Assembly (NCBI GenBank): GCA_002269645.1
Contig: NIVC01000300.1
Location: forward strand, 62,001 to 126,000
Direction: 5' to 3'
DNA length: 64,000 nt
DNA from: Macrostomum lignano
Lineage: Eukaryota
Positions 1 through 64,000 of the stretch are shown piece by piece. Made by a program: the position numbers and the translations under genes. How positions within the stretch are numbered: position 1 is the first letter of the stretch; each line of letters opens with the position of its first letter. The notes beneath the pieces are model-generated. The model had not been told where the DNA came from. It searched no databases and saw only the letters and a program-made list of their open reading frames with translations.

Positions 1-157
1 ATTTCAATTTGGTGCACAGCGGCTCTGAGTTTCTTGTTCAGTGGCCCCAAACTAAGAGTCTAGCGGTTTCGGATTCCAGTCCAGTGCTCCCGCAGTCCTT
101 GCATCGATTCGCCTGCCCCACCCATCCAAATTTCTCGTGTCCCGGCCTTCAGAAGCC

Positions 158-743
158 TCAGCTCCGCGGCATCGCTCTGAACTGCCGCAGGCGGCGCCGC
201 ATTCTGCTAGCAGCGCGGCGCACCTTGGCGGCCGCGGCTAGCAGGTTGGGCGTCAGCTTCTTCAAGCCGGCCGCGGCTGAAGGGTGCGCGGCCGCCACCG
301 AGCGGGCCTGGGCCGGGAGCCTGGCTGCTGCGCCCGCCGCTCGCAGCAGGGCGGCCAGGTAAGCGTCCAGAGGCTCCGAAGTGACCGAGTCCGACATGAC
401 GAAGCTGGGCCTATCGGGCGGGATGGCCATCGCCGAGTAGGCCTTAGTCACCGCCAGGCGGATGGCGGCGAAGTCGCGCAGCCTGCGGTCCAGCCGGTCC
501 AGCTGGGCGCCGCGGGCCCGGCCGAGCGCGGGCTGCAGGCTGGTGAAGGTCAGCCGGTGTGCGGCGAACAGCGCGCGGTGCAGCTTGCGGAGCTCGCGAA
601 CGCCCAGCGTCAGGCGGCGGAGGGCACGATGGCGAAGCTCTGCTGGCGACGTGCCGGCAGCGGTCGGCGAGGCTGCCTGGCGGTCAGCCAGAGGCAGCAG
701 AGCGGGCAGGCGGTCCCGGGCTCGGGACACTCGCCGATGCACC
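158..743 (-). CDS. Arg/Ala-rich terminal exon (putative exon 15)
   Basis: TCCAG acceptor in phase 2 matches the 3013 donor; 194-codon open frame to TGA at 158-160. Confidence 0.6.
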
Positions 744-756
744 CTGGATTGGATAT

Positions 757-1012
757 AGTACATAGGCTAGTTAAAGTGCATAGGCTAGTTAAAGTACATA
801 GGCAAGTTAAAGTACATAGGCTAGTTAAAGTACATAGGCTAGTTAAAGTACATAGGCTAGTTAAAGTACATAGGCTAGTTAAAGTACATAGGATAGTTAA
901 AGTACATAGGATAGTTAAAGTACATAGGCTAGTTAAAGTACATAGGCTAGTTAAAGTACATAGGCTAGTTAAAGTACATAGGCTAGTTAAAGTACATCGG
1001 TTAGTTAAAGTG
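757..1012. repeat. 18-bp tandem repeat (TACATAGGCTAGTTAAAG), ~14 copies
   Basis: Seen directly. Confidence 0.95.
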
Positions 1013-1984
1013 TGTTAACATGGGGAAATTTCCCGAGCGGCTGGTTACTAGCTGACAATGTCCAACCCTGTTTCGAACTGCAAAGTAAGCAAGCATCGGC
1101 CGAGGTGCAGTCACGGGTTCTCAAACTGATGTTTTAAAAACCATCAAAAAAGAGACTGGCAAGAAATTCCAGTCAGGTGCTCGAAATGTTCAATTTCAAA
1201 TAGATATTGAATTCACTCTGAGAGACCCCAGACATGAAGGCGCTTCAGAATTCTACTGGCAAACTAACAAAGTTTTAGTAAAAAATTCGAATTTGCCTTT
1301 GAAGCAATTTGTTAGAAATGTTCCTAAAGGGAGGAATCACTGGCTCAAGCAGGAAAATCCTTCCAGTTCCGTAGCGGGATTAAAAGCACACAACTTTTTG
1401 ACAGTTCAGCTGCTTCTGCAGTGCTGTGTGTACCCATGCACACACAGCATGGGGATTGTCTGCAATTTGTCCCATTCTTTCCAGCCACAGGGAAACAATG
1501 GAGCTGCACAATGGCCGCTTGGGTTTCACGCTCGGATGGCAAACATCTCCAGAATCCATGCTGTCTCCATCTTCCCAGCGCTTCCAATTGCTGCTCCGTA
1601 AACTGAAACTGAGCGATGCTTTCTTCCACATTTTCCTGCGAGATGCTCAACAGGCACTGACCCACAAACTGAGCCAGTTCAGAGTCCCTGATCCCTGATC
1701 CCATCTTGTTCGACCAGTTGTATGTGGTATCCACCTAACCAGCGCCACCATGAGAGATCGAAGCGGAGATCCCATCCCACCGTAGATACCATCTTAAGGG
1801 ATGCCATCCAGCCAAATGTCATAATCCTTTAGGTCTATAGCCCCTCAGAGATTCGTTCTCATCAAAGACCCAATCCCAACAGAGATCTTATCTCATGAGA
1901 GATCCCATCACACCGCAGGTCCATTCCCGTCAGTCAGAGATCCCATCCAATCGGGAATCCCATTCTTTAAAGAATCTCCTGTCC

Positions 1985-2960
1985 CATGAGAGACTCCATC
2001 CCATGAAAGACCCCATCCTGTGAGAGACCCCATCCCATGAGAGACCACATCCTATGAGAGACCCCATCCCATGACAGACCCCATCCTATAAGAGACCCCA
2101 TCCAATGAGAGACCTCATCCCTTGAGACCCCATTCCATGAGAACCCATCCCATGAGACTCAATCCCTTGAGACCCCATCCCATGAGACCTCATCCCATGA
2201 GACCTCATCCCTTGAGACCCCATCCCATGAGACCCGAACCTATGTGAGACCCCATCCCATGAGAGACCCCATCCCATGAGACCTCATCCCATGAGACCTC
2301 ATCCCATGAGACCTCATCCCATGAGACCATCCCATGAGAGACCCCATCCCATGAGACCTCATCCCATGAGACCTCATCCCTTGAGACCTCATCCCATGAG
2401 AGACCCCATTCCATGAGACCTCATCCTTTGAGACCCTATCCCATGAGACCTCATCCTTTGAGACCCCATCCCATGAGAGACCCCATCCCATGAGAGACCC
2501 CATCCCATGAGAGACCCCATCCCATGAGACCCCATCCCATGAGAGACCCATCCCATGAGACCCCATCCCATGAGACCCTATCCCATGAGACCCCATCCCA
2601 TGAGAGACCCCATACCATGAGACCCCATCCCATGAGAGACCCCATCCCATGAGAGACCCCATCCCATGAGAGACCCCATCCCATGAGAGACCCCATCCCA
2701 TGAGAGACCCCATCCCATGAGAGACCCCATCCCATGAGAGACCCCATCCCATGAGAGACCCCATCCCATGAGAGACCCCATCCCATGAGAGACCCCATCC
2801 CATGAGAGACCCCATCCCATGAGAGACCCCATCCCATGAGAGACCCCATCCCATGAGAGACCCCATCCCATGAGAGACCCCATCCCATGAGAGACCCCAT
2901 CCCATGAGAGACCCCATCCCATGAGAGACCCCATCCCATGAGAGACCCCATCCCATGAGA
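1985..2960. repeat. 15/17-bp satellite (GAGAGACCCCATCCCAT)
   Basis: Seen directly; homogeneous at the right end and degenerate at the left. Confidence 0.95.
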
Positions 2961-3012
2961 GGCTCATATCCGATCACGGACCACTTCAGCCGAGTTTCAG
3001 CCCCAGCCTCAC

Positions 3013-3386
3013 CGTCTCTCTCCATGCCGCAGGTTGGCCCAGTCCCCGGCCCTGGCGAAGTACCGGATGTAGCCGACCCGCCGAACCACTTTGGCCGCGT
3101 CCGACAGCAGGCGCTGCGTCAAAGTGGCGCAGGCGCGCAGCAGCCTGGCGCGTTTCTTCCGGTTGCTCCCGTTGGTGGCGGCAGACACCGCCTCGGCGCA
3201 GCGCGCTACCAGCCGGTCCAGACGGCGTTCGGAGCGCGCCAAAAGTGCGCGGAGCTGGCGCAGCTCTTTTACCGCCAGGCGGCGCGCGTCGTCGCGCTTG
3301 ATGTGCGGCGCGGCCTTTTCGGCTCGGCGCAGAAGACGGCGAAGTGGGCGCCAGGCGTCTAGCGCCATATCTGGCGCCAGCTGCGC
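3013..3386 (-). CDS. Arg/Leu/Ala-rich helical exon (putative exon 14, or part of a separate gene)
   Basis: GC-rich open frame AQLAPDMALDAWRPLRRLLRRAEK...; CAG acceptor (phase 0), GTGAGG donor (phase 2). Confidence 0.6.
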
Positions 3387-3444
3387 CTGTCGGACAGAGT
3401 CTGCTGCTTCTGTGGTGAGGAGGTTGGGATTGGCACTAGCTGTG

Positions 3445-4225
3445 ACGGGATCGGGATGGGATGGGATCGGAATGGGATGGGATGTGATCGGGATGGGATC
3501 AGGATGGGATGAGATCGGGATGGGATGGGATGTGATCGGGATGGGATCAGGATGGGATGAGATCGGGATGGGATCAGGATGGGATGAGATCGGGATGGGA
3601 TGGGATCGGAATGGGATGGGATGTGATCGGGATGGGATCAGGATGGGATGAGATCGGGATGGGATCAGGATGGGATGAGATCGGGATGGGATGGGATGTG
3701 ATCGGGATGGGATCAGGATGGGATGAGATCGGGATGGGATGGGATCGGAATGGGATGGGATGTGATCGGGATGGGATCAGGATGGGATGAGATCGGGATG
3801 GGATCAGGATGGGATGAGATCGGGATGGGATCAGGATGGGATGAGATCGGGATGGGATGGGATGTAATCGGGATGGGATCAGGATGGGATGAGATCGGGA
3901 TGGGATCAGGATGGGATGAGATCGGGATGGGATCGGATCGGAATGGGATGGGATGTGATCGGGATGGGATCAGGATGGGATGAGATCGGGATGGGATGGG
4001 ATGTGATCGGGATGGGATCAGGATGGGATGAGATCGGGATGGGATGGGATGTGATCGGGATGGGATCAGGATGGGATGAGATCGGGATGGGATGGGATGT
4101 GATCGGGATGGGATCAGGATGGGATGAGATCGGGATGGGATGGGATGTGATCGGGATGGGATCAGGATGGGATCAGGATGGGATCGGGATGGGATCGGGA
4201 TGGGGTGGGATGAAATCGGGATAGG
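3445..4225. repeat. GGGAT-based compound satellite
   Basis: GGGAT/GAGAT/CAGGAT units in higher-order blocks. Confidence 0.95.
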
Positions 4226-6147
4226 ATAGGATGAGAGATGATATCGAGAAAATTCCCTCACATAATAGGATAGGATTTACGAGAATCCGGATGGCCATTG
4301 CGCTAATTGTATCAACTATTTATGTTCTATTCTTAGAGTTTTATTTCAGCATGTCCCACTTAATTTGGTCCTTCGAGCCGTCAATACAGTTCTGAATGGT
4401 AAAAAGACGCACAAAGTCTGAGAGTCTCTGGGGTTCTATGGCTAAAGTTGCCTTATCGGTCGAATCAATTTGATCCTGCGTGGAGTCAGCTTTGCTCATA
4501 CAGTCAGTTGTCAAAGTAGTAGGGCGGAGGGACTGCCGTCTGCCGTCTGTCGTTTATGACGGTGCAGAACTTCCGTTTGTCCTGCACATCTTCAAGAGCA
4601 GTTACTCCTGTAATTTATGAGGTGTTCGATGCACCCTTGGAGCATCAGTGCCATCATTGTCTCGGCATTGATCTCATGATGCAAAAGTCCCGAAATCGGG
4701 AGGATGGCCTGAAAGATGCTGACTTGAACTCCCCTCTGGGTAGGAATTACTCGGAGAACTCGCTGGCGTCTACTGCTGCGGCCCCGCCCACGCCGTGTTC
4801 ATTGATTGAAGCCAGCCTCATCCACGTGACTCGCATGGCAGTCGGCCGGCAAACCCAAGAGCCGTTCAACAAACTCCCGCCTGCGTTCGATGTTCTCAAG
4901 GCTCCCCTGCCGTGAGACTTCACGGCAGTCCTACCGTTGCTTTTCCAGATGACGTGCAACAGTGCTTGTGCCAGCGTCATTTCCATGGAGATGTTAAACT
5001 TCTTGATGCATCATCCGAAAGGTCAAAAAACCGAAAGGTGACACGATCTCACATTTCACGCTCGGATGGCAAGCGGAGGGAAGTCCGGATCTTCACATTC
5101 AGCCACTTGCCGATGGAGCTCTTGTCATCGCGTCCTTTGTGCAGTTCCTCTTCAGTAGCGCGGGCTGCGAGTGCACTCAGTCTCCGGACGAAACTGGCTG
5201 GAACAAAACTGGAACCGCAGTGGCTCTGTGAAACCGTGTGCGCCTTTTCTCCTTGAGGATTAATTTGATAGTTCGTAGGATTGAAATATAACTGGAAAAT
5301 GCTACTATATTACTCTAGCAAATTTGGATTTCTTGGAAAAGGGATAAAATTCCCTCGGACAGCGATGCGCTTTGTCCACAAGCAGAGCTCGGGCCAAGCC
5401 ACAGGGAATCGATACACGCCCGGCCACTGGGCAGCGGGGGGGGGGCTAATGCAGCATCCCAGTCGGTAGGGGGGAGGGTGTTTCGCAGACAGGCAAGGGC
5501 TGGATTTTTTACACGACATTCCGATCTAGCAAAGGAAATTGAGACCGAGCTGCTGAAATTCAATCCGCATCATCGCTGCGGGAAGCTGGGACGGACAAAT
5601 TGGGGCTCTGCAGACTGCAGCGTCTGCATATTTTTCAGCATTGGCTGTCTGTTGTTTCAGTGCATTAACTGGCTGGACTATCTAGCAGTCCATCTGTTTT
5701 AATGCTGTTAGCGTTCTGCAGACGACTGTTCTGGCTTGGCTGTGTTTTCAGCCGAGAAGTGGCCTCTTTTAACTATCTGATATTGACACGTATTGGCTCT
5801 AATGAGATTGGAATCTTTTTTGAAAGGACTCGAGATTAGGGAAACTAAAAAATGGATTGAGCGTGAGGGAAGTTTAGCTGCTCTAAGTTCATCCCCGGCT
5901 GCAAACAGAAAGGCTAACTGAGATCTCTTGATACATTTTCAGTAATATTGAAATGTAAAATTATAAATATTGGTCCAATTTGGTCCATTGCTTCATTTGG
6001 AGCGGCTGTGGTGGAGCAAGATCAGCCCCACAATTGAAGGCCATATGCTGGGCTGATGAACCAATTGCCATTGGCTTGTGATCGAAGCGCTCGACAGAGT
6101 TGAACACCCAAAGGAAAGTTGAAAGGAAAGAAAAGCTGCAGTTCTTG

Positions 6148-6386
6148 TGCTTGTTGGACCAAATTGATGCTTGTTGGACCAAATTGATGCTTGTTGGACC
6201 AAATTGATGCTTGTTGGACCAAATTGATGCTTGTTGGACCAAATTGATGCTTGTTGGACCAGATTGATGCTTGTTGGACCAAATTGATGCTTGTTGGACC
6301 AAATTGATGCTTGTTGGACCAAATTGATGCTTGTTGGACCAGATTGATGCTTGTTGGACCAAATTGATGCTTGTTGGACCAAATTG
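6148..6386. repeat. 20-bp tandem repeat (AAATTGATGCTTGTTGGACC), ~12 copies
   Basis: Seen directly. Confidence 0.95.
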
Positions 6387-6697
6387 AATGCCGCTGTGCC
6401 AGCCTTGCTACCATAGACAAAAAATCGATTGCATTGGCAAACGAATCTTGGATTAAATTGGATTAAAATGCGTGTAAGCCCAAATGGGCTACAAAAGGCT
6501 ATAATAATATGAAGTGTTATTTATTTTTGAATAGTTTAACTTTAAGCTGCCGGATGGTCAGCTGCTGACCATGGACCAACAGCCTTTACTGCTGGTAATT
6601 TTTGGAGTCTATGGTAAAAGAAAAGTTATGAGCTTTACAGTAGCCGTTCCTGCCGAGCAAAGAGTATTGAGGTCGCCTAGTATAGAGTGCCAATAAG

Positions 6698-6978
6698 GAT
6701 GAAAATCTGAGGCCGATTTTTAGAATCCACCCACCCCCTCCGGTCAACAAGCTTTTTAGTCTATGGCACAAGTTGTGGCTAGAATGTTGTACAAAGCCGA
6801 TGCTCAGAAATATAAGACATTTCACACTTAGAAAATGCATGTATCAAATAAGCAAGACAACATCGCTCAGTCACCAGACTCAGTTGCCGTCGTTGATACA
6901 CAACTTGTGCCATAGACTAAAAAGCTTGGTGACCGGAGGGGGTGGGTGGATTCTAAAAATCGGCTTCAGATTTTCATC
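6698..6978. repeat. 79-bp inverted repeat with ~120-bp spacer (MITE-like)
   Basis: 6698-6776 is the reverse complement of 6900-6978 with few mismatches; no target-site duplication seen. Confidence 0.8.
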
Positions 6979-8075
6979 GAGTGGCGTAGCTGACTACCGG
7001 CGTAGCCACGAGTGATCTTTGCTTATTGTTTACCTCTAGTACCGTATGTATAATCTCCCATTGCAGATCTCCCATTGCTACGCCACTCGTGATTTTGCTT
7101 ATTGTTTACCTCTAGTACCGTATGTATAGACTTATTGTCACTATCGTTTAGCATACTCGACTAGAAGCATTGCTTAACGCTGACGACATCGACACTGCCA
7201 TAGGAAGCGCTATGGAGCGATTCCAACTGTGCCATAGACTATCGAGTGAATATAGAGTAGAGAAATGCAGGGGACTGTGGCTTGATACTTCGTATAAGCT
7301 TGCTTGCTTTAACATCAACCACTAAAACGCATCTAATAAATTGGAAAAATCTGCCTACTGATTCTCTTAACGGAGTGTCTTCAAGCGAAATGGATTTCCT
7401 TTCTTTGCTGAGTGCAACCGACCACGCTGGCGACGCTGACCTAGCGGAGTTCATCCGTTTCTTAGAAGATCCTACGATGGATGACCATTCGGTTCTGGAT
7501 ACACCCCTACCGGATATATCAGATGACGCTCCTCTGACGGTTGGCGACCTGGATCGCATTGAAATCGATTCGCTTCCTAAAACTACGCTTAAATTCTTAA
7601 ATGCGTATTCATTTTCAATAAAATGATGCACTACTCGTATTAAGGACGTGCAGTGCTTTCTCTTTCAAAAAGGCCTGTTTGCAGATTTTAAAGTGAACTG
7701 TAGTGTCTACTGCTAAATATCAAGTGTACACACGGCATAATCTATACAGAGAGCATTAAGTGAAATGCGACCCAAGATTAGTCCAAGCCGAGTATAAAAT
7801 GCTCCCTTCTCAGCTAGAAAGGCTTTGCACAGCGGCGCATTAAGATTCTAGCTATAGTCTATGGCCAGCCCAGCTGACCATGTCGGCAGGAACGGAGCTT
7901 TTGTACTTCTAGCTCCGGCGCGAAAAGGCTTTAAGAATCGATTTCAGAAATAATAATCGGTACAATATAATTCTATTTAACTGATTTGTTTATTAACTCA
8001 AATAATCTTTAATTTATGTCATTATTTGTCAATCAAATATTCTAAATGAGCCCAGCTTGATTTCGGCAAACCCAT

Positions 8076-8419
8076 TTATTTATTAAATACTTGTCCACCT
8101 AAGCCTCTCAAAGGGCCGGGCTCACCCGCAGACGCGACCGACAGCGACTCCGGGTCGATTCGAAAAGTTGCGCCGCTCCAACTGAAGCGAAATTTGCCGG
8201 CCGCGACCAGCCCGGCCAGCCTGCGGCTCTGCTTCTCTGGCAGCCGGACAGAGCCGGACTGACCGGCTGGTGGCCGGAGGCGAAGCTGGACGATGGAGAA
8301 CGGGTGAACGCGAAGAACATCGGACAGGGCCGCTCGCATCGTCCATTCGAAATCGGCTTTACGGCTTGGCGTTGCCATGGTAACGGGCGGCCCGGAATCC
8401 CGGATCAGCTTGAAGCCGA
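8076..8419 (-). CDS. Exon 13: SEA-like domain, either terminal (TAA 8076-8078) or spliced at 8091
   Basis: GFKLIRDSGPP...KADFEWTMRAALSDVLRVHPFSIVQLRL...GSV. AATAAA overlaps the stop; an alternative CAA|GTATTT phase-0 donor is present. The SEA-like call is by eye. Confidence 0.6.
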
Positions 8420-11400
8420 CTGCGGACAGCTGAGAGGCTGCGGATGACGCGAGCGGTGAAGGGTTGGCTGGATGGAGAGTGGCAGGGATTAGGAGGCTGG
8501 GGTAGGGGGGATGCAGGCAAAGTCGCGGGGCGCGGCAGCTCAGACAGGGGGGGGGTCGTTTCGGTATCAGGTCGGCGGCTTGAAGAGCTTTTAGGATAAA
8601 AATCCATTAGCCTGTCTGGATATTCTGGAACAGTGCTGCACGATTGCAATGTTTGCAACAGTGCCGCCTGTTTTGCAAGCTGGATATTCTGGAGCAGTGC
8701 TGCACGATTGCAATGTTTGCAACAGTGCCGCCTGTTTTGCAAGCTGGATATTCTGGAACAGTGCTGCACGATTGCAATGTTTGCAACAGTGCCGCCTGTT
8801 TTGCAAGCTCGCAGATTAAAAGAAGCGCCAGGGAAAGCAGCTTCCTTCTGCATCTCGCAGATTTCAGCAGAAACGGGAAAAATCGTCTCGAAAATCAGCT
8901 GGCGGCAACTTCCTTAATGAGTCTGACAGGTGCTCGGCTGGCCCACGGGTTTCCTGTTTGGCAATCCAGCTAATTAGCTCAACACGAAAGCCGTTTCCGT
9001 GTGCGTCACAGAGCACAGGGCGTTTTTGAGCTCGATCGGGCCAGAAACAGGACTCGCGAGGGGAAGTCAGTGCCCACAGCTGCTTGAGCAAGGCCTTGAG
9101 CAGTCCAGGCCGCCAGCTTGACGTCAATCAGGGAATCTCAGATTGCAGCAGCAGGGCGGCAACTCACCGTTCAGTTTGGAGAAGCCGAACTTCTTCCAAT
9201 CCACATCGACTCCTTGGGCTTGAGCCTTGAGCAGAATTTCTGGCAAAATTAAAAATATGGATACAAAACAGTCATTAACAATGCATTCTGAAGCGATGGC
9301 GATAATCGAATACTGTATTGAAAGTGTATTGGCAGGTCAGTTGATGCGGTCCACGGAGCGAGTCGCACCTGAGGTTGTGGGCGGCCGCCTTCAACAGTTG
9401 CGGCACTTCGGACTGCCGCTCAGAACTCCGGGCAGCATTGGAGGGGAAATCAATCAATATTATTAGCGATGGAGAGCAGCTGAGCTGGTTGGAAACCAGA
9501 GCATCAGGTGCTGCTACAAGGAACGAAGCAGACGCACTGAGGCCGCGGAGACAGAAGGCGGATATTGGGGCAGACACTCTCAACAAAGGCAAACTGAGTG
9601 CAAATTGAGGGCTGAATTGCTTAACCCGAAAAAAGCTTGAGCAAATTGAAGCTTAGAGTGCCAAGATCTCCAAAAGCTTAGGGGTGCAGTAATAAAAGTA
9701 CACACTGAGGAGATCCTTGAGAAGTTCTCAACTAATAAGCAGCTACGCGAGAGCAGTTAGACAGTGGAGAAGGGGGCTGGCAATCCATCAGCTGCTGAAC
9801 TGTCGCGAGAAGCAATTAAGCACAGTAGCAGCAGCCGAGAGCAGAGCACTCACGAGAAAACTCTGCGAGAACGGAGAGCTTGTTGACTTTCCCGACTCGG
9901 CACGTGGCGCTGACCACCGACTCGACGAAATCCGGGTCTCCGAGCTCTCTGAACGAGTCGGTCTTGAAGCTGTGGACGGCCGCCGGGTCGCTCGCCACCT
10001 TCTCCAGCTCCTTGTTCTGCAGGTCGTCGCCAACGCCGATGGTGACGATGCTGCAGCCCAGCGCCTTGATCTTGCCGGCCTCCTTCACCGGGTCCACCGC
10101 GCTGTTCGAGGCTCCGTCGGTCACGAGGACCACGACGCTGTCGACGCCGCTAGAGGGGCCGCCGCGATAGCCGTTGATGGAGTTGAGAAGGAACTTGCGG
10201 AAGTTCTGCAGGGCGTCCCCGGTGTACGTGGAGCCGGGCGAGTAGCGCATCTCCATGATTCGCCGCGCCATCGACTTTAGGTTGTAGTGGGCCACAAAGT
10301 TGAACACCACCTTCATGTGCTCCACACTCGAGTACTTGAGCAGCGCGATGTGTGTGTTGTCTCGCGACACGTCCAGCTTCTTGGCCACGGCGACAATGAA
10401 GCGCCGGATGTACTCAAAGTTCGTGCCGCGCACGGAGTCCGACGAGTCGATGACGAAGGCCAAGTCGGTCCGCTTGCTGCAGGAACGCGAGCACCGGGCC
10501 GACCCCGTCCACAAGATGTCATCGCAGCCGTTGAGCTTGTTCACCCGCTGCTCAAACACCTTGATGGGCACGAACTTGCCGTTGCAGTGAGCCGTCTCCA
10601 CCTGCGGCTTCGGGCACGAGCACCGGAGCTCCCTAGTGCGCTGCACCTTGGTGCAGGTGAGCGACTTGTGCTCGAACCTGAACAGAGTCTCGTTGATGAG
10701 CCTGAAGTTGCGCAGACACGGGCCCGCCTTGCTGACGGGCTTGGGACAGGCTGTGGGGTGACGGAGAGTTGGCGGAGCTGGCTGGCTTGAACCTGATTCA
10801 CTTGAAGTGAACAAACAGGCTTAGTTAAAGTTTGCATTGGGAATTGTTAATCAACGCTTTTCAAATGAAAAAAAGAAAAATATTACTTTGAAGTTCGTCT
10901 GACCTGAAAGTTGGACGCCCGGTTCGGATAGAGAAAGAAACAAATAAAATACAGGTAAAGAGCTACCTTTCCAAAGTCAGTAAAGCTTTTCTGAAAACGA
11001 CTTTGCTTAGTGCATTAAAGCTGCAACTGAAAGTTGAAAGTTTCAAATGGAATGAGTCTCTCTGCTCAGAACTGCATTAGCAAGCAGGACAGAATCCCAG
11101 CTGGTTTTCTTCAGGAGATAAAATGCTTCCAGGAGTCCAGTAGTTTCCACCAGTTTTCCGCTTTGAGGCTGGCAAACAGACCCATCGACTGTCTGTCTAA
11201 ACAGACTAAAAGGTGAGACGTCGGGAATTCAGTGCTCAACAAACTGAAACCTTCCTGTCTCGCCTATGCTGTTGGCTATGAAACACAGCCTCCAGCAAAT
11301 TTGCACGATCTGAGAGTGCAGCATCCTGTGGCTTGAGTTGGCCATGTTGTAGAGCAGTATGTTATAGAGCAGTATGTTATAGAGCAGTATGTTATAGAGC

Positions 11401-14400
11401 AGTATGTTATAGAGCAGTATGTTATAGAGCAGTATGTTATAGAGCAGTATGTTATAGAGCAGTATGTTATAGAGCAGTATGTTATAGAGCAGTATGTGAT
11501 AACATACTGTATGTTATAGAGCAGTATGTTATAGAGCAGTATGTTATAGAGCAGTATGTTATAGAGCAGATTTCTAGACTTCTTTTTATTATTTGCTTTC
11601 TTCGCCACCTTCTTCTTTGACTCTTTCTTTCAACTTCTTAGAATCCTTCTGGGCCCGCCGCTCCGCCGTGATGGACTTGACGCGCTGAGCCTTCGCTCGA
11701 TTTTGGCGGCGCGCCTGGCCAGCCGCCCCCCCCCCCCAGATCTTCATTGCGTCCATTTCGGGCTGTCCTTGGCGTCCAGCTCTTCCAGGTCGTCCACCGC
11801 CTTGCCGAAGCTCCTCACCAGCTTGTCGAGATCAGCCTGAGGGCGGGGGCGGAAAATCCAGCATCACCGATGGGGCACCAAATCGGCACTTCTTGTGCTG
11901 CTCAATAGCAACTAATCTGAGGAGGAATACTCAAGCAGTGAGAGATCAAACACCAAAAATTGATGACTTTTATCGGTAATATTTGTTCTTGGTTACATAG
12001 GGAGTTTCAGCCACTGACGCCAAGGCGACAGCCAAGGCGACAGCCAAGGCGACAGCCAAGGCGACAGCCAAGGCGACAGCCAAGGCGACAGCCAAGGCGA
12101 CAGCCAAGGCGACAGCCAAGGCGACAGCCAAGGCGACAGCCAAGGCGACAGCCAAGGCGACAGCCAAGGCGACAGCCAAGGCGACAGCCAAGGCGACAGC
12201 CAAGGCGACAGCCAAGGCGACAGCCAAGGCGACAGCCAAGGCGACAGCCAAGGCGACAGCCAAGGCGACAGCCAAGGCGACAGCCAAGGCGACAGCCAAG
12301 GCGACAGCCAAGGCGACAGCCAAGGCGACAGCCAAGGCGACAGCCAAGGCGACAGCCAAGGCGACAGCCAAGGCGACAGCCAAGGCGACAGCCAAGGCGA
12401 CAGCCAAGGCGACAGCCAAGGCGACAGCCAAGGCGACAGCCAAGGCGACAGCCAAGGCGACAGCCAAGGCGACAGCCAAGGCGACAGCCAAGGCGACAGC
12501 CAAGGCGACAGCCAAGGCGACAGCCAAGGCGACAGCCAAGGCGACAGCCAAGGCGACAGCCAAGGCGACAGCCAAGGCGACAGCCAAGGCGACAGCCAAG
12601 GCGACAGCCAAGGCGACAGCCAAGGCGACAGCCAAGGCGACAGCCAAGGCGACAGCCAAGGCGACAGCCAAGGCGACAGCCAAGGCGACAGCCAAGGCGA
12701 CAGCCAAGGCGACAGCCAAGGCGACAGCCAAGGCGACAGCCAAGGCGACAGCCAAGGCGACAGCCAAGGCGACAGCCAAGGCGACAGCCAAGGCGACAGC
12801 CAAGGCGACAGCCAAGGCGACAGCCAAGGCGACAGCCAAGGCGACAGCCAAGGCGACAGCCAAGGCGACAGCCAAGGCGACAGCCAAGGCGACAGCCAAG
12901 GCGACAGCCAAGGCGACAGCCAAGGCGACAGCCAAGGCGACAGCCAAGGCGACAGCCAAGGCGACAGCCAAGGCGACAGCCAAGGCGACAGCCAAGGCGA
13001 CAGCCAAGGCGACAGCCAAGGCGACAGCCAAGGCGACAGCCAAGGCGACAGCCAAGGCGACAGCCAAGGCGACAGCCAAGGCGACAGCCAAGGCGACAGC
13101 CAAGGCGACAGCCAAGGCGACAGCCAAGGCGACAGCCAAGGCGACAGCCAAGGCGACAGCCAAGGCGACAGCCAAGGCGACAGCCAAGGCGACAGCCAAG
13201 GCGACAGCCAAGGCGACAGCCAAGGCGACAGCCAAGGCGACAGCCAAGGCGACAGCCAAGGCGACAGCCAAGGCGACAGCCAAGGCGACAGCCAAGGCGA
13301 CAGCCAAGGCGACAGCCAAGGCGACAGCCAAGGCGACAGCCAAGGCGACAGCCAAGGCGACAGCCAAGGCGACAGCCAAGGCGACAGCCAAGGCGACAGC
13401 CAAGGCGACAGCCAAGGCGACAGCCAAGGCGACAGCCAAGGCGACAGCCAAGGCGACAGCCAAGGCGACAGCCAAGGCGACAGCCAAGGCGACAGCCAAG
13501 GCGACAGCCAAGGCGACAGCCAAGGCGACAGCCAAGGCGACAGCCAAGGCGACAGCCAAGGCGACAGCCAAGGCGACAGCCAAGGCGACACACACACAAC
13601 CTTTGCAACAGTGCATCACTTCATCAATAGGTACTATTGGCCTTAGTTCCGTTCTCTATAAACATTTTTTAAATCCTGAGCATATCGATCATAAACGATG
13701 GCGGTCGTGAATGGCGAGTTTGACAAATAAAACCAGAGGCAGTTTCGATACTCAGATCAGGGCAGTAAAAAATTCACTTGAGCTCTTGGCGAGCACTGGG
13801 TTGGAATCTGTGGTCAGGTTTTTTCGTGACTTTTATGAGCGCACAGCCGGGGCCAGAAGCGCTTCAGACTCGGATTTAATCAGCACAGGCCGAGTCACGA
13901 ACAGCCTTAACGAACCGGAGCCGAATTCTAGCTTAGAAATACAAGCGTAAATTTAACTGTAGCTCTACACTGTTGCTGAGGTCTACTTGAGGTCTTTCTA
14001 GGAAAAATGAAAAATTCGAAGGGAGTGCGGAACTCGGATGGCTCCATTCTCACCTGGAGACAGGATTTGGTTCAAGCCGAGTTGAGCTGGTTGGCCACGG
14101 CAATGGACTTCAGTCAGTCCAACTTGAGCTGGTTGGCCACGGCAATGGACTTCAGTCAGTCCAACTTGAGCTGGTTGGCCACGGCAATGGACTTCAGTCA
14201 GTCCAACTTGAGCTGGTTGGCCACGGCAATGGACTTCAGTCAGTCCAACTTGAGCTGGTGCAGCTTCGGATTGCTGCACTGGTGCACCGAGGTCGCATGG
14301 GCGATGGCGTTGCGAACTCGCGACAGGAAGGCAGCCTTGGCCAGCGGGTGGAGCTTGACCAACGGCCGTCCATGCGGAACGCGAATCAGGCCAGGTCCTT

Positions 14401-15671
14401 GGCTGCACCGAATGTGTACTCAGGATAAAAAGCGATCTCAAAGCAACTACAAGGTCAGGATAAAAAGGTCGCGACACGTCCAGCTCCTTGGCCACGGCGA
14501 CAATGAAGCGCCGGATGTACTCGAAATCTGACGAGTCAATGACGAAGGCCACGTCAGTCCGCTTGCTGCAGGAGCGCGAGCACCGGGCCGACCCCGTCCA
14601 CAAGATGTCATCGCAGCCGTTGCGCTTGTTCACCCGCTGCTCGAACACCTTGATGGGCACGAACTTGCCGTTAAAGAGAGCTGTCTTCTTAAGGAGCTCC
14701 ATAATGCGCTGGACCTTATTGCAGATAAGAGACTTGTGCTCGAACTTAAACAGAGAGTCTTGTGAACGAGTCTCGTGTGAAAGCACATTTAAGTAGTTCT
14801 TACATCTGCAGACACTTTGTGGACGCTGCGTTATTCAATGTTCAATGAACTTTTGTGCGAATTCTGCACCAATCATTATATTGCGATTGTGTTCCGAAGT
14901 ATACAACAGAAACTGCACGGCTACTGTAGTTAATGCTACAATGTAAACAACAGTAGCAGCGAGCAAAGACCGGCCTTGCTAAATCGACTCATCCAACTCG
15001 TATTTCAGGAGATCAGCTTACAAAAGTACATACCCATTGTTTCACTAAGAAACTAACGTGAAGCACTACTCACTACAAACAGCTAATTTACCAACGTACA
15101 GTAAATGCAAAGAGCAGCAATGTTCCACTTCTGAAAACAGCACCCGACAAGCTAAAACTTTCATCCCTGATTCGGAACTGAGCACCCACTCACCGCATCG
15201 CATGGACTTCGTCGTGGTCTTCGGCTTGCAACTGGCGCCCTCCGGATCTGAGCCAGAGCGCACCTGCGTGAAGGTGGTGGTGGTGACCGTCCGCCTGTAC
15301 TGAACGCAGCGACTCTCCACCACCTTGTCGGGAGGACAGGCGCACCTGACTCGGGAGTCCTTGAACTTTGCCCGGCAGATGCCGGTCTTCTTGTCCAGAG
15401 TGTACACGGCCTGGGTCACGGTTTTGTACATCTTCACGCAGGGGCCCTCCTTTAGCTCGGGCTTGGGGCAGGCGCAGCGAATCCGCTTGAAGTCCGGCCG
15501 GACCGTCTTTGTGCAGCGGAAGCTCTCCGACGCGTACTCGACCCGGCTGATGGACTTGTAGGCACCGGTGCATTCGCTGTACACAAGGTAGGGGTGCGGG
15601 CACACTGCGGGATGGGCGGGTTCGGCTTACTGACTAACTAACTGACTAACTAACTAACTAACTGACTGAAC

Positions 15672-15729
<58 letters not shown>

Positions 15730-15739
15730 GTGACTGAAC

Positions 15740-15793
<54 letters not shown>

Positions 15794-15803
15794 GTGACTG
15801 AAC

Positions 15804-15848
<45 letters not shown>

Positions 15849-15917
15849 GAAAACTAACTAACTAAACAACTAACTAACTAACTAACTAACTAGCTAACTA
15901 ACTAACTAACTAACTAT

Positions 15918-15949
<32 letters not shown>

Positions 15950-15973
15950 CTAACTAACTAACTAACTAACTAT

Positions 15974-16010
<37 letters not shown>

Positions 16011-19000
16011 CAACTAACTAAATGACTAGCTAGCTAACTCACTCGGACGCTCGCAGTGGAAAGACAGCACCCGGGAGACCAGGCCGTGGATGTCCTGGAA
16101 GTCGCGCAGACCGAAGATGAAGACGCGACCCTCCGGACCGGCCAGCTTTTCCAGGCTGCGCCGGCTCTCGCCCTTCCCGATCTGGTCGCCTAAGGCGATG
16201 GTGACGAAGAAAACGCCGCGCTCTCGCAGCTTCTCGGCCTCAAAGTACTGGTCCACCTCGCCGTTGGTGTCCGTGCCGTCAGTCAGCAGGATGGTGACCC
16301 GCGGCACGTCCCGGCGCATTCCTGCTCTCCGGCGCCACATCCGGGTGCGCACTACATGCAGCGCCTCGCCAAGGAAGGTTAAGCCAGGCTGGTACTGGAT
16401 AGCCGCAATCTTTTTTTGAATGTCCTCGTGGCTGTGCCGCTGCCAGCTGTCGAGGTCCATGACGATGTCAGCGCGGTGGTTGAAGCGGATGACTCCGACC
16501 CGGTGCCGGGCGCCTGTGCGCAGGTAGAACTGCTGCACCACGTCGCGCACGAAGCTTTTCATCAAGAAGAAATTGTGCTCAGTGACGGTCAGCGAAGAGT
16601 CCAGCATGAAGACCACGTCGGCTTTCTCGATGCAGACTTTTGGGATGGCGGAGTTTGAGTTCGATTGCTGAGCATCACTGATGGACCAGGGAATAGGGAG
16701 CCGACTCACGAGTGACCCAGAAGGATGAGTGCAATAAAACTAAGTTTGAAAACCAGGAAGCGTGGTAAAAAACCCGTTGAAAGACTAGAAAGTGTGGTAA
16801 AACCCACCAAAAAACTAGAAAGTGTGGTAAAACCCACCAAAAGACTAGAAAGTGTGGTAAAACTCACTGAAAGACTAGAAAATGTGGTAAAACCCACCAA
16901 AAGACTAGAAAGTGTGGTAAAACTCACTGAAAGACTAGAAAGTGTGGTAGTGTGGTAAAACTCACCAAAAGACTAGAAAATGTGGTAAAACTCACCAAAA
17001 GACTAGAAAGTGTGGTAAAACTCCCCAAAAGACTAGAAAGTGTGGTAAAACTCCCCAAAAGACTAGAAAATGTGGTAAAACTCACCAAAAGACTAGAAAG
17101 TGTGGTAAAACTCCCCAAAAGACTAGAAAGTGTGGTAAAACTCCCCAAAAGACTAGAAAGTGTGGTAAAACTCACTAAAAGACTCAAAAGTGTGGTAAAA
17201 CATACTAAAAGACTAGGTAGTGTGGTAAAAACCCACCCAAAGACTTTGAAGTGTGGTAAAAACCCACCAAAAGACTAGAAAGTGTGGTAAAACCCACCAA
17301 AAGACTAGAAAGTGTGGTAAAACCCTCCAAAAGACTAGAAAGTGTGGTAAAACCCACCAAAAGACTAGAAAGTGTGGTAAAACCCACCAAAAGACTAGAA
17401 AGTGTGGTTAAACCCACTAGAACACTAGAAAGTGTGGTAAAACCCACCAAAAGACTAGAAAGTGTGGTAAAACTCACCAAAAGACTAGAAAATGTGGTAA
17501 AACTCACCAAAAGATTAGAAAGTGTGGTAAAACTCACTAAAAGACTAGAAAGTGTGGTAAAACACACTAAAAGACTCAAAAGTGTGGTAAAACATACTAA
17601 AAGACTAGGTAGTGTGGTAAAAACCCACCCAAAGATTAGGAAGTATGGTAAAACCCACCCAAAGACTAGGAAGTGTGGTAAAACCCACCCAAAGACTAGG
17701 AAGTGTGGTAAAACCCACCCAAAGACTAGGAAGTGTGGTAAAACCCACCCAAAGACTAGGAAGTGTGGTAAAACCCACCCAAAGACTAGGAAGTGTGGTA
17801 AAACCCACCGAAATGCAAAGAAGCAGATCTGGAAACAGCCCAATGTACTCATTAGCTACTCAAATTAAAGCAAAACTTTGCAGCAACCAGCAAAGAAAAG
17901 GTAATTAACCAAGATGGTAAAAGTTGCTGTCTCGCTACCCCGGTCAGACCCAGGGCAGGGTTGAGTCTAATGACCCAATTAAGCATGGACCATGGAAGAC
18001 TCCATCAGACAGGAGTCGTCTGCCTATCGCGAGTCTCGTGTTGAGTTTGAGACAGAATGTTTGTATCCGGTATACCATGCCATCACTCCAGGCCATTAGC
18101 CGTCTCGTTGCCTTATCATGCACTTCTCCAATACCGTTTGAGAGGCAGCTTATAACCGACATCCTCGGGATTAGCCGCAGGGGAAGGGGTGGGGAGGCGG
18201 CTCGTCACCCGACACGGTTCGGCTCAACGATGCGAGAGCTACGGCGTTGCAGAGTGGGCAGAGCCTTCTGCGAGAGTTGCGTCAGATGCTCGCACAGCGC
18301 CATCCGAGCCTGACAACAGCAGCCTCCTCACTCGAATCCAAATCGATGAGGTGGAGCAGCGGGGCTGATCGATGCCGGTTGAGGCCGCCGCCTCTCGCCG
18401 CCTCCCCCTCCCTCTCTCGCCTAAAACTGTCAATCAAAAGTGCGCCAGGCCGTTCTGGATTCATGGCTCTACTTTTGCATTAAAAATCAGATGGGAGTCG
18501 AGCGAAGCGAGTGTGCGATCGGCCGATTAATACTTAGAATTTCATTATCAAGCAAGACAATCCGCCTTAGAACTGCCGCTCAAATGCAAATGCATAACCG
18601 CATACCGTTATGATAACCTGAGCAGATGGAAATTGCTCTTTCACCTAGCTTATGCAAATAGAAGTCCACTTCAGCCCCCGACCCCAGGTCAAAAAATTCT
18701 ATATTTCTTTTGAACCCGCAAAAGTTCGTCTTACTAGTACCCACAACCAACTCATCTGAAACCCACAACCAACTCGTCTGAAACCCACAAGCAACTCATC
18801 CGAAACCCACAACCAACTCATCTGAAATCCACAAGCAACTCATCTGAAACCCACAAGCAACTCATCCGAAACCCACAGCCCTCGGCTCACCACATTTCAG
18901 ACCTCAAACCCAAGCAGCCCAAGCGGTTTCCCCAGAGAAGTCAACAAAACCCTGCGACTCACTCGGAGCGCGCGGGCACTCGCTGGGGTGCACGCAGGCG

Positions 19001-22000
19001 CCCTTGTGCAGCAGGAAGTAGGGCTGGCAAACGCAGCCGGGAGCCGGGTCTTTCGGGCAGCGGGCCAGCCGCACTGGTTCGGCGCAGGTGCGCGGACAAC
19101 CGGAAGCTCTCACCCGGAAGTACTGGCGCGGGCCGCAGGACATGGGATCGTGGCATCGATGCTTGTAATAGTAGCGATTGCCCGAGCACACTGCTCAGCG
19201 GGATGGGAACAATGAGCTGTGAACTTTGCCTTTGTGCACTGTCGCAACTCAAAGTGACAGTCAACTCACTCACTCACTCACTCATTCACTCACTCAAACA
19301 TTCACTCACTCACTCACTCACTCACTCACTCACTCATTCACTCACTCACTCACTCACTCACTCATTCACTCACTCACTCTGCACTCACTCACTCATTCAC
19401 TCACTCACTCACTCACTCACTCATTCACTCACTCACTCTGCACTCACTCACTCACTCACTCACTCATTCACTCACTCACTCACTCACTCACTCACTCACT
19501 CACTCACTCACTCACTCACTCATTCACTCACTCACTCCCTCACTCACTCACTCACTCACTCACTCACTCACTCAATCACTCACTCTTTTTGCAGCCGCCT
19601 TCCTTGGTCCGCTTGAAGCCGGGGTCGCAGCCGGTCCTGTAGCATTTCCGATCGCGCCTGAGCTCGTAGCCCTTGGGACAGGAGTCGCCTGCGGATTTAA
19701 TAATGAGTCAGTTATCAAAAAGTAAGTCATCAATGAGACAATAAAAGGACCAGCCTTACTCGTACCTCTCTTGCAGACGTCCCTGAACAGTACCTGACCA
19801 TCCGGACAGAGCTTTGGAACAACAGGTCTGCACCGCCCGTTGAAATATTCGAATTCTGGTGGACAATCGACTAAAAAAACAAAAGTATTTTTTCGACTTT
19901 ATATTACGAGGGGTGATCAAAAAGTTCTGCAACCTTTTGTTATAGCTTTTAGTTATAGAATCGGCAAAAGCCAAAAACTTACACATATGCGGCTATATCT
20001 GTTTGCTATATTTATATGCATTTTTGGCTTCCAAATGTGCTCCAGTCAAATTTCACAGCCATATATTTTTCATGTGTTTTCAGTAGCTGATGGAAACATC
20101 AAAAGACAGTGTTCGCTTCTATATCTTTATGTGCATGCAACTTGGTTGCAAAGTGACTGAGATTCATACCGATCCGGTGAATGTTTTAGCTAACTCTGCT
20201 CCATCATTTGACACGGTTGCCCGCTGGCTGCGCCATTTCTTGGAAGGCTGGGACAGCTTCAACGATGAACCGAGGTCTGGCCGACCCCGGACATCCGTGA
20301 CCGAAGATGTCGTGGCCCATGCCGATGCAATAATTTGTGAGGATTGGAGCACTATGCTGAGATTCATTGCCTATGAGCTTGGTATCAGTTATGGAAGTGC
20401 TCATAACATCATGCATGAGCAACTAGGCCGCACAAAGACCTGCGCTCGGTGGGTACCCCATCTTCTCACTCCGAAGCAGCAAGCAGAGAGGGTGCGCATC
20501 TGTCGCTTGTGGCTGCAAACGTTTGAGCCCCACAGCCCACGAAGACTGTTGGATTTCATCACAGGAGACAAATGTTGGATCTCCTTCTTTTACCATGAAA
20601 GATAAGCAGTCCAACATGGTCTGGCTGGCAGAAGATGAGCCAAAGCCTGAGGTGCTGAAGACCGGATTCCGCAGTCGGAAGCGGATGTTCACCATTTTTT
20701 TTAACTCTCAGGGTTGTTTATCGGTGAACATCCTTCCAGCGGGTGCCACAGTGACTGCCAGGTACTACACAGACACTGTTCTGCCAGGCGTGCTGCAGGA
20801 GCGGCAGGAACGTGCGCGAACCAGGCATGGACCACAACTCCTGCTGCACCATGACAATGCGGCACCGCACAGAGCGGCCTCAACCATGGCGTACCTGGAG
20901 CAGCAGGGGGTCCGGCTGCTGCCCCATCCACCCTACTCTCCAGACCTAGCACCTTGCGACTTTTGGCTGTTCCCGAGGATCAAATCCGTCATTTCTGGGA
21001 GGCCGTTTTCACGCATGCAAGACCTTGCCCAAGCGGTACATTCAGCTCTACAGGATATACCAACTTCGGAGTACCATGACTGCTTTCAGACATGGTGCAC
21101 ACGCATGCGACAGTGCATAGATAGTGGTGGAAAGTACTTTGAGGGAATGTGACACTGATTAGACGCCTCGGCTGCTGTAGCACAGAGTTGTGAGGTCACT
21201 TGCTGAACTTTTTGATCACCCCTCGTAAAGGCATGATATACATTATTTATCTTTAGAAACTTAATAGGATGCAACTGTATAATGTCAATCTGTCAAGCTA
21301 TCAATCTGTCAATCTATCAATCAGTCAATCTGTCGATCTGTCAATCTGTCAATCAGTTAATCTGTCAATCAGTCAATCAGTTAATCCGTCAATCAGTCAA
21401 TCTATCAATCTGTCAATATATCAATCTATCAATCTGCCAATCTATCAATATATCAATCTATCAATCTGTCAATCTATCAATCTATCAATCTGTCAATCTG
21501 TCAATATATCAATATATCAATCTGTCAATATATCAATCTGTCAATATATCAATCTGTCAATATATCAATCTATCAATCTGTCAATATATCAATCTATCAA
21601 TCTGCCAATCTATCAATATATCAATCTATCAATCTGTCAATCTATCAATCTATCAATCTGTCAATCTGTCAATATATCAATATATCAATCTGTCAATATA
21701 TCAATCTGTCAATATATCAATCTGTCAATATATCAATCTGTCAATATATCAATCTGTCAATATATCAATCTATCAATCTGCCAATCTATCAATCTTGTCA
21801 ATCTGTTAATCTATCAATCTGTCAATATATCAATCTGTCAATATATCAATCTATCAATCTGCCAATCTATCAATCTTGTCAATATACCAATCTATCAATC
21901 TTGTCAGTCTGTTAATCTATCAGTCTGTCAATCTATCAATCTTGTCAATATACCAATCTATCAATCTTGTCAATCTGTTAATCTATCAATCTGTCAATAT

Positions 22001-25000
22001 ATCAATCTGTCAATATATCAATCTATCAATCTGTCAATATACCAATCTATCAATCTTGTCAATCTATCAGCATTAGTCTGAATAATGGGCAAGCTTTTGC
22101 CTTCCCAATTAGTCTCGCAGCTTCTCAGCTCACCTCTCTGACACTCGCAGGCCGCTTTATTTAGCGCCATCCCGGGGCGGCACCGCATGCTGCAGTCGCA
22201 GCGGCAGTCCTCAGCCGCCTGGGCGAAGTTCGGGCCCGGGCACTTTGACTTGCACTCTGAAATTTTGAGGCTGTCTTCGATGATTTTTACCTAACTCTCA
22301 CCCGAAACAAAACCCTAACCCTCACGCGCACACTAACCCAAACCCAAACCCAAACCCAAAACTCAAACCCAAACCCAAACCCAAACCCAAAACTGCAACC
22401 TAAACGCAAACGCAAACGCAAACCCAAACCCAAAACCGTAATCTAAACCCAAACCCAAATCCAAACCCAAACCCAAATCCAAACCCAAAACCGTAACCCC
22501 CCTAAACCCAAACCGAAACACAAACCGTAACCTAAACCCAAACCCAAACCCAAACCCAAACCTAAAACTGTAACCTAAACCCAAACTCAAACCCAAACCC
22601 AAACCTAAAACTGTAACCTAAATCCAAACCCAAACCCAAACCCAAAACCGTAACCTAAACCCAAACCCAAACCAGAACCTAAACCCAAACCCAAACCCAA
22701 AACCCTAACCTAAACTCAAACCCAAACCCAAACCCAAACCCAAACCCTAACCTAAACCTAGGTTATAACTCCAGGTTAACCTAGATGACTGCATGCTGAG
22801 ACCTCCAGGAGCCGCAGTCAAACTCCCAGTAACACACTGGGGCGAGGCCAATGATGTATGTTGAGTTGAGTTCACAGCAAAGAAAAGAGCTGCTCACCGC
22901 ACCGACACCTGGCGGCGTTGAGTTTCTTGCCAGCCGGACAGGCCTTCCGGCACACCTTCGACCGCGACGGCTTCAGCGTCACGTGACGCGGCACGCAGCG
23001 ACACGGCCGAACGAGGATCTGCGACTCCGGGCAAGACTTGACGCAGTCACGTGACACGGCCACGTCCGGGGTGCAGGCGCAGGGGAACACCAGCAGGAAG
23101 CCCCGCGGACAGCGGCGTTGGCAGCCAGGCTTTACTGTGGAATTGGAGAGGGGGAGAACGCGCGACTGATGGCACTGATAGCGATTTAGTCATGTGACTG
23201 ATGGCACTGATAGCGATTTAGTCACGCGACTGATGGCACTGATAGCGATTTAGTCACGTGACTGATGGCACTGATAGCGATTTAGTCACGTGACTGATGG
23301 CACTGATAGCGATTTAGTCACGTGACTGATGGCACTGATAGCGATTTAGTCACGTGACTGATGGCACTGATAGCGATTTAGTCATGTGACTGATGGCACT
23401 GATAGCGATTTAGTCACGTGACTGATGGCACTGATAGCGATTTAGTCACGTGACTGATGGCACTGATAGCGATTTAGTCACGTGACTGATGGCACTGATA
23501 GCGATTTAGTCACGTGACTGATGGCACTGATAGCGATTTAGTCATGTGACTGATGGCACTGATAGCGATTTAGTCACGTGACTGATGGCACTGATAGCGA
23601 TTTAGTCACGTGACTGATGGCACTGATAGCGATTTAGTCACGTGACTGATGGCACTGATAGCGATTTAGTCACGTGACTGATGGCACTGATAGCGATTTA
23701 GTCACGTGACTGATAGCACTGATAGCGATTTAGTCACGTGACTGATGGCACTGATAGCGATTTAGTCACGTGACTGATAGCACTGATAGCGATTTAGTCA
23801 CGTGACTGACGGCACTGATAGCGATTTAGTCACGTGACTGATGGCACTGATAGCGATTTAGTCACGTGACTGATAGCCCACAACGATCAACATGCCAACG
23901 CTCATGACCAATGCTGACACGCTCATGACCAATGCTGACATGCTCATGACCAATGCTGACACGCTCATGACCAGCGCTCACCGGGCACGCAAACTCCAGC
24001 AATCAGCCGCAGTCCCCCGCTGCAGTTCCTCCTATCGCTTGCCGTCCCGCCCGAAGCTCCTCGGAGGTCGCCGCCGTCGCAGAGGACGCCGATGACTTGC
24101 CGGCTGACTTTGCCGAGGTCCTCGAAGCCGCTGACCAGCGAAACTCGCCTCGGATCTCCGGCCAACAGCGCCAGTCTGGCGCGGGACACCTCGGCGCCGA
24201 TTCCGATGGCGAGGACGCTGGCGCCGGTGGCGCCGCCCCGGAGGCGCCGGGACTCGGCCACGGCGTCGACGCGACCGTTCGCGCGGCCGTCGGTCAGCAG
24301 CACGACGACGGGTAGGGCGTCGGAGCGGCGGCCGTTGTCGCGACGAAAGCCGAGCTCGCGGATGAGCTGGAAGGCCTCCCCTGTGGCCGTCTTGCCGGAC
24401 TTGAAGCTGGGAAGCGGAAAAGAAGGTCTTCATCAATAATATTTGCCTTGGTATCGTAAGCAAGCTTATTTATTTTTATTGTCGATATCATATAGTCAAA
24501 TTCGACATCAGTTATCGATTTTCAATACTTATTCAATACTTATCAAAAATCAATTATTGATTTTAAATGATAATTATCGATTTTACATATCAACTTATAC
24601 TTTCGATACCAATGATTGCTGTTTGATACTTATTATCGATTATCGATATCAATTATTGATTTTTAATATCAGTTATCGAATTTCGATATTAAATAATGAT
24701 TTTCAATAACAGTTTTTGATATCCGAAATCAATTAGCAATTTTAGTAACAAATATATATTTTCAATATTAATTATCGATTTTCAATATTAGGTATCGATT
24801 TCCGATATCAATCAATTATTTTTTATATCAGTTACCGATTTCCGGTGTCAAATATAAATAGTAGATATCAGTTATCGATTTTCGATATCAATTATCGTTA
24901 CTAGATATTAATTATGGATTTTCGATATCAGATATCGATGTTCCATTTCTACTGATAACTTACTATTAACTATTGAATGATTTAATTAGTTATCCATTAA

Positions 25001-28000
25001 GAAATTGGGTGAATAACACTGACTTTTAATTATTGAATTATTTTGTAGATTATCAATTAAAATTAAGTAAGTGAATATCAGTGAATAATTATCGATTAAT
25101 GATAAACTGAAGTATCTGCTTATACGGCAGACAGTGTGAGATAAGCCTGGAGAAGCATACAGCGTCTTTTAGCAGCTGCAGCTCAGACAGCTGCTGCAGT
25201 CTGAATGACGAAATGCATTGAATGCCTGTGAATGCGATGATGATAAGTTCTTTTCAGCGATTCAATGAGGCATTTCGTGACTGCCAAGCGGGTCCGCCTG
25301 GTGCATGCATTCACAAAACATCTGCGTTTTGAATAGTCACCAAATTCAATGATATGAATATTCCTCACTGACAACAAAATGCATAAATAAAAAATGAATT
25401 TTAGACAATCGAGACGGGATCCGGACAAAATGGATTCAAAATTCAGTTGATCGACTTTGAATCCGAAGGAGATGAGCACAGAGAAGGAGAGAGAGAGAGA
25501 GGGGTAGAGGGAGAGAGGGGGAGAGGGAGAGAGGGGAGAGGGAGAGAGGGAGAGAGGGAGAGAGGGAGAGAGGGGGAGAGGGAGAGAGGGAGAGAGGGGG
25601 AAAGAGGAGAGATAGAGGGAAAGGGAGAGAGAGAGAGAGAGAGAGAAGGGGCAGAGAGGTGGAGAGAAAGAGAGAGGAAGATGAGAAATGGAGAGGAAGA
25701 GGGAGAGAGAGAGGGAGAGAGGGGAGAGGAAGAGAGAGAGGGAGAGGTGAGAGGGAGAGGTGAGAGGTGAGAGGGGAGAGGGAGAGGTGAGAGGGGAGAG
25801 GGAGAAGGAGAGAGAGAGGGAGAGGTGAGAGGTGAGAGGTGAGAGGGAGAGGTGAGAGGGGAGAGGGAGAAGGAGAGAGAGAGGGAGAGGTGAGAGGGAG
25901 AGGTGATAGGGATAGGGAGAGGGAGAGAGAGAGAGCGAGAGGTGAGAGGGAGAAGTGATAGGGATAGGGAGAGGGAGAGAGAGAGCGAGAGGTGAGAGGG
26001 AGAGGTGATAGGGATAGGGAGAGGGAGAGAGAGAGCGAGAGGTGAGAGGGAGAGGTGATAGGGATAGGGAGAGGGAGAGAGAGAGCGAGAGGTGAGAGGG
26101 AGAGGTGAGAGGGATAGGGAGAGGGAGAGAGAGAGCGAGAGGTGAGAGGGAGAGGTGAGAGGGATAGGGAGAGGAGAGAGAGAGCGAGAGGTGAGAGGCG
26201 GAGAAACGGGAGCACCAGCCACCATCCTGTTGCGAGATAAAAATTGTCCTCACCCCGTTATTCAAGAGACGCCATTGGAGTCTCCAGCACGCCAAGAATA
26301 TTAGCAATATGGGATCGCTCAATAAGGAGGGAGTCGTGACGAAGGTTCGAGTTTCGCTCACACGCCCCCGTGCACCAAAAATATCGAACTTATTTCATCC
26401 CATTGTCTCGCAGTCCGATTTGGACCATAGGAATTTTTAGCAGCTTTTGTTTCGAAATAAAAGTACAATCGGTCTCTCCTTGGCCCTGGGCGAATCTGTC
26501 TCAACCAGAGCTGCGTCATCGATCTCAGTCAGGAGGAACTCAAGCTGCTGCTCAAGTCCCCCCTCCTATCTTTTAGTTCGGAAGATTAATAGCAAAACTC
26601 AAGAGACTATTCGGCAAAAATTGCAACAAGCTGACAGAGGCGCTGCCTTGGCTGAGTGGCCACTGAATAGTTTTGCCCACTAATTAACAATAAATAGGGA
26701 TTAGGGACAAGAGATTAATTAGTAGGTGTCTATCGCAGCAAATAGCAGACAGGATTTTGTTAATATCCCTATCTATTTCGAGAAAAAGGGATATTAATTA
26801 AAAAGTAGCGTTCCTCTGGCAGAACAAGCCTACTGGGATTTTGAAAAGCAACAGCACATTATTTCGTTCGGGTATTCATTGATGCCGCACCGTATGATTT
26901 TGATAGGAATCTGCATCACTTCATGTAGAGTCATGAAGCATAAGAATCGGCTAAATTTAGTGTTAGCTAACTATAACACTCGTATCTTTAGGACTGAGAG
27001 GGGTGTCCTAGTGGCTGCGTACATTTATAGGAGTGAGGGGGTTGTCAAAGTATCTGTGTGCATTTATAGAAGTGAGGGGGTTTGTCCCAATGGCTGCGTA
27101 CATTTATAGGAGTGAGGGGTTGTCAAAGTATCTGTGTACATTTATAGAAGTGAGGGGGTTTGTCCCAATGGCTGCGTACATTTATAGGAGTGAGGGGGTT
27201 GTCAAAGTATCTGTGTGCATTTATAGAAGTGAGGGGGTTTGTCCCAATGGCTGCGTACATTTATAGGAGTGAGGGGGTTGTCAAAGTATCTGTGTACATT
27301 TATAGGAGTGAGGGGGTTGTCAAAGTATCTGTGTACATTTATAGAAGTGAGGGGGTTTGTCCCAATGGCTGCGTACATTTATAGGAGTGAGGAGGTTGTC
27401 AAAGTAGCTGTGTACATTTATAGAAGTGAGGGGTTGTCCCAGTGGCTGAGTACATTTATAGGAGTAAGGGGGTTGTCAAAGTAGCTGTGTACATTTATAA
27501 AAGTGAGAGGGGTTCTCAGTGGCTCTATACTATTCTTTGTTGACCTGCAGCGATGGAGGTAACTACGCTCTCCCAAATCGATAGCGATCCTATTTTAAAG
27601 TGCAAGACAATAAGTCCGCCTAGCAACCCCAGATAATAAACAAGACAATACAAAGTGCACTAAAAACCCACGCAATATCCTCCTGTAGGAACTTGATCAG
27701 AGCTCGCTTCTCGTCCGGCTTGTCCACGGAGTAGTCCTTGAGCTTGACGACCATATCGGCCTTGTCGGAGAAGATCACCACTCCGAAGCGGAAGCGGTCG
27801 GATCTGGCCAGCAGGCGGGAGACGATGCCAGCGATGAACTGGCGCACCAGGGCGAAGTTGGCCCGGCCGACGGAGTGGGACGAATCGAGGGCGAAGAAGA
27901 TGTCGGCCTTCTGGCTGCAGTCTGCCGGTGGGGGGGGGCGATGAGGACAGTAAAACAGTTTCCCCGGATTCGATTCGAATTTTTCCGGCTAGGAGTGTGG

Positions 28001-31000
28001 CATACTACTTTGATTCTTCTACGATTGGAGCATGAGAACAGTTGAGGATGGAACCAGATAACCCTAGGTTTAGATTTTATCCTATAATTAATCGGTCACA
28101 ATGAGACCGACGGAATTAAGAGGCACAGAAAATTAACTGAGATTAGTTCAGTGTTGCCAGGTAAACCTTGAGCATATCGGACTCTGCGAAAAAAAGTGCT
28201 TCAATGATTTTTTAAATCAAGGGAAGTCGGACTCTTGACGCCCATTTTTGTACCAATTCCTGGGTTTATTGAAAAAAAAACAGGTACACTCCGTTTACTG
28301 ATCGATTCAAAGCAGGAAAAGCGGTATCTATTACAGCAGACTTTAATTAAGCTCAATTAATTCTGGAGAGCAGAGCTGGAAATTGAAATATGCGAAATTG
28401 TAGCAAAGCATGCGGTCGACCAGATGAAAAAATACTGAATAACGACGGCGCTTCAAGGAAACTCAACACCCTCCAAGACTAGTGCATAGGCAACCCGGAA
28501 AAATCTGCTTCAGAATTATCTTTCGCAAGAGACTGACGCCAGGAGAAAGCACTAAAGAGATAAAAAACCGCAATCGAAATTCGCGCAATTTTCATTTCGT
28601 CAGTTTTTCCCAAAAACGCTTTGGGCATATAATTGGAAGATGGAGAGTGGGAGAGGGAGAGTGAAGGAGTGGCGGGAGAAAGAAAAGTAAAAGTGGGAGA
28701 AGGAAAAAGAGAGGGCGGGAGGAAGATGGAGAGGGGAGAAGGAAGATGGAGCTGGAGAGGGGAGAAGGAAGATGGAGCTGGAGAGGGGAGAAGGAAGATG
28801 GAGCTGGAGAGGGGAGAAGGAAGATGGAGAGGGGAGAAGAAAGATGGAGCTGGAGAGGGGAGAAGAAAGATGGAGCTGGAGTGGGAGAAGGAAGATGGAG
28901 CTGGAGAGGGGAGAAGAAAGATGGAGCTGGAGAGGGGAGAAGAAAGATGGAGCTGGAGAGTGGGAGAAGGAAGATGGAGCTGGAGAGTGGGAGAAGAAAG
29001 ATGAGCTGGAGTGGGAGAAGGAAGATGGAGCTGGAGAGGGGAGAAGGAAGATGGAGCTGGAGTGGGAGAAGGAAGATGGAGCTGGATTGGGAGAAGGAAG
29101 ATGGAGCTGGAGTGGGAGAAGGAAGATGGAGCTGGAGAGGGGAGAAGAAAGATGTAGCTGGAGAGGGGAGAAGGAAGATGGAGCTGGAGAGGGGAGAAGA
29201 AAGATGGAGCTGGAGTGGGAGAAGAAAGATGGAGCTGGAGAGGGGAGAAGGAAGATGTAGCTGGAGAGGGGAGAAGGAAGATGGAGCTGGAGAGGGGAGA
29301 AGAAAGATGGAGCTGGAGTGGGAGAAGAAAGATGGAGCTGGAGTGGGAGAAGAAAGATGGAGCTGGAGAGGGGAGAAGAAAGATGTAGCTGGAGAGGGGA
29401 GAAGGAAGATGGAGCTGGAGAGGGGAGAAGGAAGATGGAGAGGGGAGAAGAAAGATGGAGCTGGAGAGGGGAGAAGGAAGATGGAGCTGGAGAGTGGGAG
29501 AAGGAAGATGGAGCTGGAGAGGGGAGAAGAAAGATGGAGCTGGAGAGGGGAGAAGGAAGATGGAGCTGGAGAGGGTAGAAGAAAGATGGAGCTGGAGAGT
29601 GGGAGAAGGAAGATGGAGCTGGAGAGGGGAGAAGAAAGATGGAGCTGGAGTGGGAGAAGAAAGATGGAGCTGGAGAGGGGAGAAGGAAGATGGAGAGGGG
29701 AGAAGAAAGATGGAGCTGGAGAGGGGAGAAGAAAGATGGAGCTGGAGAGTGGGAGAAGGAAGATGGAGCTGGAGAGGGGAGAAGAAAGATGGAGCTGGAG
29801 AGGGGAGAAGAAAGATGGAGCTGGAGAGTGGGAGAAGGAAGATGGAGCTGGAGAGTGGGAGAAGAAAGATGAGCTGGAGTGGGAGAAGGAAGATGGAGCT
29901 GGAGAGGGGAGAAGGAAGATGGAGCTGGAGTGGGAGAAGGAAGATGGAGCTGGATTGGGAGAAGGAAGATGGAGCTGGAGTGGGAGAAGGAAGATGGAGC
30001 TGGAGAGGGGAGAAGAAAGATGTAGCTGGAGTGGGAGAAGGAAGATGGAGCTGGAGAGGGGAGAAGAAAGATGGAGCTGGAGTGGGAGAAGAAAGATGGA
30101 GCTGGAGAGGGGAGAAGGAAGATGTAGCTGGAGAGGGGAGAAGGAAGATGGAGCTGGAGAGGGGAGAAGAAAGATGGAGCTGGAGTGGGAGAAGAAAGAT
30201 GGAGCTGGAGTGGGAGAAGAAAGATGGAGCTGGAGAGGGGAGAAGAAAGATGTAGCTGGAGAGGGGAGAAGGAAGATGGAGCTGGAGAGGGGAGAAGGAA
30301 GATGGAGAGGGGAGAAGAAAGATGGAGCTGGAGAGGGGAGAAGGAAGATGGAGCTGGAGAGGGGAGAAGGAAGATGGAGCTGGAGAGGGGAGAAGAAAGA
30401 TGGAGCTGGAGAGGGGAGAAGGAAGATGGAGCTGGAGAGGGTAGAAGAAAGATGGAGCTGGAGAGTGGGAGAAGGAAGATGGAGCTGGAGAGGGGAGAAG
30501 AAAGATGGAGCTGGAGTGGGAGAAGAAAGATGGAGCTGGAGAGGGGAGAAGGAAGATGGAGAGGGGAGAAGAAAGATGGAGCTGGAGAGGGGAGAAGAAA
30601 GATGGAGCTGGAGTGGGAGAAGGAAGATGGAGCTGGAGTGGGAGAAGGAAGATGGAGCTGGAGAGGGGAGAAGAAAGATGGAGCTGGAGAGGGGAGAAGG
30701 AAGATGGAGCTGGAGAGTGGGAGAAGGAAGATGGAGCTGGAGAGGGGAGAAGAAAGATGGAGCTGGAGAGGGGAGAAGGAAGATGGAGCTGGAGAGGGGA
30801 GAAGAAAGATGGAGCTGGAGAGGGGAGAAGGAAGATGGAGCTGGAGAGGGGAGAAGAAAGATGGAGCTGGAGTGGGAAAAGGAAGATGGAGCTGGAGTGG
30901 GAGAAGGAAGATGGAGCTGGAGAGGGGAGAAGAAAGATGTAGCTGGAGAGGGGAGAAGGAAGATGGAGCTGGAGAGGGGAGAAGAAAGATGGAGCTGGAG

Positions 31001-31416
31001 TGGGAGAAGAAAGATGGAGCTGGAGAGGGGAGAAGGAAGATGGAGCTGGAGAGGGGAGAAGGAAGATGGAGCTGGAGAGGGGAGAAGAAAGATGGAGCTG
31101 GAGTGGGAGAAGGAAGATGAAGCTGGAGAGTGGGAGAAGGAAGATGGAGCTGGAGAGAAAAGGAGAATAAAGAGATGGAGAGTGAAAGAAGGAAGATGAA
31201 GCTGGAGAGGGAAGGACAATAGAGACTGACAGTGGGAGAAGAGGGGAAGGGACAGAGGTAGAATGGAAGCAAGAATCTCCCTAAACCCTCACCATCCCTG
31301 CTGGTTGACAGCTCAGTCAGAGACGCCACAATGTCAGACTCGGCCGAAACAGCTGATAAACTCTGTGACCAGAGCAGCAGCAGCAGCAGCCGGTGGAAGC
31401 TGGGCCGCCTTATCAT
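8076..31416 (-). CDS. Multi-exon secreted VWA/Cys-rich/TIL matrix or adhesive-like protein (13 exons, 1304 aa; may extend to 158 via two more exons, 1619 aa)
   Basis: Exons 31293-31416, 27672-27921, 23982-24406, 22898-23134, 22134-22256, 19766-19870, 19584-19688, 18963-19190, 16043-16636, 15194-15604, 9854-10750, 9168-9239 and 8076-8419 all have GT-AG ends and matching phases (mostly 1-1). Junctions rebuild family motifs such as RCRC|ECKSKC and MRC|ACPKP. Confidence 0.8.
8616..8809. repeat. 64-bp tandem repeat, 3 copies
   Basis: CTGGATATTCTGG starts at 8616, 8680 and 8744. Confidence 0.95.
9168..9239 (-). CDS. Exon 12: short linker
   Basis: ILLKAQAQGVDVDWKKFGFSKLN; TTTTGCCAG acceptor, GTGAGT donor, 72 nt. 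Confidence 0.7.
9854..10750 (-). CDS. Exon 11: CxCP repeats + VWA domain 3
   Basis: RCSCPKP...DLAFVIDSSDSV...STYTGDAL...VVLVTDGASN...IVTIGVG; 897 nt. Confidence 0.9.
11351..11567. repeat. 15-bp tandem repeat (AGAGCAGTATGTTAT)
   Basis: Seen directly. Confidence 0.95.
11590..11836 (-). pseudogene. Frameshifted Lys/Arg-rich exon-like fragment in intron 10
   Basis: CCTCAG acceptor, then ADLDKLVRSFGKAVDDLEELDAK; KAQRVKSITAERRAQKDSKKLK follows in another frame. Confidence 0.4.
12019..13590. repeat. Perfect 12-bp tandem array (GCCAAGGCGACA) x131
   Basis: 1572 bp with no variant unit seen. Confidence 0.97.
14081..14258. repeat. 42-bp tandem repeat, ~4 copies
   Basis: TTGAGCTGGTTGGCCACGGCAATGGACTTCAGTCAGTCCAAC unit. 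Confidence 0.9.
14240..14402 (-). pseudogene. Fragment paralogous to exon 13
   Basis: KAAFLSRVRNAIAHATSVH aligns without gaps to exon-13 KADFEWTMRAALSDVLRVH (7/19 identical); a TGA falls inside the 42-bp repeat. Confidence 0.5.
14470..14765 (-). pseudogene. Truncated, deleted copy of exon 11
   Basis: FKFEHKSLICNKVQR...NGKFVPIKVFEQRVNKRNGCDDILWTGSARCSRSCSKRTDVAFVIDSSD is near-identical to ~10365-10690. It lacks SVRGTN (MIDAS broken) and stops after LDVSR. Confidence 0.85.
15194..15604 (-). CDS. Exon 10: CxCP-type Cys-rich repeats
   Basis: Repeated R-C-A-C-P-x units (RCACPKP, RCACPPD); 411 nt, GTGAGT donor. Confidence 0.85.
15630..16035. repeat. (CTAA)n microsatellite filling intron 9
   Basis: Seen directly. 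Confidence 0.95.
16043..16636 (-). CDS. Exon 9: VWA domain 2
   Basis: ADVVFMLDSSLTV...RVGVIRFN...GLTFLGEAL...ILLTDG...FVTIALG; 594 nt. Confidence 0.9.
16765..17810. repeat. 30-bp minisatellite (AGTGTGGTAAAACCCACCAAAAGACTAGAA), ~34 copies
   Basis: Seen directly; variant drift toward the right end. Confidence 0.95.
18740..18880. repeat. ~21-bp tandem repeat (AAACCCACAACCAACTCATCTG-like), ~6 copies
   Basis: Seen directly. Confidence 0.85.
18963..19190 (-). CDS. Exon 8: TIL domain
   Basis: CGPRQYFRVRASGCPRTC...CPKDPAPGCVCQPYFLLHKGACVHPSECP matches the TIL pattern; 228 nt. Confidence 0.85.
19262..19583. repeat. (CACT)n microsatellite, i.e. (GTGA)n on the gene strand
   Basis: Begins at the exon 7 donor. 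Confidence 0.95.
19584..19688 (-). CDS. Exon 7: Cys-rich EGF-like unit
   Basis: DSCPKGYELRRDRKCYRTGCDPGFKRTKEGGCKK; 105 nt, GTGAGT donor. Confidence 0.75.
19766..19870 (-). CDS. Exon 6: Cys-rich EGF-like unit
   Basis: DCPPEFEYFNGRCRPVVPKLCPDGQVLFRDVCKR; T-rich acceptor, 105 nt, phase 1-1. Confidence 0.75.
19907..21225 (+). mobile_element. Full-length mariner (DD34D) transposon, 1319 bp
   Basis: 26-bp TIRs CGAGGGGTGATCAAAAAGTTC(T/A)GCAA; TA at 19905-19906 and 21226-21227. Confidence 0.95.
20090..21152 (+). pseudogene. Mariner transposase with one frameshift near 20590
   Basis: DEPRSGRP, WVPHLLT, ITGD, HHDNAAPH and HPPYSPDLAPCD motifs; 34 residues between the last two Asp; split over two ORFs. 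Confidence 0.9.
21280..22070. repeat. TCAA-based low-complexity satellite (ATCAATCT variants)
   Basis: Seen directly. Confidence 0.95.
22134..22256 (-). CDS. Exon 5: CXCXC-type Cys-rich unit
   Basis: CKSKCPGPNFAQAAEDCRCDCSMRCRPGMALNKAACECQR; 123 nt, TTTCAG acceptor and GTGAGC donor. Confidence 0.8.
22310..22760. repeat. Telomere-like (CCCAAA)n tract with CCCTAA/CCTAAA variants
   Basis: Seen directly; intronic. Confidence 0.85.
22898..23134 (-). CDS. Exon 4: Cys-rich C-x3-C-P...C-x-C repeats
   Basis: GCQRRCPRGFLLVFPCAC...CVKSCPESQILVRPCRC...CRKACPAGKKLNAARCRC; 237 nt, phase 1-1. Confidence 0.8.
23164..23875. repeat. 32-bp tandem repeat, ~22 copies
   Basis: GACTGATGGCACTGATAGCGATTTAGTCACGT unit. 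Confidence 0.95.
23890..23975. repeat. 21-bp tandem repeat, ~4 copies, next to the exon 3 donor
   Basis: GCTCATGACCAATGCTGACAC unit. Confidence 0.85.
23982..24406 (-). CDS. Exon 3: VWA domain 1, C-half
   Basis: FKSGKTATGEAF...VVVLLTDGRAN...VLAIGIG; phase 2 to 1, GTGAGC donor. Confidence 0.85.
25480..26200. repeat. GA-rich microsatellite/minisatellite
   Basis: Almost pure purine on the + strand. Confidence 0.95.
27010..27515. repeat. ~39/40-bp dimeric tandem repeat
   Basis: TACATTTATAG(G/A)AGTGAGGGG core alternating with two different tails. Confidence 0.9.
27672..27921 (-). CDS. Exon 2: VWA domain 1, N-half
   Basis: CSQKADIFFALDSSHSV (MIDAS DxSxS)...RFGVVIFSD; CAG acceptor, GTGGGT donor, phase 1 to 2. 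Confidence 0.85.
28660..31210. repeat. ~26-bp purine-rich minisatellite (GGAGCTGGAGAGGGGAGAAGGAAGAT) in intron 1
   Basis: Seen directly, ~2.5 kb. Confidence 0.95.
31293..31416 (-). CDS. Exon 1: signal peptide
   Basis: MIRRPSFHRLLLLLLWSQSLSAVSAESDIVASLTELSTSRD, then a GTGAGG donor in phase 1. The ATG choice is inferred. Confidence 0.65.
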
Positions 31417-32261
31417 AATCCAAAACAAGATCTTCCTTCGCCGAAGCGGCTCGCTGCTTCAAACACACTAAGCAGCGCGAAGCAACGTAAGAGACCTCAA
31501 GATTCAGTTACTAGTCCGTGCCACCCTCGGTTTGCACAACCGCAGTGCCAGGCTTATATCCGCATATTGCGGTGGCTCTGTAGCCCAGTTGAGCTTCAAT
31601 TGCTCCAAGGCTGCGCACAGCCAGCCAGTCTACCAGCATTGGGCCAGCAGCAACAACAATAGGAATGGAGGGCCGGAGAAGAGGCCAGGTGCAGGCGATA
31701 GGCGACTTGGGAGCTCCCTGAGCGTCCATTGCTAATATGTATGGCCATGGCCAATTGATCAGCTCAGTTGCAATTATTGAGTTGAAAAACTCCCAACTCA
31801 AGAGTCTCAACTGGCTTGTCGGCTCAAGAATCCCCCCATTCGATTCTTCAAGAATGCATGGACTTCTTTCCGTATTAAAATAAAGCAAGTATAAAAAGAG
31901 CACGAAAATTTGTTCAGTGTAAAACTGCTCATGCACAAAATATAGACACAGAGACAGGCCACGGGGACATCAGTTTATTTATTATTTAGTTAATAATCGT
32001 CTTACAAAATCACTAAAGACATTGATAGTAGTAGTATACGCATATATTACTGCTGGTACTAAACGCAGAATGATAATTTCACTGTGAAAACGCTTGAATT
32101 TTCAGTGGCTTCTAAGAACCATAGCTTATAGCTATATAATTGAAATCATGCGAGTTTACCCACGATTAAGGATCAGAAATGAACAAAACTGATCTACTCG
32201 TATCCTACTGCAACTTTTGCTATTTTAGCAGTCAGTTCAGCACTGCGAGACTCTCAGCTCC

Positions 32262-32582
32262 TCAGGCGGCCTGACTTGACCCAATAGGCGACACCAGAAT
32301 GACTCCGTCGCCTCGAACGAAGAGCATCGGCACCGTCCGCTTCGTGGCTTTGTACACCTCCTCGTAGGTCTCCTCGTCAATCTCCAGCGTGGTGACAGTC
32401 TCTTCAACGTCGCCGAGCACCATGTTGAGATGCGAGTCGAAAGCGTGCAGCCGGCCTCTCAGCTCCCGTTCGTTGCGCATCTTCACGTGAACAATTTCGT
32501 CTAAGGACACGCGGATGAGGTCCATGGGTTCCTCAATGCTGGCTAGAGAGGCCAGCGCTTGCTGTCTGCTTGCCGACTCCAT
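32262..32582 (-). CDS. LSM3: U6 snRNA-associated Sm-like protein LSm3, intronless CDS
   Basis: [83 protein letters not shown] is the recognisable LSm3 Sm fold. ATG at 32582; AATAAA near 31976-31985. Confidence 0.95.
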
Positions 32583-32600
32583 CACCTTGAGACAGTCGCT

Positions 32601-32616
32601 CTGCAGATGGCATTAG
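32601..32616 (-). promoter_or_regulatory. 3' splice or trans-splice acceptor upstream of LSm3
   Basis: CTAAT branch-like motif, then TCTGCAG, 18 nt before the ATG. Confidence 0.45.
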
Positions 32617-33346
32617 TAAAGTTTTTGTAACAATATAAACAAAGTCATTTCTATTTGAAAGTTCAATCTAGTGGCTTATCAATTTTTAACCATGTATTTA
32701 TAGAATATCAAATATTTAATAGAATATAGTGTTGATTTTGAAAAAGCTGCAACTGGCAAACTCGGATATTCTATATCATAGCATGTGTCATGATGCATGA
32801 ACTTTAACTTTGGCATCCTGGTGTTTAGGCTGGGGTAAAAATGTTGGATTTATTTTGCAAACTTTTGACTGACATCAGCTAGCATTCTTGTCTTCAATTT
32901 GGTATCCCAAGTTAAGTCAGAGGATAAAGAATAGCATTGCAATAAGTAGGCTACTGAGTCAGCAGAAGCTGTCACAGCAGCAGCAACCAATGACTTCTGT
33001 TAGTTGATACCAAGGCAAGATGCGAGAAGCAACATGTCTAAAGATCCACCTGATGAGCTTCTACAAGGACAACATCAGCTTGGACACGGCACACCAAAAC
33101 AAGAGAATAATTACGACAGCCTGCAGCAACAGATAGAGCAGTGAGCTTAAGAAAGTAAAGATTGTAAAGCACACACAATAGGCCATCCATATTTGGCTAA
33201 AGGCATTCAAGCAACATTGTGAGATGGAGTGCATGGCCAACCTATTTTAAATGACGCAGAACTCATTGCTAGTCTAGACCCAGCCACAGCTTCTCCAGCT
33301 CTGCTTCCCAGTGGATAATGGAAAAGCCACTTTTAACAAAGAAATA

Positions 33347-33469
33347 TAAAAGTGAAAATCAACATACATTATATTCTTTCAACGCATTTTGGTCCAGACC
33401 TGAAGATGGCCCTAGTTGGACCCTTGAAACGCGTCGAAAGAATATATTCTATGTTGATTTTCACTTTTA
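33347..33469 (+). ncRNA. Degenerate minimal hammerhead-like motif in an inverted repeat (Penelope-like relic)
   Basis: CTGAAGA at 33400-33406, GAAAC-GCGTC at 33426-33435 with palindromic ACGCGT; arms 33347-33385 and 33431-33469. Confidence 0.45.
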
Positions 33470-34329
33470 ATAAAGCCTAAATAAATCATTTTAGCAGTAG
33501 TAGCAATGTTGGCAGATTGTAAATCTTCTAGTTACTTTTTTATCAATTTATTAAAACCACAAGCAACTATTAAAGATTTGGTGCACCTTATGGTATGAGG
33601 TTTTTGAATGAAAACAACTGGATATCATTCTTATGCTAAAATGGTCTATTTCTAAAAACTGTCCTTTGTCCAATATGTATAAGATCTGTGACCTATATTT
33701 CTGCAGGATAGTTTTGTCTTTTAATGCAAGAAATCTATACTAAATCCTGCACATAGTAGTATCCATAAGAAATGGCACAGTGTTAGTTAGAATAATAAAG
33801 TTACTTTTTCAAGTCAAATCTTTACCTAATCAATATTATGCTCTTTTATCTAGGTTATCTCATTGATATTTGAGAGGTTTCTATTGAAATAAGTGTGCTA
33901 ACCTGTACTCCTATTTAAGCTTTTCTTTTTGTATTTTTATGTGCCTAAAATAAATATCTATAATAGTAGTGTAGTTATTATTGCGATTTATACAAGTAAA
34001 ATAGTCAATTATTAGCCATGTTGAATCCGTGCACAAAACTAGGAATAATTTAGCATTTGTTTTACTATGCGAAATATTGACAATAAATATAATTTGTTAT
34101 AAATGTAGCCTCCAAGACCCTATATATACAAGCCAATTTGCTCCCAAATAAACCAACTGGTGCTTAGCTTGTTCATTTGCTGAATTCATAGTAATATTCT
34201 CAGACTTAAAACTTGAAATTCTTACCAAGTTAGTTATTTAAAAAACTAACTAAAAGTTGAAGTGCTCAGAAACTTACTAAGAGAAAGGATTAGGGAAATA
34301 TACAAAGGAATTCCAGAGAAAGAAGAGCC

Positions 34330-35175
34330 GTGACCCTTTGATCTAGGTGACGCCCTAGAGACTGGAAGAACAGTAAAAGTACCAGTAGACTACTCAGGCC
34401 ATACACTAGACACTACCAGACTAACATATTAGACACTACCAAACTAATACCTTAAACGCTACCAGAAACCTCTTAAATGGGATTCTAAGAAACAGTTAGA
34501 AAACTAATACAAACCAAGCATAACCTTATTGTCAGCAATAGAAATTTAATAGAGAGACAACTTTGGTGGCAAGATAGAAGTAGACCTGCAACAACTTGGT
34601 TGCAGCAGTGGGATTTATAAAGAGAGCCAAAATGCCTGTTACAACTTGGTGGCTTAATGGTGGGATTGAAATATGTAGAGTAAGAAGAAATATCACCTAT
34701 ATCACCTATGACAAAAGTATATTCTAAGTATATAAATAAGGGGGCTCACTGCCGCACACACTAGTATGGCCATAATAAGAATATTTGAACAATTTGCATA
34801 AAATCATTTAATGTAAATCCTTAATTCAAATATAAATATTTGAGTCTAAATATATAATCAATTAGTGTGCTAGGGGTGTTCATGTACGATATAAAATCCC
34901 ATTGTTAAGCCACCAAAGTTGTCATAGGGCTTACTTTCTCTCCATTAAATTTCTACTATTGACACTTTAATCTTGCCTTAATGTTTTAACTGTTTCTTTG
35001 AATCTCATATATTTCTGGGTAGCGTTCTTGTAGTGTTCTGGTAGCATTCTTAGTATATGGTCTGGTAGCATTCTTAGTAAATGGGTTAAATAGTCTTAGT
35101 TTATGGCCTAAGCAGTCTTACTAATATATGTATTTTCTCTCTCCAGTCTGGGCATTACCGAGATTAGAGGGTCAC
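34330..35175. mobile_element. Old degenerate foldback/MITE-like element
   Basis: ~34330-34670 and ~34895-35175 are imperfect inverted arms (ACAACTTTGGTGGC/GCCACCAAAGTTGT); a related sequence lies at ~54070-54180. Confidence 0.5.
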
Positions 35176-37219
35176 AGCGATTACTGTTAGGTTAGTACTA
35201 CTCTTTGCATGAATCCTAATTGCAACTTTCAACCTTCTTCACAATTCTCTTAGAAATGAACAACAATCTGAGAACTAAATTTGTTTATATTCTATCAAAC
35301 AAGTGAGCACAGGTATTATACAAGTGCATGGGTTGGTCTTCCTATCCTACCTCCAACTTTGCTCTTACTTATACAGCCTTGATTGTGTATATTTATAACA
35401 AACATAGAATAGGCCCTATTTGAGAATATTTCACAAATTAAAACAAATATATAATTTTTGCGTGTTTTTAGAAATAAAGTTCCTAGAAAGTGATAATTGC
35501 TTCTAAATTAGTATAACTTTACTTAGGAGATTAGATAAATAGTTCAAATATAAAAAGGACAACCTTCAAGTCAAAGGCACTGGAAAAATTGTAAGATTAA
35601 TATCAATGAATCCCTTTTGGCAAAAAGCTAAAACACTATGAAGGTTCTTAGAAAAGTATCTAGAGCTAGATTTTTTAAATATGCCTAGTAGAATAAGACA
35701 ATATCTTTCAAAATTAACATTTGACCTATTTTCTTATAAGACAAGGCCACTCTTTTGGCTTTGCTAATCATTGAGAAATTTGTTAAACTTGGCATAGCAA
35801 TTTATAGTGATAGATAGTCAGTATACCTTAACCTTAGCATTCTTCTACTTGACTAGGCCTCTAAAGGTAAGAGTACATATATTGTATTGGGTAGTCTATC
35901 ATAAAACTGCTCCTAGTCAAACTGAATACAGTAGAATACTGTATTGAGTACTGTAGAATTGAGTACTGAAGAGTACTGTAGAATACTGTACTCTCTGTAC
36001 TAAATACAGAGAAAATAATAAATAATTTTAAAGAAGAACAAATTGGCAATAGTTGTTAAATAAAATAGATTTAGCTCCGCTAGCTCTTTAGTCTTTTCTA
36101 ATAATCAATATCACTCGTGTCAACTTCTACAGGGAGCCTTCTCAGCCTTAAAGGCAGAAGAATACTACGGGGGTAACTACCCATATACGCGTATTTTCCC
36201 ACCATGTAGCGTCCCGTGAAGAAGTATATTTTTGACCTGCTTTATTGTGACACGGTGATCCTAGCTGCGCTGCGCCAACTGCCCGCCCGGGTAAATCTCA
36301 AACACAGAAGTAAAAAAATTGACAAAAAATAAAAGTTCAGTGGCATGGAAAATAATGCTTTACATCTAAAGATAAAAGAATAATATAATAATTTTTCTAC
36401 TTAAAACCACAAGTAACCCTGAATTTCAAGAAAGAATGCTGTTTGTTTTTTCGAAGGGTATTTTGACAACGATTAATACCGAAGACAAACAGTTTGTTTA
36501 TTTAACTCACAAAATTGTAATTTTTGTTTTGTTAGAGTTATCTTTCTACTGGTTAGTAGTATTCATTAAAATCTTTTTTGTTTTTGAGTAACATTTTGTT
36601 ATAAATTGAAACTGTTTATAGTTACTAAATTTAACGTGCTATGAATCTGCCTGATTTATAAAATAAACGGAATACACGGTACTTAAACCATTTTTAATAT
36701 ATATCGAAAACACATACCGTTGACGGACTGATAACGGACGGAATTTATTATTGATGGCAAAGAAACGATTTCAACTGGGTTATTTATCTTTACTGAAATT
36801 TAATATGGCGATCGAAACCTGCAAATTGAAATTGCTAGAACTTGAAAATTCTTATAAATTTTCCTTTTGAACTTTTGATTAAGGTTCCCATCACCGATCA
36901 AATATATTGTCTGTAGAATTATTGTATATTCCCGATTTAATTTCTACTTTTAAATACGCAAGCAAAAACAGACCGAAACAGATACTTGAACTGCACTGGA
37001 CTTAGGAAGTGCAGACCATAAAAAATCAATGAAAAGCGTACAGCTACTGGCACTGGGAAAATGTAAAACAGTAAAAAACGAGCCAAAATGATGCTGGCAA
37101 AAAAAGAAAAAACAGAAAAACTTGCAGATTGGAAAATACTATGCAAAGCAGATATGGCACTGAAAACTATAGGAAAAATGGAAATGGCAAAGCAATACTA
37201 AAGCAAAACTGGGAACTAA

Positions 37220-37255
<36 letters not shown>

Positions 37256-37387
37256 TTGTCCTGTCCCTTTTCGCGGCTCCTGTACGTGCCTCCCATCAGT
37301 AGTATAAAGTAAAGTAACCACTTGACTACTCTATCCCCGTGGGAAAACCCAGAACCTTAAGTATCGACAGCTGGGTACAAAAAATTA

Positions 37388-37960
37388 CAAGGGGCGTCTC
37401 AAAAGTTCGTGCAATCGATCCATTTCTACCACAGACATCGCTCTAGTCGCTGCAGCTGTTACCACAGCTGTCCTGCGACCAGCAGCAGTCGTTTCCTGCG
37501 CACTTGAGCTATCTAGCTCGTATTTGCACCTTTCTCCTTTCTTAGCTCGCATTATTATAACCCCACCGCGATTGTCATCACCATTGCTTTCCCTCTTCGG
37601 CCGACGTCGCGGTTATGGGAGATGAACCGCAGGAAGAGCAGCGGTGGTAAATTAAATCTGAATGGCTGCGAGGAATGCCAGCTACACAAGTCACCTACAG
37701 CTTGTAGACGCGTACAGCAAGGATGAACTTTGCCAGCGCGATGTGTACAAGAGGTATGATCGCTTCAAGAGATGGCTGCACTTCGACTCTGAATGAGCCA
37801 AGATCTGGGAGACCCCGGAAAGTGCGGACCGAGAGCAGCATCAAACTCATCCGTGGTCTGCTGGAAATCGATCCGCGATGGACATGCAAAGAAATGGCGG
37901 AACTCAGTAAAGTTCCTTCATCCACCATCCACCAAACTCTCAAATGCATAGAGGACCTGT
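37388..37960 (+). mobile_element. Truncated second mariner-family element (left TIR + HTH remnant)
   Basis: TA|CAAGGGGCGTCTCAAAAGTT; NEPRSGRPRKVRTESSIKLIRGLLEIDPRWTCKEMAEL...STIHQTL. Confidence 0.7.
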
Positions 37961-40774
37961 AATGAACTTAACATACTCGTACAACGAATTACGCTGCTCC
38001 TTCGGATCTAGCATTAGATATGCTTCTTAATTAAAAAGGCTTTCTAAGGGGTCATTAAATACAATTAATTAATAAATTTTTCTGTGGATTACTGAGCGTT
38101 AGAGCTCAAGATATACTCATAAGATCAAAAGTGAATATCATTAGAAGTGAATCATCACAGATTTTCACACAAACATATACATAAACAAAACTGCTTACTT
38201 AAGTATGCTACTTGGCTATAAATGGTTAAAACCCAATATAATGAACTTAATAAGGTCTATACTTCTTTAGTAAAATCACAAGAACATGCAATGAAAAACT
38301 ACTCTTTGTTTAGTATTTTTCTACATAATTAGAAGATTTAGGAACATTTACATGCTTATGAGCTGAGTAAACTTACACCTTACAGGAAATTTTGTGCTTA
38401 TGAAAAAAGTCTAAATGTAACATCAATAGGCATAAGTAAGTAACAGTGCATTGACAGTCGCAGATAAAATGGAATAACAATATTTAAAATGTATCTGAAA
38501 GAATGAATCACTGAAGATCATAATGGTTGGCATTGTTTATCAGAAAACTTACACCTTACAGGAATTTTTTAACAGTAGACAAATATCATGCAATCGAGAC
38601 AGGGCCAAATAAGTTCATAAATATTGAAAACACAGCGGTAAAACATCCACAAGCTCACAGATGAAGGTTTTCCCCAATATTTTCAGTCATTTTCCCATAG
38701 ACAAATATATTACACGTGCACAAAAAACATTATGAAACAAAAAACGTACTTAAGATACAAGTCAGAAAAATACGTTTTTGGTCGCTATCGCCACAAAAAA
38801 ACATAAACTCTGACTAAAAGTTTAAAAAAATATTTTTTAATCAGTTTTTTATGAACGAAAGTTAAATTCATGTACAATTGCTTCTAATTTAACAATGAAA
38901 TTCCTGATGTAAGAAAAAATTTGTTTATAACTTACGTACATTTCAATCTGAGATTTACCCGCCCGCATATAGCGCGTGCACGATCATATTCTTAAATTAA
39001 AGCTAATTTAAAATCCCGCCTAAACTGACACGTTGTTAAAATGCTCGATCGAGCTACTTCAACATGTAGCTCATGCTGACGGACTATAAAAACAGTGCTG
39101 ACAAATTTCTAGTAGCATATCATCATACCAAAAAACAGCATATCAACTGCAAGCAAGCTTGAACTAATGATTAATACAGAGAAGATCAATGCATGTCGTC
39201 TACTTACACCGGCCGATATTCGGGGTGCAAAATTGATTTACGAGTCGTTCTCTGGTGCCTTACTCTACTTTCTTGCTCTCTATAATGTAGGTCTAGCGGT
39301 CTAAGGTTCTTACAGCTACTTCTTCTATCAGGCAGTCAGAGAACACCGTCTAAACTCACGGGATCTCTAGTATGTGGGCTGTCTCTTAATTAAGACAAAA
39401 AGTAGCTTGAAGACTAAGTGTTGCATTCTTGAATTAATTAAGAATGAGATTGATTGTCCAAGGCTCCTAACTGAGCCAAAATCAAAAACAAGTATCGCCC
39501 TCTGGCGCGCACCAGGTCTATTTATAGACTTATCAAAAATGGGGTGGCACAAAGAAAAGTCCACCGTCACACTAAGATTTGCGCCAACTGGATAATCCTG
39601 AGACCAATAAAAACAAGCGGGTTTCTAGATAAAGCATCGCAAAGTGCCACTCCAGTTTGAGGCGTCTGTTCGTTTGTTTTAGCAATGGCGGGGGTTAAGC
39701 AATATAAAAACCTGGACTCAGTCCCCTAGTTGTAAACTAAATTTAGTTAGTTCTACGAGCTAGTTATACGAGCTAGGGTTTCTAAGTGTTTGGGTTACAT
39801 TTAGAGATTATTCAGGGTTTTGAAAATCTTACATGTACATATGTGTTGCGTTGGACAAATTTTGGGATACATGTAGAATCAGATATTACAGAAAAAGCTT
39901 AGTTTTTCCTCTCTTAACTCTGTACATGGTTGATTACAGTCCGCTCTCTGATTACAGTTGTCAAGCTTCTTGGGGGTTGATTTCACATTCTTGAGCAGCT
40001 CCACCGGGATGGTTGAATAGGAGTCCGTGGGCGGGTCTGATTCTCCCCCTGTTTTCGCCAGATCTGCCGCGTGCCGCATGCCGACAAGGACCACTAGTAG
40101 TTACCGTTGTATCAACGGTACAACGATACAACGTGGTAACTTCTAGTGGTCCTTGCATGCCGATCGTTCTTTTCAACTTCGTTGCTGTCTACATGTAAGT
40201 CGGGCCTCTCCTCGGTTTGCTTCTCCCGGCCGGTTTGAGCACCCCGTGTGCCTGCCGCGGGGTGTTTTTTGCTATACGAGCATAATACTCACTAGAATTT
40301 AAAAAAAGCTTCATTAGATTTGCGCATTCACATTTGACTTGACAGTTGATTAATTATCTTAGTTTGGGACCCTGGGACAATAAAATAATAGCCGGGACGT
40401 AGTTAGTATAATACTGTACATCTAAATTCGTGTACATATATCTTACTAACGGCTTGTTGACGCCCTCATGTTTACAATTCCGTTGCAATCGCTACTTATA
40501 ATTTGTTACAATAAGTAGCTAGTACTGAGAAAAAGTACACATTTTCCAAAGCAAAGACGGGTGCAACTGCTTGTTCTTGTATTGTGCATACATTTACATG
40601 TGCTGTACAGTGTGGGTACATACATCACATGTCAAAAAGGAAACTTGACCTCAATTTAAACCTCCATTGACTAAGTAAGCCACTCTAATTGTCAGTCCGA
40701 TAAGCCGGAATGACATTGAGATTCGAAACTGCACAAAAGCTTAGTTACATGCATTGTAGATCGGCGGAGACCAG

Positions 40775-41025
<251 letters not shown>

Positions 41026-41300
41026 CTCGACTTTATAGATACTTGATCTGAAAAAACACGTTCACACATCGAAAGCCGTCATAAAGAACGACGAAATTTT
41101 CTTTTCGAGTATTTGAAAGCTGTACGCCATGCAAGTTTTATTGAACAGTAAGAGATGAAAGAAAATATCTACGATTATGGTTGAAAAGATTCAAATTTAC
41201 ATTAAATACACGCACAATAAAACAGGATCTTTTGAACATTGTACAATGTACCTACATGTAGCGACATCCAGATTACACAGATCACCTGCTGAACTCCTGT

Positions 41301-41987
41301 TCATTCGCAGCCGCGGTAGGGCTTCAGCCTCGTGTATGGCAAACATCTGTCGGAGCAGCACTCATTGTCGAATATGCAAAACTCCTTTGACTTCAGCTTC
41401 TTGCACTTGGGCACGCTGCTGCCGGCGTCTCTTCGACCAGTGCATCCTGAAGTGCTACCTGCAGGATAAAGAGTTCGGCTTGCACTACGATGTTCTGGCT
41501 GTCACTCCGATAATCACTCTGGCTGTCATTCTGATTGTCATTCTGGCTATCACTCTGGTTGTCACTCCGGCTATCAATCTGATTGTCACTCCGGCTAATC
41601 ACTCTGATTGTCAATCTGGCTATCAGTCTGATTGTCACTCCGGCTATCAGTCTGGTTGTCACTCCGGCTATCAGTCTGATTGTCACTCCGGCTATCACTC
41701 TGATTGTCAATCTGGCTATCAGTCTGGTTGTCACTCCGGCTATCAGTCTGATTGTCACTCCGGCTATCAGTCTGATTGTCACTCCGGCTATCAGTCTGAT
41801 TGTCACTCCGGCTATCACTGATTGTCACTCCGGCTATCACTCTTATTTTCTTGACCTCAAGTGTACAGCAATTAACTGAAAGATTAGTGTTCATAGAAAT
41901 CTTTAACTATTCCCACCTTAAGCCACCAGACTTACCAAGAAATGAAAGCACCAAGATTACCGCTACTAACAAGAAATCTGATTTCAT
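41301..41987 (-). CDS. Two-exon secreted inhibitor-cystine-knot-like peptide precursor (69 aa)
   Basis: Exon 1 41936-41987 (MKSDFLLVAVILVLSFL, G|GTAAGT). Exon 2 41301-41458 (CCTGCAG acceptor): GSTSGCTGRRDAGSSVPKCKKLKSKEFCIFDNECCSDRCLPYTRLKPYRGCE*. AATAAA at 41137-41142. Confidence 0.8.
41495..41845. repeat. 24-bp tandem repeat in the knottin intron
   Basis: CCGGCTATCAGTCTGATTGTCACT unit. Confidence 0.95.
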
Positions 41988-42624
41988 CTCGATCGAAGGA
42001 TGAAGGATGAAATATTCAGTAATTATGCGAAGTTCGACGTCTTTAGGGAATCAAGCCTTGTGTCAATAATCAATATTTACAAACTCGCGCCCCGGTTCGC
42101 TCGTCTTAACCCATAAAAGTCAAGTTTTACGATTCCAAACGTTTCAGTTCGCCTTGTTGCCTTTGACCGGCTGAGTGAGGCCATAGACAAGGACAAATGC
42201 TCTATCAACTCCAAGCGGTTCTGCAGCGCTAGGGTTGAAAGTGACTCGTCTGGTTGCCCGGAGAAACCGCGAGCTGTTCCCGAGTTCGCAGGCCTCATCA
42301 TTCACAGACGAATGGGTTTCACCGGAGGTGGAGCAGCCGATATTTGTTAAAGCCAGGCATTGGCAGCCAGAATGCTGCTCATTTAACTGTCTAGGCCACA
42401 AAAATGGCTAATTTAGCTTCGGGTGTTTTTCACGGAGTAAAAGGTGCCTCGTGTAGCCCGTGAGGCTCATGGTGGAAAGCCCGGATGTCTTCTGCTGAGA
42501 TACAACAGCACATTCCCGAGTCGCTTGGGATGGGAGGCAGTTCGTTGTATCCATCCGCCTCCTTTTATAGAGAGCGTCAGTCCAGGGAACCAGGGATCAA
42601 TTTAGAACCAGAAGGTAGACACGT

Positions 42625-43037
42625 CTCGAGTAAGTACAGTAAGCTCGAGTAAGTACAGTAAGCTCGAGTAAGTACAGTAAGCTCGAGTAAGTTCAGTAAG
42701 CTCGAGTAAGTAAGCTCGAGTAAGTACAGTAAGCTCGAGTAAGTACAGTAAGCTCGAGTAAGTTCAGTAAGCTCGAGTAAGTACAGTAAGCTCGAGTAAG
42801 TACAGTAAGCTCGAGTAAGTACAGTAAGCTCGAGTAAGTACAGTAAGCTCGAGTAAGTACAGTAAGCTCGAGTAAGTACAGTAAGCTCGAGTAAGTACAG
42901 TAAGCTCGAGTAAGTACAGTAAACTCGAGTAAGTACAGTAAGCTCGAGTAAGTACAGTAAGCTCGAGTAAGTACAGTAAGCTCGAGTAAGTACAGTAAGC
43001 TCGAGTAAGTACAGTAAACTCGAGTAAGTACAGTAAA
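42625..43037. repeat. 19-bp tandem repeat (CTCGAGTAAGTACAGTAAG), ~21 copies
   Basis: Seen directly. Confidence 0.95.
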
Positions 43038-43273
43038 GATTTATATAGAAACTAGTTTGACTTTGTTAATAGTATAAATTTTCAAGTATATACTTTGGAG
43101 CAATGCAAGTGAATTCAGTCAATCAGAATGCTTTGCTTTTATCACCGCGGCATGTCCGAGCACAGTTGCCAAGCATACAATGGGCTCGCACCTCGGCAAG
43201 CACAAGCTTCATCTGCATCAGTTCGAGTTGGACTTTGAAAAAACCCGCATCGGCCGCACTAAAAATACTCGTA

Positions 43274-43580
43274 ATGCAGCAAAGCCTTCACTGCCGTCTT
43301 GTCGCCATCATTGTTCCTGTGGCCCTGTTGGGTGCTGCGGTGAAGACCCCCGGCGGATCTGCTCAATTCACCGCCAACGTGACGGGCAGCGCTGTCGCTC
43401 TGACGAAGTTTCGCTCGCAGCCCGCACTCAGCGACAAACACTGCAGCTTTGTGTGCAGCCGCAGGCCGGACTGCTTCGGCTTCTACTGGCTGGTCGAGGC
43501 CTGTCGGCTGTTCGACTTTGTGGCGTTTTCCAATGCCAACGCCTAGGTCAGCACCGGCCTGTGCGACGTCTTTGTGCGCG
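43274..43580 (+). pseudogene. Signal peptide + PAN/apple domain exon with in-frame TAG at 43544-43546
   Basis: MQQSLHCRLVAIIVPVALLGA...HCSFVCSRRPDCFGFYWLVEACRLF...NANA*VSTGLCDVFVR, then a G|GTAAGT donor. Confidence 0.7.
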
Positions 43581-45958
43581 GTAAGTTCGCGCGAGCTGAA
43601 GAAAGTTGCTCCTTTTTTAGCTTTAGTCCTTTAGTCCTTTTAGTAGCTCCTTTGAAATTTTATTCTCGTATCGTATTTTTCCGAGAGGCCGCTTTGAGCA
43701 ATGGCATCGCTGTTGAAGATGAGGCGGTGACAGACAAAATGCTGGCCATTCTCGTCCCTATTGCAAAGAGGCTGCTGTAGTGAGTGAAACGAGGCTAGAC
43801 TGCTTGTTGTAGTCGATAGTTGCCGAAAGCTTGCAGGCGAGAATAATAGCGATCAGTATATTTATTGAATTATTGAGCTGAGTCAGAATGGTGGTTAAAG
43901 TCGCACCATGCACATTTGATATTGTACGCATAAGGGTTGAGCTAGCAGAGCCACGCGGCGCAGCCGCTAACAACCCCCCAACACACACGATAGTAGGCGC
44001 TGCCTACACTTCTCCCCCCCAAGGAATTAAAAAAACTTCGAACTAAAGAAAATTGACTGTTTACGAAGTACACCGCTTCAGCTTGAGTTATGCCGCTTCA
44101 GGAAATGCGGATCAGTTACTTAACTCGTATAACACTTCGGCGTGTCGCGGGCTGCTCTTGGATGCCGTCTCTGAGCCACAGACTCTGCTTCTTCACTAGC
44201 GGCCTGGCCGGCGGACTGGCCGGCGGACTGACCAGCTGACTGGCCGTCGGACTGGCTGGCGGACTGGCCGGCTGACTGGCCGGCTGACTGGCCGGCTGAC
44301 TGGCCGGCTGACTGGCCGGCTGACTGGCCGGCGGACTGGCCGGCGGACTGGCCGGCTAACTGGCCGGTGGACTGGCCGGCGGACTGGCCGGCTGACTGGC
44401 CGGTGGACTGGCCGGTGGACTGGCCCGCCGGTTCCATCAGAGGCCGCAGCTGGGTCACGTGCCGCATACAATACTGCTGGCCTCGCCGTAGGACGCAGGT
44501 GTCGCCTCGAACCTCCTGCACCGTCCATGGCTGAGTTTCGAATGGCAGCTGCGTTTTTTGCGTGCCTGCTGCTTGCGAAGAACACTCATGCCGGGAACGA
44601 TGCGGTGCTTCTTTGCGGCCGAGCGCCTGTCGAACGCACTCTTCATCTTTCACGGCTTCCTGGCTGACGTCAGATGACTTCGGCTGCCTGCTGGCTGGGA
44701 TTCCGTCGTTGATCGGCCTGCCCATGAAGAGCTCGGCCGGAGTCCGCCCAGTTGCTCGGTGAGGCGTTGTGCGGAACGCCAGAAGCCAGTCGTCCAGGGC
44801 CTCTCTCCAGTTCCGACCTTCAGCGACAGCAGTCTTCACGACCTTCCCGATGCTGCGGTTGACACGCTCGGTGGCTCCGTTGGACTCCGGATGCAGCGGA
44901 CAGATGAGCCGATGATGAACTCCGTATCCGCTGAGGAAGCTGCGAAAGTCGGCAGAGTTAAAGGGCGGTCCGTTGTCCGTGATGACCTCAGCAGGGATGC
45001 CGTGCCGACCGAACAGCCGTCTCAGATGCGGTGTCACGTTGCCGGCCGTCGTTGACTGCATGATGTCGACTTCCGGGTACTTGGAGCACAGGTCCGTGGT
45101 GACCAGCAGCATCTGACCTTGCACCGGGCCGTAGAAGTCCATGCCGAGCAGTTGCCAAGGTCCGCCCGGCATCTCCGTCGGCTTCAAAGGCGTCTGGTGC
45201 ACGTGCGTGGCCGCTGCTTGGCAACCGACACAGCACTTGACGAATACTTCGCAGTCGCTGCGCATCTTTGGCCACCAGACTTTGGTCTGCAGTCACTTCA
45301 GGGTTCTGTCCGCACCGAGATGTCCCGTATGGGCCAGCTGCAGTATCGGTCTCCGCAGCGACTCGGGGACAACGATGAGATCTCCGCGGAGCAGAATTCC
45401 GTCGCTCTCGGAAAGTTCGCTGCTGCTGGACTTGAGTGAGCGTTGCACCGGATCGAGCATGTTTCAGCTGCCGGTTTTGATCGCGCTGAGTGCAGCCTGG
45501 ATCTCCGTGTCAGTCCTTGAAGAGTCTCAGATCTGCTGAAGGCTGAATTCCTTTGGCACGGCACCTGCTGACACATCTGGCGTAGGCCACGGGTCTGCTG
45601 CTGCCGTCTGGCTGCTTCTGGGTGAGGATGGCGCCGAGACCGATGGAAGATGCGTCCACCAGAAGCTCCGTCTGCCGCTTGCGGTCGAAGAACGCCAGCG
45701 TGTCGGCTCCGGCGATGGCCTTCTTGATTGTGCTGAACGCCTCAGTGTGGCTGGCAGTCCATTCCCATGGCTGGCCCTTCTTGGTCAAATGGCGCAGCGG
45801 GGCTGACACGTCGGCGAATCTTGGGATGAATTTCGCCAGAAAGTTCGCGGTGCCGAGAAACGACCGAACTTCTGAGACATTGGCGGGCTGCCGGAAGTCT
45901 TGCATTGCGCGGATTTTCTCAGCAGCTGGTTGGATGCCTTTGGCTGACAGGTGCATCC

Positions 45959-48427
45959 TGTTGGGTATTGGGCTCAGTACCCTTATAACCTTATATCTAT
46001 GGTAGAAATATATGCGTGGGCTACAGCGCGGCACAGCCCTCTGGGCAAAGTTTAGGTTTGCGCGATATTGAGCCGCTCGGCTTCGTACACAACATGGCAT
46101 CGCAAGCAGCCAAGTGAAAAGCCCAAAAGTGCAAGATGGCACCCAAGATCGACGTCCGAAGTGCGCCGCACTTCGACATCGAGTCACAGAAGGAGCTATA
46201 CCCACATTGGAAGCTACTGTGGGAGGCCTTCGAGGAGCTCTCAGGACTCAACAGTCTGGACAACGAGGACGAGAAAAAGAAGTACCGTCTTTTCGCGCTA
46301 CGCCAATGCCTGAGCATGGAGACACTGCGCGTCGTGGACAGCTTGCCGCATCTGACCGAGGAGAACAAGAACGACGCCGGAGAGATCATCAAGGCCCTGG
46401 AGCTGTTCATCACGGGCCAGCGAAATGAAATATTCGAGCGCCGCGAGTTTTCGTTACGGAATCAGATGGAGGGCGAATCGTTCAGCGACTGGTACGTGGC
46501 AATAAAGGAAATGACATCGCGATGCAACTTTGAGCGCTGCTGTGGTATATGTGCGGAGTGCCAGATCAGAGACAGAATCGTCATGGGGCTTCGAGATCAC
46601 AGCACAGTGGAGAAGTTGCTGGAAGAAGGCAGCGAGCTGACACTAGAAAGAGCCAAGACGATTTGTGAGTCAATGGAAAGCTCCAAGAAGAATTGTGCCG
46701 CGATGAAGGGCGAGACGTCGACAATCTCTGCAGTTCGAAGAGTTTCGAGCTACAAGAAGGCCAAGCAAACTGCCGCCGCAGATGCCCGCCAGGCAGGTGG
46801 ACCCGCTCAACGAAGTCAGATAGTGGCGAAGCACCCAATCTGCAAATTCTGCGGATGTGAGCACGAACCCGGAAAGGAGAAATGTCCAGCCTGGGGGAAA
46901 TCGTGCACCAAGTGCGGTAAGGCTAACCATTTTGCTAAGCAATGCAGGAATGGAAAGCCACACAAGACAAGCGATAATATGAATTCGATTTTTGCTGCAA
47001 CGAAGACGGAGAATAGCGAAATCGCATCAAGCTGTGTGCGTTTGAGCGTCGACGGTCTTCTGCGTTTGGTGGTCAACACGCAGAAGACCGTCGTGCTATG
47101 CGTGCCGGACGACACCGAGGCTGCAATCTTCTGCCGAGGCGCTAACGGACAGGCGAGTGAGCTTCCAAGATGTCAGCAGTTCGTCTACCTCGGCGGTCTG
47201 GTTCCCGACGTCCGCGAGGATCTGCGGCGTCGCCGAGGACTTGCCTGGGCTGCCTTTCGTTCTATAAGGTCAGTCCTGCAGTCCGAGGCCCTACCGGACC
47301 GCCAGAGGGCGGCGCTGTTCCAGGCGGTGATCGAGACCGTCCTGTTATACAACGCCGAGACCTGGACGCTGACAGACTCGCTCGAGGCTCAAGTTGACGC
47401 GGCGCACGCTGGCCTGCTGCGCGCCGCCTTCAAGATCGGCAACGAGCGAGTCACCAACACGGCGCTCTATCATCGCGCCGGCCTGGCCCGTCCTAGCGAT
47501 CTGCTGCGCCGTCGGCGACTCCAGCTGGCAGGCCACGTCATCCGCGCCGAGGCCTACTGTCCGGAGCCGGTGCAGGAGGTGCTGCTACTTACGTTGCAGG
47601 CACCCTACCGGCGGGGACAGGCGAGGACTCGGCGCTACGTCGACTGTCTGCTGGCTGACGCCGGCGCCCCGGACTCTGCCGGCGGTGCGGCCTTTGTTCG
47701 CGCCCAAGCTTCGAAGCGAGCCATCTGACGCTGCTTTTGCGAACTGACAGCGTACTCTGTTGTTGTTGTTGTTGTTTGAGCGTCAAAACTGACGATGGAG
47801 TGAGGGTCATTCCCGCACTGCCAGACACGGGTGCGTTTATCAACGCGATCCCAGTAAAAATGTTGCGAACAATCGGCATCGAAGAAAGAAGTCTGTGCAA
47901 GTCCGACATTCGACCAAGCAGCCCATTAACTACCAAGACTGAAAATGCGAGACAGAGTTGCAGTGCAAGACGTCCAGACCAAGAAGTGGGATCGATACGG
48001 TGTGATCGTCGAAGCGATGAAAAACAATGACTTCCTGGTCAAACTGGCAAGCGGTAGAGTGCTGAGAAGAAATCGGAGATTGCTCAGAAGAAGACTACCG
48101 GTCCTGGCAGCTGAAGCACGACATCGTGATGCGACATCGTTGCACGCAAGACGGAATAGCAAGCCCAGAGAACCCGAGCCGCAAACGAGGTGGCCCATAC
48201 GAAACCGCCGACAACCTGTTCGGCTTCAGGTCAACCCCCAAATGAAGTCCTATGACTGAAGGACCCATTGTGTTTTGAATCAAAAGGGGAGATGTTGGGT
48301 ATTGGGCTCAGTACCTTTATAACCTTATCTTAACCTAGAAATATACGCGTGGGCTAAAGCGCGGCACAGCCCTCTGGGCAAAGTTTAGGTTTGCGCGATA
48401 TTGAGCCGCTCGGCTTCGTACACAACA
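45959..48427 (+). mobile_element. Nested non-autonomous LTR element (Mag-like gag, truncated protease, integrase C-tail)
   Basis: 135/136-bp TG..CA LTRs at 45959-46094 and 48293-48427; CATCC TSD; PBS TGGCATCGCAAGCAG; PPT AAAAGGGGAGA. Removing it rejoins host RT as EFLGM|HLSAKGI. Confidence 0.92.
47051..47774 (+). mobile_element. 5'-truncated RTE-like LINE fragment
   Basis: VNTQKT...FVYLG...VLLYNAETWTL...LQLAGHVIR; (TTG)n tail; 10-bp TSD TTTGAGCGTC at 47041-47050 and 47775-47784. Confidence 0.9.
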
Positions 48428-49968
48428 CATCCCGAGAAATTCAACAGCCGGTTTGGCGAACTTGCACTTGACCTTGTTCAGCGTGATGCCGAATTCGCGG
48501 AGGCGGTGAAGGCAGGCGTCCAGTCTGTCGTGGTGCTGCTTGGCATCCGCGGCGTAGACGATGACGTCGTCGTGGACCCACCTGACACCGTCGATGCCGC
48601 TGAGGATGCCCAGCATGACCCGCTGAAGGATCTCCGAAGCGTTGGTGAAGCCCATACTCAGCCTCTTGAGTCGCATCAGTCGAGCGGCGTGCTAAACGTG
48701 AAGAGATGGCGGCTGTCCTCGTGCACCGGAATCTGGTAGAAGGCTTTCCGGATGTCCAGCTCACTGAACAGCTTGGCTCCGGACATCTCCTCGGTGACCT
48801 CGTCCAGGGTCGGAATCTGCTGCTTTTCGGGGACCACAAAGGCGTTCAGGTCGCGAAGGTCTTGGCAGATCCTAACGCCGCCATCGGTCTTGGGCACCAC
48901 GACCATGCGTGCCACCCAGGTGCTGGGACCCTTGACTGACTCGATGATGTCCTGCCGCTCCAGTGCCTTCAGCTCATCCACCACGGCTGCTCTCAGGTGC
49001 GCCGCCACCCGGGATGGCGCGTGGCAGACTGGCACGGCGTTGTCTGACAGCTGCACTCTGACCTGTACACCTTTGATGCATCCGATGCCTTCGAAGACTG
49101 TTTTGTGCCGGTGTAGAATGTCCTGAAGCTGTGGCGACGGACGCGCCGAGTCGCTGTTCGAATTCACGGCTTCCGTCGCATTGAACTCCGGGCGCTGAAT
49201 TTTGAGAACTCCGAGCCTGAATGTGGGATCGCGACCGAGTATTGTGAGACCATCGCCATCCATGATGTGGAAGGGCACGACGGTGCTGACTGCTCCGACG
49301 CGAACTTCCAGGTCGGCGATTCCGAAGATGTTGAGTGGTGCAGAGCAGCCATAGGCTCTGACTTCTGATTCTGGAGTTCGCAGGTGAGGCCGATTGAGCG
49401 TCTTGAAAGTGCGGCTGCTCATAATGCTGCAGCTGGCACCGCTGTCGATCATCATCGAGAGCTGCCGACTTCCCACTTGGACTTTCAGCGAGACCTCAGC
49501 CGGGTAGGTGCCGTTTCTGTGCAGGGTGAACACGTCTTCGCTGGCGACGGCGTCAGGGACCGTGCAGTCTGCGTTGGCGTGAATCTGCTGCCGGGCTCTG
49601 CTGCTGGCTGAGCACGGTTGACGGCACGCCTTGGCCAGGTGATTTGGCTTACCGCAGTTATTGCAGATCCTGCCTTTGGCTGCGTCGCAGGTGGCGTGGC
49701 CACGCTCGCCGCATCGGTAGCAGATGTTCATCTGGCTCGGCTTTGATCTCGGTTCGCTGGCGGGTCCGCGTCTGTCTGTCGCTGTTTTGCTGCTCCTGGC
49801 CAGGTTAGCTACCTGGGCGTCGGTGGTCTTCTCCATCTCAGCAGCCTGCTCTTCCGCAGCCTCGAATGCTCTGGCCTTCCGCAGGGCATCCTCCAGCGTG
49901 ATGTCTGCTTCTTGGAGCAGCCGTCTGCGCAGTTTGTCGGAGGTGCATGTCGCGACGAGCTGGTCCCG

Positions 49969-50028
49969 GATGGAATGGAAATCCAATGGGGTTTCCCCGC
50001 GCAGGTTCGTATCCTGCTTGCGACGCCA
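49969..50028 (+). other. ~60-nt copy of tRNA-Ser 3' two-thirds including CCA, as an extended primer-binding site
   Basis: GATGGA-ATGGAAA-TCCAA, long variable arm TGGGGTTTCCCCGC, T-arm GCAGG-TTCGTAT-CCTGC, TTGCGAC-G-CCA; 1 nt from the LTR. Confidence 0.85.
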
Positions 50029-50284
50029 CTGTAGTGAGTGAAACGAGGCTAGACTGCTTGTTGTAGTCGATAGTTGCCGAAAGCTTGAAGGCGAGAATAA
50101 TAGCGATTAGTATATTTATTGAATTATTGAGCTGAGTCAGAATGGTGGCTAAAGTCGCACCATGCACATTTGATGTTGTACGCATAGCGACTTACATGCG
50201 TGTGTTGCCAATAGAAACGGCCGGGTGGATCCCTAGGTTGCGCCCAAGCATGAGCCTCTCCCTCCGTTTGCTCTACAGTCACAC

Positions 50285-50632
50285 CATGGTGTCCGTTCTA
50301 ACAGCAAACAGCACAGCTCCTCCTTCGAAACCTCCTTGAAAGGAGTGCTTCACTCCCACATACTATAAATTAAGGAATGCTCTACCTGCAGCATTAGCTA
50401 ATCATGGCATCAAGTCATCTATTTTCAAATGTCAAGTTCTCAAAGACCACATTGATCAATATTTTGACTTTTATTTTCTTTGTCTTGCTCTCCTTCCATC
50501 GTCTAACTTTGTATTCTTTCACTACTTTTCACTATAACCCTTCGTAGCCATGGGGCACGATTGATTTTATTGGTCTTTGACCACTCCGAAGTGAGTTTGA
50601 TGTGATAATAATAATAATATTAATAATAATAA
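50285..50632 (+). mobile_element. Probable 3' end of a CR1/L2-type LINE
   Basis: FTPTYYKLRNALP...IFK resembles the F.P....WN.LP RT tail; followed by (TAA)n. Confidence 0.4.
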
Positions 50633-51127
50633 TAGGAGGTGACCCTTGAGACTGACTGCTCGGAGAGCACTCGTGGCTCACGAGAAGGACATTGTGATGG
50701 CCGGATTCCCTCTCCTACTAGATTCAGCAAGGCATTCTGGAATCCTGTCTACGAAAAACATACAAATTCGCAAGAGGGTTGGGGGGACACTGACGAAACA
50801 TCTTCAGCGATACCGTGCCGCAACCATAGTGAGGCAATTCTGCCCATCCCACTGACCTCTGAGCACATACAAGCGCATCAATTCTGACACAGGCTGTACA
50901 GCGGCCCTGACTTGACTTTCTAATCGTCAGGCATGTGCACTCTCTGTGCCATGTTGGGTTGACCCTCACGGGTGGTGAATCGCACGACAACCCATCGAGC
51001 TACAGGCCCCAAATGAATCAAACTGGGATTTGTTGCGCGAGATTCAGACACATTTAGTGAATTTATTCTGCGCTGCACGTATTGAGGAGGCCCATTACGC
51101 AGGCCATGTATTCTGTTCCTGCTGCAG

Positions 51128-51508
51128 ATCGCACCAAGCTGCAGCTGCACAAGCGGGGGGCATCGACGGCAACAAAAACCCGGACAGGTTTGCTGGGTCA
51201 TGCTCGCACACTCTAATAAACTACGAAAACGAGTGGTGGGAGGCCGCTCTTGCAGCACCATCGTTCGTGTCGTTCATTACCATCTACAACAGGCAGGACT
51301 GCTGCGCCGAGAGGCTCAACTTATTCGACATCCTGGTGGACGGGTCCGTGTGCAACCAAGTGAGATTCAGCGTGCCGTTCACCGTGGCCAACTTCACCTG
51401 CAACGCCATCGGCTCGGCTCGCGCGTCAGAATTTTCCAACGCATTACTGGCGGCGATCGATATCTTACGATTTGCGAATTCGAGGCGTTCGGTTTTCATG
51501 CCATGTGA
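51128..51508 (+). pseudogene. F-type lectin (fucolectin) domain exon, frameshifted
   Basis: IDGN...SCSHT...WW...IYNRQDCCAERL in one frame and GSRVRI...LTICEFEAFG in another; a GGCTC duplication sits at the shift (~51412-51421). Confidence 0.85.
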
Positions 51509-52470
51509 TGCTTGCTGATGCCATGTGATGCTGCTGATGCCATGTGATGCTTGCTGATGCCATGTGATGCTTGCTGATGCTATGTGATGCTGCTGATTCC
51601 ATGTGATGCTTGCTGATGCCATGTGATGCTGCTGATGCCATGTGATGCCGATGATGCCATGTGATGCTTGCTGATGCCACCATGTGATGCCGCCGATGCC
51701 ATGTGATGCTTGCTGATGCTATGTGATGCCGCTGATGCCATGTGATGCTTGCTGATGCCATGTGATGCTGCTGATGCCATGTGATGCTGCTGATGCCATG
51801 TGATGCTTGCTGATGCCATGTGATCCTGCTGATGCCATGTGATGCCTGCTGATGCCATGTGATGCTTGCTGATGCTATGTGATGCTTTCTGATGCCATCA
51901 TGTGATGCCGCTGATGCCATGTGATGCCGATGATGCCATGTGATGCTTGCTGATGCCACCCCATGTGATGCTTGCTGATGCTATGTGATGCCGCTGATGC
52001 CATGTGATGCTTGCTGATGCCATGTGATGCTGCTGATGCCATGTGATGCTGCTGATGCCATGTGATGCCTGCTGATGCCATGTGATGCTTGCTGATGCTA
52101 TGTGATGCTGCTGATGCCATCATGTGATGCCGCTGATGCCATGTGATGCTTGCTGATGCCATGTGATGCTGCTGATGCCATGTGATGCTGCTGATGCCAT
52201 CATGTGATGCCGCTGATGCCATGTGATGCTTGCTGATGCCATGTGATGCTGCTGATGCCATGTGATGCTGCTGATGCCATGTGATGCCTGCTGATGCCAT
52301 GTGATGCTTGCTGATGCTATGTGATGCTTTCTGATGCCATCATGTGATGTCGCTGATGCCATGTGATGCTTGCTGATGCCATGTGATGCCGCTGATGCCA
52401 TGTGATGCCGCTGATGCCATGTGATGCTTGCTGATGCCATGTGATGCTGCTGATGCCATGTGATGCTTGC
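51499..52470. repeat. 19/20-bp satellite (GCCATGTGATGCT(T)GCTGAT)
   Basis: Starts at the lectin stop codon. Confidence 0.95.
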
Positions 52471-55400
52471 TGAAACAGTACTTGAAGCGTAGGTAGTGCT
52501 GCCACCAGCTTCGTAGAGTCGCAGCCTTTGGTGAGGTGCTGATCTCGTAGAAGCAAATAACTAAGACGAGAGAAAGTCAAGCACTTTGTGCAGGTTTAGC
52601 AGTTCTCGAGCAGAGGCGTCCACAGTCAGCAGTCCCTGCCGGGCTAGTGCGGGGTTAGAGCGATGGTGCTAGCTTCGGGCGATCTAAGCTGGCCTGCTAA
52701 TAGATAGCAGGAGCGATTCGAGGCAGGCACGCGCAAAGTCGGGAGACTTGGAAGTTCAAACTTAGGCGCAAACTTGGCACACAAACTTAGAGACTGACTG
52801 AGAGAGAAATCTCGGAGGAAGGGCTGAGGAACGGGCTCGGAAAGCGGGCACGCAGGCGGAAAACGGGCTTGTCTGAACCAAGCCATGAGAGGGGCCTGCA
52901 TTTATAGGGAGAATCGATTACACATAGCAAGAAAGACCCGCTGAGAGTCAGGAGTGACTCTGTTGCTATTTTTAGCAACAAGCGAGCGGGTTCTGCCTCA
53001 GAGGAAGCAGGGGTCCTAGCGCACGTGATGTCCCAAACGCGAGCCCATGATGAAACCATTGCACTTTGGACTAAAGAAGGAAGAAGGCCCTGTCATGTGA
53101 CTGGCTCACATGACAGGCTCACATGTCATGTGACAGGGGGAAAAGGCCCACAAGTGAAGGCACTCGTGACCTGGGACCGGAAAACAGAATGGCACTCCAA
53201 ATCTGGAGCAAGGACCACTAGGAACACTAGAGACGAAACAGAGGCAGGAGACAGAGACAGAGACAGATGCCCGCAGCAAACTGGGCATTGGTAGGATCGG
53301 GGCTCAACTTTGCGAAAAGTGAGCGGCACTCTGAACTTCTATTGAAGAGGCACTGTCAGGGGAAAGCAATCGTTTGAGCACGCTAAGACTTGAGCAATTG
53401 AATTTCGTATTCTACATGTATACTGGTAAACGCTGCCTACTGGGCAGGCAACTCCGACATTACAGTTTAATTTACTTTACATTTTTCTGAATGAAAATGA
53501 AGAATTTTAATGATGTATTTTCAATCAGGACCGAATGAGCCTTAGGGTAACGAAAAAGTCCTCTTTCACGAAATCCTTCAACACACTTTCGGCTTTTCCA
53601 CCGCTTGTAACAAATTGCTGCATGTTCTTCGGCCTTTGGGAGCGCTGCTCTTTGTCTTCCAATACATACACAGCTTCCACCCCCCCCCCCCCGGAACCTC
53701 ACAAATTAACCACTTGCGCACTGTTAAGATTTTTAAACTACATGTAGTTTCTCTGAAGAGCATCTTGATCGAACAGCTCTTCCTGAATGTCCATCGTAGA
53801 GCAATCCGACGTCGGCGACGGATTACAGCACTCCGATGCGTCATACATTAATATAAATCGATGGATAACGACGTCANNNNNNNNNNNNNNNNNNNNNNNN
53901 NNNNNNNNNNNNNNNNNNNNNNNNNNNNNNNNNNNNNNNNNNNNNNNNNNNNNNNNNNNNNNNNNNNNNNNNNNNNNNNNNNNNNNNNNNNNNNNNNNNN
54001 NNNNNNNNNNNNNNNNNNNNNNNNNNNNNNNNNNNNNNNNNNNNNNNNNNNNNNNNNNNNNNNNNNNTACCAGAGCCATACATAAGATGCTACCATAGCT
54101 ATACATAAGACGCTACCAGCCAGAACATTACTAAGAACGCTACCCAAAAATATATGAGATTCAAACAAACAGTTAGGATTTAAAAGGCAGAGCTATAAGC
54201 CCTATCAAGCCAGTACCAAGCAGTAGGATATTTGTAAGGACAGGACCAAGAAGCCTATCACAATAGTAATATAGACACAACTGCCATGTCTTTAAGTGTG
54301 GGTATTTTTTATCAAATGGTCAATTTACCCAAATAAAAATGAGACTAGAGTAGGCCTATAGACATTAGACTTAGACATAGTCATAAACTATAGTCTATAG
54401 TAGTATAGAATAGGTAGGCCTAGCCACTTAGGCCTATGTTGAAGAAAATCTCAACAGAGTAAGCCCTAAATATTTCAATATTTAGTTAATTAGATCCATT
54501 TGATTTGAATAATAATTAGGAAATTATGCTAATAAACACCAAGCATGTAGGTGCTTTTTGAAATTTAAAAGCACAATGTGCTTTTGCCTTTTGCTTTTCA
54601 TATCATAGAAATTATTATGACATGACAATTGACATGTTATATTTATAATACACTAATAGAGAGCAATGATCTGAATCTAACCTAGGTCTATCTATAATAT
54701 ATTTAGATCATCTAGGCTAAGTCACCAACTTCAGTAAGGTAATGTGGTCCACAAATCTGCATTCAAAAAAATGGTACTTTAAAAAGCTAAAGTCACAGGT
54801 CGCAAAGTCTTTGAAATCCACTTAGAAGATTTAAATGTCAAAGTCCGTCGTCGTCTTAGTTTTCGAAGTTAATTTTTTTACATATAAAAACAAATCACTT
54901 TTTAGTTTACTTCCTGTTAAACTAACAAAATATTTAAAAAATAAAATTCGTATCTGAATTACAATATCGAATGCCTGAGTTAGCTTTGTTCATTTGTTTT
55001 AACGGGCTACCATGGTAGTACACACTTGGGCGACAAGACTCGCGCCCACACTCGTGGCGTAGGTTTTTCACCAAATGTCCACTATCGAGGTCGTTAGTCG
55101 CCGATATGGCAAATTACTAGTACTGTCGCCAAAAAGTAATTTGTCCCTATAAATTTTTTGTGTCTTAGACGAAGTGTCCGGCGTCGAAATGTTTTGTCGC
55201 CAAGTGACTGGCACAAAGAAGTTTTGGCTAAAAAAAGGCTCATTGAGAGACCGCAATCCGAGGTCTCGGGTCGACGTTCCGGCGACCTCCATCGACGTCG
55301 ATGACGGCCGATGTTCCCGACCTCCATCGACGTCGATGATGGCCGACGTTCCCGATCTCAATCGACGTCGAAAACAATACATGCAGATATATGCAATTTA

Positions 55401-56832
55401 TTGCACGAAACTTCATCCGACGTATGACGTCGTTATCCATCGATTTATATTAATGTATGACGCATCGGAGTGCTGTAATCCGTCGCCGACGTCGGATTGC
55501 TCTACGATGGACATTCAGGAAGAGCTGTTCGATCAAGATGCTCTTCAGAGAAACTACATGTAGTTTAAAAAATCTTAACAGTGCGCAAGTGGTTAATTTG
55601 TGAGGTTTCGGGGGGGGGGGGGTGGAAGCTGTGTATGTATTGGAAGACAAAGAGCAGCGCTCCCAAAGGCCGAAGAACATGCAGCAATTTGTTACAAGCG
55701 GTGGAAAAGCCGAAAGTGTGTTGAAGGATTTCGTGAAAGAGGACTTTTTCGTTACCCTAAGGCTCATTCGGTCCTGATTGAAAATACATCATTAAAATTC
55801 TTCATTTTCATTCAGAAAAATGTAAAGTAAATTAAACTGTAATGTCGGAGTTGCCTGCCCAGTAGGCAGCGTTTACCAGTATACATGTAGAATACGAAAT
55901 TCAATTGCTCAAGTCTTAGCGTGCTCAAACGATTGCTTTCCCCTGACAGTGCCTCTTCAATAGAAGTTCAGAGTGCCCGCTCACTTTTCGCAAAGTTGAG
56001 CCCCGATCCTACCAATGCCCAGTTTGCTGCGGGCATCTGTCTCTGTCTCTGTCTCCTGCCTCTGTTTCGTCTCTAGTGTTCCTAGTGGTCCTTGCTCCAG
56101 ATTTGGAGTGCCATTCTGTTTTCCGGTCCCAGGTCACGAGTGCCTTCACTTGTGGGCCTTTTCCCCCTGTCACATGACATGTGAGCCTGTCATGTGAGCC
56201 AGTCACATGACAGGGCCTTCTTCCTTCTTTAGTCCAAAGTGCAATGGTTTCATCATGGGCTCGCGTTTGGGGACATCACGTGCGCTAGGACCCCTGCTTC
56301 CTCTGAGGCAGAACCCGCTCGCTTGTTGCTAAAAATAGCAACAGAGTCACTCCTGACTCTCAGCGGGGGTCTTTCTTGCTATGTGTAATCGATTCTCCCT
56401 ATAAATGCAGCCCCTCTCATGGCTTGGTTCAGACAAGCCCGTTTTCCGCCTGCGTGCCCGCTTTCCGAGCCCGTTCCTCAGCCCTTCCTCCGAGATTTCT
56501 CTCTCAGTCAGTCTCTAAGTTTGTGTGCCAAGTTTGCGCCTAAGTTTGAACTTCCAAGTCTCCCGACTTTGCGCGTGCCTGCTCGAATCGCTCCTGCTAT
56601 CTATTAGCAGGCCAGCTTAGATCGCCCGAAGCTAGCACCATCGCTCTAACCCGCACTAGCCCGGCAGGGACTGCTGACTGTGGACGCCTCTGCTCGAGAA
56701 CTGCTAAACCTGCACAAAGTGCTTGACTTTCTCTCGTCTTAGTTATTTGCTTCTACGAGATCAGCACCTCACCAAAGGCTGCGACTCTACGAAGCTGGTG
56801 GCAGCACTACCTACGCTTCAAGTACTGTTTCA

Positions 56833-58111
56833 GCAAGCATCACATGGCATCAGCAGCATCACATGGCATCAGCAAGCATCACATGGCATCAGCGGCATCA
56901 CATGGCATCAGCGGCATCACATGGCATCAGCAAGCATCACATGGCATCAGCGACATCACATGATGGCATCAGAAAGCATCACATAGCATCAGCAAGCATC
57001 ACATGGCATCAGCAGGCATCACATGGCATCAGCAGCATCACATGGCATCAGCAGCATCACATGGCATCAGCAAGCATCACATGGCATCAGCGGCATCACA
57101 TGATGGCATCAGCAGCATCACATGGCATCAGCAGCATCACATGGCATCAGCAAGCATCACATGGCATCAGCGGCATCACATGATGGCATCAGCAGCATCA
57201 CATAGCATCAGCAAGCATCACATGGCATCAGCAGGCATCACATGGCATCAGCAGCATCACATGGCATCAGCAGCATCACATGGCATCAGCAAGCATCACA
57301 TGGCATCAGCGGCATCACATAGCATCAGCAAGCATCACATGGGTGGCATCAGCAAGCATCACATGGCATCATCGGCATCACATGGCATCAGCGGCATCAC
57401 ATGGCATCAGCGGCATCACATGATGGCATCAGAAAGCATCACATAGCATCAGCAAGCATCACATGGCATCAGCAGGCATCACATGGCATCAGCAGGATCA
57501 CATGGCATCAGCAAGCATCACATGGCATCAGCAGCATCACATGGCATCAGCAGCATCACATGGCATCAGCAAGCATCACATGGCATCAGCGGCATCACAT
57601 AGCATCAGCAAGCATCACATGGCATCGGCGGCATCACATGGTGGCATCAGCAAGCATCACATGGCATCATCGGCATCACATGGCATCAGCAAGCATCACA
57701 TGGCATCAGCGGCATCACATGATGGCATCAGAAAGCATCACATAGCATCAGCAAGCATCACATGGCATCAGCAGGCATCACATGGCATCAGCAGGATCAC
57801 ATGGCATCAGCAAGCATCACATGGCATCAGCAGCATCACATGGCATCAGCAGCATCACATGGCATCAGCAAGCATCACATGGCATCAGCGGCATCACATA
57901 GCATCAGCAAGCATCACATGGCATCGGCGGCATCACATGGTGGCATCAGCAAGCATCACATGGCATCATCGGCATCACATGGCATCAGCAGCATCACATG
58001 GCATCAGCAAGCATCACATGGAATCAGCAGCATCACATAGCATCACATGGCATCAGCAAGCATCACATGGCATCAGCAGCATCACATGGCATCAGCAAGC
58101 ATCACATGGCA
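56833..58111. repeat. Mirror copy of the 19/20-bp satellite, ~300 bp longer
   Basis: ATCAGCA(A)GCATCACATGGC units. Confidence 0.95.
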
Positions 58112-58483
58112 TGAAAACCGAACGCCTCGAATTCGCAAATCGTAAGATATCGATCGCCGCCAGTAATGCGTTGGAAAATTCTGACGCGCGAGCCGAGCCG
58201 ATGGCGTTGCAGGTGAAGTTGGCCACGGTGAACGGCACGCTGAATCTCACTTGGTTGCACACGGACCCGTCCACCAGGATGTCGAATAAGTTGAGCCTCT
58301 CGGCGCAGCAGTCCTGCCTGTTGTAGATGGTAATGAACGACACGAACGATGGTGCTGCAAGAGCGGCCTCCCACCACTCGTTTTCGTAGTTTATTAGAGT
58401 GTGCGAGCATGACCCAGCAAACCTGTCCGGGTTTTTGTTGCCGTCGATGCCCCCCCGCTTGTGCAGCTGCAGCTTGGTGCGAT
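58102..58483 (-). pseudogene. Mirror copy of the F-type lectin exon
   Basis: Same motifs and same GGCTC duplication; G7 run versus G6 in the left copy. Confidence 0.85.
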
Positions 58484-59345
58484 CTGCAGCAGGAACAGAA
58501 TACATGGCCTGCGTAATGGGCCTCCTCAATACGTGCAGCGCAGTACTAAATGTGTCTGAATCTCGCGCAACAAATCCCAGTTTGATTCATTTGGGGCCTG
58601 TAGCTCGATGGGTTGTCGTGCGATTCACCACCCGTGAGGGTCAACCCAACATGGCACAGAGAGTGCACATGCCTGACGATTAGAAAGTCAAGTCAGGGCC
58701 GCTGTACAGCCTGTGTGAGCGAGTGTGTGCCTGTGTACAGTCTTTGTGCGCTTGTATGTGCTCAGAAGTCAGCGGGAGGGCAGAATTGCCTCACTATGGT
58801 TGCGGCACGGTATCGCTGAAGATGTTTCGTCAGTGTCCCCCCAACCCTCTTGCGAATGTGTATGTTTTTCGTAGACAGGATTCCAGAATGCCTTGCTGAA
58901 TCTAGTAGGAGAGGGAATCCGGCCATCACAATGTCCTTCTCGTGAGCCACGAGTGCTCTCCGAGCAGTCAGTCTCAAGGGTCATCTCCTATTATTATTAT
59001 TAATATTATTATTATTATCATATCAAACTCACTACGGAGTGGTCAAAGACCAATAACACCAATCGTGCCCCATGGCTACGAAGGGTTATAGTGAAAAGTA
59101 GTGAAAGAATACAAAGTTAGACGATGGAAGGAGAGCAAGACAAAGAAAATAAAAGTCAAAATATTGATCAATGTGGTCTTTGAGAACTTGACATTTGAAA
59201 ATAGATGACTTGATGCCATGATTAGCTAATGCTGCAGGTAGAGCATTCCTTAATTTATAGTATGTGGGAGTGAAGCACTCCTTTCAAGGAGGTTTCGAAG
59301 GAGGAGCTGTGCTGTTTGCTGTTAGAACGGACACCATGGTGTGAC

Positions 59346-62300
59346 TGTAGAGCAAACGGAGGGAGAGGCTCATGCTTGGGCGCAACCTAGGGATCCACCC
59401 GGCCGTTTCTATTGGCAACACACGCATGTAAGTCGCTATGCGTACAACATCAAATGTGCATGGTGCGACTTTAGCCACCATTCTGACTCAGCTCAATAAT
59501 TCAATAAATATACTAATCGCTATTATTCTCGCCTTCAAGCTTTCGGCAACTATCGACTACAACAAGCAGTCTAGCCTCGTTTCACTCACTACAGTGGCGT
59601 CGCAAGCAGGATACGAACCTGCGCGGGGAAACCCCATTGGATTTCCATTCCATCCGGGACCAGCTCGTCGCGACATGCACCTCCGACAAACTGCGCAGAC
59701 GGCTGCTCCAAGAAGCAGACATCACGCTGGAGGATGCCCTGCGGAAGGCCAGAGCATTCGAGGCTGCGGAAGAGCAGGCTGCTGAGATGGAGAAGACCAC
59801 CGACGCCCAGGTAGCTAACCTGGCCAGGAGCAGCAAAACAGCGACAGACAGACGCGGACCCGCCAGCGAACCGAGATCAAAGCCGAGCCAGATGAACATC
59901 TGCTACCGATGCGGCGAGCGTGGCCACGCCACCTGCGACGCAGCCAGAGGCAGGATCTGCAATAACTGCGGTAAGCCAAATCACCTGGCCAAGGCGTGCC
60001 GTCAACCGTGCTCAGCCAGCAGCAGAGCCCGGCAGCAGATTCACGCCAACGCAGACTGCACGGTCCCTGACGCCGTCGCCAGCGAAGACGTGTTCACCCT
60101 GCACAGAAACGGCACCTACCCGGCTGAGGTCTCGCTGAAAGTCCAAGTGGGAAGTCGGCAGCTCTCGATGATGATCGACAGCGGTGCCAGCTGCAGCATT
60201 ATGAGCAGCCGCACTTTCAAGACGCTCAATCGGCCTCACCTGCGAACTCCAGAATCAGAAGTCAGAGCCTATGGCTGCTCTGCACCACTCAACATCTTCG
60301 GAATCGCCGACCTGGAAGTTCGCGTCGGAGCAGTCAGCACCGTCGTGCCCTTCCACATCATGGATGGCGATGGTCTCACAATACTCGGTCGCGATCCCAC
60401 ATTCAGGCTCGGAGTTCTCAAAATTCAGCGCCCGGAGTTCAATGCGACGGAAGCCGTGAATTCGAACAGCGACTCGGCGCGTCCGTCGCCACAGCTTCAG
60501 GACATTCTACACCGGCACAAAACAGTCTTCGAAGGCATCGGATGCATCAAAGGTGTACAGGTCAGAGTGCAGCTGTCAGACAACGCCGTGCCAGTCTGCC
60601 ACGCGCCATCCCGGGTGGCGGCGCACCTGAGAGCAGCCGTGGTGGATGAGCTGAAGGCACTGGAGCGGCAGGACATCATCGAGTCAGTCAAGGGTCCCAG
60701 CACCTGGGTGGCACGCATGGTCGTGGTGCCCAAGACCGATGGCGGCGTTAGGATCTGCCAAGACCTTCGCGACCTGAACGCCTTTGTGGTCCCCGAAAAG
60801 CAGCAGATTCCGACCCTGGACGAGGTCACCGAGGAGATGTCCGGAGCCAAGCTGTTCAGTGAGCTGGACATCCGGAAAGCCTTCTACCAGATTCCGGTGC
60901 ACGAGGACAGCCGCCATCTCTTCACGTTTAGCACGCCGCTCGGACTGATGCGACTCAAGAGGCTGAGTATGGGCTTCACCAACGCTTCGGAGATCCTTCA
61001 GCGGGTCATGCTGGGCATCCTCAGCGGCATCGACGGTGTCAGGTGGGTCCACGACGACGTCATCGTCTACGCCGCGGATGCCAAGCAGCACCACGACAGA
61101 CTGGACGCCTGCCTTCACCGCCTCCGCGAATTCGGCATCACGCTGAACAAGGTCAAGTGCAAGTTCGCCAAACCGGCTGTTGAATTTCTCGGGATGTGTT
61201 GTGTACGAAGCCGAGCGGCTCAATATCGCGCAAACCTAAACTTTGCCCAGAGGGCTGTGCCGCGCTTTAGCCCACGCGTATATTTCTACCATAGATAAGG
61301 TTATAAAGGTACTGAGCCCAATACCCAACATCTCCCCTTTTGATTCAAAACACAATGGGTCCTTCAGTCATAGGACTTCATTTGGGGGTTGACCTGAAGC
61401 CGAACAGGTTGTCGGCGGTTTCGTATGGGCCACCTCGTTTGCGGCTCGGGTTCTCTGGGCTTGCTATTCCGTCTTGCGTGCAACGATGTCGCATCACGAT
61501 GTCGTGCTTCAGCTGCCAGGACCGGTAGTCTTCTTCTGAGCAATCTCCGATTTCTTCTCAGCACTCTACCGCTTGCCAGTTTGACCAGGAAGTCATTGTT
61601 TTTCATCGCTTCGACGATCACACCGTATCGATCCCACTTCTTGGTCTGGACGTCTTGCACTGCAACTCTGTCTCGCATTTTCAGTCTTGGTAGTTAATGG
61701 GCTGCTTGGTCGAATGTCGGACTTGCACAGACTTCTTTCTTCGATGCCGATTGTTCGCAACATTTTTACTGGGATCGCGTTGATAAACGCACCCGTGTCT
61801 GGCAGTGCGGGAATGACCCTCACTCCATCGTCAGTTTTGACGCTCAAACAACAACAACAACAACAGAGTACGCTGTCAGTTCGCAAAAGCAGCGTCAGAT
61901 GGCTCGCTTCGAAGCTTGGGCGCGAACAAAGGCCGCACCGCCGGCAGAGTCCGGGGCGCCGGCGTCAGCCAGCAGACAGTCGACGTAGCGCCGAGTCCTC
62001 GCCTGTCCCCGCCGGTAGGGTGCCTGCAACGTAAGTAGCAGCACCTCCTGCACCGGCTCCGGACAGTAGGCCTCGGCGCGGATGACGTGGCCTGCCAGCT
62101 GGAGTCGCCGACGGCGCAGCAGATCGCTAGGACGGGCCAGGCCGGCGCGATGATAGAGCGCCGTGTTGGTGACTCGCTCGTTGCCGATCTTGAAGGCGGC
62201 GCGCAGCAGGCCAGCGTGCGCCGCGTCAACTTGAGCCTCGAGCGAGTCTGTCAGCGTCCAGGTCTCGGCGTTGTATAACAGGACGGTCTCGATCACCGCC

Positions 62301-64000
62301 TGGAACAGCGCCGCCCTCTGGCGGTCCGGTAGGGCCTCGGACTGCAGGACTGACCTTATAGAACGAAAGGCAGCCCAGGCAAGTCCTCGGCGACGCCGCA
62401 GATCCTCGCGGACGTCGGGAACCAGACCGCCGAGGTAGACGAACTGCTGACATCTTGGAAGCTCACTCGCCTGTCCGTTAGCGCCTCGGCAGAAGATTGC
62501 AGCCTCGGTGTCGTCCGGCACGCATAGCACGACGGTCTTCTGCGTGTTGACCACCAAACGCAGAAGACCGTCGACGCTCAAACGCACACAGCTTGGTGCG
62601 ATTTCGCTATTCTCCGTCTTCGTTGCAGCAAAAATCGAATTCATATTATCGCTTGTCTTGTGTGGCTTTCCATTCCTGCATTGCTTAGCAAAATGGTTAG
62701 CCTTACCGCACTTGGTGCACGATTTCCCCCAGGCTGGACATTTCTCCTTTCCGCGTTCGTGCTCACATCCGCAGAATTTGCAGATTGGGTGCTTCGCCAC
62801 TATCTGACTTCGTTGAGCGGGTCCACCTGCCTGGCGGGCATCTGCGGCGGCAGTTTGCTTGGCCTTCTTGTAGCTCGAAACTCTTCGAACTGCAGAGATT
62901 GTCGACGTCTCGCCCTTCATCGCGGCACAATTCTTCTTGGAGCTTTCCATTGACTCACAAATCGTCTTGGCTCTTTCTAGTGTCAGCTCGCTGCCTTCTT
63001 CCAGCAACTTCTCCACTGTGCTGTGATCTCGAAGCCCCATGACGATTCTGTCTCTGATCTGGCACTCCGCACATATACCACAGCAGCGCTCAAAGTTGCA
63101 TCGCGATGCCATTTCCTTTATTGCCACGTACCAGTCGCTGAACGATTGGCCCTCCATCTGATTCCGTAACGAAAACTCGCGGCGCTCGAATATTTCATTT
63201 CGCTGGCCCGTGATGAACAGCTCCAGGGCCTTGATGATCTCTCCGGCGTCGTTCTTGTTCTCCTCGGTCAGATGCGGCAAGCTGTCCACGACGCGCAGTG
63301 TCTCCATGCTCAGGCATTGGCGTAGCGCGAAAAGACGGTACTTCTTTTTCTCGTCCTCGTTGTCCAGACTGTTGAGTCCTGAGAGCTCCTCGAAGGCCTC
63401 CCACAGTAGCTTCCAATGTGGGTATAGCTCCTTCTGTGACTCGATGTCGAAGTGCGGCGCACTTCGGACGTCGATCTTGGGTGCCATCTTGCACTTTTGG
63501 GCTTTTCACTTGGCTGCTTGCGATGCCATGTTGTGTACGAAGCCGAGCGGCTCAATATCGCGCAAACCTAAACTTTGCCCAGAGGGCTGTGCCGCGCTGT
63601 AGCCCACGCATATATTTCTACCATAGATATAAGGTTATAAGGGTACTGAGCCCAATACCCAACAGGATGCACCTGTCAGCCAAAGGCATCCAACCAGCTG
63701 CTGAGAAAATCCGCGCAATGCAAGACTTCCGGCAGCCCGCCAATGTCTCAGAAGTTCGGTCGTTTCTCGGCACCGCAAACTTTCTGGCGAAATTCATCCC
63801 AAGATTCGCCGACGTGTCAGCCCCGCTGCGCCATTTGACCAAGAAGGGCCAGCCATGGGAATGGACTGCCAGCCACACTGAGGCGTTCAGCACAATCAAG
63901 AAGGCCATCGCCGGAGCCGACACGCTGGCGTTCTTCGACCGCAAGCGGCAGACGGAGCTTCTGGTGGACGCATCTTCCATCGGTCTCGGCGCCATCCTCA
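59346..64000 (+). mobile_element. Mirror copy of the outer gypsy element
   Basis: LTR 59346-59593, tRNA copy 59595-59654, gag-protease-RT ORF from 59637; lacks the left copy's RT frameshift. Confidence 0.9.
61197..63664 (-). mobile_element. Mirror copy of the nested LTR element, with the RTE fragment at 61849-62572
   Basis: LTRs 61197-61330 and 63529-63664; GGATG TSD. Confidence 0.9.

What the first reader, a model, noticed from the sequence alone, without database searches (positions are those of the whole stretch)
41137..41987. Hidden two-exon gene for a conotoxin/spider-toxin-like cystine-knot peptide
Seen: a hydrophobic signal exon (MKSDFLLVAVILVLSFL) ends in G|GTAAGT and joins in phase 1, across a satellite-filled intron, to GSTSGCTGRR-DAGSSVPKCKKLKSKEFCIFDNECCSDRCLPYTRLKPYRGCE*, with AATAAA ~160 nt downstream. 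The mature region has C-x8-C-x5-CC-x3-C-x11-C. Established: signal + dibasic site + C-C-CC-C-C is the architecture of ICK toxins and antimicrobials. Inference: a ~42-aa, slightly basic secreted defence, prey-capture or seminal peptide. ORF-based annotation would miss it.
Basis: partly seen in the sequence, partly recalled or inferred. Interest (0 to 1): 0.85.

Follow-up and report, generated by a model that had tools for sequence, protein, structure and literature searches.

The report
Flatworm knottin-like secreted peptide gene
This is a real two-exon gene of the flatworm Macrostomum lignano for a small secreted peptide with six conserved cysteines that resembles insect knottins; GenBank already lists it as a hypothetical protein, and its fold and function remain untested.

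Summary
On the minus strand there is a signal exon (41987..41936), a GT-AG phase-1 intron (41935..41459) holding a 24-bp x14 minisatellite, a Cys-rich exon (41458..41301) and AATAAA at 41142..41137.

The spliced 69-aa product is 100% identical over its full length to GenBank PAA85982.1, 'hypothetical protein BOX15_Mlig026414g1' of Macrostomum lignano. That annotation was built from RNA-seq transcript assemblies. So the gene is real and transcript-supported, and it is not hidden.

It has no Pfam domain and no detectable orthologue or paralogue among 1.84 billion representative proteins. Its only meaningful relatives are dipteran knottins:
- The solved ICK venom peptide U-Asilidin1-Dg12 (PDB 6PX7), E=0.025.
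- A six-repeat Anopheles protein matching Pfam Conotoxin and UPF0506, whose cluster includes a member named 'phenoloxidase inhibitor-like'.

The similarity goes beyond the cysteine framework: 1 of 2000 Cys-fixed shuffles scored as high.

Knot connectivity could not be tested. AlphaFold2 confidence was low (pLDDT 61-66) and Foldseek found nothing. A seventh cysteine sits between the signal peptide and the RR site, so the proposed processing is uncertain.

M. lignano, as I recall it, is a diatom grazer without a venom apparatus, so a prey-capture toxin is unlikely.

Verdict: an ordinary, uncharacterised, lineage-restricted knottin-like secreted peptide of modest interest.

The parts
41936..41987 (-). 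Exon 1 coding part. ATG (41987-41985) through MKSDFLLVAVILVLSFL plus the first base of Gly18. It encodes the n-region and hydrophobic core of a signal peptide.
   Evidence: Read directly. In-frame stop 66 nt upstream and no earlier ATG. Identical to the annotated CDS start of BOX15_Mlig026414g1.
41459..41935 (-). Phase-1 intron of 477 nt. Donor G|GTAAGT, acceptor pyrimidine tract + CAG|GT.
   Evidence: The junction reproduces the annotated 69-aa protein exactly. The annotated gene span of 687 bp equals ATG to stop.
41514..41847 (.). Intronic minisatellite: 24-bp unit x14, 90% matches.
   Evidence: Tandem Repeats Finder. It is one of many such arrays in the window. It has the same length in the sister copy L001.
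41301..41458 (-). Exon 2 coding part including the TGA stop (41303-41301). It encodes the signal c-region GSTSG, then C23-TG-RR, then the 42-aa Cys-rich domain DAGSSVPKC...RGCE.
   Evidence: tblastn 100%. Framework C-x8-C-x5-CC-x3-C-x11-C.
41307..41405 (-). Knottin-like core, CysI to CysVI: CKKLKSKEFCIFDNECCSDRCLPYTRLKPYRGC.
   Evidence: Only such motif in the six frames of the window. Aligns to Dg12/6PX7 and to the Anopheles repeats.
41137..41300 (-). 3' UTR up to and including the AATAAA poly(A) signal (41142..41137).
   Evidence: Read directly. The poly(A) site itself is inferred, not shown.
42072..42079 (-). TAAATATT, a possible TATA-like element about 90 nt upstream of the ATG. Inference only.
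   Evidence: Read directly. Not tested.

Best explanation
The locus is a genuine, transcribed two-exon gene of the free-living flatworm Macrostomum lignano. It is a copy of Mlig026414.g1 / PAA85982.1 and encodes a 69-aa secretory precursor.

Shown:
- The gene model, which is identical to a transcript-derived GenBank protein.
- Exon 1 carries the hydrophobic core of a signal peptide, and a phase-1 intron separates it from the Cys-rich exon.
- The C-terminal 33 residues carry the C-C-CC-C-C framework and the motif E-x-C-x3-(N/D)-E-C-C-S-x2-C-L. They share this motif with dipteran knottins, namely Asilidin-1 Dg12 (solved ICK structure 6PX7) and the Anopheles Conotoxin/UPF0506 repeats.

Inferred:
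- The precursor enters the ER, and signal peptidase cuts around S21-G22|C23.
- The domain folds oxidatively into a three-disulfide inhibitor-cystine-knot (I-IV, II-V, III-VI), with the 11-residue last loop forming the beta-hairpin.
- Either a prohormone-convertase-type cut after R26-R27 releases a 42-aa peptide (pI 8.6, net +3), or the N-terminal Cys23 is kept and stays free or makes an intermolecular disulfide.
- The stable mini-protein acts outside the cell by binding a protein target or a microbial surface.

Given the animal's biology and the non-venom dipteran relatives, I favour an endogenous or defensive role (antimicrobial or mucosal defence, or an enzyme or receptor inhibitor) over a prey-capture toxin. 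The gene is lineage-restricted, with no detectable orthologue or paralogue in public proteomes.
For: - Exact coordinates and reading frames.
- 100% identity and 100% coverage to NCBI 'hypothetical protein BOX15_Mlig026414g1 [Macrostomum lignano]', accession PAA85982.1 / UniProt A0A267GL20.
- The gene lies on NIVC01000299.1 with a span of 687 bp, equal to ATG to stop.
- The GenBank annotation of that assembly was built from StringTie/TACO RNA-seq assemblies plus a de novo transcriptome and TransDecoder (PMC5730564).
- The sister copy differs by 5 non-coding SNPs in 1.29 kb.
- PDB phmmer: the only hit below E=1 is 6px7_A (E=0.025). Its sequence is that of U-Asilidin1-Dg12, an ICK-classified assassin-fly venom peptide (PMC6266666).
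- Exhaustive HMMER scan of 1.84e9 proteins: the only non-low-complexity hit is P0005 (E=9.3e-4). P0005 is an Anopheles protein with six C-x6-C-x5-CC-x3-C-x6-C repeats matching Pfam Conotoxin PF02950 (4.9e-18) and UPF0506 PF11703 (8.3e-8).
- A profile of those repeats plus Dg12, built without the flatworm peptide, scores it 21.0 bits. Cys-fixed shuffles score 1.2 +/- 4.9, and 1 of 2000 reach the real score.
- A profile of the six Anopheles repeats plus the flatworm peptide itself (alignment A2) retrieves only ICK peptides from the PDB: Dg12, a Scytodes spider toxin, nemertides, omega-atracotoxin and imperatoxin.
- Knottin-fold UPF0506 proteins are known as secreted or parenchymal products in parasitic flatworms.
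Against: - No Pfam family matches the peptide even at E<=10.
- The E=9.3e-4 hit sums five near-identical repeats, so a single-domain match would not be significant database-wide.
- AlphaFold2 gives only pLDDT 60.7 (single sequence) and 66.3 (7-sequence alignment). The C-terminal loop, where the ICK hairpin should be, is unstructured. Foldseek finds nothing in the PDB or BFVD.
- Loop 1 has 8 residues, one more than the classical ICK consensus as I recall it.
- Seven cysteines follow the signal core, so the disulfide pattern is not determined.
- No expression site, orthologue or selection signal could be obtained. The function is therefore inference only.
Confidence: 0.6

Rival explanations
1. 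It is a real secreted cysteine-rich peptide but not an inhibitor cystine knot. The seven cysteines (C23 plus six) would give another disulfide pattern, for example a covalent dimer through the odd Cys or a non-knotted three-disulfide fold. The resemblance to knottins would then be convergent and limited to the CC-S-x2-C-L core.
For: - A seventh Cys lies between the predicted signal cleavage site and RR.
- No Pfam knottin family matches.
- The AlphaFold2 models are low-confidence. They place strands at residues 10-12, 15-17, 22-25 and 28-31 of the domain, not in the last loop.
- Loops 1 and 5 are longer than in all aligned relatives.
Against: - From general knowledge, the C-C-CC-C-C framework is overwhelmingly associated with the knottin fold.
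- All sequence hits of any weight are ICK peptides.
- The similarity exceeds Cys-fixed shuffles.
Confidence: 0.2
2. It is a seminal-fluid (prostate-gland) peptide transferred at mating. It would be one of the rapidly evolving, lineage-restricted secreted reproductive proteins known in M. lignano.
For: - It is small, secreted and an orphan with no orthologue in public proteomes.
- Rapid evolution of reproduction-related genes and many putative seminal fluid proteins are documented in Macrostomum (titles and abstracts of PMC7336406 and PMC5977470).
Against: The identifier Mlig026414 is absent from the 17 supplementary files held for PMC7336406, the Macrostomum RNA-Seq study of reproduction-related genes. 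It is also absent from the neoblast and germline re-analysis. This is weak evidence, because stored files may be truncated.
Confidence: 0.1
3. It is a venom-like neurotoxin used for prey capture or defence against predators, as in cone snails, spiders and nemerteans.
For: - Framework VI/VII and similarity to the assassin-fly venom knottin Dg12.
- A profile that includes it also touches nemertides, atracotoxin and imperatoxin.
Against: - From my own knowledge, M. lignano is a small interstitial worm cultured on diatoms, with no venom apparatus.
- The authors who described Dg12 state that its closest homologues are non-venom dipteran proteins (PMC6266666).
- The gene is single-copy and not part of a toxin gene family.
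- There is no long propeptide.
Confidence: 0.04
4. It is transcriptional noise: a lowly expressed spliced transcript from a repeat-rich region whose short ORF resembles a knottin by chance and makes no functional peptide.
For: - The locus sits among minisatellites and retrotransposon remnants.
- There is no orthologue, and the only available second copy (L001) is too close to show purifying selection.
- The motif alone is expected about 0.1 times per window by chance.
Against: - A signal-peptide exon, consensus splice sites in the right phase, a six-Cys domain, a poly(A) signal and residue-level similarity to knottins beyond the cysteines (p about 0.001) all coincide.
- The model passed the filters of the 'coregenes' set, which excludes transcripts overlapping repeats.
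Confidence: 0.05

Closest known systems
U-Asilidin1-Dg12 (PDB 6PX7), an inhibitor-cystine-knot venom peptide of the assassin fly Dolopus genitalis, and the wider dipteran Asilidin-1-like knottin family
   Same: - Six-Cys C-C-CC-C-C framework.
- Shared residues KCKK...E-x-C-x4-ECCS-x-RCL-x-Y.
- It is the only solved structure hit (E=0.025).
- Small, basic and secreted.
   Different: - Loop 1 has 8 residues against 6, and the last loop 11 against 6.
- The flatworm peptide has an extra upstream Cys.
- Identity outside the cysteines is low, and homology is not established.
- The flatworm has no venom gland (my own knowledge of the species).
Anopheles multi-knottin secreted proteins (P0005, UniProt A0A2M4CIE0; one cluster member is named 'phenoloxidase inhibitor-like protein'), matching Pfam Conotoxin PF02950 and UPF0506 PF11703
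   Same: - Best non-self hit in 1.84 billion proteins.
- All six Cys plus Ser after CC align, with 33-41% identity over the aligned domain.
- It is a non-venom, endogenous secreted protein.
   Different: - The mosquito protein is a 397-aa polyprotein of six repeats, whereas the flatworm gene encodes a single domain.
- The E-value depends on summing repeats.
- The flatworm peptide itself matches neither Pfam family.
UPF0506 knottin-fold proteins of parasitic flatworms (Schistosoma, Opisthorchis, Schistocephalus)
   Same: - Flatworm small secreted Cys-rich proteins described as knottin-fold, with undefined function (PMC8400842).
- One is a parenchyma marker in S. mansoni.
- The Pfam model overlaps the same CC-S-x2-C motif in the Anopheles repeats.
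   Different: - The peptide gives no hmmscan match to PF11703, even at E<=10.
- No UPF0506 flatworm protein appeared in the exhaustive HMMER scan.
- Any relation is therefore undetectable by sequence.
O-superfamily conotoxins and spider ICK toxins (signal-pro-mature precursors, framework VI/VII)
   Same: - The same cysteine framework.
- A signal peptide.
- A dibasic site upstream of the Cys-rich domain.
   Different: - There is no real propeptide, only about 4-5 residues that include a Cys.
- The gene is single, not a family.
- No Pfam Conotoxin match.
- The organism is not venomous (my own knowledge of the species).

Membership tests
Inhibitor cystine knot (knottin) peptides | Six cysteines in the framework C-C-CC-C-C, with loop lengths in the knottin range. 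| tested here: met
   C-x8-C-x5-CC-x3-C-x11-C. All six Cys align with the Anopheles repeats. Loop 1 (8 residues) is one longer than the classical consensus CX3-7C as I recall it.
Inhibitor cystine knot (knottin) peptides | Disulfide connectivity I-IV, II-V, III-VI, with the third bond threading the ring. | tested here: inconclusive
   AlphaFold2 models have pLDDT 60.7 and 66.3, and no coordinates are available to measure Cys-Cys distances. Foldseek gave no PDB or BFVD match.
Inhibitor cystine knot (knottin) peptides | Beta-hairpin between CysV and CysVI. | tested here: inconclusive
   The model puts strands at residues 22-25 and 28-31 and leaves 32-41 as coil at pLDDT about 58. Confidence is too low to count for or against.
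Inhibitor cystine knot (knottin) peptides | Detectable sequence similarity to a peptide with a solved ICK structure. | tested here: met
   6px7_A (U-Asilidin1-Dg12) at E=0.025, the only hit below E=1. A knottin profile scores the peptide 21.0 bits against 1.2 +/- 4.9 for Cys-fixed shuffles. The match is weak, so it is not proof of homology.
Pfam knottin/toxin families (Conotoxin PF02950, UPF0506 PF11703, Conotoxin_I2 PF17557 and others) | Score above the family's gathering threshold in hmmscan. | tested here: not met
   Zero families at E<=10 for both the precursor and the 42-aa domain.
Venom ICK toxin precursors (cone snail or spider type) | Signal peptide, then a propeptide ending in a basic cleavage site, then the mature toxin. 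| tested here: inconclusive
   The signal-like N-terminus and RR are present. The pro-region would be only about 4-5 residues and contains Cys23. No SignalP or proteomic data were available.
Venom ICK toxin precursors (cone snail or spider type) | Membership of an expanded paralogue family expressed in a venom or secretory gland. | tested here: not met
   No paralogue in the window or among annotated proteins. The expression site is unknown.
M. lignano seminal fluid proteins | Prostate-gland-limited expression. | not testable with these tools
   The identifier was not found in the supplementary files held as text. No files are held for PMC10786194, PMC12801592 or PMC11398382.

The most novel reading that the evidence does not exclude
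This orphan knottin could be the first characterised ICK-type effector of a free-living, early-branching flatworm. Two readings of that kind are not excluded. One is a mating-transferred peptide that manipulates the partner, given that the species is a model for sexual conflict. The other is an endogenous inhibitor of a phenoloxidase or tyrosinase-type enzyme, suggested by the 'phenoloxidase inhibitor-like' name given to a fragment in the cluster of the closest Anopheles relative. Either would link the uncharacterised UPF0506 knottins of parasitic flatworms to a testable function in a species that supports transgenesis.
Probability: 0.12. Interest if true: 0.55.

Novelty: new member of a known kind. 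Interest (0 to 1): 0.3.

Why it matters
If confirmed, it adds a single-domain knottin-like peptide to the secretome of a genetically tractable free-living flatworm.

Knottin-fold proteins (UPF0506) are known as secreted products of parasitic flatworms, but their function is undefined. M. lignano supports transgenesis (PMC5730564) and, as I recall, RNAi as well, which could give a way to study such peptides.

None of this is surprising to a specialist. The gene model already exists in GenBank, and the framework is a common one.

Tried and rejected
- Word-indexed homologue search with the precursor returned only the protein itself. A second search with an alignment of the peptide plus Anopheles repeats did the same, and did not even recover the Anopheles proteins. 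It added nothing.
- The exhaustive HMMER scan gave three further hits (P0002-P0004). These are Lys/Asp/Thr-rich or leucine-rich-repeat low-complexity proteins without the Cys framework. I rejected them as spurious.
- AlphaFold2 without and with a small alignment gave low confidence. Three Foldseek searches (PDB twice, BFVD once) gave no usable match. The structure test is therefore uninformative, not negative.
- tblastn and a regex scan of the window for paralogues found none.
- I looked for 'Mlig026414' in PMC and bioRxiv full text and in the supplements of seven M. lignano papers. It was not found, and three of the papers have no supplementary files held.
- A search for papers combining Macrostomum with knottin found none. 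'Inhibitor cystine knot' plus flatworm found four papers holding both terms, two of which were listed, and neither of those concerns flatworm knottins.
- I considered whether the window is contig NIVC01000299.1. It is not. It is 98-99% identical with several indels, so it is a second copy, haplotype or assembly.
- I considered the long + strand ORF 41177..41821 and the minus-strand ORFs through the minisatellite. They are repeat-translation artefacts.

Full report
**1. What is in the sequence**

All features lie on the minus strand.

- Start: an ATG at 41987-41985 follows an in-frame TGA 66 nt upstream, with no other ATG between them.
- Exon 1: it encodes MKSDFLLVAVILVLSFL and the first base of a Gly codon. 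It ends at 41936 in front of a perfect donor, G|GTAAGT.
- Read-through: without splicing, the frame stops after 26 codons.
- Intron: 41935..41459, 477 nt. It contains a 24-bp x14 minisatellite (41514..41847). It ends in a pyrimidine tract and CAG.
- Exon 2: 41458..41301 completes the Gly codon in phase 1. It reads STSGCTGRRDAGSSVPKCKKLKSKEFCIFDNECCSDRCLPYTRLKPYRGCE, then the stop.
- Exon 2 is not a free-standing ORF. Its frame is closed by a stop only 14 codons into the intron, with no start codon. A plain ORF finder would indeed miss the gene.
- Poly(A) signal: AATAAA at 41142..41137, 159 nt after the stop.
- Cysteine spacing after the RR: C-x8-C-x5-CC-x3-C-x11-C. The 42-aa domain has pI 8.6 and net charge +3.

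**2. Is it a real gene, and whose?**

The spliced 69-aa product is 100% identical over 100% of its length to 'hypothetical protein BOX15_Mlig026414g1 [Macrostomum lignano]'. The accessions are PAA85982.1 and UniProt A0A267GL20. The organism is therefore the free-living marine flatworm M. lignano.

That protein is encoded on contig NIVC01000299.1 of assembly GCA_002269645.1. The gene span there is 687 bp, which is exactly ATG to stop here.

The paper describing that assembly explains how the GenBank annotation was made. It is the 'coregenes' subset of a genome-guided transcriptome: StringTie and TACO on RNA-seq, merged with a de novo transcriptome. ORFs were called with TransDecoder, and transcripts overlapping repeats were removed (PMC5730564).

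The window is not that contig. It is 98-99% identical, with several kilobase-scale indels. Within the gene (42288..41000) there are five SNPs, all non-coding, and the minisatellite has the same length. The window is thus a second copy of the locus, whether haplotype, recent duplicate or another assembly.

The gene is 'hidden' only in the sense that a plain ORF finder would miss it.

**3. Chance**

The strict framework motif occurs once in the six-frame translation of the 64-kb window. About 0.1 occurrences are expected in block-shuffled sequence. Alone it would be weak evidence.

The case rests on several things coinciding:
- A signal-like exon.
- Consensus splice sites in the right phase.
- A poly(A) signal.
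- The transcript-based annotation.
- Residue-level similarity to knottins (section 4).

**4. What kind of protein**

Pfam gives no match at E<=10, for the precursor or for the 42-aa domain.

An exhaustive HMMER scan of 1.84 billion representative proteins finds the protein itself and four others. Three are low-complexity repeat proteins without the cysteine pattern, and I reject them as spurious.

The fourth is P0005 (E=9.3e-4, five matched stretches). It is a 397-aa secreted protein of Anopheles darlingi.
- It has six repeats of C-x6-C-x5-CC-x3-C-x6-C.
- It matches Pfam Conotoxin (4.9e-18), UPF0506 (8.3e-8) and Conotoxin_I2.
- One member of its cluster is named 'phenoloxidase inhibitor-like protein'.

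Against the PDB, the domain's only hit below E=1 is 6px7_A (E=0.025). Its sequence is that of U-Asilidin1-Dg12. This is a 34-residue peptide from the venom of the assassin fly Dolopus genitalis, classified as ICK. Its authors note that its nearest relatives are non-venom dipteran proteins (PMC6266666).

When aligned, all six cysteines and the Ser after CC are invariant. Identity to the mosquito repeats is 33-41%.

To separate framework from sequence, I built a profile from the six mosquito repeats plus Dg12, leaving the flatworm peptide out.
- The flatworm peptide scores 21.0 bits.
- 2000 shuffles that keep the cysteines fixed score 1.2 +/- 4.9 bits.
- One shuffle reaches the real score.

The shared core is E-x-C-x3-(N/D)-E-C-C-S-x2-C-L.

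A profile that includes the peptide retrieves only ICK peptides from the PDB: Dg12, a Scytodes toxin, nemertides, omega-atracotoxin and imperatoxin. That profile is dominated by the mosquito repeats.

The peptide is therefore knottin-like in framework and in sequence. The evidence falls short of proving homology, because the database-wide E-value depends on summing near-identical repeats.

**5. Fold**

- AlphaFold2 gave mean pLDDT 60.7 on the single sequence and 66.3 with the seven-row alignment.
- Coordinates are not exposed, so Cys-Cys distances could not be measured.
- Foldseek found nothing in the PDB or BFVD, which is usual for 40-residue queries.

The result is uninformative, not negative.

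**6. Processing**

The N-terminus has the layout of a signal peptide: a short n-region (MKSD), a 13-residue hydrophobic core and a small polar c-region (GSTSG). By the -3/-1 rule, cleavage would fall after S21 or G22. This is inspection only, since no predictor was available.

The canonical toxin layout of signal, propeptide and mature peptide is met only loosely.

Two outcomes are possible:
- RR is cut, releasing a six-Cys 42-mer.
- Cys23 stays on the peptide, either free or as an intermolecular bridge.

**7. Function**

No expression or functional data could be found.
- The identifier is absent from PMC and bioRxiv full text.
- It is absent from the supplementary files held for four M. lignano papers. 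Three more papers have no files held.
- There is no paralogue in the window.
- There is no other relative in annotated proteomes.

From my own knowledge, M. lignano grazes diatoms and has no venom apparatus.

The closest relatives are endogenous dipteran knottins. In parasitic flatworms, knottin-fold UPF0506 proteins occur as secreted products (Schistocephalus, PMC8400842). They also occur as a parenchyma marker (S. mansoni). Their function is undefined.

My best reading is a secreted, disulfide-stabilised mini-protein that acts extracellularly by binding a target. I favour defence, or regulation of an enzyme or receptor. A seminal-fluid role is a live alternative.

**8. Novelty and verdict**

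- The gene model is already in GenBank as a hypothetical protein.
- Its knottin-like nature is not recorded there: it has no Pfam domain and no informative name.
- No paper in the library links Macrostomum with knottins.
- It is a new, unclassified member of a very well known kind of peptide.
- It sits in a repeat-rich, retrotransposon-flanked region.
- Interest is modest, at about 0.3.

Noticed in passing
window 45623-64000: A giant, almost perfect palindrome. Blocks 45623-48330/61293-64000, 48681-50845/58778-60942 and 53325-53737/55565-55977 are 100% complementary, with the axis near 54650. The arms carry Gypsy-like RT/integrase ORFs and 19-bp satellite arrays. It could be a real inverted duplication or a long-read assembly artefact.
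   Followed up: no
window 44120-46205 (-): Retrotransposon pol remnants: an integrase-like 381-aa ORF and an RT/RNase H-like 231-aa ORF, about 2 kb upstream of the peptide gene. The integrase ORF runs into a 12-bp x19 array (44199-44425) that translates as (GQSA)n.
   Followed up: no
whole window, e.g. 12019-13590, 28727-31211, 1982-2961, 16780-17813: An extraordinary density of mini- and microsatellites. There are 37 TRF rows with score >=200. They include a perfect 12-bp x131 array (100% matches) and a 26-bp x97 purine-rich array, which cause the strong GC/AT skews seen.
   Followed up: no
window vs L001 (NIVC01000299.1:234274-254960): The window is a second copy of the annotated locus. It is 98-99% identical, with kilobase-scale indels (for example, window ~36290-38957 has no counterpart at the L001 13030-13037 junction). 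The peptide CDS is identical. This fits the known redundancy of the M. lignano DV1 assembly.
   Followed up: partly
window ~33575-33883 (-) and from ~32730 downward (-): Downstream neighbours, by transfer from L001: a 102-aa LSM-domain gene and a 1621-aa protein with multiple VWA domains and a weak TIL hit. The window coordinates are approximate because of the indels.
   Followed up: no
window 40777-41026 and 42625-43036: The peptide gene is bracketed by repeats. (ACAG)x62 begins about 110 nt past the poly(A) signal. A 19-bp x22 array lies about 640 nt upstream of the ATG.
   Followed up: no
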